A DNA stretch of 63,681 nucleotides, counting the filler, from Nemertoderma westbladi (Eukaryota; Animalia; Xenacoelomorpha): assembly GCA_032718475.1 (NCBI GenBank). It is 3 parts of 3 records of this genome, joined end to end, with 100 filler letters (N's around TTAATTAATTAA, not from the genome) between each part and the next. Parts side by side here need not be neighbours in the genome. Positions count along the whole stretch, not along the records: positions 1 to 26,162 come from JAUCBJ010005456.1; 2 more parts are not named here. One strand, given 5' to 3'. The notes under the pieces are model-generated. The model ran no database searches. It had not been told where the DNA came from and saw nothing but the letters and a program-made list of their open reading frames with translations. Below are positions 1 through 63,681 of this stretch, piece after piece. The position numbers were made by a program, and so were the translations under genes. How positions within the stretch are numbered: the first letter of the stretch is position 1; each line of letters begins with the position of its first letter.

Positions 1-86
1 GAGTTGTGGCGGTGCAATTTTGTTGACAAGCCGGCACAGCATTCTTAAAAATGCAGCTGCAATGCAGCATGCCGATCCTAGTAGTA
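1..86 (+). mobile_element. 3' end of an RTE-clade LINE (same family as 6324-6668 and 53967-54968)
   Basis: Near-identical to the 3' end of the other copies (GAGTTGTGGCGGTGCAATTTTG...GCATGCCGATCCTAGTAGTA), with a short (TAG)n tail. Confidence 0.8.
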
Positions 87-280
87 TCTGCTGAGGAGAG
101 GACAGGACAATGTCGCCTGCCGCCTACCAATTCATTAATCAGGACCTCATCAATCTCGTATCATTGTACAGTACATCATTATTTTATTTATTTGATGGAT
201 GAAAAGGTGCACGGAGTGATGGTTATACTAATTCACGTTGTTTATATGTTTACATGTTTATATCACCTGCGTTTATTTAG

Positions 281-376
281 ATTTCTCGAGCGAAGCCAAA
301 AATATCGTACAGTGATAGATTTCGAGGTCCTTCTCAACTGCAGCTTCAAAACCGTCGAATGATAAAAAGGAAACAT
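281..376 (+). CDS. Possible internal exon of an unidentified gene (ISRAKPKISYSDRF...KRKH)
   Basis: TTTAG acceptor, GTTAGT donor, 96 nt open, phase 0-0, compatible with the exon at 1334-1540. No homology recognised. Confidence 0.35.
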
Positions 377-1333
377 GTTAGTCTGTAAATTTATATACAG
401 TATAATTGTGTTGCGGACCTTCTATACTATAGTTTGTTTGTACAGTGCACTGCCAATAATTGTCGCCATCATGCAGTGTCTCATAGTCATTGGTTAACCA
501 ATGATCATTAGTAATACAACAACTCCCAATATATTTCCAATTAATTTCAAAGTTTCGAGTAATAATTACACGCATGTTATTGTTATATTGGGTTGTCAAT
601 GGCAACGCCTATCACTCACTATTTGACTTGTTTGGTTCTGCAATAAAGTTTACTTAAGGCATGGTTTCACCAGCTGATTTTGGTTTGTTGCCCAAATTTT
701 ACGATAAAATTAAATTCATTCTTATACTGCTGTAAAATAGAACACTCCTAGCGTATGGAATACTATCAATAAAAGGTCGACTGTGGTAATAATTGTATCA
801 TCAGAGTCTCAAACAAGGTAATTTAATTTGTATAATATTATAAGTTGGTTTATAATTCAGTAAAATAATGTGATTGGAAATATTAGACATTGCGTATTTA
901 GGTGGGTGTCAAAATCTGCAATATAGACCGTCATATTTTCGTAGTCTCCTTTTTTTTTAAGTATAACCCACTATAACTCGTCTTTTTCTTTTTCGACTTT
1001 CGAATGGGACAACATTTCGGAGATCATTGTGTGAAGAAGACGCTATCAGCGTTAACGATCCTCGTTTAATTTTGTAAAACTGTCGCGTCTCGCGTAGATA
1101 AATGCAATTCTGTGGTAAAGCTGAAACGTACAACGTTTCAAACTATTTTCTCTATTTTTATACTATTTATACTCTATGTTCTATCACTTCGATGATGTTA
1201 AGAGCCATTGGGTAATTTCATTATTTATTGTAAATTGGCGTAATAAAAATGCATTATTATTATTATACTAATTCTAATAAAATACTAATTTTTAAACCAA
1301 ATAATTATGTTGACGTTGTTTGTTTTCACTCAG

Positions 1334-1540
1334 TCGGTTCACAACACAACGGCTATGATTGTTTTTGAGAACGAGGTGCTGTTAAACCGAATAGCCCGAT
1401 CTATTCGCTCCCAACTGTACCAGGACGGTAACTGGAATGCGAGTTACCGAAAGTTTGTGAAGAACAGGAGGAAAGATAAACCGCAGATCATTCGAGATTA
1501 CCATGTTGTACCGCAGTATAGAGTCCACGCCTGGCAAATG
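1334..1540 (+). CDS. Probable internal exon of an unidentified gene (SVHNTTAMIVFENEVLL...VHAWQM)
   Basis: Pyrimidine tract plus CAG acceptor, consensus GTAAGT donor, 207 nt open (69 codons), higher GC than the flanks. Confidence 0.55.
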
Positions 1541-2421
1541 GTAAGTTAAATCAGTGAGACTTTGGGGGGGGGGGGGGGGGCTTTTATTAGGACCTACAGT
1601 CCAAATGGGTGTTTCTATTGTGAAAAACTACCCAAGATAATTCTGAAAGCATTGTGCATTATACTGTAGAAATAACAGTACCATCAAATTTAAAAGCGAT
1701 GTTGTTAAGATAATATTGAAATATCAAATACATACAATGCATTTTACTAAATTTGAGAAAAGTATACATTAAAACGGCTTTAAATTGTACAGGGTATAGG
1801 CCTATCTACTGTATTCCGATTCTGTACTTCAAAGATGCCCCATAAAGTTAATACAGAAGGAGATTAACACATAATGTTCTGGAATTCCTCAAATTAATTA
1901 ATTTAACTAACTCGTACTTTTACAATTATTACATTACAGTACCAACATTGAAGAAAGTTTGCTGGATATACATACAGTATATTACTAAACAACATTTGGA
2001 TGTGCCATCTTTCAGTAAAGTTACGATGCCATTTTAATGTCAGAGTTTCAAAAAATGTTTATAATACAGTATATGATGAAACATGAATGCACAAACAATT
2101 TTATTATCGGCCTATATTGTGAAGTTATTTTCATGTAACAATGTGATTTGAAAGGAATTGTTGGACAATAAGATACAAAATTTACTAATTGTTAATAAAA
2201 TCCATATTCATGGCCGGAAGGGAGGGGGGTCAGAGTTCCTTATTACATATTTGCCCCAATGTCCCTCTCGTCAATCCAAGGTGTAGACGGGACATTGGGG
2301 AACTTGTTTAGTACCAAAAATATTTCAAATTTGATTTACACCCAGCAATATATATCAAAGAATAAACAACAAATGTTTCAGTTTTCCAAAATACGCGGAT
2401 GTTAATATTATTGCACGATAA

Positions 2422-3340
2422 TGGGGTTCACGACTCAAATTCAAAACCAGATTAATTAGATGCAATAATATCACAGAAACACAATGGTGTTTACATAATT
2501 CAATAAGATGCTAAAATAGCCGAGATATTGATTGGTCTTTTCAGTTTAAAAATTATTCTAAATTTGAAAACGATTTGTGATTGGTCGTGACGTCACTGTA
2601 CGCCCCGGAATCCCATTGATATCAACATTCAGATACCCAATTCTATCTTTGTATAAATTAGGAAGTTTGTTAGATACGTACTAAAATGTAGAACGATCTA
2701 TAACGGGCTATAACGATCTATAACGGGCTATAACTTCCCCATAACAAGCTATAACCACCTATAACGAGCTATAATCTGAAAATTTACAATAAAAAAACCT
2801 ATTTTAGAATGGATTTATTATCCTAGTCAGTAATTTAATTACCCAATTTGGTTTTTTAGTCCATAATGCTTTTTCATCTTTGTGGTATTACGAAATCAGT
2901 CATTACTGCATTAGTTAGCATGCCACTCGCATTATCTGACTTACAGACAGTGCAGCAGAGGAGAGGTCTCTCATCTCTCTGTCTATCCTCCATCCTGCTA
3001 TCCGCTGTCAGCTTCTGGTCGATATAGAATACAGGAATATAGTGAGCAATATAGGCCAATAATAAAAACTTACCAGTATCAATTAGGTATAGGCAGATAG
3101 GCCTACCCTAATTTTTAACCTGCGGTATTTTTCAGACCACCGTGTTAATCCAAACGTTAAACACACCCAAGGGGCATTTTTTTAATGTAAATTTTCATAT
3201 TATAGCTCGTTATAGGTGGTTATAGCCTGTTTATAGGAAATTATAGCCCGTTATAGCCCGTTATAGATCGTAATAGTTTGTTACGCAGGTACTGCTACAT
3301 TTAGTACTGTAGTACAGTGCAGCAGTTACCGGTACAAGCA
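2422..3340. repeat. Dispersed repeat (second copy at ~53875-55210), here interrupted by a MITE
   Basis: 2422-2670 and 3284-3340 match 53875-53966 plus 54977-55210. Confidence 0.75.
2673..3274. mobile_element. MITE with ~90-100 bp inverted arms and a 9-bp TSD (Mutator-like)
   Basis: 2693-2790 is the inverted complement of 3186-3272. AGTTTGTTA flanks it at 2664-2672 and 3275-3283. It is absent from the paralogous repeat near 55135. The left end carries about 20 nt not matched on the right. Confidence 0.65.
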
Positions 3341-4199
3341 CTCCAGCACTGTATACTTGCTTGTTTATATGGCGAACGGAGAGTACCCGGAACAACGGCA
3401 ACGGCAAGAAGGAGCGAATACAGTATTCACAGTTTACGCAGTACTGTAATTAAAATAACATTATATTTTACTTTTGTACATAAAAAAGATTTAACATATC
3501 AGTATTAAATATTGCAATATACAGTATTTATGGATCATGAGTTTATAATATTAATAAATTATAATATAAATATTTACTATTACTTAGTATAACATATTAA
3601 AGGTTCAAAACAACGCGATTTAATAACTATTTACATATTTGTGTGTAAAGTAGCACTTTATAGTGTGATGATCCGAGTGGCTTTGTTACACGAACGAACG
3701 TTAGTAAATAATAAGTAAATAAAGCCACGAGAATTTTTTATTCCAAAATTTTAACATTACGAAATGATTGTACATATACATTATAAGTGATAGAAACTGC
3801 ACAAATTACATTAGTTGCTGTATAAATAAATGTAAAAATTACATAAATTTTGTTATAAATAAGTTAGCTTATATTTATGGTGGCGTTTGGAGCCATGTTA
3901 ATAATTTAGCTACTGGTTATTATTAGCTATACCCCGCCTACCGGTAGGTAATGCAGTATGCCTATCTGGCTGTCAGGCAAATTTCCACCTATTGTTTACG
4001 TGGTAACCATGACGGCGTTAAGTAATGTCCACTAGGGGGACACTGCCACGGCCACCATTTCAGCTTCGACTCCAACTGATGTTGTTATTTTTGGAGACAT
4101 CACAGAAAATTTGCGTGGGATCTGCATCGGACTTTGGGGCAGGCCATTGTTTCCCTTGCACTTTGTTTTACTTAGACCGGGGTGCACAGCTTTCTGGCT

Positions 4200-6130
4200 C
4201 AGGGTTCAATGATTGAAAGAATACTACCCATTATTTGAAGAGTCATGAAATCAGCCCGAAGCATATCGGATCGGTGCTGACATTATGTCAGCGCAGCGTT
4301 GCTGTTGGTCGAGTTGATGAGCAACTACTGTACATAAAAATATGCTGGAGCAGCGCCACTATTGGAAAAATGTACTGATACGTTGTGTTGCCACCATTGT
4401 TTTCCTCTGTGATACGGGTCTGGGCCGTCTGGCCCTTAGGAGCAGTAATGAAATTGTTGGGTCTTCTGTAGCAGCAATGGCAATTATCCAGGTATCCTGG
4501 AGTTGATTGGACAATTTGATCCGTTTTTGTCGCAACATATTATTGACCATGCCAATCGGGGTCGGAGTCACACGTCATATTTATCAAAAACCATATGTGA
4601 AGAATTAATATCAAAGATTGGGCACATGAAGGACGAGATTTGTAAATCGCGGTATATTTCCTTTTCCACCCCGGACATTTCTCATACAGTCATACAGACC
4701 AGCTCAAGATTATAATCTGCTTCATCAACACGAGAAATTACCAGCCTGTAGCGCGTTTTCTTACATTTATAAATATTTCAAGTCATACAGGCTGACAGGT
4801 CAGAATCTTGCTGATAAAAAAAAACTTAAAAAAACTTAGTTGAATACATTCCTTGTGCTGCACTCTCTTTAAACATTGTTGGTCAGTTGGCTGTAGACTG
4901 TTGTATTGAAGTGGTTTATTTTTTTCTATTGGTACAGCGATTGTATACTTTCTTTTGGGAGTCTTGCAGACCTTTGTAGAACAGGTAACTGGTTGTCTTG
5001 TACTAAAACATCCATCGGATACCAGGTGGTCTGCTCGAGCAGATGCCACTGAAGCTCTGTACACGGGGAACCGTCAGTTTCAGGGTGCTCGTTAAGAAAT
5101 CGCTGGTGATGACTTCCAGAATGGGGACACACGGAATAATGAGGCAGATTCGTTAGAGAAGCATATGGACACCATTGAAGTTGCTCTGATGTGTGAACTT
5201 TGGAATGATATTTTGCACCGCTTCAACAGCTGCAGCAAGTTGCTCCAAAGTGCAAGGATTGAACTAACACCAGCCATTAGGTCTGCTTACGAGGTTGCAT
5301 GCTTTCCTGGATGAATGCAGAGAGAAATTTGACGTTTACCAGCAGAAAGCCATGGATCGCTGTGGGAATGAATACAAATAACTCATACAAAATTGAAACC
5401 CGACGGGCACCCAGGCACGCAAGAAGCATGTTGGTGATAGAGCTGATTCAAGGTCAACACCTTCCATGTAATTATTGATAAATTGCAGAGTGCGTTGCAG
5501 AAACTCATTGATGCATATTATTCATTTGTGTTGGAGCGCTTTGGTGTTCTATCGGAGTTTACCACCATGTCTGATAAGGATATCGATACTGCTATCGCCA
5601 GACTTGTCAAAGTCCATCCAAACGACCTCTTATCCGATTTTCCCTCTGTATTTCGGCAGTTTATCAACTGGTATAAACTGCAGGATAAGGCGGAACACGA
5701 TGGCGACGATGGAGTAATGTCAACCGGAAGCGCCCAGACATGACCTACTATAATATTATAGTAGGTCATGGCCCAGAATATTTTCCGACTGCTCCATATA
5801 CCACTGGCGTTCATCAAGCGTTTCCAAACACGGAGAACGCACGTTTTCCCATCTCACAATAATAAAGGATTTGAAAAGATCAACAATGCATCAGCTCGTC
5901 TGCTTGTTGTGTTGGCACTCATGTACATTGAATGCGAGTTACTACGTGAGATTGACTTCAGTGCTCTAATAAACGAATTTGCAGCAGTGAAAGTTTGTAA
6001 AAGGTAATATTTTAACAATCTTACAAAGTATTGTGAATTTATCTGTTAATCAGCACTTGTTTTCTAAGTAGTTACCGTATAATAATACTTAAAATTAATT
6101 CGGGGGATTAACGTGTTTGGGGGCCTCCAC
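4200..6130 (+). mobile_element. Decayed hAT DNA transposon (ZMYM1/DUF4371-like transposase remnant)
   Basis: Fragmented ORFs with hAT-type motifs: QFDPFLSQHI...SYLSKTICEELI and the C-terminal dimerisation-like RL..LALMYIECELLREIDFSALINEFA. Many stops and frameshifts; boundaries approximate. Confidence 0.7.
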
Positions 6131-6323
6131 ATAATATAAGTAACACACGTCATAAACCAATTGAGGGAAAGGAGCAGGTTACAGAGGCAGACTTTTCTAA
6201 CCAAAGCAATAAACGGCCTCTTTACCAATTGAGGGAAAGGAGCAGGTTACAGAACAATGCACCAGTACTACTGTGCAATAAACTACAGTACCGGTACAGT
6301 ACAGGTCCAGTACAGTACAGGTG

Positions 6324-6668
6324 TCAAGTTCAATGCACACATCTCCAACCAGACACTATATAACATTGGAGGTGTCTCATTGGTTCCCCCAAGCTTGACA
6401 CTAGAACAAAATCGCCTCCGCTTTGCAGGACATTGCTTTCGCCGTGAGGACCAGCCAGTGCATAATCTTGTACTTTGGCAGCCTCATGGAGTGAATAAGC
6501 ATGGTGGACAGCCCATGACTTTCTTTCTTAAAGGACACTGGCCTTGAAGATGCGGAGATCTAGCAAATGTCATGGGTGATAGGGAGTTGTGGCGGTGCAA
6601 TTTTGTCGATAAGCCGGCACAGCATTCTTAAAAATGCAGCTGCAATGCAGCATGCCGATTCTAGTTCT
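6324..6668 (+). mobile_element. 5'-truncated RTE LINE (3' end only)
   Basis: Encodes the RTE C-terminal motif RLRFAGHCFR...VLWQP. 15-bp TSD AGTACAGTACAGGTG at 6309-6323 and 6669-6683. Confidence 0.8.
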
Positions 6669-6789
6669 AGTACAGTACAGGTGAAGGCCCTGAAATACGT
6701 TAGTCCTTAATTCGGTGCAATGTACTGACTACTGATACGAACTTGGATACTTTATATTGTGAATAACGGTAATTTATATACACCTGTTA

Positions 6790-8177
6790 ATGTTAAAGGA
6801 TGCTTACACAGTAGAAGTTCAAAACCGCTTTGAAGCACTTCAGTCAATGGATGAAGACCAGTCCACCGATTCAATATACCAGAATATAATAACAGCCCAC
6901 AAGGAATCAGCTAAGAGGCATATCCCCCAGAAACCCAAACGAAAACAGTACGTGCCATGGCAAAACTCTGAGGTTACTTGTAAGAGAGAAGATCTTAAGA
7001 TAGCCTACAAAGTTAAAACGGAACAACCAACAACAGAAAACATTAACAAGGTTGAGAAAGCTAAGGACGATCTTAAATTGGCCTACAACATCAGCCAGGA
7101 AAAGTACATACAGGATAAAATTGAAGCAATTACAACTGCTCACATACAGCAACAGTCAAGACTTACCTGGCAAACTGTAAATGAGGTATCTGGTCGGAAA
7201 AGTTGTGCAAAGGGGCGCCTCAAAGCCGATAGTCCTGAAGAACGTGTTGGGAAGTGGAAAAATCACTTCAGCAACTTGCTTGGGCAGCCACCAAACATCG
7301 AGGTCCACCCTATAAGGAAAATATATGACAAGACACTACCTATAGAAACAGGGGACTTCACACCTGCCGAACTCCAAAGAAGCATTAAAAGCATGTCCAA
7401 TAATAAAGCGAGTGGATTAGATGAAATCCCAGCAGAGGTATGGAAAACAGGACTGCTAAACAGACCATTATTGAATGTTTGCAACCGGATGTTAAAAGGG
7501 GAAAAGCCACCACCAATTTGGACTAAAGGTCAATTAAAGCCTCTCCCCAAGAAAGGAGACCTCGGTATACCAACAAACTATCGTGGGATCTGTCTGCTTG
7601 TGGTAGCTGCCAAAATATACCATAAAATGATTCTATATAGGATTAGGCCTCACATAGAGAAACTACTGCGTAAGAGCCAAAACGGATTTCGACCAAGTAG
7701 ATCAACAATAGCTCAGATACTTGCACTACGGAGACTGATTGAAGGAATTAAGTCAAAGAATCTCCCCGCAGTCATGACTTCTGTGGACTTCAAGAAGGCA
7801 TTCGACTCCATCCATAGAGGCAAAATGCTTGAAATCCTAAGAGCTTATGGAATACCAGAAGTAATTGTTGCTGGCATTGGATTGTTATATTGTGAAACAG
7901 AAGCGCAGGTACTCTCACCAGATGGTGAAACTGAGTTTTTCTCAATCCTGGCTGGGGTACTGCAAGGTGACACATTAGCACCATTACTATTTGCAATTGT
8001 GCTGGATTACGCAATGAGGACAGCCACAAAGGGTGAAGACCTGGGATTCACACTTCAAGAACGCAGAAGTAGTAGATATCCGGCAACTACAGTCACAGAC
8101 ACCGACTTTGCGGATGACATCGCCCTGCTCTCTAATACCCTAGCAGATGCACAGCTTCTACTAAATAAAGTGGAGAG
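6790..8177 (+). mobile_element. RTE-clade LINE reverse transcriptase, 5' part (interrupted by LTR element 1)
   Basis: Non-LTR RT motifs KASGLDEIP, NYRGICL, QNGFR, DFKKAFDSI, GVLQGDTLAP, FADD. The frame resumes at 20463 once the LTR element and one TSD copy are removed (KVE-R-AAKEVGLHIN). Confidence 0.93.
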
Positions 8178-9363
8178 TGTAAAAGCTTTTGCGGAATTAG
8201 CCGGTTATTTTCCCCGTAAAGTACTCTGTAGTTGGTTTAACAGGCATAAAAGGCCGTATCCTTACTGTACTGGTGTTTTGGGGGACATGGGAAGCCATTT
8301 CTTCTGTATGTGTACTTTAGCGGACATAATTAGCAATTCTATGACGCAATGCGCTAGATCCTCTTGAAACAGTGTAGTTACTATGACGACAGCTAACAGC
8401 TGAGCTGTACACGTGTAGCTTTTCCTTGTTCTCTGGTGTTTCTTTGTTCGGTCAACCAATCAGAGCGATTCTCCTGCTTTTTGTACAGAAACCTCCGGGA
8501 AATCGCGCAATGCATTATGGGTCAATGTTTACATTTTGTCCTGAGCCCAGAAGATCGGCTTTTGGAATCTCTGTGTTTTCAGTCTTTAGCCCAACATTAG
8601 TAGGCTTAATTATAGAACGTATATCTGTTATCAAACTAAACTCATCTCACAACTCACTCACCTAATCATATTGTCAACTACAAACACCGCATTTTTACTG
8701 CTATTTACTGTCGGTTATTCATTATATCTGTTGATGGAATATTATTATATTGGAGAATATCAATCAATAATCAGACACCCCAATCTTCTTGATATACTGA
8801 AGGTTAGAGAGAGCGGTTACATATAACGATTGCGACTTACATTAAAGTGGTTTTGAAGTGAATCTAATGCTATTTCATAGGCCCTACATGTATTGGTTGT
8901 TGTTCTCTTTATATGTGACTAGAATTAGTGAAGGTCGGCAGATCGGTGTGCAGCATTGTGCAGTATTGTGTATGATTGTGACTGATAACAAAGCATCTCC
9001 TAAAGAATGCGCCATATACGTGAATCTATAGCCATCCCGTTGTGTCTAGTTTAAGTCATAACTCTGTTTACATATTTAGAGCGCCACGTCCTAAAGGAAC
9101 TGTTAATATTTCCCGAAAGTGAATAATATTTGTCAGAGATTATATATTACGATCAGTCGAATAATAGAGTAGGCCTACACCGCAATACGGTTAGGCTTCC
9201 GAATCCAGTCTCCCGGGTATATCCAGCGGGTGAATGATCGCGCATAGACTGGCTTCGGCTAATGTAGTGTATCAAATACTCGTCATAGGCTAAAGACTAT
9301 CTATTATCTAGAAGACATCCCAATTTGGCAGGTTAAACTGCTAAAGGTCTGAAAGCGCGAACA
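8178..9363 (+). repeat. 5' LTR of element 1
   Basis: TGTAAAAGC...GCGCGAACA. About 9 substitutions versus 19272-20457 by eye (~99% identical). Confidence 0.96.
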
Positions 9364-9384
9364 ATAACAGATACAGCTTCTGTA
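9364..9384 (+). promoter_or_regulatory. PBS position of element 1: non-tRNA, complementary to LTR 8611-8631
   Basis: ATAACAGATACAGCTTCTGTA has no TGG. The first 10 nt are the exact reverse complement of 8622-8631; 18 of 21 positions pair, including one G-U. Confidence 0.75.
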
Positions 9385-9641
9385 TTGCAGTAGGCAATAA
9401 CGCTGAAGTACCGGACAACCGGTACCTAGTAGGCCTGACTACCTAACCACCCGGACCGGTACCTACAGCAGTACAGGTACAGCAGTATTATTCGATTTTG
9501 ATAATTATATACCGGTAGGCCTTAATAATTAATCAGGGACTGCAGCCCTGGTTTTTTATTGAGATTTTACTTATTTCTGTCAGTTTTATTTACTTGTAGG
9601 TTAATATTGAGCAGAAGACGTGTAAGCCTGCCCAGATTGTA

Positions 9642-10225
9642 CAGATAATTTGTAGGCTGGACTGTTGTCTGACTGTTGTTAAGTCTGAAGGGACTGTAGT
9701 GTGTGTAGAGTGTATGTCCGATAAATTACTAGTTAGGAAAGTAGGGGCTTCCAGTGCTGTGAGGTAAACCCCCTCGAAAGAATAAGTCGTACTACTCGGT
9801 TAGAACGCATACTAACTAACCATTTCGGAGTCTGCATATACTGTAGTTTGTTTAGGCTTGATAGTAGTCTGCCAGCGTTTGGTCTGTATTTTGTTTGTGT
9901 AGTTTGTACGGGTAGCGTAATATTTCTTATTCAGATAATTTGTAGGCTGGATTGTTGTCTGGCTGTTGTTAGGTCGGAAGAGATTGCGGTGTGTGTAGAG
10001 TGTATGTCCGATAAAGTGCCAGTTGGGAACGTAGGGGCTTCCAGTGCTGTGAGGTAAACCCCCTCGAAAGAATAAGTCGTACTACTCGGTTAGAACGCAT
10101 ACTAACTAACCATTTCGGAGTCTGCATATACCGTAGTTTGTTTAGGCTTGATAGTAGTCTGTCAGTATTTGGTCTGCATTTTGTTTGAGTAGTCTGTACG
10201 CGTAGCGTAATATTTATTATTCAGA
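9642..10225 (+). repeat. ~290-bp tandem duplication in the long 5' leader of element 1
   Basis: CAGATAATTTGTAGGCTGG recurs at 9642 and 9932. The same duplication is present in element 2 (~22540-23115). Confidence 0.85.
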
Positions 10226-11553
10226 GTTTATGCGATTATTCGCAACATTCATATCCCCAAGTTTACTCCTACAGTAATTGTGCTTGTTATATATACCGTT
10301 ATAGTTAAATTAACCCCGGTACTACATCAGGGCTGCTTGGCGTAGGTAAAGACTGGTGATTTTGTGCCCCGGTCACTCCAGCAGATACCGTGGTTCTTTT
10401 AGCTGTACAAGTATTTCTAACTACTGATTATTTGTTGTATAAGTACTTGTACCTAATTTAGGGTTTAGTGTACAGTGCTTTCCGAAGGCAATTAGTGTGT
10501 AGGCAGTATATTTGTGTTGTAAAGTGGTTAATAGGCACGTTGGTTCTGGTAGACCGCGGTAATTAACTTCTATGTAGGAACACTCCGTGATACATAACGT
10601 AGTACTTATAGCGATACGGCTATAAGTCGTCAGACGGTGGTATTTTCCTATCTGGACAACGCAATATATTTACTACTGCTTGTTATTTTCAAATACTGTA
10701 GTATCCTGTTCGTTGTAATAACCAGATAATCTAACCCTTTGTTAGACTGGTTTGTAGACTTCTTATAAAATTACCCTAAAAAATTCGTACTTGTAATTTT
10801 TGTGTTTATTTAGAGATTGTAATCTCACCCCGAATTGTATGTAATTTGTAGTATTAAGTAACTTAGGTAAATTAGAATTACTTGTTTTAGTGTCCAACAA
10901 GTAGCACTTCACTGAGAGTGTACAGCTTCTGTGCAGTGACTCCTTCCCAGAAATAATAACATTTATTTCAAATATTGACAAAAACCCATTAAAACGGGTA
11001 TATATATTATAAATCAACTCAAACAGATTTATAAATAGTAGGCCTGCCATACAACAATTAGGTCTTAATATCAGTTGGACTACTGCTCAAATAACGGTAA
11101 TAAAGTAAGTAAAGTAACCAAGTAACCCCTAAAAATTCAGAAATTCAATTATTTAAAATAATTGACATACCGGTATTCGCGATAGACTTATTATATTTAT
11201 TTCTATAAATTTAGGCTAAATTATATACCGGTATTCTGTGATTAATTCTAGTCTGTAATTATACTTATATATATACATTATAAGTGTAAGCTGTATACCG
11301 GTATTCACGATAGGCCTATTATATATTTATATATATTTGTGCTGAAATTACATACCTGTATTCTGTGACAAACCTAGTCTGTAATAATACTTATATATAC
11401 TATAAGCATACCGGTATTCTAATATATTATATATATATCAAGTTACATTCAGTGACGATATCGGTAATTAATTACTAGGCTAACAGTGATACTGAATTAC
11501 TAGACTTGCTTTAACTGTAATATAGCAGTAGACATTCAACTGTACAAACAAAC

Positions 11554-14500
11554 ATGTCTGACACAAAGCAAAACCTGTCAGACAGTCTCCTAGATACAAC
11601 CATCTGTGACCCAGACAGGAGTGTGGAACGTGTGAGACCGAAGTTCAACTCACCTCCTACTGTAAGAAAGATCATCCCTCCAGTAGTAGTATCAGACCCT
11701 AGGCTAGCCCAACACCGTAGGTCTATCATAGGCACTCGAGCTCAGGTCAAGCGGGACCAAGAAGCAGCAGAACAGCAGCAACACTCGAGCCGAGAACTTA
11801 TTTCTCAGCGGCCCGACAGCTCCAGTAGTGAGGATACTGTAGAGCTGACACCCGAGCACGGAGCAAAGATGACAGATGCGGTTTATTCGGATCCCCTTCT
11901 CATCCTTCCTGCAGCCGTACTCACTAGGGTATTGATTGCGGTGGAGGAACACCAGATTGATTGGGCGAAAGGTAAGCGATCGACTAAGGCTAGTTATGCG
12001 GGATACACACGGGAAGAACTGAAGTCTATTGTCGAGTCGCAATGGAACTTCCCCGGACCTGGACTCCCGTTTGACTTATCGGAAGCTGCCTGGGAAGACA
12101 TACACAGGATGGGAGTAACAAAGGAAACCATCGATCCAGCTGTGTGGAAGAGGTCTGCAGCAGGATACGTACAGGGATTCTTCAGCTCTTTGGAGAGATT
12201 AGAGGAACAACTGTTTCGACAACCCCAAGGACCTCAAGAGCAGGGAGAGCTGCTTTATCAAGTTCGAGAAAGAATTCTAAGAATCAGACTAATCTTATCA
12301 GCCTTTGAGGAGGCTTCGAAAAGAAGACAAGACACGTCGTTGCAAGTTGCCGTAAAGACTTGGTTTCAGCGAGTGAGTCTCAAAGTTCAAGGAACTGCCC
12401 AGTGGAAATCTCAGCTGGCTGAGCGCTCAACTCATGGAGAATCAACAGATGCTACATTTTCCCAAGTGGAAAGTGAAGCGACGGTAGAGAAACCGCATAA
12501 GAGGGATGCTATTGATATCTATCTGTCGGACTATCAACGTTTTGTAGGAGATAAGAGTTGAGGAGAAGGTTAGATGGACTTAGCCCTAACAGTGAAGGAA
12601 CCAAGCTTGTGTTGGACGCAATCGATGTGGATATGAGAGCTGCGAACCAAGCTAAATTTGATGAATGCCTCCGTATCGCTAGAGTCCAAGAAGAACAAGT
12701 AAAGAAAAAACGTATAGAAGACAGAAAGACAGTGGCAGTGGCAGCAGCAGTGGCAGAGGCAGAAGCGAAAAGAAAAGCAGCCGAAGTGGAAAGAAAGGCG
12801 GCAGAGGCAGAAGCGGAAAGAAAAGCAGCCGAAGTGGAAAGAAAAGCGGCAGCGGCAGCGGCAGAGGCAGAAGCTGATAGAAAAGTGGCAGAAGCAGAAA
12901 GAAAGGCAGTGGCAGAAGCAGAATGGAGAGCGGCTGAAGAGATCGCCCAACTGGAGTTGGAAAATATACAAGCAAATCAAGACTGCATAAATAAACAGTT
13001 AACAGCTAGTCAAATGCAGATGATGAGTTGATCTACTCCCAAAAGACAGGGATATACATCATCTGAGGAAGGCGATACCACCGATACTGAAGGTGGGGGA
13101 AATAGATCTCGTCTAAGCAGACATAGAAGAATGTCCCACCGTCAGAAATTGCCTGATTTGCCCCCAGCTGTTAGAAGGCAACTAACTAACACAGGCTTAG
13201 GTAGTACAGAACCCACAGACCAAATAATTAAAATAGAAAGACTCCCTACTATAGTAGATGAGCCTGAAATAATTAGGCCTGTTCTCGAAGCCACCCCCTC
13301 GGTGATAGAGACACCTGTACTCCCTGAACCTATCTCTAAATTCCCCCTGCACAGCACTAAGCTACTAAGCACTAAGCAGAACAGCCCATGAGACAGTTCA
13401 TGTCCTGGACTCCGAGCGAAATATTAATGATTTGTTGCCCGTTGTCCCTCGTCCGCCCGCTACAACGTTGGTGGCTCCCGCTTCGGCGGTCGAGTGGGTG
13501 GATGAGAGACGGCGGAGGATGGATCTCCTGCTCGGGCAGATGCAGGAGACTGTTAAGCAGTTCAAGGGCACAGTAAGGGAAAGTAGGTTAGAGTTGCAAG
13601 AAGTGCAGCAAAGTATCGCGTTAGAACGCGATAAATTAGTAAATACACAAAGGGTTATACTACCACCCCCGGTAACAATGTGTCAACCTGTTAGGTCTGA
13701 AGTATTTCATGCGCAAGGTGTGTAGCCTACACGCATCTATACTGCTAGCGAAGTGGAAACTCCTATAGTAAACCCTATTAAGGGTAATTATAAACCCGTT
13801 GACAATGATATCCCATATAGACTTGATAATAATCCGAGAAATTTATATACCGATAACTCGATATTAAATAACACGATGGCCCAAGAAAGTTTTACGCGTC
13901 AAATGGCTAGAACCGAAGCCCGTCAAGCGGTAAAGGTGGGATAGATCGTCAAGTTCAATGGAGATGAGATGAAATGGTTACCTTTTAATGAATATTACAA
14001 AGATAACATACAGAACTCTGTGCTATCTAATGGAGAGAAACTTAGATTCCTCATCGAGTGCTTGGAAGGATCTCCCAAGTTAATGGCGTTAAAGTTTATT
14101 GGACATCCAGATGGATTAAGACAAGTTTGGGATACACTAAACATCAGGTATGGTAATAGGAATAACATAGCTAGGTATTTATATCCGAAATTAATGGCGC
14201 CCCGAAAGTTTCTTAGCAGCGGGATTATAGAGTTTTCCGACGAGATTCAGGAGATCTGTAGACAACTAGATTGGTTAGGTAAGTCTCATGAATACCAGAA
14301 TTATATGGTTGTAGGAGCCTTAGCATCTACTTTGCCCAAGGGTGGAGTAGGTACACGCTGGGACAAGAAAGTGTTATATATGATGGAACAACAACGACGA
14401 GACCCTACCATGGCTGATCTCATGTCATTCTTAGATGGAGAGGTAAAATTACAGCTCCTAAGGCAGTCCAGAGAGAAGACACCGGAAAACAAGGTAAGTG

Positions 14501-16527
14501 AGAAACCCGTTTCTAGGAGAAAGGTAATACCAGTGTGTTATACAGACGACGGCGAAAGCCAGGCTTCTCAAGAGGAAGACAGCGGGAAAGACACTGAAAG
14601 ATCTTACTATGTCAATAAAACGCCTAAAGAGCAGGTAAGTAAATTCAAGTCTCGAACCAATGACAGGAGAGAACAGGTAAGAAAAACTCCTCCTACGTCT
14701 CCTAAGAGAATTCAGGTAAGAAAGCCCGAAGAAAGAACGAGTGTGCACAATGTTATTCAAAATAAGGTAAGTAACATCAAACCGAAATGTGTGCTATGTG
14801 ACGGGACCCACCGTTTGAATATGTGTGATGAATTCCTAAAGAAATCATTAACGGAGAGACGGGAAGTCATGTGGGATAAGCGCTTGTGTTATAATTGCCT
14901 CAGACGAGGACACCAACGGCGAACCTGTTACTCCGACGCAAGGTGTGCAAAGTGCGGCGCAAAACATCATATCTTGTTGCACACGGAATTCGAACGAAAC
15001 AGCCCGAGTCAGGTAAGTGAGTCCGAACTACATGTCCAATTCAGTGATGTGAACGACACTGACCAATGTTCTGAGATGGAAGGATTCTATACGGACGAAT
15101 TCTCCGACGAAAACGAATTCTGTTACCTGATAAATACTGCAGTGTATCGAGCACTTACGTATAAAAAGGACACCGACAGCGAGCTCCCCCCAACTACTTC
15201 TGACCGACAACCATCTTGGAAAGCACCAACTTCCAATGTAGGAATCCGAGAATTTCCCGTAGTGCAGCTAAGGGTCCACGGACCTGAAAGGAGTTATATA
15301 GTGAACGCCCTTCTTGACTCCGGTAGCACAGGAACATTCATCGACAAAGAACTAGCCGAAGACATCTTTGCTGGACAACCCAAGTTCCGAACTAAGTTAA
15401 ACATGTCAGGAATTATGCAGGTTTGGAAATCTACAGTAATAGCGGATTATTATGTAGGTGCGTTGTCCACCCCCCAGGATGAACTAGGAGAACACAGCAT
15501 AAGGTCAGTAAAAATGGTGGCGATAAAGAACTTCGCTACCAGCCAAGTAGAACCTTATAACTGGGATGAGGACGATTTCACCCAGCAGTTTGATATACCT
15601 AGATTCAACACAGATTACCCTGGAGTGCAAATACTCATCGGCCAAAATGCGCATGAGGCGCTTGAGACATTGGAGAAACGGCCTGCTCAACCGCAACCAC
15701 TACAAGCCTATGCGGGAAGAACTAGAGTAGGTTGGTACCTTACTGGCCCTTCCCGTAGAACTCTCATAGAAAGGTTACCAAAAGAACGGGTATACCAAGT
15801 AAGTGAATGGGAAGCGGAGAGCAGTGAGGTAGACGACCCAACTGAGGGAACACCATACTCCTCAGATAATGACGATATTAACTCCAATGTAGATCAATGG
15901 AGACATTGCCTCGAGACGATAAATCTAGTCGACATCGCTTCCAGAGGAGCAACTCCTCAAGAACTGACAGATACTCCAGACTGGTTAGGTGGACCCGACT
16001 TCTTAAGTAAAGAAGATGAATGGCCTCCCCATCTTACCACGGCTGAGATTAGACAAGCCAAGGGAGCGGAGAAAGTCAAACCTAAAACCCGGACGAGTAA
16101 ATCAAGGTTATTTAAACCCGTGATAGATCTGTCTGTATTACACATTGCCAGGGACGACGCTGTGGATCTAAACTCCCCCACCGCGAACCGATCTGTTGTG
16201 GAGATCAGAGAGAGAGACTGGAGATCTGGAACACCAGACGTCTCGCCGGGACTCTCACCTCTCCTGCCGGGAGCGATGGACCACTATAGATCCTGGAATC
16301 GGCTTTGTAAGGCCGTCGTGTATTTGAAGCGATGTTTCTATCGTCACTATTCCAGGACGAAGAGGAAACCTGGAATTGTCTTCGAGACACAGCAGCTCAA
16401 TCTCCCAGTTGGTCGTTTATGTTTACTGGAAACAGACCGAGAACTGTCCGGAAACTATGGAAGGCAAGATACTCTTCCCACGACCACCTCCCTAATCCAA
16501 CAAACATCTAGGGACTCCCCAACGTAA
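11554..16527 (+). pseudogene. Disrupted BEL/Pao gag-protease polyprotein; RT, most of RNase H and integrase missing
   Basis: Frameshifts near 12553 and 13370-13430; stops at 13029, 13723 and 13942. The 852-aa ORF 13969-16527 has DUF1759-like gag, three knuckles (CVLCDGTHRLNMC, CYNCLRRGHQRRTC, CAKCGAKHHILLH), protease ALLDSGSTGTFI, RTRVGWYLTGP, then directly QWRH...DIASRG...WLGGPDFL. Confidence 0.9.
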
Positions 16528-17836
16528 CAGCGTCTGGAGTGGGTGTGTGACTATATTTGTATTTGTTTTTATTATTTTATATTTATGTATGTATTATTAT
16601 GTAATTTTACCTTGGAAACGACTTGCCTCTTCTCACTGACATTGCTTCGTGCGATATTGCTCTCATACCGTATATTAAATAATACATATAGTAGCGTGAT
16701 GTCCCTTTAACAGTAGCGTACAACGCAAATAAATCTGTTAAACCCTTTGACCATCTGCAATTCTAGTCGATTAAGATATTGCGGCACCCACCGATATACT
16801 TGAAAGACAAAATTCTAGAATCAGTGGTTAACGTCCCCAGACAAGTTCTGGAATAAACTGTTGCCCATCCTAAATATTAATTATTAATATTTACAAAATC
16901 TGTCAAATTTTAGATCCTTTAAAATTCTAGTCTATTAAGATATCGTAGTACTTACCGATATTCTTAAAAAGACCAATTTCCTAGAATCAAGGATCCTAGT
17001 CCCCAGACATGTTCTGGAATAAAATTGTGTCTATTTAATATTAAATAATAAAATTTACGGGAATAAATTTAAATTCATATTTTAATGAATTTGATAAATT
17101 GTCATTTTTATGCAATTTATAACATTCCCAAAATTCCATAAATTAATAGATAATGGGAGCGGAGATTCACCCTATTAAGTATATTAGTGTGCGAGAATCT
17201 CCAATATGTAGTCAATAGCCGATAAAATTCATAAAATCATGTATAGAGAGGATATTGACCATTAAAGAATTACTATTAAATAGCATCCCAGATCTGTATG
17301 CATGAGAATTACCCTAATTCTACCGCTAGCTTTCCATAATGTCACCATAGCAACAACCACGCTAGAATTAGAAGTGAGTTAAAAGAACAATAAAGCTTGG
17401 CCATTGAATAGCATAAGGAATAAATAGCACACTGCTAGTATCCCAGGATACCCAATAATAACGTGGCATTCTGGAAGGCACTGACTAACGGACAAATGGC
17501 CCGAATGTGTGCGATTTGTGACAGTGGTGTGGAGTTTGTGTGTTTGTAGGTGAATGTTACTACTAAAGTGTGTTTACAGTAGCGAGTCGCAATTGTGAAA
17601 GTAGCCCTTCTCCAGTAAGAACCTGAAGTAAATCTAAGCCTTTGGGATGGACGGTGGAGTGACTCGCGCTGGTTGTTGTAGTCGTTGTGCAGCTACGACG
17701 TTGGCGATAGGCACATCGGCGAAAGTACACCAGCGCTGAGGATCTTGCGCTGTCCGGGGGCCGAGAGGGGTAGGCAGCGACGCTCGCTAGCCTAAATATA
17801 AACTCATTATAATATTGATAAACTCATATAGCAGAT

Positions 17837-19193
17837 ATGACTGAGTTGATAGAAGATGATCTTGGTAACAGGGAGCGATATGCTCTACCTTTACAAACGT
17901 TTGTTGATAGCTTGATACGCGGCGATGCTGGTCCAACTACTACAGAGGACGATGGTCGTTATATCGAACCGCCAATGTCCCAGGAGCAACTTACGCGTGA
18001 ATTGGACTATAGAAACTTCACCGCTCGCTATACGCATCGTAATGGTACGCATATGGACTTCTTAACTACTGGTCATCCTATCGATTTACACGATATGGAC
18101 GATGTCGACACCGAAAGGGAAATGGTACTGTTTGAGTATCCTACCCAGCGGAGTCGGAATGATAAACTGAAAATCGAATGCGAAAATTCTATTCGAAATC
18201 GACTCAAAAGAGAAGACGTTAAAGAACTGGATAAACGCGGTAACTCCAACGTATATTTGGAATTCTTGAGAGAAACATTGTAAAACCGAATAAATATCAC
18301 CCGCGTTTCCCCTACAAGACGTGCGTCTTTGGTATTATTGCAATGAATACCCAAGACCCAACCAACAAACGGAAAGACATAAACATCCGTAGAGACGTTG
18401 CTTTAAACACGGTTACTCGCTATATTTACGGGAGTTTCGCGCGAAACTTGTTCGATGTATCACCTACGCTCGCTCGATTCAAACAATCCTTAAATAAACC
18501 TATGATCAGAGTTCCGGAATACTCGGTCAGACCTCCTCATTCCCTAGTTAGACCTCAGACTCTTGATCCTAATAGTATCATGGATCCTCCCGAACTGTAC
18601 TCACTGTTCAAAGATCTAGTGCTACCCGAACAGTTAGTCGGTGGCACTCCGGTTGTGGGCTCCCTAAATATTCGCCCATCTTACCTAGTCGGATTGGGAC
18701 GCGGACATCTAATATCGTCATTCAACCGTATCATCGTCCCTGTTTAACCCGATACAACCTGTCACAGAAGCGGAGGAAAGAGTTGTACGAAACGCGTTGG
18801 ACACTATTCGTCAAAAGATCGGAAAATGAACCTACAATTGTTTAGAGAAACGTAAATTGCAGCAGCAAGTCCAAGCGGTAAACGAATTAAATTTATCTCA
18901 GTTCGATCAGGAAATTCAGAATCTCCAAGAAGATATCGAACTTGGACGACCCTATTCTCTGCAAGAGTTTTGGACGAACGCATCCAACGATAAGCGGAGG
19001 AAAATCAGCTCGAGGAGAAGCATATCGAAATGGACGAGACATCGACCGTAACCCTAAACCTTCAGATGCAATTGTATTGCACCCTTTACCCAGGAGTTAT
19101 AGCCCTCCTAGTAAAGTGGCTCGCCCCAAAGAGAAAAGGACTCTTGCTAGCCTCAAAAAACTGCGTAAACGCCGTCCGCGTAAGAAAGACTAA
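17837..19193 (+). pseudogene. Frameshifted extra 3' ORF of element 1, unknown function
   Basis: Consecutive ORF pieces 17837-18283, 18343-18747, 18857-19051 and 18942-19193. The first two join with a single-base frameshift near 18275. Basic C-terminus KKLRKRRPRKKD ends just before the PPT. Confidence 0.55.
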
Positions 19194-19271
19194 CTTTTTA
19201 GAGTATTTTTATATTTTAGAAACTGTGATTTTTTATATTTTATAGACTTAAATCCCATTTTCTGGGAGTGG

Positions 19272-20457
19272 TGTAAAAGCTTTTGCGGAATTAGCCGGTT
19301 ATTTTCCCCGTAAAGTACTCTGTAGTTGGTTTAACAGGCATAAAAGGCCGTATCCTTACTGTACTGGTGTTTTGGGGGACATGGGAAGCCATTTCTTCTG
19401 TATGTGTACTTTAGCGGACATAATTAGCAATTCTATGACGCAATGCGCTAGATCATCTTGAAACAGTGTAGTTACTATGACGACAGCTAACAGCTGAGCT
19501 GTACACGTGTAGCTTTTCCTTGTTCTCTGGTGTTTCTTTGTTCGGTCAACCAATCAGAACGATTATCCTGCTTTTTGTACAGAAACCTCCGGGAAATCGC
19601 GCAATGCATTATGGGTCAATGTTTACATTTTGTCCTGAGCCCAGAAGATCGGCTTTTGGAATCTCTGTGTTTTCAGTCTTTAGCCCAACATTAGTAGGCT
19701 TAATTATAGAACGTATATCTGTTATCAAACCAAACTCATCTCACAACTCACTCACCTAATCATATTGTCAACTACAAACACCGCATTTTTACTGCTATTT
19801 ACTGTCGGTTATTCATTATATCTGTTGATGGAATATTATTATATTGGAGAATATCAATCAATAATCAGACACCCCAATCTTCTTGATATACTGAAGGTTA
19901 GAGAGACCGGTTACATATAACGATTGCGACTTACATTAAAGTGGTTTTGAAGTGAATCTAATGCTATTTCATAGGCACTACATGTATTGGCTGTTGTTCT
20001 CTTTATATGTGACTAAAATTAGTGAAGGTCGGCAGATCGGTGTGCAGCATTGTGCAGTATTGTGTATGATTGTGACTGATAACAAAGCATCTCCTAAAGA
20101 ATGCGCCATATACGTGAATCTATAGCCATCCCGTTGTGTCTAGTTTAAGTCATAACTCTGTTTACATATTTAGAGCGCCACGTCCTAAAGGAACTGTTAA
20201 TATTTCCCGAAAGTGAATAATATTTGTCAGAGATTATATATTACGATCAGTCGAATAATACAGTAGGCCTACACCGCAATACGGTTAGGCTTCCGAATCC
20301 AGTCTCCCGGGTATATCCAGCGGGTGAATGATCGCGCATAGACTGGCTTCGGCTAATGTAGTGTATCAAATACTCGTCATAGGCTAAAGACTATCTATTA
20401 TCTAGAAGACATCCCAATTTGGCAGGTTAAACTGCTAAAGGTCTGAAAGCGCGAACA
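19272..20457 (+). repeat. 3' LTR of element 1
   Basis: Direct repeat of 8178-9363, followed by TSD GAGAG. Confidence 0.96.
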
Positions 20458-20462
20458 GAGAG

Positions 20463-21042
20463 GGCTGCTAAGGAGGTTGGATTGCATATAAATGCTACCA
20501 AGACCGAATTCATGACCTTTAATTTTGATGGAAACTTGACAACCATTGACAATAATCAACTAAGGAAGGTTGCCGACTTCCAGTACCTTGGATCATGGAT
20601 AGAGAGTAGCAAAAAGGACATAGAAGTTAGGAAAGCAAAGGCTTGGGTAGCTCTATTAAAAATGGATACCATCTGGAAATCAGATCTCTCCAGGCACCTG
20701 AAGACTAAGTTCTTTCGAGCCACAGTGGAAAGTGTATTTTTATACGGGGGTGAGACCTGGACACTCACTAAATCACTTGAACAACGAATTGATGGTTGCT
20801 ACACAAGACTACTAAGGGCAGCCCTAAACATCAGCTGGAGACAACACATGACAAACGCCGAGCTTTATGGTACAATACCACCTGTATCAACCACCCTCCG
20901 TGAACGCAGATTAAGATTCAGTGGGCACTGCTGGTGAAGTAAAGACGAGGTCATACCAGATCTACTTTTCTGGCAACCAACTCATGGAAAGCGTAGTCGT
21001 GGACGACCGGCCATAACATATATAGATCAACTTGAAAGGGAT
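20463..21042 (+). mobile_element. RTE LINE continuation (RT thumb and C-terminus), cut by LTR element 2
   Basis: GLHINATKTEFM, FQYLGS, RRLRFSGHCW*, LFWQPTHGKRSRGRP. Premature TGA at 20935. Confidence 0.92.
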
Positions 21043-22270
21043 TGTAAAAGCCTTTGCTGAATTGCCCCGTTATTTTTATTATCTTTTACATTAAAATACT
21101 CTGTAGTTGATTTAATAAGTGTAAGAGACCGTATTATTGCTGTATCGGTGTTTTTAGAGGATCTAAGACCTATTTCCTCCGTATGTGTACTGTGAAAGGC
21201 ATATTTTATGATTCTATGGCAATTCGTGACGCAAAAGGGTGATAGCTACTCTTGAACAGTAGTTACTATGACTACGGTTAACAGCTGACATTCATACGTG
21301 TTGATTTCCTTTGTTCTACGGCGTCTCTCAGTTCAGTCAGCCAATGAGAGCGTTTTTGTGGCTCCTTGTACAGAAAATTTCCGAGAAATGACGCAATGCC
21401 TATGTGCAGTGTTTACATTCAGTCTTGAGCCAAAGAAAGAACGGCTTGGAAGTATTTTGTGCTGTACTGCTTTTTAGTCGTACACTAGTAGGTTTAATTA
21501 TAAAGGGCATATATCCTTTAACTGATGACTGCTGACTGATCATACATGCTGACTGCTGAAACATTGCAAACTCATAACAATCAGTGTTTTCATTGTTGTT
21601 TTATACTGCTATTTACCGTCAGTTCTTCATAATATGGTTGATGAATAATTATATTTGGAATAACGATAAACAACCCCTAAACCCAATATTCTTGATATAC
21701 CGAAGGTAAGAGAGAAGGGTTACAAATAAACGATTGTGACTTATGTTAAAGTGGTTTGAAGTGAATCTAATGTTATTTGATAGACCCTACATGATTCAGT
21801 CTGTGTTCCTTTTATATGTGACTAAAATCAGTGAAGATTGGCAGATTAGTGTGCAGTATTGTGCAGCATTGTGTATGAGTGAGTCTGTTAAAGAAGCAAT
21901 TCCTAAAGAATGCGCCATATATGTGAATTATAATTAAGCCATATCGTTGTGAGTAGTTTAAGTCATAACTCTGTTTATATAGATAAAGCGCCACGTCCTA
22001 AAGGAACTGTTAATATTACCGAAGGTGAATAATATTGTCAGAGATTATATATTACTGTCAGTCGAATAATACATTAGGCTTACATAGCAATAAAAATTAA
22101 ACCGTCGAACCCAATCTCCCGGGAATATCCAGCGGGTGAATGGTCGCGCACGGATTGGTTTCGACTAGTGTAGTGAATCAAATACTTGTCATAGACTAAA
22201 AAGCGATTTATTATCTAGAAGACATTCTAATTTGGCGGGTTAAACTGCCAAAGGTCTGAAAGCGCGAACA
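21043..22270 (+). repeat. 5' LTR of element 2 (1228 bp)
   Basis: TGTAAAAGC...GCGCGAACA termini identical to element 1; interior homologous but diverged. Confidence 0.92.
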
Positions 22271-22292
22271 TTAAAGGATATAGCTTCTTTAT
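22271..22292 (+). promoter_or_regulatory. PBS position of element 2: non-tRNA, complementary to LTR 21500-21521
   Basis: TTAAAGGATATA is the exact reverse complement of 21510-21521; 20 of 22 positions pair, including two G-U. Confidence 0.78.
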
Positions 22293-24430
22293 TGCAGTAA
22301 GCAATAAAGTCGAAAGTACCGGTCGACCGGTAACCAGTAGGCCTGACTGCCTGATCATCCGGACCGGTACCTACAGCAGTATTATTCGATTTTGATAGTT
22401 ATATACCGGTAGGCCTTAATAATTAATCAGGGAGGGCCCGCCCTGGTTTTTTATTGAGATTTTTACTTATTTCTGTCAAGTTTTATTTATTTGTAGGCCA
22501 GTATTGAACAGAAGGCGTGTAAGCCTGATCAGATTGTACAGACGATTTGTAGGCTGAGCTGTTGTCTGATTGCTGTTAAGTCCGAACGAGTTGCAGTGTG
22601 TGTAGAGCACTTGTCCGATTAAGTACGGTTAGGAAGTAGGGGCAGCCAATGCGGTAAGGTAATCCCCCAGCTAAAGAATAAGTCGCACTACTGGGTTAGA
22701 GCGCATACTCCCTAATCATTTTGGAGTCTGCATGTCCTGTAATTTATTTAGGCTTGAGAGTAGTCTGCCATCGTTTGGTCTGTACTTTGTTTGTGTAGTC
22801 TGTACAGGTAGCGTATAATATCATTTAGATAATTTGTAGGCTGGATAGTTGTCTGTCTGTTATTAGGTCTGAACGGATTGCAGTGTGTGTAGAGCCCTTG
22901 TCCGATAAAGAACGGTTGGGAAGTTGGGGTAGCCATTGCTGTAAAGTAAACCCCCAATTAAAGAATAAGTCGTACTACTGGGTTAGAACGCATACTACCT
23001 AACTATTTCGGAGTCTGCATGTCCTGTAGTTTATTTAGGCTTGATAGTAGTCTGTCAGTATTTAGTCTGCATTTTTGTTTGAGTGGTTTGTACGCGTAGC
23101 GTAATATTTATTATTCAGAGTTTATGCGATTATTCGCAACATTCATTCCCCAAGTTTGTTCCTACAGTAATTGTGTTTGTTATACATACCGCTATAGTTA
23201 AATTAACCTCGGTACTACACGGGCTGCTTGGCGTAGGTAAAGACTGGTGATTTTGTGCATCGGTCACTCCAGCAGATGCCGTGGTTCTTTTAGCTGTTCA
23301 AGTATATTTAACTACTGATTATCTGTTATATAAGTACTCGTACCTAATTTAGGGTTTAGTGTACAGTACTTTCCGAAGTAATTATTGTAGACATTATATC
23401 TGTGTTGTAAAGTGGTTGATAGGCACATTCGATTAGCTCTATTAACTTCTAGGTAGGAACACTCCGTGATACATAACGTAGAACCTACAGCGATACGGCT
23501 ATAGGTCGTCAGGCGGTGGTATTTTCCTATCTGGACAACGCAGTGTATTTACTACTACTTATTATTTCAAATACCGTAGTACCCTGTCCGTGTAATAACC
23601 AGTTTTCTAACCCTTTGTTAGGCTGGTTTGTAGACTTCTTGTAAAATTACCCTAAAAATTCGTATTTTGTGTTTTTTGTAAATTTTTGTGTTTATTTAGA
23701 GATTGTAATCTCACCCGAATTGTACGTAATTTGTAGTATTAAGTAACTTAGGTAAATTAGTATTATTTGTTTTAGTGTCCTGTACGTAACACTTCACTGA
23801 AAGCGCACCGCTTTGTGTAGTGATTACTCCCCAGAAATAATAACATTTATTTCAAACATTGACAAAACCCATTAAAACGGGTATATATATTATAAATCAA
23901 ATCTAACGATTTATAAATCGTAGGCCTACCATACAACCATTAGGCCTCAATATCAGTTGGATTACTGCTCAAATAACGGTAATAAAGTAAGTAAAGTAAC
24001 AAAGTAAACCCTAAAGTAACAGAAATTCAATTATTTGAAATAATTGATATACCGGTATTTACGATAGGCCTATTATCTTTATTTCTATAAATCTAGGCTG
24101 AAATTATACCGGTACTTGTAATTAATTCTATTTCAGAATTATATATCCTACAAACTGTAAGCTGTATACCGGTATTCCGATAGGCCTATTATATATTTAT
24201 ATATATTTGTGCTAAAATTATACCGGTATTCTGTGATAAACCTAGTCTGTAATAATACTTATATAGTTATATATACTATAAGTATACCGGTATTCTAATA
24301 TATTATATATATATCACGCTACACTGAGTAGCAGTAACGGTAATTAATTACTAGGCTAACAGGTAATACTGAGTTATTAGACTTACTCAGACTGTAATAC
24401 AGCAGTAGACATTCAACGGTATACATAGTC

Positions 24431-26162
24431 ATGTCTGATACTAAGCAGAACCTGTCAGACAGTTTATTAGATGTAACTATCTGCGACTCAGATAGAGACG
24501 TACAACCGTCTGGTCGTAAATCCAGTTCACCTCCCACTGTGAGGAAGGTCATCCCTCCAGTAGTAATAACAGAACCTAGGCTAGTCCAACATCGTAGGTC
24601 TATCATAGGCACTCGAGCTCAGGTCAAGCGGGACCAAAAGGCAGCGGAACAGCAACAACCCGCTAGTCAAGAACTTATTCCTCAGCGGCCCAGCAGCTCC
24701 AGTAGTGAGGATACTGTAGAGCTGACACCCGAGAGCGGAGCAGAGATGACGGATGCGGTTTATACGGATCCCCTTCTCATCCTTCCTGCAGCCGTGCTCG
24801 CTGGGTTATTGATCGCGGTGGAAGAACACCAGATCGATTGGGCGAGAAGTCAACGGTCAACTAGAGATAGCTACGCGGGCTACACTAGTGAAGAACTGAA
24901 GTCTATTGTCGAGTCGCAATGGAACTTCCCCGGACCCGGACTCCCATTTGATTTATCAGAAGCTGCCTGGGAAGACATACACAGGATGGGAGTAGCCAAG
25001 GAAACCATCGATCCAGCTGTGTGGAAGAGGTCCGCAGCCGGATACGCACAGGGATTCTTCAGCTCTATGGAGCGAATAGAAAAGCAACTTTTTCAACAAC
25101 CTCAAGGACCTCAAGAGCAGGGATCGCTGCTTTATCAAGTTAGAGAAAGAGTTCTGCGGATTAGGCTAATCTTATCCGCCTTTGAGGAGGCTTCTAAAAG
25201 AAAACAAGACACGTCGTTGCAAGTTGCCGTAAAGACTTGGTTTCAACGGGTGAGTCGCCAGGTTCAAGGAGCAGCTCAGTGGAAGGCTCAGTTGGAGGAG
25301 CGCTCAACCCATGGAGAATCAACAGACGCTACTTTTTCCCAAGTGGAAAGTGAAGCGACGGCAGAGAAACCGCATAAGAAGGATGCCATTGATATCTATC
25401 TGTCAGACTATCAGCGTTTTGTGGGAGATGAAGAGTTGAGGAGAAGGCTAGAGGGACTTAGCCCTAATAGCGAAGGAGCCAAACTTGTGTTAGATGCGAT
25501 TGATGTGGATAAGTTAGCGGCGAACCAAGCTAAATTCGATGAACAACTCCGCATCGCTAGAGAAAGGGAAGAACAAGTAAGGAAAAGGCGTATAGAAGAC
25601 AGAAAGATAGCAGCAGTGGCAGAGGCAGAAAGAAAAGCGGCAGCGGCAGAGGCAAAAGCGGCAGCGGCAGCGGCAAAAGCGGCAGCAGTGGCGGAAGCAG
25701 AACGAACAGCGGCAGCGGCAGAGGCAAAAGCGGCAGCGGCAGCGGCAAAAGCGGCAGCAGTGGCGGAAGCAGAACGAACAGCGGCAGCGGCAGAGGCAAA
25801 AGCGGCAGCAGCAGAGGCAAAAGCGGCAGCAGTGGCGGAAGTAGAACGAAAAGCGGCTGAAGAGATCATCCAACTGGAGTTGGAAAATCTTCAAGAGAAG
25901 CAAGACAACTTCAATAAACAGTTAACAGCGAGCAATATGCAGATGATGAGTCGATCTACTCCCAAGAGACAGGGGTATACATCATCTGAGGAAGGCGATA
26001 CCACCGACACTGAAGGCGGAAGAAATCGATCTCGCCTAAGCAGACGTAAAAGAACATTCCACCGGCAGAAATTACCTGATTTGCCTCCAGCTGTTAGAAG
26101 GCAACTAAATAACACTAACTTAGGTAGTACAGAGCCCACAGACCAAATAATTAAAATAGAAA
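24431..26162 (+). CDS. N-terminal part of the element 2 gag polyprotein (open up to the gap; Ala/Glu/Lys coiled-coil repeat)
   Basis: Uninterrupted homologue of 11554-13240, lacking the frameshift and stop seen in element 1. Confidence 0.85.
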
Positions 26163-26262
26163 NNNNNNNNNNNNNNNNNNNNNNNNNNNNNNNNNNNNNN
26201 NNNNNNTTAATTAATTAANNNNNNNNNNNNNNNNNNNNNNNNNNNNNNNNNNNNNNNNNNNN
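26163..26262. other. Assembly gap with artificial TTAATTAATTAA linker
   Basis: N-run, six-frame stop linker, N-run; 100 nt in total. Confidence 0.97.
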
Positions 26263-28060
26263 AATCAGTTATCCCACAAAAGCTTTTACACCTTTTCCTG
26301 TTTCGAGGGTATACAGGAACTGTTTCTGCAGCTGCTAACTTAACTGCTTCTGTAAAGGCAGTATAGCCCTCACAGTGATCTGCCGCCTCAGAGGCAAGAG
26401 CCTCATACCTGTTGCTCAGCTGTAGTGTGAAGCTGGATCTCACACTTGGCTGTTGCAACAGAGAGGACCAGTCATGCCGCGGCAAGGCAGATTTCGTTGT
26501 TCTGCTAGCACGCAGACTAAGTCTTACCTTGGCCACAATAAGGCGGTGATCACTGGAGAAGGGTCGAAGTGTAAATGCATTACAGTCTTGTATAGAGCTC
26601 CTGTATTTCCTACGAAACAGAATATGGTCTATCTGGGACTTGTGACCACTGGGTCCACTATGAGTCCATAGCTTTCCAGTTCGCTTCTTGAACTGGGTTC
26701 CAGCCGAAAACAATCCATTTCCAGAGATAAAATCCTGAAGATGGAGAGAATTTCGGTTAACACTATTGCTATAGACCCAGGGCGATGTAGGTGATTGATG
26801 CAAACTTGCATTAAAGTCTCCCAGGAATGTTAAGAATGCATGCTGATCCACTCCATCAGTAGCTGCTTGTAGATTGTGGTAGAAATTTTCCACCTCCTCT
26901 ACAGGGGCAACACTAGTTGGAGAGTAGCACACAATCAGAACCACCTTAGGAAACTTCTTAGCCAGTCTTCCAGAACATGAGAAGTGGCAACGGATGATAC
27001 GGTTAGAGATTTGGTCTATTTTGTCCAATGCTGCATGTGCAGTTGGATTCATCAATAGACCAATTCCACCATTGCCACTATCATCTGCTGACGCGAGGGC
27101 GAGTCGCCAACCGCCCCCCATGTCCTTAATCAGAACCTCATCAGTCTGTCTAGTCTGCATTCGGTGCTCTTGAACACCCACTGCGCTAAGAGAAAGCTTA
27201 TCTGCCAAGGCAGTCAGCTCACCTTGTCGCATTGGGGACCCGAGTGTTAGGGTGTTTACTGAGGCTAGTCTTGTGACTTGCCTCAGATTCACCAATGGCT
27301 TTGTTGGTCGGGGTGGAACATGAGAGTAGCCTCCAACTCCAGAATCCCTATCTCCCCATCACAATCTGGCCTTCCTGGTGACCCAGGGTTTGGGCCAGAA
27401 AGGTCATCAGGAAGGGGACTCAAAGAATTGTTGGCTGCTCTCTCTCCAGTAGGGGGTGAGACAGGCAGCCGGTCAGGAGTTAACTGACGCCTGTGAGGCC
27501 GATTGTGTCCGGTAATTCCACTGGCCTCTAGTGGCCGGACCTCCGCATTGCTAATGTACTCCATAGTGGGGGTTGGGGGGTGCTTTTTTGCTGAGTCAGC
27601 TCTCGGGGCAAATCCCACACCCTGGTTTGCCATTCCACAGGGTGGGTGTCGCAATGGAGTCAGATATGAGGCCCATCACCCATATCTACTCTGGCGGACA
27701 TGACCCACCATTGGCTGTTGCAGCTCATCTGCTGGGTCATGCCCTGTACCCTTGCTGCCAGGTGCAGGTCGCAGTGAAGTGCTCTCAGAGTGGACATGAG
27801 AACACTCTACTCCTGACTAGCCATTGGTAGATCACCATCTGCCTGGTCAGGCCATATACCCCTGCAGCCAAGTATATGGGTCCTTAATCCAGGACCAAGG
27901 GCGTCCTTATCCCAGAACGAAGGGGGTCCTAGTTACAGGACCAGATTTGCCTTAGTAAGAGGGTCTATGCAGCTACAGGTGGCACCTCCTTTATGCTGCA
28001 TGGAGGTGGCAAGTTTTCTTGATCAATGACCTAGAATACCTGACCTGACCATGTAATCAA
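26263..28060 (-). mobile_element. 5' part of an RTE-like LINE: 5' UTR and AP endonuclease domain
   Basis: ORF 27295->26263 has APE motifs VGVQEHR, CYSPT, LGDFNA, SQIDHIL, SDHRL, then LSNRYEAL. 5' boundary approximate. Confidence 0.88.
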
Positions 28061-28126
28061 ATAGGTTACAAACACAGTATTATAACAGTATAAAACAGTA
28101 TGAATTACGCGGTGTGCGGCATTTAA

Positions 28127-29681
28127 CCCTATTAGTACCGGGCTATAAAATGTTGTACAAATACCGGGGAGGGGTCATATTGACCCCCCCCCTCTAAAAT
28201 CTACAAATTTTTACGAAAACGTCTGATTTTTTGTTTGTACGTAGGTATCACTAGTCAGGATCCGACCGAAAAAAAAAATTTTCGAAAAAATGTACTGGGG
28301 TGGTTATATTGCAGCACGAAAATTACAAGTAGTGCACAATTTTCAGAAAATTTGAAACTGACATTTTTCGTCTAATTGTTTTTCAATACAGGTTTTCTGG
28401 GGCGCAAAATACATTGGAAAATATTTAAAAATGATGTGATTACCATAAATGGCTGTTTAGTCCTCTCTGCGTAGGAAAAAAATGAAAAAAACAAGTTACC
28501 AGCACTTTTCAGTTAGAACACAAAATTTTTAATTCACTTATGCGATGCTATAAATTCACATTTTCAGGTTTTCTAGGGCGCTGATTCTAATGGAATACAT
28601 TTCAAATATGCCAGATCATTGCTACTTGTATTTTTCGACGTAATTTGGCAAATTTTGGTGCTAGGACCAAATTTCGTACCAATCACCAAAAAGTACAAGT
28701 TTGCGATGTCCAGTGCTGTTTTTATTGATTCCATCGGATTCAGGACCCTCATAAACCCGTATAACGCAATAAACAAGATGATACTATCTACTGATCAATT
28801 TGCTTATTTTCCAAAATTTGGTGCTGGCACAACAATTTTCACCGACCGGCGAAAAATACAAGTTTGAAAACTCTCATGAAATTTTTACTGATTCCATTGA
28901 ATTCAGAACCCTCACAAACCCGTATAACGCAAGAAACAAGGTGACACAATCAATTTATATATTTGATGGTTTTCAAAATTTGGTGCTAGCACCACATTTT
29001 GCACCCACTTCCGAAAAATACAAGTTTGAGATGCCTAGATCGAAAATTATATATTCCATTCAATTCAGAATAGCCATAAACCTCTAAAACGCAAGAAATA
29101 AATTGTCACAAACAATTTTATCAATTGAATGGATTTTCAAAATTTTGTGCTAGCACCAAAATTTGCACCCACCACCGAAAAATACAAGTTTGATACGCTT
29201 GGTGCAACTCGTATATATTTCATCGAAACCAGAACCCCAAAAAACCCCAATTGCGTAAAAAACAAGTTTCACACAATCAATTTACAAAATTGACATATTT
29301 CAAAATTTGGTGCTGGCACCAAAAATTGGCACCCGCCGAAAAAACAAGTTTGAAATTTCTAAATCAATTTATATGAATTCCATCCAATTTCTAACACCAA
29401 AAAACCGGTGTAAATCAATAAAAGAGATGTTAGAATTCATATTTAATGAAATGTAATTTTCAAAAAACGTCTCAAAAAAAGTGCCAAAAGTAGGGTTAAA
29501 AAATGGTGCTATAACTCGAAAACTACCCAATATTTTTGAAAACGGTTTTCACTACTAGGAAGACAATAGATTTTTAGGAAAAGTCATAAAATTTCAGATT
29601 CCCAACTGCGTTTGTTTCAGAATTATAATAAAAAAACCACGGGGGGGGGTCATATTGACCCCCCCCCCGGGTTTAATAGGG
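28127..29681. mobile_element. Non-autonomous piggyBac-type element
   Basis: TTAA TSD (28123-28126, 29682-29685); TIRs CCCTATTA...CCGGG; subterminal GGGGGTCATATTGACCCCC palindromes at both ends; internal degenerate ~120-bp tandem repeats; no transposase. Confidence 0.85.
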
Positions 29682-30439
29682 TTAATCATCAGTCAGATGT
29701 TGTCAGAATTTTAGTGAATGAAGAGAGTACAACAGTACGAGAGATGATACATTGTGCTTTAGAATTCTCTGGCAGTCTGGCCACGGATGGTCGCAATTGG
29801 AATATTTTATTTGACGTTAAATCAGTTAAAACAGGCACTAAGTATATCATTAAAATATAACATATAAAGTAGGAAAAGGTAACGGCAACAAACAAATGTA
29901 CAGTACATGGAGTTCAACATGTCCTAGAAAATGCTTTTTATCTGAAAACAGCGCAAAATAGAAAAAACATAGATAAATACAATGACCTTCAGTAGATTGT
30001 AAACACTATTTACAATATTTACAACATAATTATGGTAAAATTTAGGACTAACAAACATAGTGGATACGAGTTAAAATGTATAAATGCAACAACCACAAAA
30101 TTATTGTAATTTTACTAAAAAATATTGTAATTATGATAAGACATTTAGGATAAACGGAAACAGTGGATAAGATATGTAAGGTATAAATAAAAGCAACAAC
30201 GACAACACAATAATTATAAAAACGTTCGGCATCAATAAAATATATCTATTAGTAATCAAAAGGTTTACGTTTTCTTTTTAATACATTTTAAAAACCGTAT
30301 CTATTTACTGTTTATTCTCTTATTTTAAAATATTATGTACTGTATATATTTCTATTGTCTTACTATAAAATATTATGTACTGTATTTATTTGTAATAAGT
30401 TTACCGCGTCTGTGAGTTTGGGATTATAAATACACAATG

Positions 30440-31090
30440 CATATAATATATATACTGAGAGTTAATTAGGTAGTGATTTGCCGTCGAGGATAACCCCATG
30501 AGACTATGTCTCGTTTTCATGAGGGTCCTCGCTATATTAGGAAATATTAAAATCGGTAAAGGGTCTATGGATGTTGGTACAGTATGTTACATATGTACAT
30601 ATTGCAAAGGAGTTAAGTCAAGTTGCAGTAATTTAGAATGAACATAAATATAAATTATTAAATTTAGTACAAAGTTCTAAAAGGGCGCGGCTTTTTAAAT
30701 TAAAGTTAATTGAGTATTGGTAAAAAGTAAAATAAGTTTGTTAAAATAGGTAGTTTGTGGAAAGGTAAAAACTTGTTAAAAATAAATTGATTGCTCGGAT
30801 TCAACAAGTTTTGAAAAAATATGTTCTTTTACCCTATGTTTGAAGGACTCCAGTGATGGGGATTTAGTGATTTCGTTTGGAAGCGTGGTCCAAAGTTTTG
30901 GACCCTGGTGTGCAAATGATTCGCTGTCTGTGGCAGTCTTGTGGTAGGGTACCACAGCGTGTGACTCGCTACGTCGTAGACGTGATTGTGTTTGGCAGTT
31001 TGGGAGAACGTAATCAGGTCGCGTAGATACTTTGGTGCGGTCCCAGTGTAAATTCGGTACATGTAAGTAAGTGTCTTTGGTCTTTGGGCA
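30440..31090 (-). mobile_element. 3' fragment of an L2/CR1-group LINE
   Basis: MYRIYTGTAPKYL resembles the C-terminal APxYL motif of these LINEs, followed by UTR-like sequence. Boundaries approximate. Confidence 0.5.
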
Positions 31091-31455
31091 AAGTCAGAAA
31101 TGTCAGACTGAATGATTTTGTCACATTATGGTATACATATTATGTAAACAAATAATTCGCAAAGTGAAAATCGCGCTGATTGGCCGAAATATAGCACAAG
31201 CTCTACGCATAAAGAAACAGCTGGCAAATTTCGTCATGTTAGTTCTGGATTAAGACAGACGCGTAGTTGCATAAGTTTATACTTCCTCCAACACCTTGTT
31301 AGAACAATGTTGGCCTTTTTAGAGTAGTTCGCGAATTGCCCAAAAACGACACATTTTTGCCGCAAAAGCTTTAACATACAGTATGAGTACCGCGGTATGC
31401 ACCACAGTATATCTGTGTTAATAATTTGTGTTTATATTTCTATACTTGCGTTTAG

Positions 31456-31673
31456 ATGGACTGGCTCAGATACAAACCCCTCAAACAATGATGGCCAAGG
31501 CCGTGCCGGTACTGATAGGTCCAATATTCTACTATTACGGGACCCCGCCTGGTTTCCCTCAGCCTCAGGTAGTCATGGCAACTGGGCAAGCAATTACCCA
31601 GCTGTGTTTGCTAACATGAGTATGGGTGGGTTGGATATGACGTCACAAGAGAATTTGGCCCTTCTTAGCAACA
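31456..31673 (+). CDS. Protein DD3-3-like, exon (upstream exons not found in the window)
   Basis: WTGSDTNPSNNDGQGRAGTDRSNILLL matches the DD3-3 family motif as I recall it. TTTAG acceptor and GTAAGT donor. Confidence 0.85.
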
Positions 31674-32008
31674 GTAAGTTTTTATTTATCACATAATTGT
31701 AAATATTTAGTAATAATTAATCAACTTTGTAACATTCGGGTTCAGCTCTAATGGAAATAGAGTATCGTTTATGATCTCTGCAGTATTTGTTTTTAATATT
31801 TTGATAGAGACAACAACACGGTAGTAGACACAAAAGCGGCGAAATACAACCGTTTTTGATATATAATACGTACATGTTAGTACATTTCGTATAATAGAAG
31901 AATATGTGGTGTATCTAGTCGGGTTGTTAGTTTCGTGTTTCCGCAAGTTACCCCAGGTGTTTTATCGGCATACAGTATGCTTATGTAGCATAATGTTGAT
32001 ATTTTTAG

Positions 32009-32225
32009 ATCAGTTAGGGGGCGACATGACGGAGCTTGATGAAGCCGGTACGTATTACAGCCTACCCGCGCGGAAACTCAGTAGAACTGGAGTCTACAGG
32101 TACATGTGCAGTAGGAATAACAACTTCTCGAACAGAAGTCAGAAAGGGAAACTAATCGTTCTGGATACAGCGTACTCTGTCAGGGCTATAGGAAGAATGG
32201 GGGGAAATATAACCTTAAGTAATAG
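32009..32225 (+). CDS. Protein DD3-3-like, exon
   Basis: QLGGDMTELDEAGTYY...GVYRYMCSRNNNFSNRSQKGKLIV. AG/GT sites with phases matching both neighbours. Confidence 0.87.
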
Positions 32226-32339
32226 GTATGTGTTATGTACGAATAAAGTTACTGAGCACTGACAGTGTGTGTGTGTGTACCATACCCTCTTGTATACCAT
32301 CCGAACACCATTTCTAATCTGACATCCTTCGGCCCACAG

Positions 32340-32535
32340 CAAAGCGACCCTCCACGTTAGACCGTCTAGCCTTACCGGTCTCCATCGGTTTACGTTGTCG
32401 GAATGGTCCGTCTCCGACGGAGAATCCAGAATGGCTGATAAAGGTCGACAACTTTCGATTGGTAATGGATACGCTAGTTCCTTCATTGTTCTAGAACCGT
32501 CTAATATTGGTATCGTAGACAGTGGGAAGATTGAG
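32340..32535 (+). CDS. Protein DD3-3-like, exon
   Basis: CAG acceptor, open frame KATLHVRPSSL...DSGKIE, GTTAGT donor; phases 2 and 0 fit the adjacent exons. Confidence 0.8.
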
Positions 32536-32606
32536 GTTAGTAAAGGGATGTAAAACACGTGAATAACACGTAAATGAAAAAATTAAAGTAGAGTAATAAT
32601 CTAAGT

Positions 32607-35600
32607 GACCAAGGGACTGTAATACAGTAGAGGCGACAGCTGTAATCCGGGACCAAGGGACTGTAATACAGTGGAGGCGACAGCTGTAATCCGGGACCAA
32701 GGGACTGTAATACAGTAGAGGCGACAGCTGTAATCCGGGACCAAGGGACTGTAATACAGTGGAGGCGACAGCTGTAATCCGGGACCAAGGGACTGTAACA
32801 CAGTAGAGGCGACAGCTGTAATCCGGGATCAAGGGACTGTAATACAGTAGAGGCGACAGGTGTAATCCGGGACCAAGGGACTGTAATACAGTAGAGGCGA
32901 CAGTTGTAATCCGGGACCAAGGGACTGTAATACAGTGGAGGCGACAGCTGTAATCCGGGACCAAGGGACTGTAATACAGTAGAGGCGACAGCTGTAATCC
33001 GGGACCAAGGGACTGTAATACAGTGGAGGCGACAGCTGTAATCCGGGACCAAGGGACTGTAATACAGTGGAGGCGACAGCTGTAATCCGGGACCAAGGGA
33101 CTGTAACACAGTAGAGGCGACAGCTGTAATCCGGGATCAAGGGACTGTAATACAGTGGAGGCGACAGCTGTAATCCGGGACCAAGGGACTGTAATACAGT
33201 GGAGGCGATGACAGCTGTAACCCGGTACCAAGGGACTGTAATACAGTAGAGGCGACAGCTGTAATCCGGGACCAAGGGACTGTAATACAGTAGACTGGTA
33301 GAGGCGACAGCTGTAATCCGGGACCAAGGGACTGTAATACAGTGGAGGCGACAGCTGTAATCCGGGACCAAGGGACTGTAATACAGTGGAGGCGATGACA
33401 GCTGTAACCCGGTACCAAGGGACTGTAATACAGTAGAGGCGACAGCTGTAATCCGGGACCAAGGGACTGTAATACAGTAGACTGGTAGAGGCGACAGCTG
33501 TAATCCGGGACCAAGGGACTGTAATACAGTGGAGGCGACAGCTGTAATCCGGGACCAAGGGACTGTAATACAGTACAGGCGACAGCTGTAATCCGGGACC
33601 AAGGGACTGTAATACAGTGGAGGCGACAGCTGTAATCCGGGACCAAGGGACTGTAATACAGTAGACTGGTAGAGGCGACAGCTGTAATCCGGGACCAAGG
33701 GACTGTAATACAGTGGAGGCGACAGCTGTAATCCGGGACCAAGGGACTGTAATACAGTAGAGGCGACAGCTGTAATCCGGGCCAAGGGACTGTAATACAG
33801 TAGAGGCGACAGCTGTAATCCGGGACCAAGGGACTGTAATACAGTAGACTGGTAGAGGCGACAGCTGTAATCCGGGACCAAGGGACTGTAATACAGTGGA
33901 GGCGACAGCTGTAATCCGGGACCAAGGGACTGTAATACAGTACAGGCGACAGCTGTAATCCGGGACCAAGGGACTGTAATACAGTGGAGGCGACAGCTGT
34001 AATCCGGGACCAAGGGACTGTAATACAGTAGACTGGTAGAGGCGACAGCTGTAATCCGGGACCAAGGGACTGTGATACAGTGGAGGCGACAGCTGTAATC
34101 CGGGACCAAGGGACTGTAATACAGTAGACTGGTAGAGGCGACAGCTGTAATCCGGGACCAAGGGACTGTAATACAGTGGAGGCGACAGCTGTAATCCGGG
34201 ACCAAGGGACTGTAACACAGTAGAGGCGACAGCTGTAATCCGGGATCAAGGGACTGTAATACAGTAGAGGCGATAGGTGTAATCCGGGACCAAGGGACTG
34301 TAATACAGTAGAGGCGACAGTTGTAATCCGGGACCAAGGGACTGTAATACAGTGGAGGCGACAGCTGTAATCCGGGACCAAGGGTCTGTAATACAGTAGA
34401 GGCGACAGCTGTAATCCGTGACCAAGGGACTGTAATACAGTAGAGGCGACAGCTGTAATCCGGGCCAAGGGACTGTAATACAGTAGAGGCGACAGCTGTA
34501 ATCCGGGACCAAGGGACTGTAATACAGTAGACTGGTAGAGGCAACAGCTGTAATCCTGGACCAAGGGACTGTAATACAGTGGAGGCGACAGCTGTAATCC
34601 GGGACCAAGGGACTGTAACACAGTAGAGGCGACAGCTGTAATCCGGGATCAAGGGACTGTAATACAGTAGAGGCGACAGGTGTAATCCGGGACCAAGGGA
34701 CTGTAATACAGTAGAGGCGACAGTTGTAATCCGGGACCAAGGGACTGTAATACAGTAGAGGCGACAGTTGTAATCCGGGACCAAGGGACTGTAATACAGT
34801 GGAGGCGATGACAGCTGTAATTCGGGACCAAGGGTCTGTAATACAGTAGAGGCGACAGCTGTAATCCGGGACCAAGGGACTGTAATACAGTAGAGGCGAC
34901 AGTTGTAATCCGGGACCAAGGGACTGTAATACAGTGGAGGCGATGACAGCTGTAATTCGGGACCAAGGGTCTGTAATACAGTAGAGGCGACAGCTGTAAT
35001 CCGTGACCAAGGGACTGTAATACAGTAGAGGCGACAGCTGTAATCCGGGCCAAGGGACTGTAATACAGTAGAGGTGACAGCTGTAATCCGGGACCAAGGG
35101 ACTGTAATACAGTAGACTGGTAGAGGCGACAGCTGTAATCCGGGACCAAGGGACTGTAATACAGTGGAGGCGACAGCTGTAATCCGGGACCAAGTGACTG
35201 TAATACAGTAGAGGCGACAGCTGTAATCCGGGACCAAGGGACTGTAACACAGTAGAGGCGACAGCTGTAATCCGGGATCAAGGGACTGTAATACAGTAGA
35301 GGCGACAGCTGTAATCCGGGACCAAGGGACTGTAATACAGTGGAGGCGATGACAGCTGTAATTCGGGACCAAGGGTCTGTAATACAGTAGAGGCGACAGC
35401 TGTAATCCGGGACCAAGGGACTGTAATACAGTAGAGGCGACAGTTGTAATCCGGGACCAAGGGACTGTAATACAGTGGAGGCGATGACAGCTGTAATTCG
35501 GGACCAAGGGTCTGTAATACAGTAGAGGCGACAGCTGTAATCCGTGACCAAGGGACTGTAATACAGTAGAGGCGACAGCTGTAATCCGGGCCAAGGGACT

Positions 35601-37934
35601 GTAATACAGTAGAGGCGACAGCTGTAATCCGGGACCAAGGGACTGTAATACAGTAGACTGGTAGAGGCGACAGCTGTAATCCGGGACCAAGGGACTGTAA
35701 TACAGTGGAGGCGACAGTAGTAATCCGGGACCAAGGGACTGTAACACAGTAGAGGCGACAGCTGTAATCCGGGATCAAGGGACTGTAATACAGTAGAGGC
35801 GACAGGTGTAATCCGGGACCAAGGGGCTATAACACAGTAGAGGCGACAGCTGTAATCCGGGACCAACGGACTGTAATACAGTAGAGGCGACAGCTGTAAT
35901 CCGGGACCAAGGGGCTGTAACACAGTAGAGGCGACAGCTGTAATCCGGGACCAAGGGACTGTAACACAGTAGAGGCGACAGCTGTAATCCGGGCCAAGGG
36001 ACTGTAATACAGTAGAGGCGACAGCTGTAATCCGGGACCAAGGGACTGTAATACAGTAGAGGCGACAGCTGTAATCCGGGACCAAGGGACTGTAATACAG
36101 TACAGGCGACAGCTGTAATCCGGGACCAAGGGACTGTAATACAGTACAGGCGACAGCTGTAATCCGGGACCAAGGGACTGTAATACAGTAGAGGCGACAG
36201 CTGTAATCCGGGACCAAGTGACTGTAATACAGTAGAGGCGACAGCTGTAATCCGGGACCAAGGGACTGTAATACAGTAGAGGCGACAGCTGTAATCCGGG
36301 ACCAAGGGACTGTAATACAGTAGAGGCGACAGCTGTAATCCGGGACCAAGGGAAAGGGACTGTAATACAGTAGAGGCGACAGCTGTAATCCGGGACCAAG
36401 GGACTGTAATACAGTGGAGGCGACAGCTGTAATCCGGGACCAAGGGACTGTAATACAGTAGAGGCGACAGCTGTAATCCGGGACCAAGGGACTGTAATAC
36501 AGTAGAGGCGACAGCTGTAATCCGGGACCAAGGGACTGTAATACAGTAGAGGCGACAGCTGTAATCCGGGACCAAGGGACTGTAATAAGTAGAGGCGACA
36601 GCTGTAATCCGGGACCAAGTGACTGTAATACAGTAGAGGCGACAGTTGTAATCCGGGACCAAGGGACTGAAATACAGATGAGGCGACAGCTCTAATCCGT
36701 GACCAAGGGACTGTAATACAGTAGAGGCGACAGCTGTAATCCGGGACCAAGGGACTGTAATACAGTAGAGGCGACAGTTGTAATCCGGGACCAAGGGACT
36801 GAAATACAGTAGAGGCGACAGCTCTAATCCGTGACCAAGGGACTGTAATACAGTAGAGGCGACAGCTGTAATCCGGGACCAAGGGGCTGTAACACAGTAG
36901 AGGCGACAGCTGTAATCCGGGACCAACGGACTGTAATACAGTAGAGGCGACAGCTGTAATCCTGACCAAGGGACTGTAATACAGTAGAGGCGACAGCTGT
37001 AATCCGGGACCAAGGGACTGTAATAAAGTAGAGGCGACAGCTGTAATCCGGGACCAAGGGACTGTAATACAGTAGAGGCGACAGTTGTAATCCGGGACCA
37101 AGGGACTGTAATACAGTAGAGGCGACAGGTGTAATCCGGGACCAAGGGACTGTAATACAGTAGAGGCGACAGTTGTAATCCTGACCAAGGGACTGTAATA
37201 CAGTAGAGGCGATGACAGCTGTAATCCGGGACCAAGGGACTGTAATACAGTAGAGGCGACAGCTGTAATCCGGGACCAAGGGACTGTAATACAGTGGAGG
37301 CGACAGCTGTAATCCGGGACCAAGGGACTGCAATACAGTAGAGGCGACAGCTGTAATCCGGGACCAAGGGGCTATAACACAGTAGAGGCGACAGCTGTAA
37401 TCCGGGACCAAGGGACTGCAATACAGTAGAGGCGACAGCTGTAATCCTGACCAAGGGACTGTAATACAGTAGAGGCGACAGCTGTAATCCGTGACCAAGG
37501 GACTGTAATACAGTAGAGGCGACAGCTGTAATCCTGACCAAGGGACTGTAATACAGTAGAGGCGACAGCTGTAATCCGGGACCAAGGGACTGTAATAAAG
37601 TAGAGGCGACAGCTGTAATCCTGACCAAGGGACTGTAATACGGTAGAGAGGCGACAGCTGTAATCCGGGACCAAGGGACTGAAATACAGTAGAGGCGACA
37701 GCTCTAATCCGTGACCAAGGGACTGTAATACAGTAGAGGCGACAGCTGTAATCCTGACCAAGGGACTGTAATACAGTAGAGGCGACAGCTGTAATCCGTG
37801 ACCAAGGGACTGTAATACAGTAGAGGCGACAGCTGTAATCCTGACCAAGGGACTGTAATACGGTAGAGGCGACAGCTGTAATCCGGGACCAAGGGACTGT
37901 AATACAGTAGAGGCGACAGCTGTAATCCGGGACA
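32607..37934. repeat. 44-bp minisatellite, ~120 copies, intronic
   Basis: Unit GACCAAGGGACTGTAATACAGTAGAGGCGACAGCTGTAATCCGG with recurrent +9, +3 and -1/-2 variants. Confidence 0.97.
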
Positions 37935-38063
37935 AATGGACTTAAAACAATGTCACATTAATTCACTCATTTTTTAAAATATTAGTGAGAAAAAGGGGAT
38001 TTTTCAAATAAATATTATACTCCTATTTAATTTTGTTCAGGTTTAAAACGGTACTTTCAGTTT

Positions 38064-40971
38064 CGAGTATAATTATATATAGAGCCCTTTCTTAACGAGT
38101 ATAATTATATATAGAGCCCTTTCTTAACGAGTATAATTATATATAGAGCCCTTTCTTAACGAGTATAATTATATATAGAGCCCTTTCTTAACGAGTATAA
38201 TTAGAGCCCTTTCTTAACGTGTATAATTATATATAGAGCCCTTTCTTAACGAGTATAATTATATATAGAGTCCTTTCTTAACGTGTATAATTATATATAG
38301 AGCCCTTTCTTAACGTGTATAATTATATATAGAGCCCTTTCTTAACGAGTATAATTATATATAGAGCCCTTTCTTAACGAGTATAATTAAATATAGAGCT
38401 CTTTCTTAACGAGTATAATTATATATAGAGCCCTTTCTTAACGAGTATAATTATATATAGAGCCCTTTCTTAACGAGTATAATTATATATAGAGCCCTTT
38501 CTTAACGAGTATAATTATATATAGAGCCCTTTCTTAACGAATATAATTATATATAGAGCCCTTTCTTAACGAGTATAATTATATATAGAGCCCTTTCTTA
38601 ACGAGTATAATTATATATAGAGCCCTTTCTTAACGAGTATAATTATATATAGAGCCCTTTCTTAACGTGTATAATTATATATAGAGCCCTTTCTTAACGA
38701 GTATAATTATATATAGAGTCCTTTCTTAACGTGTATAATTATATATAGAGCCCTTTCTTAACGTGTATAATTATATATAGAGCCCGTTCTTAACGAGTAT
38801 AATTATATATAGAGCCCTTTCTTAACGAGTATAATTAAATATAGAGCCCTTTCTTAACGAGTATAATTATATATAGAGCCCTTTCTTAACGAGTATAATT
38901 ATATATAGAGCCCTTTCTTAACGAGTATAATTATATATAGAGCCCTTTCTTAACGAGTATAATTAAATATAGAGCTCTTTCTTAACGAGTATAATTATAT
39001 ATAGAGCCCTTTCTTAACGAGTATAATTATATATAGAGCCCTTTCTTAACGAGTATAATTATATATAGAGATCCCTTTCTTAACGAGTATAATTATATAT
39101 AGAGCCCTTTCTTAACTAGTATAATTATATATAGAGCCCTTTCTTAAACGAGTATAATTATATATAGAGCCCTTTCTTAACGAGTATAATTATATATAGA
39201 GCCCTTTCTTAACGAGTATAATTATATATAGAGCCCTTTCTTAACGAGTATAATTATATATATATAGAGCCCTTTCTTAACGTGTATAATTATATATAGA
39301 GCCCTTTCTTAACGAGTATAATTATATATAGAGCCCTTTATTAACGAGTATAATTATATATAGAGCCCTTTCTTAACGAGTATAATTATATATAGAGTCC
39401 TTTCTTAACGAGTATAATTATATATAGAGCCCTTTCTTAACGAGTATAATTATATATAGAGCCCTTTCTTAACGAGTATAATTATATATAGAGCCCTTTC
39501 TTAACGAGTATAATTATTTATAGAGCCCTTTCTTGACGAGTATAATTATATATAGAGCCCTTTCTTAACGAGTATAATTATATATAGAGCCCTTTCTTAA
39601 CGAGTATAATTATATATAGAGTCCTTTCTTAACGAGTATAATTATATATACAGTAGAGCCCTTTCTTAACGAGTATAATTATATATAGAGCCCTTTCTTA
39701 ACGAGTATAATTATATATAGAGCCCTTTCTTAACGAGTATAATTAAATATAGAGCTCTTTCTTAACGAGTATAATTATATATAGAGCCCTTTCTTAACGA
39801 GTATAATTATATATAGAGCCCTTTCTTAACGAGTATAATTATATATAGAGCCCTTTCTTAACGAGTATAATTAAATATAGAGCTCTTTCTTAACAAGTAT
39901 AATTATATATAGAGCCCTTTCTTAACGAGTATAATTATATATAGAGCCCTTTCTTAACGAGTATAATTATATATAGAGCCCTTTCTTAACTAGTATAATT
40001 ATATATAGAGCCCTTTCTTAACGAGTATAATTAAATATAGAGCCCTTTCTTAACGAGTATAATTATATATAGAGCCCTTTCTTAACTAGTATAATTATAT
40101 ATAGAGCCCTTTCTTAACGAGTATAATTATATATAGAGTCCTTTCTTAACGTGTATAATTATATATAGAGCCCTTTCTTGACGTGTATAATTATATATAG
40201 AGCCCGTTCTTAACGAGTATAATTATATATAGAGCCCTTTCTTAACGAGTATAATTAAATATAGAGCCCTTTCTTAACGAGTATAATTATATATAGAGCC
40301 CTTTCTTAACGAGTATAATTATATATAGAGCCCTTTCTTAACGAGTATAATTATATAGAGCCCTTTCTTAACGAGTATAATTAAATATAGAGCTCTTTCT
40401 TAACGAGTATAATTATATATAGAGCCCTTTCTTAACGAGTATAATTATATATAGAGCCCTTTCTTAACGAGTATAATTATATATAGAGATCCCTTTCTTA
40501 ACGAGTATAATTATATATAGAGCCCTTTCTTAACTAGTATAATTATATATAGAGCCCTTTCTTAAACGAGTATAATTATATATAGAGCCCTTTCTTAACG
40601 AGTATAATTATATATAGAGCCCTTTCTTAACGAGTATAATTATATATAGAGCCCTTTCTTAACGAGTATAATTATATATAGAGCCCTTTCTTAACGAGTA
40701 TAATTATATATAGAGCCCTTTCTTAACGAGTATAATTATATATAGAGTCCTTTCTTAACGTGTATAATTATATATAGAGCCCTTTCTTAACGAGTATAAT
40801 TAGAGCCCTTTCTTAACGTGTATAATTATATATAGAGCCCTTTCTTAACGAGTATAATTATATATAGAGCCCTTTCTTAACGAGTATAATTATATATAGA
40901 GCCCTTTCTTAACGAGTATAATTATATATAGAGCCCTTTCTTAATGATTATAATTATAGAGCCCTTTCTTA
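38064..40971. repeat. 32-bp minisatellite, ~90 copies, intronic
   Basis: Unit CGAGTATAATTATATATAGAGCCCTTTCTTAA. Confidence 0.97.
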
Positions 40972-41038
40972 CCGCCACCTATAGTGTATTTTCATTCGAA
41001 CCAGCTAAATACTTAATAAGTAAATTTTATGATTTCAG

Positions 41039-41356
41039 ATGGAAATAAAAATAGAGAATTACACAGGAGAAGTTGTCTCCATCTACCGGTCAGACCCTGA
41101 TCTGTTAGCGCTGTGGGTCTATGTGGATTCCAATATAACAGGAAACTTTGCGAGTTTCTATACCGACCGCGGTGGCGTGTACGTGGCTCGAACTTCCTTA
41201 AATACATCAGCAATCGTAACCGGTATCCTAGTGTCTGTTGCGATAGTAGCACTGGTTATTGGGACTGTTCTTTATTTCCGCTTTAGACCCCAGAAATGGA
41301 ATTCTTTGAAAACTTCAGTGAGACATTGTGGATTGTCCATGAAATCTGCGGTTTGA
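41039..41356 (+). CDS. Protein DD3-3-like, last coding exon with a transmembrane helix
   Basis: TTTCAG acceptor in phase 0; GGVYVAR, hydrophobic AIVTGILVSVAIVALVIGTVLYF, basic tail and TGA. Confidence 0.82.
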   Translation: MEIKIENYTGEVVSIYRSDPDLLALWVYVDSNITGNFASFYTDRGGVYVARTSLNTSAIVTGILVSVAIVALVIGTVLYFRFRPQKWNSLKTSVRHCGLSMKSAV

Positions 41357-41737
41357 ATACTGTATCAATTTAATTATTTTGTCAATCAAATTGATTTTAT
41401 TAAATTAATGCGTTTCATATGGCAGTTTGTTTATAAGCTTGTTTTTTTTATGAACATGAAGTAGCCTGAACTATTTATACTTCACATAAAATAATTAATA
41501 TTAACCAAAATATTTTACCAAAGTTTAATTGTTTTAGTTTAGTTTAACACATAATTATATAAATACTCGTTCTTAATCAGTTAAAATCAACCGGCTCAAT
41601 GTCATGCAACTCTGATTTTCAGCTGTTTGACATATCAGCAGTCGACATTATCATGCAAGGGTAAGGCTGAACACAATAAGAAGAAAATATTGATATGATA
41701 TTCTGAATGGGAAAATCTTTTAGACTCATTAAGCCAA

Positions 41738-44680
41738 GGAATGCCTGTTCACCACCATGGGCGATCTTCCACAGTAAACCCTTCCACTCTGTTTTCTAAA
41801 GGAATGCCTGTTCACCACCATGGGTGATCTTTCACAGTAAACCCTTCCACTCTGTTCCCTAAAGGAATGCCTATTCACCACCATGGCTGATCTTCCACAG
41901 TAAACCCTTCCACATGTTTCCTAAAGGAATGCCTGTTCACCACCATGGGTGATCTTCCACAGTAAACCCTTCCACTCGGTTTCCTAAAGGAATGCCTGTT
42001 CACCACCATGGGTGATCTTTCACAGTAAACCCTTCCACATGTTTTCTAATGGAATGCCTGTTCACCACGATGGGTGATCTTCAACAGTAAACCCTTCCAC
42101 TCTGTTCCCTAAAGGAATGCCTGTTCACCACCATGGTTGATCTCCCACAGTAAACCCTTCCACATGTATCCTAAAGGAATGCCTATTCACCACCATGGGT
42201 GATCTCCTACAGTAAACCCTACCACCCTGTTTTCTAAAGGAATGCCTGTTCACCACCATGGGTGATCTTTCACAGTAAACCCTTCCACTCTGTTCCCTAA
42301 AGGAATGCCTATTCACCACCATGGCTGATCTTCCACAGTAAACCCTTCCACATGTTTCCTAAAGGAATGCCTGTTCACCACCATGGGTGATCTTCCACAG
42401 TAAACCCTTCCACTCGGTTTCCTAAAGGAATGCCTGTTCACCACCATGGGTGATCTTTCACAGTAAACCCTTCCACATGTTTTCTAATGGAATGCCTGTT
42501 CACCACGATGGGTGATCTTCAACAGTAAACCCTTCCACTCTGTTCCCTAAAGGAATGCCTATTCACCACCATGGCTGATCTTCCACAGTAAACCCTTCCA
42601 CATGTTTTCTAATGGAATGCCTGTTCACCACGATGGGTGATCTTCAACAGTAAACCCTTCCACTCTGTTCCCTAAAGGAATGCCTGTTCACCACCATGGT
42701 TGATCTTCCACAGTAAACCCTTCCACTCTGTTTACCAAAGGAATGCATGTTCACCACCATGGATGATCTTCAACAGTAAACCCTTCCACATGTTTCCTAA
42801 ATGAATGCCTGTTCACCACCATGGGTGATCTTCCACAGTAAACCCTTCCACTCTGTTTACCAAAGGAATGCATGTTCACCACCATGGATGATCTTCAACA
42901 GTAAACCCTTCCACATGTTTCCTAAAGGAATGCCTGTTCACCACCATGGGTGATCTCCCTCAGTAAACCCTACCACCCTGTTTTCTAAAGGAATGCCTGT
43001 TCACCACCATGGGTGATCATCTTTCACAGTAAACCCTTCCACTCTGTTCCCTAAAGGAATGCCTATTCACCACCATGGCTGATCTTCCACAGTAAACCCT
43101 TCCACATGTTTCCTAAAGGAATGCCTGTTCACCACCATGGGTGATCTTCCACAGTATACCCTTCCACTCTGTTTCCTAAAGGAATGCCTGTTCACCACCA
43201 TGGGTGATCTTTTACAGTAAACCCTTCCACTCTGTTCCCTAAAGGAATGCCTATTCACCACCATGGCTGATCTTCCACAGTAAACCCTTCCACATGTTTT
43301 CTAAAGGAATGCCTGTTCACCACGATGGGTGATATTCAACAGTAAACCCTTCCACTCTGTTCCCTAAAGGAATGCCTGTTCACCACCATGGGTGATCTTC
43401 CACGTAAACCCTTTCACTATGTTTACCAAAGGAATACATGTTCACCACCATGGATGATCTTCAACAGTAAACACTTCCACATGTTTCCTAAAGGAATGCC
43501 TGTTCACCACCATGGGTGATCTTCCACAGTAAACCCTTCCACTCTGTTTACCAAAGGAATGCATGTTCACCACCATGGATGATCTTCAACAGTAAACCCT
43601 TCCACATGTTTCCTAAAGGAATGCCTGTTCACCACCATGGGTGATCTCCCTCAGTAAACCCTACCACCCTGTTTTCTAAAGGAATGCCTGTTCACCACCA
43701 TGGGTGATCATCCTTCACAGTAAACCCTTCCACTATGTTCCCTAAAGGAATGCCTATTCACCACCATGGCTGATCTTGCTCAGTAAACCCTTCCACATGT
43801 TTCCTAAAGGAATGCCTGTTCACCACCATGGGTGATCTTCCATAGTAAACCCTTCCACTCTGTTTCCTAAAGGAATGCCTGTTCACCATCATGGGTGATC
43901 TCAACAGTAAACCCTTCCGCTCTGTTCCCTAAAGGAATGCCTGTTCACCACCATGGGTGATCTTCCACAGTAAACCCTTCCACTCTGTTCCCTAAAGGAA
44001 TGCCTGTTCACCACCATGGGTGATCTTCCACAGTAAACCCTACCACTATGTTTGCCAAAGGAATGCATGTTCACCACCATGGCTGATCTTCAACAGTAAA
44101 CCTTTCCACTCTGTTACCTAAAGGAATGCATGTTCACCACTATGGGTGATCTTCCACAGTAAACCATCACTCTGTTTACCAAAGGAATGCATGTTCACCA
44201 CCATGGCTGATCTTCAACAGTAAACCCTTCCACTCTGTTTCCTAAAGGAATGCCTGTTCACCACCATGGGTGATCTTCCACAGTAAACCCTACCACTCTG
44301 TTTACCAAAGGAATGCATGTTCACCACCATGGCTGATCTTCAACAGTAAACCCTTCCACTCTGTTTCCTAAAGGAATGCCTCTGTTCACCACCATTGGTG
44401 ATATCCCACAGTAAACCCATCCGCTCTGTTTACTAAAGGCATGCCTGTTCACCACCATGGGTGATCTTCAACAGTAAACCCTTCCACTCTGTTTAGCAAA
44501 GGAATGCCTGTTCACCACCATGGGTGATCTTCCACAGTAAACCCTTCCACTATGTTTACCATTGGAATGCCTGTTCACCACCATGGGTGATCTTCCACAG
44601 TAAACCTTTCCACTATGTTTACCAAAGGAATGCCTGTTCACCACCATGTGTGATCTTCCACTGTAAACCCTTCCACTCTG
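41738..44680. repeat. 63/61-bp minisatellite, ~47 copies, between convergent genes
   Basis: Unit GGAATGCCTGTTCACCACCATGGGTGATCTTCCACAGTAAACCCTTCCACTCTGTTTCCTAAA. Confidence 0.96.
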
Positions 44681-45118
44681 TCACCTTCTACCCTGCTACT
44701 CCGTCTAGGGATCGTGCCAATGGTAACTAGACCAAGCTGCTGCTAATGATATTGTGTTGATTAAATGTAATTACAATTTGGCTAAAAGTCGTCAGTAGAC
44801 GACAGTAGTAATAATGCGAAACCTTATCTTACCCGGTGCGAGCGCCCCACTATATTTTTCGATACTGTACAGAATTGCAGTGGATATAATACAGTATAGC
44901 TAGCAAAAACCATGGCAACCTTCGAGGTCCGAATTGTGCGGGACCGGAATTTCCTACAACCCATGATCATTCGGACGACTCAACCAATTAAGAGTTTTTT
45001 CATATAAATGAATTATTTACATTTTAAGCATACAGTGACAGTATACAGTAAGACATACAGTTATTTTGTTTATAATGTTCCCGGGCCGATTCTATTCAAT
45101 CTAATTTATCGATTGTTT

Positions 45119-45970
45119 TTACCGTTTCCTGCTTGTATTCACTTTGGGCTTTGGTTGCCTTGGTAACGATACAGCAGAATCCTGTCCAACAAAATCGATA
45201 AAATTTCTTCTGTCTGGCAACGCCCCGATCTCCTTGGCAACGCTGTTACTCTGACACAGGGCGAACATCAATGCTGCCATGGTTACGTGCTGTAGATTAG
45301 CCAGTATTGCGCGCACTGAATCGATAGAAGGTAACGAGATAGCGGTCAATCTGGGCATCACTTTGGTCAATCGTTCCGCTAGCACTGCTGCTTCTACAGT
45401 TGTGGAAGGGGGTAGTGGAGACTGGTTTGATTTATACTTGTTGTCATGACTACCCGGAACAACAATAGATTCCCTTTGGCTGCCATGACTACGCAGTAAA
45501 CTCTCGTATATTTCTTGACATTTTATGAGGAATTCCATGTAATATAAGTTTATTTGAAACGAATAAAGGAAATCCATAAAAGCAACCTTTTCTTCTACTG
45601 GGAGGAGAACTTTAACAGAATCATGTACCAGGTCAAAGGGTAAGTCTGAGCACAAAAGGGAGAGTAGCGAATGTAGCTCGGGGGTGCTACACAGCGTCCC
45701 TTGCAATGCTATGTGTTTGTAGCATTGACTGACTGACCGTATAAATGATGCTCGGTTGTGGGGTGTCGCAGAAATAAACCCAAATTCCCTGTACAGCGTG
45801 TGGTTGCCTTTACTAACAGAGAGGAAATATTCGCTGAAGAACTGAGAAGGGTTGTCATGGTTACTTTGGGATTTATCTTCTAGAAATAGGTTTATCGCGT
45901 CTTCTATATAAACTCCGAGGTGGTGTTTAGCTATGTAAACTTCTGGTTTCATTATTTGCTGAATTTCCAT
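45119..45970 (-). CDS. CSTPP1: Centriolar satellite-associated tubulin polyglutamylase complex regulator 1 (C11orf49) homologue, single coding exon
   Basis: YIEDAINLFLE, FFSEYFLSV, HTLYREFGFISATPHNRASF, LLSLLCSDLP and FMDFLYSFQINLYYMEFL match human C11orf49 as I recall it. Confidence 0.88.
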   Translation of the reverse strand: MEIQQIMKPEVYIAKHHLGVYIEDAINLFLEDKSQSNHDNPSQFFSEYFLSVSKGNHTLYREFGFISATPHNRASFIRSVSQCYKHIALQGTLCSTPELHSLLSLLCSDLPFDLVHDSVKVLLPVEEKVAFMDFLYSFQINLYYMEFLIKCQEIYESLLRSHGSQRESIVVPGSHDNKYKSNQSPLPPSTTVEAAVLAERLTKVMPRLTAISLPSIDSVRAILANLQHVTMAALMFALCQSNSVAKEIGALPDRRNFIDFVGQDSAVSLPRQPKPKVNTSRKR

Positions 45971-46716
45971 TGGAAACGATTCCTAATTCGATTTCTGAAT
46001 CCAAATTTTTTAAATAAATTTATTCTTCAATTGAAGCTATATGGAATATAAATACTGTATATACGAATAACCTCACACAACATACATTTTGATACGAATT
46101 AATTGGTAATATTTTTATTGCAAACAAAACAACAAATGTGATGTAGAAATGATAAAAGTATTACTAATAATGGAAATTAAACTACTATCGTTGCCAACAA
46201 TCCAACTATAATAATAGACATAATGCTCCCAACAATAATAGGTTTTATGAATAAATTAGCTTTGGTGAAATAACACAGGACTGTTTGGCTTGTAGGCCTA
46301 CGGACTGGCGCATACCGCGTATAAGTTTGTGTAATCAGTTCTCCGGAAAGCAATTAATTGCCCCACTTAGTATTCGGTATTATATTCAAGTTTATGGGGT
46401 ACAGGGGGGGGGGGGGGGGGGATCCCATCTCGGCGAATTAAAATCTCGTCTCAATGTTAAAACATAAATTAATAGTAAGGAGCAGGTTGCAGTGGTACGT
46501 TATTCTAACCAAAACAATAAACGTCAATAATACAGGTTCCGATTGTATTTTTTGGAATAATCAGTGTGAGTTCTATCAATCAATGGGAGTTCTAATTATA
46601 CTGATTACTGTTTAACAATTTTAAAACAATAAAAGTCAATTTCCATGGATCACACATGTTCAGTGCAATATTAATTAAATAATAATTACAATAATTTAAT
46701 TTAAAATACAGTAACC

Positions 46717-46816
46717 NNNNNNNNNNNNNNNNNNNNNNNNNNNNNNNNNNNNNNNNNNNNTTAATTAATTAANNNNNNNNNNNNNNNNNNNNNNNNNNNN
46801 NNNNNNNNNNNNNNNN
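46717..46816. other. Assembly gap with artificial TTAATTAATTAA linker
   Basis: Same 100-nt linker structure as 26163-26262. Confidence 0.97.
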
Positions 46817-47577
46817 AACCAACCTAACATTGCGCTAAAGTTAGCATAATTAGCCAATCAACAAGGGTAACCAACCTAACATTGCGCTAAAGTTAGCACA
46901 ATTAGCCAATCAACAAGGGTAACCAACCTAACATTGCGCTAAAGTTAGCACAATTAGCCAATCAGCAAGAAGGGTAACCAACCTAACATTGCGCTAAAGT
47001 TAGCACAATTAGCCAATCAACAAGGGTAACCAACCTAACATTGCGCTAAAGTTAGCACAATTAGCCAATCAACAAGGGTAACCAACCTAACATTGCGCTA
47101 AAGTTAGCATAATTAGCCAATCAACAAGGGTAACCAACCTAACATTGCGCTAAAGTTAGCACAATTAGCCAATCAACAAGGGTAACCAACCTAACATTGC
47201 GCTAAAGTTAGCACAATTAGCCAATCAACAAGGGTAACCAACCTAACATTGCGCTAAAGTTAGCACAATTAGCCAATCAACAAGGGTAACCAACCTAACA
47301 TTGCGCTAAAGTTAGCACAATTAGCCAATCAACAAGGGTAACCAACCTAACATTGCGCTAAAGTTAGCACAATTAGCCAATCAACAAGGGCAACCAACCT
47401 AACATTGCGCTAAAGTTAGCATAATTAGCCAATCAACAAGGGTAACCAACCTAACATTGCGCTAAAGTTAGCACAATTAGCCAATCAACAAGGGTAACCA
47501 ACCTAACATTGCGCTAAAGTTAGCATAATTAGCCAATCAACAAGGGTAACCAACCTAACATTGCGCTAAAGTTAGCA
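46817..47577. repeat. 52-bp minisatellite built from the citrate synthase exon 5/intron junction, at least 14 copies
   Basis: Unit AACCAACCTAACATTGCGCTAAAGTTAGCACAATTAGCCAATCAACAAGGGT; the last unit overlaps the coding exon. Confidence 0.95.
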
Positions 47578-47748
47578 CTCCAGTCCTTGTTTAGATCGAG
47601 GGCACCAACCGATGTAGAATCTCGGTAGAGATTCCTGTATATAATGGCCGCTACACTGGGTAGCTTGGCTATAAGGTCCATACAGTCCTCGTAAACGTAC
47701 TCCCAGTAGCTGGATTTATGTACACCTTCGGAGTAAGCCTTGGCGAAC
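47555..47748 (-). CDS. CS: Citrate synthase, mitochondrial, coding exon 5
   Basis: [41 protein letters not shown]...[10 protein letters not shown]; AG/GT sites in phase. Confidence 0.95.
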
Positions 47749-47925
47749 CTAATGGAACACAATGTAAATATAGTAGGGTGTGATTAAAAATCAGATGACA
47801 TTAATTCACAGAAGTTTTGTAGTTTGACAAATTCCTGGAAATTAAAATTCCTAGACATTAATACAAAAAACCTTGAAACTAAAAAAACTACAACTGTTTT
47901 GAACTAAACTGAACCCGCCACTTAC

Positions 47926-48065
47926 CGACTCTCGCTGTTCATAGCCACTATAGCGGCACTGAACTGAGACATTGGGTGGAGATTGGAAGGGAAGCCGTTT
48001 AGCATTGTCACTACATGGGAAGGTAAGTGAGCCCGTTCGGCCCATTCTTTAGATAGTCCTTTCAC
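47926..48065 (-). CDS. CS: Citrate synthase, coding exon 4
   Basis: Manual translation [46 protein letters not shown]; CAG acceptor and GTAAGT donor. Confidence 0.95.
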
Positions 48066-48719
48066 CTGTAATCAAAATTAACTTATAATTAATATGATAT
48101 GACCAGACAGTAACTGGCCATGGATCCAAAAGCTAACTATAAAAAAAAGCAAGTAGCGCTGCGGCATTATATCCGTTTCGCTCCATAACCCGCCAATTTC
48201 AAATGCAAACCGAAAATGTATCTGTTTTTACAATAAAGTACCCGTATTTCTTCGAATAAGAGCCTGGGCGTTTAAGTATATAAATTGCCAATTGGGGAGG
48301 CATTTATTCGAGGGGTCGTTTAATCGGGGAGGCGTTTAAGTTACAAATTGTTGGTTCGAGGCGGGGGCGTTTATGTTTATGTTCTAGATTTTCAGCATTT
48401 TCAATCTAAATACCCTAATAAAGAATGTTGTTAAATTCAAGAAAACAAGTTAAACAAATGAAATAATTTAAATTAAGTCAGGATTATCTTTATTACACAT
48501 ACAACCTATTACCGCGGTACTGTCACATGTGTTTAAATTGTGTATCTATAATGGGTATCGCTCAGAAATCGTGGCTCGCCCCACATTGTAATAATATTAT
48601 TAAACGCCGGTTTGTTTTTAATAATATAATTAAATCTGGATGCAAATAACTGTTATTTACTTGACATTATTTTATTGTAAAAAATTAAAAGTTAAAAAGT
48701 AATTTCCTTCGGCCATTCC

Positions 48720-48975
48720 ATTACACAAGGGATTAAACACAAATTGTGACGACTTATTTCCAGTGCGGTCCCCCCAGAACTATACTCCCCAGAGGAGACT
48801 CCAGTACTCATTTAGCTACCACATAAGCATGCAAGGCAGAGAGAGATTGGCCTTGGCTAGTCCTTTTAAAGCATTCGTACCGAAACGAAAACTGCCACGG
48901 CCCTGCCCTATGCGAGGATCGAACCCTCGACCTCCGAGAGATGTGAATTTAATGCAACCACTACACCAAGGTGGA
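48720..48975 (-). mobile_element. tRNA-derived SINE-like element
   Basis: Minus strand has an A-box (TGGTGTAGTGG) and B-box (GGTTCGATCC) at tRNA-like spacing, followed by an unrelated body. Confidence 0.55.
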
Positions 48976-49679
48976 ACTTTTTGTAAATTTTTACCATATT
49001 TTACTACGTTTCTATAAGTGCCCTGACATATGACCCGAAAGACGCTATATGATATAAAATTTATTACTGGAATTTATTAACTTTGGTGGCCTTTATTCCA
49101 CAAATTTACATAGCTATTTATACTTCGGGATCCCGGTACCAAGAATTCGGGATTGGGATTGGAGACAGGGGGGGGGGGGGGGGGGGGGGGGGGGACTGGA
49201 CGCAAATCCCATCTTGGCGAATTAATATCCCGCCTCAATGTTAAATTCTCAATTTAGGGAAATGAGCAGGTTGCAGTGGCACGTTATTTTAACCAACCCC
49301 CCCCCCCCCCCCCCCCCTATCTGTTGGATTTAGACCCAATTCAACCACTAAGAATATAACACATAATGGCGTCTTTGAAACCTCATCTCAGTGGCAAGGA
49401 CATTTAAGCGAACGGGAACGGCTACGGATACGGATATTGGTTGAACGAATTAAGTCAAAGAAACTTATTAATGTTCTTTACTAATAGTTTCCAAAGCCAA
49501 AGGACAAGTAGTTCAATAGCTATTAGTTCTGGTGTGGTGGTATCCATATAGTAGTCCATTATGTAATAAAATTAAGTGCAAATTATATTTTTATAGGGGA
49601 CAATACATTTCAATTTCATTTCAAATGTATTCAATATTATAAGAATGCACCAAATCACGAACTATTCAGTTATTATGAA

Positions 49680-51845
49680 TCAACGTTTGTAACCATAGAT
49701 ATCCCCTGCTGCGTTGTTCGCGTTATTCAGTAGACTCCGGTTGATATCGGCTGCCTCGAGTGGCGCTTCGGGTTCGGCAGCTGTGGGCGGCGGTGGATGG
49801 ACCCCGGTGAGCTGACTGCCCCGGGACGCGGGCTCCACGGGTTCCCCCCTCCCCTGCCCCGCTAGGGGGGACGGCAGCTCCGACCCCCGTCCCCCGCGCA
49901 GCAGCTCAATCTCCCGTCGCAACGCCGCTACCTCCACCTCGTTCCGACGTTCCGCTTCCAACCTCTTCCTCCGTTCCCCGTCCAACTGTTCCTCCAGGAA
50001 CTCCCGATCGGCCAGCGTCCGCTTCCGTTCCGCCTCCACGCGTTCCGCGTTCCGACTCTCATCCTCGGCGCGTTCCGCGTCCTCCTTCGCCTTCCGTTCC
50101 GCCTCGGCCTCCCGTTCCTTCCGCACGAACTGCAGCCGTTCCGCCGCGCGTTCCGACCTCGCTTTACGCCGATCCGCGCGACTCGTCGTCGTCTGGTCCG
50201 CGCCCCAGTGTTTCCACGGCAACGGGACCCCAACCGTCTGAGTGGGGTCCAACACGGGCAGCCCACTGCCTTCCCTTCGCAACAGCGACGAGTGTAGATC
50301 CCTCCGAAAGTGCCGGTTAACGACGTACTGAAACTCCTCCGTGCGGAGGTCCATACTCCGGCGGTTGACAACCTCCTCCATCTCCTCGGGAGACTCGCAG
50401 CCTAGCAACGGCTCCCGTAGCAACATCAACAACGCCGTCGTCATGGGAGTAATTACGTCATACTCCTCTTCGTCCAACCCGATCATCAGCTGATCCCAGA
50501 TGTACATGACCACGTCCATACGACAAAAACCGACAAACAGACAACGGACAATGGAATGGGACAGCGTGTGGATGGCCTTATCGCTGAGACGAGACTTACT
50601 GCCTGCGTTCTTGCTTTGCTGGGGTTTATTAGCCGTAGATCTATCATCACTTTTCGTCTTACTATCGTTGACAGGATTGGTATCATTCTTATCATCTTTA
50701 GTATTATCTTTGCCACCACTATCATCAACATTAGCGACAGATGCTTCATTGCCATGTTCTTTAGAATCACCAGCCGCTTCAGTGGTTTCATCAGTTTGAT
50801 TTGCTGGAACGGTAGATCTTGTCGGACCAGCCTCGTCTGCAGGCTTGGTGGACCTTGCTGGACCAGTCTGCTGCGGCTGATTGCTCGACCTACTAGGACT
50901 TCCTTTCTCCCCGCCGAATACTCTCCCTATATGATCCGCCAACTCACCATCCTTCCCCTCCAGCTGCACCACCACCTGTCTACTCATCGCCCCGGGCCCT
51001 TCCCCCGCCTCCCGACGCCACGAATCCGTTATCCCGCCCCGTTTCCCCACCAACGACATGTACATCTCGACGAGGAGGGCGTGCGTCCCCGACGCCCCCA
51101 TGCGGGCGTCACCGTAAACCCCGAGCACCGCGCACAGTAGCGGAATCAACAGGAGGTAGTCCGTGTCCACTAGCCTCCGGTCAGAGCGCAGCGTCGTGTG
51201 GTAGTAGGAGAGAACGGTGCGCATCGCGACGGGGGTCTCCTCGACGCCGCCCAACTCCTCGAGGGCCTCCCGGAACGGGGACACCCGCAGCACCGCGACG
51301 CACTTCTCGCCGATGTCGCGGTCGTATCGGGACGCCGTCGCCCCCGGAGTCCCGCGACTCAGGGCGACGAACTCCCCGCGGGCCTTCCCGTTCTGCAGCT
51401 GAAGTTGCCAGGCAACCAGTCGGAGGGTGTCGGGCAGCGACGAGTTGAGACAGATCCGTAGTTTAGTTCGCATCGCGGGCCACTTCCGGAGCAGACTAAC
51501 AGCGCCGTCTCGAGCGTGTCCGACAATCAGATCGGACTTGGTACTCGAAAGATCGTCCTCCGATAAATCCTTAAACACTCGTTCATTCAGCTGAACGTCT
51601 AACGTGTCCGAGAGTTTCTGATGGAACTGCTTGAAGGCTTTCCCACCTTGTATCGCCTTGGTGGCTCGTTCTATAAACAGACCCTTCTCTGCTTCACTCA
51701 GGTCCGTGAAGTAGGTCACGTGACTCTCAGTCAGCTGTTGCTGCACGGCGTCGAACAATTCCTTAGTAACGCCTTCCCACTCTTTCGTATTAATTACTTC
51801 TTCTTTCGAACGCTTCAGCCACTCCGGTGGCACCATGGCCGACAT
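49680..51845 (-). CDS. Intronless 721-aa protein with a divergent Rab-GAP TBC-like fold and C-terminal coiled coil, nested in CS intron 3
   Basis: Long GC-rich non-repetitive ORF. LPDTLRLVAW and CLFVGF...VVMYIWD resemble TBC boundary motifs; E/R-rich coil; no transposon motifs. Confidence 0.8.
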   Translation of the reverse strand: MSAMVPPEWLKRSKEEVINTKEWEGVTKELFDAVQQQLTESHVTYFTDLSEAEKGLFIERATKAIQGGKAFKQFHQKLSDTLDVQLNERVFKDLSEDDLSSTKSDLIVGHARDGAVSLLRKWPAMRTKLRICLNSSLPDTLRLVAWQLQLQNGKARGEFVALSRGTPGATASRYDRDIGEKCVAVLRVSPFREALEELGGVEETPVAMRTVLSYYHTTLRSDRRLVDTDYLLLIPLLCAVLGVYGDARMGASGTHALLVEMYMSLVGKRGGITDSWRREAGEGPGAMSRQVVVQLEGKDGELADHIGRVFGGEKGSPSRSSNQPQQTGPARSTKPADEAGPTRSTVPANQTDETTEAAGDSKEHGNEASVANVDDSGGKDNTKDDKNDTNPVNDSKTKSDDRSTANKPQQSKNAGSKSRLSDKAIHTLSHSIVRCLFVGFCRMDVVMYIWDQLMIGLDEEEYDVITPMTTALLMLLREPLLGCESPEEMEEVVNRRSMDLRTEEFQYVVNRHFRRDLHSSLLRREGSGLPVLDPTQTVGVPLPWKHWGADQTTTSRADRRKARSERAAERLQFVRKEREAEAERKAKEDAERAEDESRNAERVEAERKRTLADREFLEEQLDGERRKRLEAERRNEVEVAALRREIELLRGGRGSELPSPLAGQGRGEPVEPASRGSQLTGVHPPPPTAAEPEAPLEAADINRSLLNNANNAAGDIYGYKR

Positions 51846-52136
51846 TCTGGTAATATTGATATTGCACAGACCACCAAGTGAGCGCGAGTTGGGATTGTTA
51901 ATTTAATAGTTTAAACAAAACGTGATAAATGACAGTAATTAAAAAGTGAAAAATAATAACAATTAAATAAAGTTAATTCGAATTTGCGAATAATATTATA
52001 CAAATTAACGCACATGGATGTTAAAACATATTATTTAATATTCATGTATTTACACACCGTATAGCACAAATAGGTAGATTGCTCCCAGCGCTGATACGAG
52101 TAGCGGAGAGGCAGTGCCAATATTGGCATTATCCCC

Positions 52137-52149
52137 GTTGCTTAGCAAC
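52137..52149. promoter_or_regulatory. RFX X-box-like palindrome upstream of the nested gene
   Basis: GTTGCTTAGCAAC, about 290 bp 5' of the ATG at 51845. Confidence 0.45.
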
Positions 52150-52743
52150 CGGTTTCCTAACCAAATCCGTATAAAAACATAAAGTAAATGGGAAAGTGTG
52201 TCGTTGGAAAGAATGAAGATCCTTTGTATGTCGACGATTGTAGTTTAAAATAAAATCATAGCTGCTCCGCCTCTTTGAGGTGAGAAATATAATTGCTGAC
52301 AGACAATTATTGTGTGGCAACCCAGGGCCGCTGTCAGCCAGATCGACCAGGTATATCTCGGTAGTTTGATGGGGCGGGCCGTTACTCCAGCAACTCCGTG
52401 GCTTCCCAAGTAAAACCGCTCCATTATGTATCGGATTAATTACAATTTAATATTGTTAAATATGAGAAAAGGTAGATAATTATTTAATTATCAATTAGGC
52501 CAGATAACTTCTGAAAAACTCAACACTTATAAAAAAAATATAGAAATCTAATAAAAATTAATAATAATTCACCTCGTTTTAAATTGTATCTTGAGGATTT
52601 GAGTTGATGTGCGATGCGCGATCATCTCTTACTGTCTTTTAGGTGCAATGTCTTCAACATGTTTGACATAATTATTGAATTATTTAAAGTTTGTGAATAA
52701 ATAATAATAATACTAATTTACTATAGTTAGGCTGTAAACGTTA

Positions 52744-53462
52744 CACCAACAGCGCAGACAACCGACAGCAGATAACCGACAGAAGACAACCAACACAACA
52801 CAGACACCCGACAGCAAACAAACGATATCAGACAACAGACAAAGTTTTCATCAAAGTGAAAACCGGTTATTCTTCAAATGGGTGTGGTTGTCGGATATTA
52901 GCTGTCTGCCGTTGGTTGTGTGCTGTCGTTTATCGGTTGTCGGCTATTAGCTGTCTGCCGTTGGTTGTGTGCTGTCGTTTATCGGTTGTCGGCTATTAGC
53001 TGTCTGCCGTTGGTTGTGTGCTGTCGTTTATCGGTTGTCGGCTATTAGCTGTCTGCCGTTGGTTGTGTGCTGTCGTTTATCGGTTGTCTGCTATTAGCTG
53101 TCTGCCGTTGGTTGTGTGCTGTCGTTTATCGGTTGTCTGCTATTAGCTGTCTGCCGTTGGTTGTGTGCTGTCGTTTATCGGTTGTCTGCTATTAGCTGTC
53201 TGCCGTTGGTTGTGTGCTGTCGTTTATCGGTTGTCGGATATTAGCTGTCTGCCGTTGGTTCTGGTTGGGTGATGTCGTTTATCGGTTGTCTGCTATTAGC
53301 TGTCTGCCGTTGGTTGTGTGCTGTCGTTTATCGGTTGTCTACTATTAGCTGTCTGCCGTTGGTTGTGTGCTGTCGTTTATCGGTTGTCTGCTATTAGCTG
53401 TCTGCCGTTGGTTGTGTGCTGTCGTTTATCGGTTGTCTGCTATTAGCTGTCTGCCGTTGGTT
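52744..53462. repeat. 49-bp minisatellite (~11 copies, 52887-53462) with a degenerate inverted arm (52744-52842)
   Basis: Unit GTTGTCGGCTATTAGCTGTCTGCCGTTGGTTGTGTGCTGTCGTTTATCG; the upstream segment has complementary GACAACCGACAGCA motifs. Confidence 0.88.
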
Positions 53463-53644
53463 GATTGATATTTTCCAAATATTGATTAAAAGTTTACTTT
53501 AATACAACGAACAACCCTAAATTACACAACGTGTCACTGTAACCTGCTCCTTTCCCTTAATTTATAATTTAACATTGAGTCGAATATTCATTCGCCGAGA
53601 CGGTCTTCCCCCCCCCCCCACCCCCCCTTTATAACGCCACCAAC

Positions 53645-53768
53645 CTGCGCTTCGGATGGAGTCTCCCCTGTTAACAACAACCAGAATAATCCCTCTGGGA
53701 GCGGTTCCTTACCGCCCTGGGCGTGAGGGAGGCGTTCCTGGCACTCGGGAATAGTGTAACCCCGAAAT
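53645..53768 (-). CDS. CS: Citrate synthase, coding exon 3
   Basis: [41 protein letters not shown]; splice phases fit. Confidence 0.95.
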
Positions 53769-53966
53769 CTAGAAACAACAACAAAACAATATTCTCGTGT
53801 TAAAGAAACACTGGGCTGTATCGGGAAGCGATAATGGTCGGCCAATCCAGATAACGGCGCCCATTGAACGCAATGGGGTTCACCACTCAAATTCAAAACC
53901 AGATTAATTAGATGCAATAATATCACAGAAACACAATAGCGTTTACAGAATTCAATAAGATGCTAA

Positions 53967-54968
53967 CTACTACTACTACTACTAGGATCGGCATGCTGCA
54001 TTGCAGCTGCATTTTTAAGAATGCTGTGCCGGCTTGTCAACAAAATTGCACCGCCACAACTCCCTATCACCCATGACATTTGCTAGATCATCCGCATCTT
54101 TAAGGCCAGTGTCCTTTAAGATGCGTCTCAAGAAAGTCATGGGCTGTCCACCATGCTTATTCACTCCATGAGGCTGCCAAAGTACAAGATTATGCACTGG
54201 CTGGTCCTCACGGCGAAAGCAATGTCCTGCAAAGCGGAGGCGATTTTGTTCTAGTGTCAAGCTTGGGGGAACCAATGAGACACCTCCAATGTTATATAGT
54301 GTCTGGTTGGAGATGTGTGCATTGTACTTGACACAATGAACCCGGCGTAGCATTCTTGTGAATGTGCCATCCAGAGATTTGGTGTCCTCAGCAGTTAGAG
54401 CCCAGTATGGACTCCCGTAGAGATGGACTCCCGTAGAGGAGTACTGGAACTACTGCTGCTCTAAATAATCGGACCTTAAGTTTCCGATTAATTCTCGGTG
54501 ATTTCCAAATCCTGGAAAGCCTATTCAAGGCTGTCCATGCCTTTCTCTTACGTATTCGAAGGTCCTCACCTGACTTCCGGATCCATGATCCCAGGTAACA
54601 GAAGTCGTCCACATGCTCAAGCATACCATCCTTTGAGCTTATGCTCATCCGACCAGAGACTTGCTGAGGACTTTCAAAGTTAACAGTCAGAATTTTGGTC
54701 TTTCTGGAGTTAATAAAAAGACCAACACTAGAAGCAGCATGTTCTAATGAGCTGAGGAGCCGTTGGGCTCCCTCTAATGATTCTGAGAGTACTCCTAAGT
54801 CATCAGCAAAGTCTAGATCAGTTAGGTACTTGGCAGGATTTCCTCGACTTCTAGAGCCAGTAGGTGGAGTTATCATCACCCCATCATCATTATGATGATC
54901 TAAGGACATGCGTAGAACATAGTCAACCACAATAATGAACAAGAAGGTGCAAGTGTGTCTCCTTGGAG
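53967..54968 (-). mobile_element. 5'-truncated RTE LINE in a CS intron
   Basis: RT motifs QGDTL, DLDFADD, FCYLGS, RLRFAGHC; (TAG)n tail; TSD GATGCTAA (53959-53966, 54969-54976); empty site visible in the paralogous repeat near 2510. Confidence 0.92.
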
Positions 54969-55941
54969 GATGCTAAAATAGTCGAGATATTGGTGTTTTC
55001 AGTTTAAAAATTATTCAAAATATGAAAACGATCTGTGATTGGTTGTGACGTCACTGTACGCCTAGGGATCCCATTGATATCAACATTCAGATACCCAATA
55101 CTATCTTTGTGTAAATTACAGTATAAATTAGGCAGTTTAATACACAGGTACTACTGCTACATCTGTACATTAGTACTGTAGTACAGTTCAGCAGTTACCG
55201 GTTCAAGGACAAGCTTTCCAGATATTTGATATTGTTTCACTTTATAAATGTTTTTAAACACAAAATAATTTATGGTGGTTGGGGGGTCGTTGGTCGTTAA
55301 ACTGCACACATTATCTACTATATATGGGGTTACCCCCTGAAATTTCGAAAGTGGCCAAAGGTAATAAGTGATGTTTAATAAGTTTACTAATGTGATGAGA
55401 TAATTAATTATTGGTACAGTTTTGCAAAATGTTAACCCTGTAAGAGTAAAATCATAAAAAATACATAAAATTTTTATGAAATTCATACCACTATCTCTGG
55501 ACTGGCACTGGACGGAGCTATTGAGATGCGGTTTTTTCTATGGTGATTCTCCATTGTTTATAAATACAATGATTGTGAATTTGAGCACCGGTGCCCAAAG
55601 GCATTCCCACAAAATGTAATTAACAAAAAGTACGTTGTTGAGCAACGGCGCACAATCCGCAGTTGAGGAACTGCTCAGGAATGTTCACCGGTGCACAATC
55701 CGCACTAGCTAAACGCCAAGCCTCAAGTCCTGCCGCAGTCATGGAACATCACATGGTTGTTCACCGGTGCACAATCTGCAGTAACAAAGAACCAGTGGTT
55801 TCGGAGCCGCAGCTAACGTGTTAAGTTACCCTCCCAGTTACCCAGTCTGCCTCAAGGACAAGGTGATAAAGGGGTTACGGGACATCTGCTTATATTTTAT
55901 TTATAATTTTGACAGTTGACATAAGTTTATGTCACGTGCTT

Positions 55942-57128
55942 ATAATAATAATAATAATAATAATTTCTTTTTATTCGCAAAAACTCCGCAACAAGTTAAA
56001 AAACCGCACAGAGGCAGCCTAACAGAATAAGATCCCATTATAGCTGATTATTACGCGAATAAAGCGTCACAACCTACGATTTTAATTTGTACTATAAAAT
56101 TAACATACAGTAGGTTTAGTACTCAACTAATCTATAATAATGTACTGTACAATATGTACACAGTACCTTAAGCACAAACTTAGATCAAACTCGTTAGCCA
56201 GCTGTCTCCGGCATATATTTGTTTAAATTTATAGTCATATTAGTGTGTTTAATTTATGTTATGTCGTCACGTGAGTACATTTTGTAAAATTCCTTCTTTA
56301 GTTTATTTGTAAATTTGCTATATGACTTTGTTTCGCGAATATTTAAATTTAGAGAATTCCACAGTCTCGTACAACTAACCATCACGCTGTTGTATCCAAA
56401 TTTTGTTTTTGTTTTTGGTACTTTGATACGGAATGTTCTTTTATTTATGTTTTTATTTTGCATTTTAAAATTTTTAAGGAAAGCAATACTTAGATTTTTA
56501 AATGGTGTTGATAAATCAAAAAAATATTTAAAGAAGTATTTTAGTACGTAGAAATTTCTAAGTGCTTGTAAGTGGGGTAATTTTGCCTTAGTGCGTAATT
56601 CTATCCCAGTGGCATCTCTGATTTTTTTGCAGTAGACAGTGCGTAGCCCGTAGTTTTGAATTTTATCTAGCCCGTAAAGTAATTCTTATGTGTCTTGTGT
56701 GTCATATGTAGTGGTGTAATAATTTCACAGCAGTAATTATGTAGTGGTAGGACAGTAGCCTTATACACTGTTAGTTTCGTGTTAGTAGGTAATTGACCTT
56801 TAATAAGTCTTAAACATGATACTGCATAGGTCATTTTCTCAGCAATCAATTTTATTTGTGGCTTCCAAGTAATTTTATTATCAATTATTATTCCTAGGTA
56901 TTTAAATTGCGAGCTCTGTTTAACGGTTGCTTTTCCTATGTGCAGGTTAATTTTTTCTATCTCATTTGTTCTAGAATGTGGAGTTATTAAAATAAATTCA
57001 GTTTTTTCGGGATTTAGTTGCATTTTTAAACTTGAAAAGGTACTATCTATTTTTAATATACGATTTGATAGAGTTTGGGTAGCAGCGATCGGATCCGGTC
57101 CTGATGCAAAGATGAGAGTGTCGTCGCG
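55942..57128 (-). mobile_element. 5'-truncated L2/CR1-group LINE
   Basis: DDTLIF, LNPEKTEFILI, FKYLGIIIDNKITWKPQI, RLWNSL; ends in an (ATT)n-type tail. Confidence 0.8.
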
Positions 57129-57287
57129 AAGGCCCCACTTTATGTAATGTTTTAAACGGGATTGGACTTTTCGGTATCGGGAACAGAAATGCAATTTTGG
57201 ATTAAATTTCCGTAAGTTTTTCAGTATATGTGATTTTGTAAGTATGATGTTGTCTGATGCCGCCTCCGCTTTGCAGGATATTGTATT

Positions 57288-57442
57288 CGCCGTGAGGACC
57301 AGCCTGAGCACAATCTTGTGCTTTGTCAGCCCCAAATAAACATGGTGGACAGCCCATGACGTTCTTGAGACGCCTCTAAAGGACACTGGTCTTGAAGATG
57401 CGGATAATCTAGCGAAAGTAACGGGGGATAGGGAGTTGTGGT
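57288..57442 (+). mobile_element. Degenerate RTE 3' fragment
   Basis: Homologous to 6440-6592 (CGCCGTGAGGACCAGCC...GATAGGGAGTTGTGG). Confidence 0.65.
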
Positions 57443-58165
57443 CAGGGACAGGATATGATACGATAAGAACCAATTTTTCATGATACTATAAGATACGAAT
57501 GCAATTTTGAAAAATTACGATACGATACGAAAAATCCAACATACGATACGAAATACAAAAAAAGATAAAAAATACATGTATTTTTTTTGTTATACTTAGA
57601 AAATAATATTAAAAATCTATATTTAATATGCAAATATTTTCTATTTCAATGTTCCAGTATGCTTGCTACAGCGACCATGCGGCTATTGGTTACATACATA
57701 AAGACGTCGTGCTAATATAGTAGAGTAGGTCTTACCATGTTACCATGCGGCCATTTATTTATTCTCTCACTATAAAATGCTTTATCATAACATGCCCTGT
57801 TAGATGCGATTAGAGTTCTCCTCACAACTTTATTTAAACTTAGAATATCCTTTAGTGGTCTTTTTATCATTATGCTACAGTTAATTAATTACAATGTGTT
57901 TAACGATCCTATTTTATTGACCTAATAAAACTCTAACCTGTAACTTAATTTATTAACCAATTTTGAAAAAACCCTAAATAAATAAGTGGTGTTGATCTCT
58001 GGCTTTACTGTTGGAAACATTAATATTTACAAAATAATATGATACGAAAATACGATTCGAAATACGAAATATATTTATTCGTATTATACGATACGATGTC
58101 AATTTTTATGATACGATACGAAATTCGATACGAATAAAATACTGCGACACGAAATACGAAAATCC
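57443..58165. repeat. MITE-like segment with GATAC/TACGA-rich ends
   Basis: Clusters of GATACGATACG at 57450-57555 and 58040-58160; termini and TSD not resolved. Confidence 0.4.
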
Positions 58166-58255
58166 ATTTTCTAGTTTTGAAACATAAATTCTAATTTTGC
58201 ATAAAATTATAATTAATCCATATCATGTTGATATCCACTAGATTGTTTAACTAAC

Positions 58256-58488
58256 CTAATCCCTTCCTCTGGGTCCAGTAGACTGGTCTCGGTTACCAGT
58301 CCCTTTATTCCGCGCATACCACCGTACGCTTGATCCACCGTGTATTCCCCCAGCGAGGAATTACCATATTCCTTACGGAAGGCGGCAACTTCTTTCTGTT
58401 TCTGTGGAACTATTCTGGTCATTAGGTCGCGTAACCCGCTGGAATCCGTCGATGTTGTTGCATAGCCACGGATACTACGAGCAACACA
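58256..58488 (-). CDS. CS: Citrate synthase, coding exon 2
   Basis: CVARSIRGYA...TVDQAYGGMRGIKGLVTETSLLDPEEGIR; TTTGCAG acceptor and GTTAG donor. Confidence 0.95.
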
Positions 58489-58783
58489 CTGCAAATAATT
58501 AAGGAACCCAATTAAGGGACGTACGGTACTAATTAATTGGGAAATAATAAAATGAACTGTAAGTAGTATAAGATCGCGTTCGGCATAGATAGACAAGGCA
58601 CCATGCATGCATCAAGCTGGCAAATGCAAAATGGTCTGATGGCAGATGGTCGGTACCGGCAAGCGGTGCGGTACTGGCTGACTGGTAGCGTAGCGTAGCG
58701 ATACCAAGTCTGGTACCTACTTTACTCTGTTACTACTTCTGTACTTTACATTACATTGTCAGTTCACAGGCACAGGGACTTAC

Positions 58784-58828
58784 CTTCCCGGAGAAGTGGC
58801 GGACCGATGAAAAAGAGGAATATAACAT
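58784..58828 (-). CDS. CS: Citrate synthase, probable coding exon 1 (mitochondrial presequence)
   Basis: ATG-initiated MLYSSFSSVRHFSGK, Ser/Arg-rich with no acidic residues, AAG/GTAAGT donor, phase 0 matches exon 2. Confidence 0.75.
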
Positions 58829-59065
58829 TGTGATGTGATGTGACAAGACAGCGCTGTAATCAGAATCAGACAACAGGACAATGTCTGAATGTAGCCGCAG
58901 CTGTGGAAGTATGGCTGAATGTGGAATGGTAGTGGTAGTAGGCGGAATCCTGTGAACACAACCTTCCCGTCAAACGGTCTCAGTAATATTCACTATTCAG
59001 TACCGTAATGAATCGCAGCACCGGTAGCCTACTGCAGTACAGCAACTGAATGCATGTATTTTTAA

Positions 59066-59184
59066 CGGTGTAATATTATGGGTTTGTTCAGAAGTGGAAA
59101 AAATGGGAGCGCGTCACCGGGGGTTGAACCAGCGCTATACGTACGTTTCGGCCTAACAGGCCTAACAACCATAATATTACACCT
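59066..59184. mobile_element. Small TTAA-flanked MITE
   Basis: Inverted termini GGTGTAATATTATGG / CCATAATATTACACC with TTAA on both sides. Confidence 0.55.
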
Positions 59185-60360
59185 TTAATTACAGTTGCAA
59201 CAGCTCATCTCCAATTTATTTGTATTTTTAACAGCAGACAGGCAGACAACTAACTGAACTAACCATGTAAACAAACCTACAGTAGATCCTGGTTCAGGGA
59301 ATTTAGATCTTTAGACAGTCAACCACAAATTATACGCCAACGAAATGCACTCTGACAACACACTCACACTATCAGACTATAGCTTAACTAACTGTCTTAA
59401 TTTCTTTGATGCATTAACTATAACTACTGCATAGCATAATGGATTATCTTGTTTTTACCGGTAATGTTTAATTATGCAGATTTATTTTAACATTATTTGA
59501 TGTCAATTAAACAATTTCAATTTCAACCGCTATAATGCCTAATAGATAACCATCCCAAAATTTATTTTCTATGGTGCGGTCGGTCTGTCGGTCACATTGT
59601 AATCTCTTTACAATTTGGGCTCTTCTTTTAATTCAATGTGATGGGGGCGGAGGAATCCCTGGTGCGCGGGTGGTTGGTTAGGGGTCAAAGCGTCCACCCT
59701 CATATCTATGTATAACAGTGTGTTTCGATTCTTCGTTAATCCACGAACGAACTTTAGTGAGAGAGATAAAAATAAGAAATTTGAACTCGGAAATTACAAC
59801 ATGTAAAGTACTTTACACTACGCAACAATACTGTATGTATGTAAAAAATATAAAAAATGTATGCCCATGTCATATGTACCTTTGTCCGAAATTGCAAATG
59901 ACTGAACAAATATAATTAAGGAAAGAATTCATCTTACCACATTCTACATTTTCGTAGTAGGCCTACTGTAGTATAGTACAAATATATCGCACTGTTTTTT
60001 TAAATAGTTAGCAAGTTAGCCACTCCACTGGAAGTCCATAGAGAAACTTTTTGATCTAAAAATGACATACCCATAAATATTGCAGTACCAATAAAAAAAT
60101 TAAATAAATAAATAAAATTGTATAAACATATTTTTTATTAAATAAAAGTATATATATTTACATACGGGAGATACACGTTCGTGGGGCGTCGCCAGGACGC
60201 GAACTTGAGCAAGTTCGAAACAAGTTAGATTTGCTCTGGAGTCAAAAGTTCGAGAGGTATTTGCCCGTAACTTTAAAAAATATTGGAACTTTTTCTCTAG
60301 TATGCCCATAAAAAATTGGGTTGAAATTGGTTAAAATCTTCAAAAGTTATTTACGAAAGA

Positions 60361-61067
<707 letters not shown>

Positions 61068-61205
61068 TACAGTACAGTTAATATAGTGTACAGTTTACGC
61101 ACTAAAGGATAAAAAAAAACGTGAAGGCGATCAGTTCCCTGAATATAGAATTATATTCCCTAAATGCCGTGGATTTTCAAAATTTTATTTTATTCGGATT
61201 AACTT

Positions 61206-61756
61206 TGTAAAAGATTGCTTTGAGTTCTCATTCGTATTGGTTCTATCATTTGTACATCTATCGGTCAAGTGGTTCAGTAGCTCAGTCGGTAGAGCGTTGG
61301 AAATTATATGTGTAGTAGGTATTGAGTTCGAATCCTAGTAAGTGCGAATTATTTTTTGTGCAGAATTTCAACTCATTTAAATTAACCGCTACAAATTAAT
61401 TGCATTTGCTTGTACCAATGAGACCGTAGTTATTTGATTGTAACCAATGTCGTGCAAGTTATATATTAGCTGGACCAATAGCTATCTTTAAAACCTTGTT
61501 AGAACCTATAGAACAATCGAGAATTTTCTCGATTGATTGCAGCACAAATTTGCTATATAAAGGTGCGATTTGTTCATTAGTTATCAATCTACTACAATCA
61601 ATCTCAATTGCTGATCTACCTTAACTTTCTGTCTTATTTCAGATTACATTGTTTATTGTATAATAGTTATTATATCTTTTGTAATAAAAGTCAGAAATAC
61701 TAGTCACATCTCAGCCCTTTTCTATCTGTTTTATCATGGATTCACTACGGTGAACA
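61206..61756 (+). mobile_element. Solo LTR (551 bp), probably BEL/Pao, containing a tRNA-like segment
   Basis: TGTAAAAG...GAACA termini as in elements 1 and 2; 5-bp TSD AACTT (61201-61205, 61757-61761); TATATAAA at 61554; AATAAA at 61683. Confidence 0.7.
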
Positions 61757-63129
61757 AACTTAAGGGACAGGATGGCCAGCTAGAGATCGGGCCGCAGCAA
61801 TGAACGGGAACATCACGGGAATGTAGACGAGAGACAACCCGCAATACCATCTAGAGTTATTCGCCCATCGCCTGAAAGGTTAGACAGCGTTCGATCCTTG
61901 CTACCTAAGTGTAAGACCAAAAGATCAAAAGGTAGACGTAGTGACACGCTGTAAGCCTAAAATTACATCATAGGGACTGTACTGTCTTGATTCAGGAAAA
62001 ACCGCAGTAGACCTTCATATTCCTACGGGGGGAGGGAGAGAGCGCAGGCAGATACTAGTACGCAGATAGGACGTAGGCACACCGGTACAAGGCATACACA
62101 TTGGTTAGGGTGCAGCAAACTGTACGCTTAACTCTTGCTAAGTACAGGTGCGTCTGTGACTATTTGCCGTACAACGGTGTCCATTGCATTAGAACTTGTA
62201 GGCTAGGGGGGTTGCTGTGTTTTCACCTGAATTAGGATTGTACCGTTCAGGCGGTAGGGCAGTTTACACTAGGCGCAAATAAATTGAGGCTATCAGGGAT
62301 ACTAACATCTACCGTGTCCCCGCCAACGCCCCAAATAGGAAGTTACCCGGACTACCTGGGTGACTAAAATTCTAGATAGGAGCCAGGATAGCTATTAGTA
62401 ACTGTACGCCTACAGTAGTAAACTAACACATCTCTTCTTAGTATCAGGGACCTGGTACCTAAAATTGCCGAATTCTGGGCGTAGCATTAACCTTATACCT
62501 GAATTTGAGTCCTGGAAATACGCAAGAGGGGAAGGAACCTTATCATTCGTGAGTATTAGACCTACAAGTTATAAAATTAGAATATTCGTAAAATGCACAC
62601 CGTACCCAGTAATTATATATGTGAAGGAGCAAAACTGCTTTTGACCGTTCAGAATTAACACACGCGCGTTAGAAATTATTTACACCTCAAAATATATAAA
62701 ATTAACTTTCGTCCTTACTGCACTTTGCTCGCTAGTTAGACATCTCCAAATATCTGCCTCTGTACCTAGCTAGCGTCCCTTTGCCCAACCATATAAATCA
62801 CACCGCGGCAAAGTATACGAGCCTCTTAGTCCGTCAGCGAGTCAGCCTGATTTTAGGATTCGCTGCGCGGGATTTTGTTTTATCGAAGTTTGTCTGCTCG
62901 TAGACTGTTTTCTGCCTCACCGGTTATAAGAGATCAATACTGCAATATATTCGCTTACTTAGAGTTTACTGTTTTGGTGAGAAGGTCGGATTTATGATTT
63001 GATTTACAAACTTTACAGTAAGATATTGCAGGTATTGTTACCGTCTCTTCCAATAGTAGGAATAGGCGTATCTCTACGGTGGCTGAATTGTGCCACTTAA
63101 TACTTTTTTTTTATTTTTTTTTTGAAGCG

Positions 63130-63681
63130 ACTTTTTGGTCGACCAAAAAGTACTTTTTGGTCGACCAATAAGTCGACTTTTTGGTCGACCAATAAGTCGA
63201 CTTTTTGGTCGACCAAAAAGTCTGGAAGTATTATCCAATAGAAAACATACAACTATTTTCGAGGCAAAATCAAATTACATTAAGTGAATTAGGTGGTTAT
63301 TTAAAACTGTAACACTATCATGATGAAGGATTAATATCCTAGGTACCGGTAGGCCTAGCGATCAATGTGTTTAACAAAGCTTTATGTACACCGGTACAGT
63401 AATTTGATTTTACCTCCAAAATACTGTAGTTATATATATGTTTTCTATTGGATAATACTTCCAGACTTTTTGGTCGACCAAAAAGTACTTTTTGGTCGAC
63501 CAATAAGTCGACTTTTTGGTCGACCAAAAAGTACTTTTTGGTCGACCAAAAAGTACTTTTTGGTCGACCAAAAAGTCTGGAAGTATTATCCAATAGAAAA
63601 CATATATATAACTACAGTATTTTGGAGGTAAAATCAAATTACTGTACCGGTGTACATAAAGCTTTGTTAAACACATTGATC
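63130..63681. repeat. Palindromic 22-bp tandem units and a ~320-bp foldback running to the window end
   Basis: Self-complementary unit ACTTTTTGGTCGACCAAAAAGT; 63360-63500 is the reverse complement of ~63540-63681; a partial copy lies at 63130-63280. Confidence 0.9.

Follow-up and report, generated by a model that had tools for sequence, protein, structure and literature searches.

How do LTR elements begin reverse transcription when their LTR is not followed by a primer-binding site for a host tRNA? This question is raised by two related BEL/Pao-derived elements of Nemertoderma westbladi, element 1 and element 2, which lie in the window, i.e. the whole stretch of 63,681 nt that was analysed and in whose positions all coordinates are given. 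The elements are delimited by the following features:

8178..9363, plus strand, 5' LTR of element 1 (1186 nt, TG...CA ends)
19272..20457, plus strand, 3' LTR of element 1 (9 differences from the 5' LTR)
8173..8177 (left copy) and 20458-20462 (right copy), plus strand, 5-bp target-site duplication (TSD) of element 1, inside a LINE RT frame
19264..19271, plus strand, PPT position of element 1, a short purine-rich tract preceding the 3' LTR
21043..22270, plus strand, 5' LTR of element 2 (75% identity to the 3' LTR of element 1)

The earlier note took the LTR end to be fixed by the LTR pair and the TSD. This is the case for element 1, with its LTR pair, TG...CA ends and 5-bp TSD, whereas the LTR end of element 2 (22270) is set by homology with element 1 only. 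Element 2 is truncated, its 3' part being lost at the gap 26163-26262.

The coding regions are arranged as follows:

11521..13031, plus strand, upstream gag-region frames of element 1, with a break near 12555 when compared with element 2
13945..16527, plus strand, Gag (DUF1759, triple Cys-His box), protease and RNase H tail of element 1
24398..26162, plus strand, gag-region ORF of element 2, cut by the gap

Protein searches found no homologues of the upstream gag-region protein. The 13945-16527 frame matches DUF1759 in Gag (E 1e-11) and carries three Cys-His boxes as well as a protease with LLDSG (LLDxG) and LIG motifs; the triple Cys-His box and the protease motifs are those of BEL/Pao (PMC554778). 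All 10 longer protein matches carry PF05380 and PF03564. Element 1 has the paired LTRs, TG...CA ends, short TSD, Gag and protease of BEL/Pao, and its proteins are of BEL/Pao type, not those of a Ty3/gypsy chromovirus, which sets it apart from Tf1/sushi. A complete PR-RT-RH-IN pol is absent: RT and the greater part of both RNase H and integrase are missing, and the alignment of the element 1 protein to P0007 leaps from residue 668 to residue 1229. Judged from its reading frames, element 1 is a non-autonomous BEL/Pao derivative rather than a complete member and, since it has no RT, must borrow one. DNA-pattern scans of viral contigs, metagenome contigs and prokaryote genomes found no family members, and protein scans of viral contigs gave no matches.

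Directly after each LTR lies a segment complementary to a site within that LTR:

8620..8631, plus strand, predicted 3' segment of the self-primer of element 1, pairing with 9364-9375
9364..9375, plus strand, predicted primer-binding site (PBS) of element 1, without TGG (11/12 pairs, pair 11 mismatched)
19714..19725, plus strand, 3'-LTR copy of the primer segment of element 1
21510..21521, plus strand, predicted 3' segment of the self-primer of element 2, pairing with 22271-22282
22271..22282, plus strand, predicted PBS of element 2 (12/12 pairs)

The core of what the earlier note claims on this pairing was borne out. Neither element has a TGG-type tRNA PBS, the nearest TGG after the LTR end being at +186 nt (element 1) and +174 nt (element 2), with none within 170 nt, nor does either have an 18-nt site for a host tRNA. 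An ARAGORN scan of the window gave no tRNA, and Rfam no tRNA-like RNA in the elements, its single match being at chance level. A helix of about 12 bp joins the LTR site to the post-LTR bases in both elements, and the complement begins exactly at the first base after U5, where the 3' end of the primer would land. Anchored at this base, the Watson-Crick run reaches 10 in element 1, as in 8/2000 LTR shuffles, and 12 in element 2, a length reached in 0/2000. By energy alone, the 22-mer of element 1 is unexceptional (79/500 shuffles), that of element 2 being equalled in 0/500. The cognate primer-PBS duplexes have energies of -16.4 and -19.4 kcal/mol, compared with -10.4 and -4.6 kcal/mol when swapped between elements. 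Pairs 1, 5 and 6 are altered on both sides between the elements with pairing retained; for the three LTR-side changes to coincide with altered positions of the PBS and to restore pairing in every case has a probability of about 7e-4. Both elements present, as in the Tf1 type, a PBS complementary to their own LTR, with covariation.

The 12-mer PBS differs at 4 positions between elements 1 and 2, and its positions 5 and 6 are polymorphic in the family (contig runs). At the one mismatched pair of element 1, nearly all of the family contig depth carries a pairing base (runs X1 and X3). One X5 contig, unphased with any PBS, carries yet another variant of the LTR site, with a change at pair 6; phased copies of primer site and PBS in the window are only two. 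In X5, one LTR end is followed by a different sequence, which may be the genomic flank of a 3' LTR and was left out of the comparison.

Beyond the 12-bp helix, the structure suggested earlier did not hold. The shared 2x2 loop and second helix were rejected: a conserved upstream block is separated from the 12-bp helix by a stretch in which the LTR sites of the two elements are offset by a 2-nt indel, so that pairs 15-22 compare non-homologous bases. The proposed second helix of 7-8 bp, which is probably wrong, is also weak (-4.1 and -2.6 kcal/mol). The covariation assigned to pair 19 of the primer helix belongs elsewhere, as position 19 covaries with 9188/22093, in the U5-leader helix.

This helix is one of several candidate duplexes around the PBS:

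9173..9188, plus strand, LTR arm of the U5-leader duplex d of element 1 (9182-9188 with 9382-9388, 9173-9178 with 9390-9395)
9382..9395, plus strand, leader arm of duplex d of element 1, 3' of the PBS
22078..22093, plus strand, LTR arm of duplex d of element 2 (partners 22289-22295 and 22297-22302)
9235..9243, plus strand, arm of duplex g of element 1, pairing with the LTR end 9355-9363 (8/9) and adjoining the PBS
22141..22149, plus strand, arm of duplex g of element 2 (partner 22262-22270)
8583..8611, plus strand, 5' extension of the primer of element 1, which could pair with U5 in three candidate helices, namely a (8583-8591 with 9288-9296), b (8594-8601 with 9258-9265) and c (8603-8611 with 9189-9197)

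Duplex d carries one compensatory change in each half, 2 in all. The U5-end duplex has P values of 0.035 and 0.020 in elements 1 and 2, and the 3'-adjacent duplex 0.005 and 0.109, respectively. The two flanking duplexes were found in 0/16 and 1/16 relatives, so they are not general. Helices a and b have pair probabilities mostly above 0.8 in both elements, with covariation that alone is not beyond chance, and helices with one compensatory change are no commoner than in column shuffles (45 vs 55). The column scan overlooked the primer helix because the aligner put a 2-nt gap inside it, and the helix was counted directly instead. Nested folding gives the primer helix a probability of 0.00 in element 1 and 0.05 in element 2; the proposed fold requires a pseudoknot, which ViennaRNA does not score. 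As modelled, the primer, U5-end and U5-leader helices could possibly form a three-duplex 'pretzel' resembling that of Tf1.

Further features of the LTR lie on either side of the primer segment:

8632..8692, plus strand, hypervariable tract starting directly after the primer segment (33% identity between elements vs 69-72% on both sides)
8306..8589, plus strand, candidate LTR intron 1, whose donor-like and acceptor-like sites occupy corresponding positions in the two elements
8803..9136, plus strand, candidate LTR intron 2, with a donor-like site in both elements and an acceptor placed by eye

Family conservation collapses immediately 3' of the LTR primer segment, coverage by X1 contigs dropping about 8-fold from 8631-8634 to 8635-8638. 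The primer site lies 732-749 nt from the LTR end in the window elements, and no canonical poly(A) signal is found closer than about 200 nt downstream of it. A TATA-like word at 8610-8617 overlaps the primer site and differs between the two elements.

To this comparison, relatives were added as a sample of 40 BEL/Pao loci from metagenome contigs, subjected to a blind splice-junction test. With donors limited to consensus forms, a restriction chosen after matches were seen, 20/40 loci pass at P<=0.05; the loose version gives 9/40 at the same threshold. In the passing loci, a complement of 10-15 bp arises in the LTR only when the two sides of a predicted GT-AG splice junction are joined, so that the pairing would act on RNA. 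Donors at the matches have the consensus form in 16/17 cases, against 65/653 in the background. In 13/19 relatives, the 60 nt downstream of the primer end contain a poly(A) signal (156/3800 control windows), leaving an R overlap for strand transfer. PBS sequences among the relatives are numerous and unrelated, yet every one finds its match in the LTR of the same element, and in several relatives pairing begins at base 3-5 after the LTR, not at base 1. TGG-type sites occur at some sampled loci (L025, L029 and L067); the motif-match 'TGG' labels of L004, L032, L039, L054 and L068 were discarded as unreliable, and L032 and L039 passed the splice-junction test. It is predicted that in many relatives the primer is assembled by splicing out an LTR intron; examples of the predicted junctions are L008 6570-6645, L009 200-622, L024 5223-5345 and L049 1900-2085. 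The window element sits on a long branch and has no firm placement with the spliced-primer relatives.

Judging from sequence, we put the probability that both elements are primed by their own RNA at roughly 0.8. The proposal of self-priming is supported more strongly than in the earlier note: it keeps the covariation, gains two Tf1-like flanking duplexes and the splice-junction-dependent complement of the relatives, and loses the second helix. That the primer would be a cut 5' fragment of the element's own RNA seems slightly better than an even bet. Transcription would then start at or upstream of about 8583, and the RNA would fold as a pseudoknotted, Tf1-like 'pretzel', with the primer on the PBS, the U5 end on 9235-9243 and the leader on 9173-9188. 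In retroviruses a tRNA arm grips U5; by analogy, the 5' extension of the primer may do the same. RNase H of an autonomous partner would cut near 8631/8632, and RT, after copying U5 and then R as far as the cut, would jump to the 3' LTR. Errors at this template end could produce the hypervariable tract from 8632, while plus-strand synthesis would copy the primer and keep PBS and LTR site matched. In the relatives, a cut just past the junction would mean that the 5' spliced joint is never copied by RT, so that the intron could be inherited from the 3' LTR. The odds are about even that tRNA priming was given up in much of the BEL/Pao superfamily, in most of the families concerned for a primer built by the spliceosome from two LTR exons, which would couple replication to splicing and let an LTR intron survive reverse transcription. 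The window family would be the intron-free form, whose 50-nt self-primer may grip U5 at several places like a tRNA and leave a mutational scar after the cut in each cycle.

A self-derived primer could also act in trans or come from the 3' end: trimming or cutting of either a short LTR transcript or the site's copy in the 3' LTR would yield an RNA that anneals to the PBS of unspliced genomic RNA. Such a short transcript is proposed to be capped, polyadenylated in the LTR and, in relatives, spliced. We regard this route as doubtful. The poly(A) signals close to the primer end in the relatives agree with it, and under it the intron can be inherited without one LTR copy having to be spliced selectively. 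Moreover, the TATA-like word, taken as a promoter, would leave the 5' copy of the site untranscribed and only the 3' copy in RNA; however, this word is not alike in the two elements, the window site is remote both from the LTR end and from any canonical poly(A) signal downstream, and cutting the 3' copy would presumably part R from the template needed for transfer. A transcript simply ending at 19725, as the earlier note allowed with the 3'-LTR copy (19705-19725), is disfavoured and was set aside: in 13/19 relatives a poly(A) signal lies beyond the primer end, so that a cut is needed anyway, and the window site has no canonical signal nearby.

It is unlikely that the pairing is a selected RNA structure serving packaging, dimerisation, translation or splicing control, with a different primer such as a small RNA or a protein. 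Several long-range helices are possible in the LTR-leader region, and the late start of pairing in several relatives would suit such a role, but across divergent families the complement, however much its sequence varies, is always located where a PBS would be, and neither an alternative primer site nor a tRNA-like RNA is visible. Priming by the 3' end or an internal fragment of a host tRNA, the LTR complement being secondary, is very improbable: the PBS has no TGG, varies between close elements and within the family, and in relatives takes unrelated sequences that each match their own LTR. In its favour are the ICTV description of the family as tRNA-primed (PMC8742986), the three loci with TGG-type sites and half-tRNA priming, known in copia elements according to the excerpted text of PMC6317226. 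Chance, or a functionless inverted duplication of DNA, can hardly be the explanation; it could draw on the unexceptional energy of element 1 alone and on two near-complements of the 12-mers elsewhere in the window, yet it is largely refuted by the shuffles, by the statistics of compensation at three pairs and by complements that appear only after intron removal in 20/40 relatives.

To our knowledge, Tf1 is the only element with proven self-priming; for its gypsy relatives and for certain copia lineages it is a prediction. As the earlier note supposed, the literature searched contains no report of self-priming in BEL/Pao; nor did it reveal any case in which splicing is tied to the start of reverse transcription. 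If true, BEL/Pao would be the third self-priming LTR superfamily, often with a splice-made primer. Its elements would presumably no longer depend on the supply of tRNA or be open to silencing through tRNA fragments, and annotation pipelines could miss them where a tRNA PBS is used as a filter.

Element 1 resembles the Belpaoviridae of the ICTV in its DUF1759 Gag, triple Cys-His box, LLDSG and LIG motifs, RNase H tail, TG...CA LTRs and 5-bp TSD. The ICTV profile describes this family as host-tRNA-primed, with an 18-nt PBS for tRNA-Arg or tRNA-Gly and a poorly understood replication (PMC8742986), whereas the window elements have no such PBS. For the plant lineages Tcn1 (gypsy) and TAR (copia), which belong to other superfamilies, self-priming is likewise predicted from sequence alone, and the excerpted text of PMC6317226 does not mention a splice-junction primer. 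There is a close likeness to Tf1/Tf2 of S. pombe, Tj1, Tosmo1-3 and the Tf1/sushi chromoviruses, in which, as excerpted from PMC10085805 and PMC7175516, the PBS also follows the LTR directly and is complementary to it. The primer duplex of 11-12 bp is similar, and the two PBS-flanking duplexes that Tf1 has, according to the excerpted text of PMC10085805, are possible in the window elements. In the relatives these duplexes are mostly absent and the primer is predicted to be splice-built, unlike in Tf1. The Tf1 group is Ty3/gypsy while the window elements are BEL/Pao, and self-priming of Tf1 was demonstrated experimentally whereas here it is read from sequence. Finally, the Tf1 primer consists of bases 1-11 of the RNA, whereas that of the window elements would not be formed by the first bases and likely carries a 5' extension of at least 40 nt.

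The first 12 nt downstream of the 5' LTR, here taken as the PBS, are complementary to a segment of the same LTR in two related BEL/Pao-derived retrotransposons of the window, organized as follows.

8178-20457: element 1, LTR pair of 1186 nt each with 9 differences between them (5' LTR, 8178-9363)
8620-8631 and 9364-9375: putative primer segment and PBS of element 1
13945-16527: frame of element 1 with DUF1759, three Cys-His boxes and protease motifs
21043 onwards: element 2, its 3' part lost to an assembly gap (5' LTR, 21043-22270)
21510-21521 and 22271-22282: putative primer segment and PBS of element 2

The window's DNA is of animal type. The LTRs of element 1 have TG...CA ends, and a 5-bp duplication within a LINE RT frame lies on both sides. 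Cys-His boxes and protease motifs are Pao/BEL hallmarks according to passages of PMC554778. All 10 longer homologues of the 13945-16527 frame are BEL/Pao polyproteins, and its alignment to one of them skips from the protease to the RNase H tail. Taken together, this jump, the homologues and the LTR features identify element 1 as a young, non-autonomous derivative of BEL/Pao. Element 2 aligns to it at 82% across ~5 kb. The family is abundant in sequencing runs X1 and X3 (organism A) and is also found in X4 and in X5 of organism B. A quick tree of gag-protease sequences put the window's element on a very long branch that could not be placed among relatives. The same LINE copy (6763-8177, 20458-21042) hosts both elements, element 1 interrupting its RT frame and element 2 lying ~580 nt further 3', which may reflect target preference or a nested hotspot. 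Both elements carry a ~290-nt tandem duplication in their 2-kb leader (9642-10225; 22539-23119). Between the deleted pol and the purine-rich tract (19264-19271) of element 1, region 17822-19193 holds short ORFs with no Pfam match above cut-off, possibly remnants of an accessory gene. Elsewhere in the window, large tandem arrays (32500-47700 and 60200-61150; units of 44, 32, 63, 52 and 8 nt) contain long open frames that are repeat artefacts, and a dispersed repeat has near-identical inverted copies (6321-6672, 53974-54334, 57261-57441).

The helix of ~12 bp proposed in the earlier note is present in both elements, with 11/12 pairs in element 1 and 12/12 in element 2. An anchored run at least as long arose in 8/2000 and 0/2000 LTR shuffles, respectively, and the cognate duplexes are more stable than the swapped ones, by 6 and 15 kcal/mol. 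Judged on energy only, the element 1 complement is unremarkable (79/500 shuffles). The double compensatory changes also claimed there were recovered, since all three LTR-side changes coincide with changed PBS positions and compensate (P ~7e-4). Among the 40 of 346 variant rows listed for family contigs, and as shares of summed contig depth rather than copy counts, PBS position 5 is polymorphic at 34% (X1) and 22% (X3) and position 6 at 74% and 81%; position 11 has the pairing base in nearly all depth. A third LTR-site version, unphased with any PBS, is present on one X5 contig. The post-LTR complement is a real feature of both elements.

The proposal of self-priming from the element's own RNA keeps this covariation and loses its shared second helix. 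This weak helix compares non-homologous bases, because the elements are shifted relative to each other by a 2-nt indel lying between the 12-bp helix and the conserved block further upstream in the LTR, and leader bases 19-32 can pair elsewhere: they are perfectly complementary to 9173-9188 and its element 2 equivalent, with one compensatory change per half. In addition, the last 9 LTR nt can pair with 9235-9243. Against shuffles, P is 0.035 (element 1) and 0.020 (element 2) for the U5-end duplex, and 0.005 and 0.109 for the leader duplex. Just 3' of the leader duplex, element 2 has a poly(A)-signal hexamer (22303-22308), matched in element 1 by a sequence one base off (9396-9401); this hexamer lies within an alternative local hairpin competing with the leader duplex.

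Three further helices are possible between 8583-8611 and U5, and folding strongly predicts two of them in both elements, which points to an RNA start upstream of 8583. Since helices with one compensatory change are frequent by chance (45 observed vs 55 per shuffle), all three stay candidates. The primer helix has almost no probability in nested folding ensembles; it crosses other helices, a topology that ViennaRNA does not model. The two elements are 69% identical over 8583-8631, 33% over 8632-8692 and 72% beyond, and family contig coverage collapses at 8632-8638. The 8632-8692 tract could be the template end, accumulating strand-transfer errors; much the same pattern would be expected if transcription began near 8640. 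Block 9070-9170, among the most conserved of the LTR (88% between elements, top contig depth in all four runs), falls in candidate LTR intron 2 (8803-9136).

Using an alignment of 10 BEL/Pao polyproteins as query, 71 relative loci were obtained from metagenome contigs, among the best 80 of 602 stretches in part of the collection. In 17 of 24 loci with manually assigned LTR ends, many chosen after the pairing was seen, the sequence following the LTR had a complement of 10-15 bp, contiguous in 1 and present in 16 only across a predicted GT-AG junction inside the LTR. Because of this choice of ends, blind tests were run in 40 loci on all CA/TA candidates lying upstream of gag, 31 loci being excluded for little upstream DNA, lack of a clear gag start or duplication. 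With loose splice sites, 9/40 loci were positive at P<=0.05; when only junction matches with consensus donors were counted, a restriction chosen after hits were seen, 20/40 were (some junction was present in 32/40; L047 and L049 belong to the same family), and L014 gave P 0.052. All four loci with ends fixed by LTR overlap and no TGG (L001, L008, L024, L047) were positive, L029, which has a TGG site, was negative in the splice-junction test, L004 was negative, and the overlap end of L020 is ambiguous. Hit donors have a strong consensus in 16/17 cases vs 65/653 in the background, and a poly(A) hexamer occurs <=60 nt 3' of the primer end in 13/19 loci vs 156/3800 control windows. Duplexes adjacent to the PBS were detected by the shuffle test in 0/16 and 1/16 relatives. 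A single large clade of the RT-RNase H tree, modestly supported (0.787), contains most of the positive loci. L039 lies outside and, in both trees, clusters with loci that carry a tRNA PBS; its 14-bp spliced complement (7009-7274 and 250-263) means that self-priming may be older, or may have arisen more than once. L001 has an unspliced self-complement (753-766 / 912-925, 13/14), whose mismatch at pair 3 recurs in the spliced complement of L006, and is possibly an intron-loss form.

A complement that appears only after intron removal is no DNA-level accident, and this is the strongest evidence that pairing acts on RNA in the relatives; for the family in the window, which has a contiguous site, it would hold by analogy. 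Together with the compensatory changes, it also makes a chance complement extremely improbable. Priming by a tRNA would agree with the ICTV description of Belpaoviridae (18-nt tRNA PBS, host-tRNA priming; PMC8742986), but both elements differ in that, as the earlier note had stated, no TGG-type PBS follows either LTR, TGG being absent for 174-186 nt downstream; we consider it very unlikely. That the compensated pairing is a selected RNA structure without a priming role seems unlikely. We put the probability that the elements prime with self-derived RNA, all versions together, at about 0.8. Among these versions, we lean slightly towards priming in cis by a predicted cut 5' fragment of the element RNA; a primer supplied in trans or derived from the 3' end is conceivable, though rather doubtful.

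In C. elegans, Cer7 reportedly encodes a tRNA-like primer. A search of the open literature found no report of BEL/Pao self-priming and none of a splice-made primer, and an earlier remark may exist in subscription papers, Repbase, GyDB or supplements. The words primer, PBS and tRNA do not appear in the text of PMC3118150, PBS and tRNA are absent from that of PMC554778, and the portions consulted of PMC3601003, PMC3286476, PMC8220671, PMC7472051 and PMC5443660 hold nothing on either subject. Self-priming is a known mechanism: excerpts of PMC7175516 and PMC4600332 describe its demonstration for Tf1, and an excerpt of PMC6317226 its prediction for Tcn1 and TAR. In the Tf1 'pretzel', as outlined in part of PMC10085805, two duplexes adjoin the PBS, and both the U5-end and the leader duplex are possible in elements 1 and 2. 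The post-LTR complement of the two elements would represent a variant of known self-priming, within a superfamily for which tRNA priming is the described mode.
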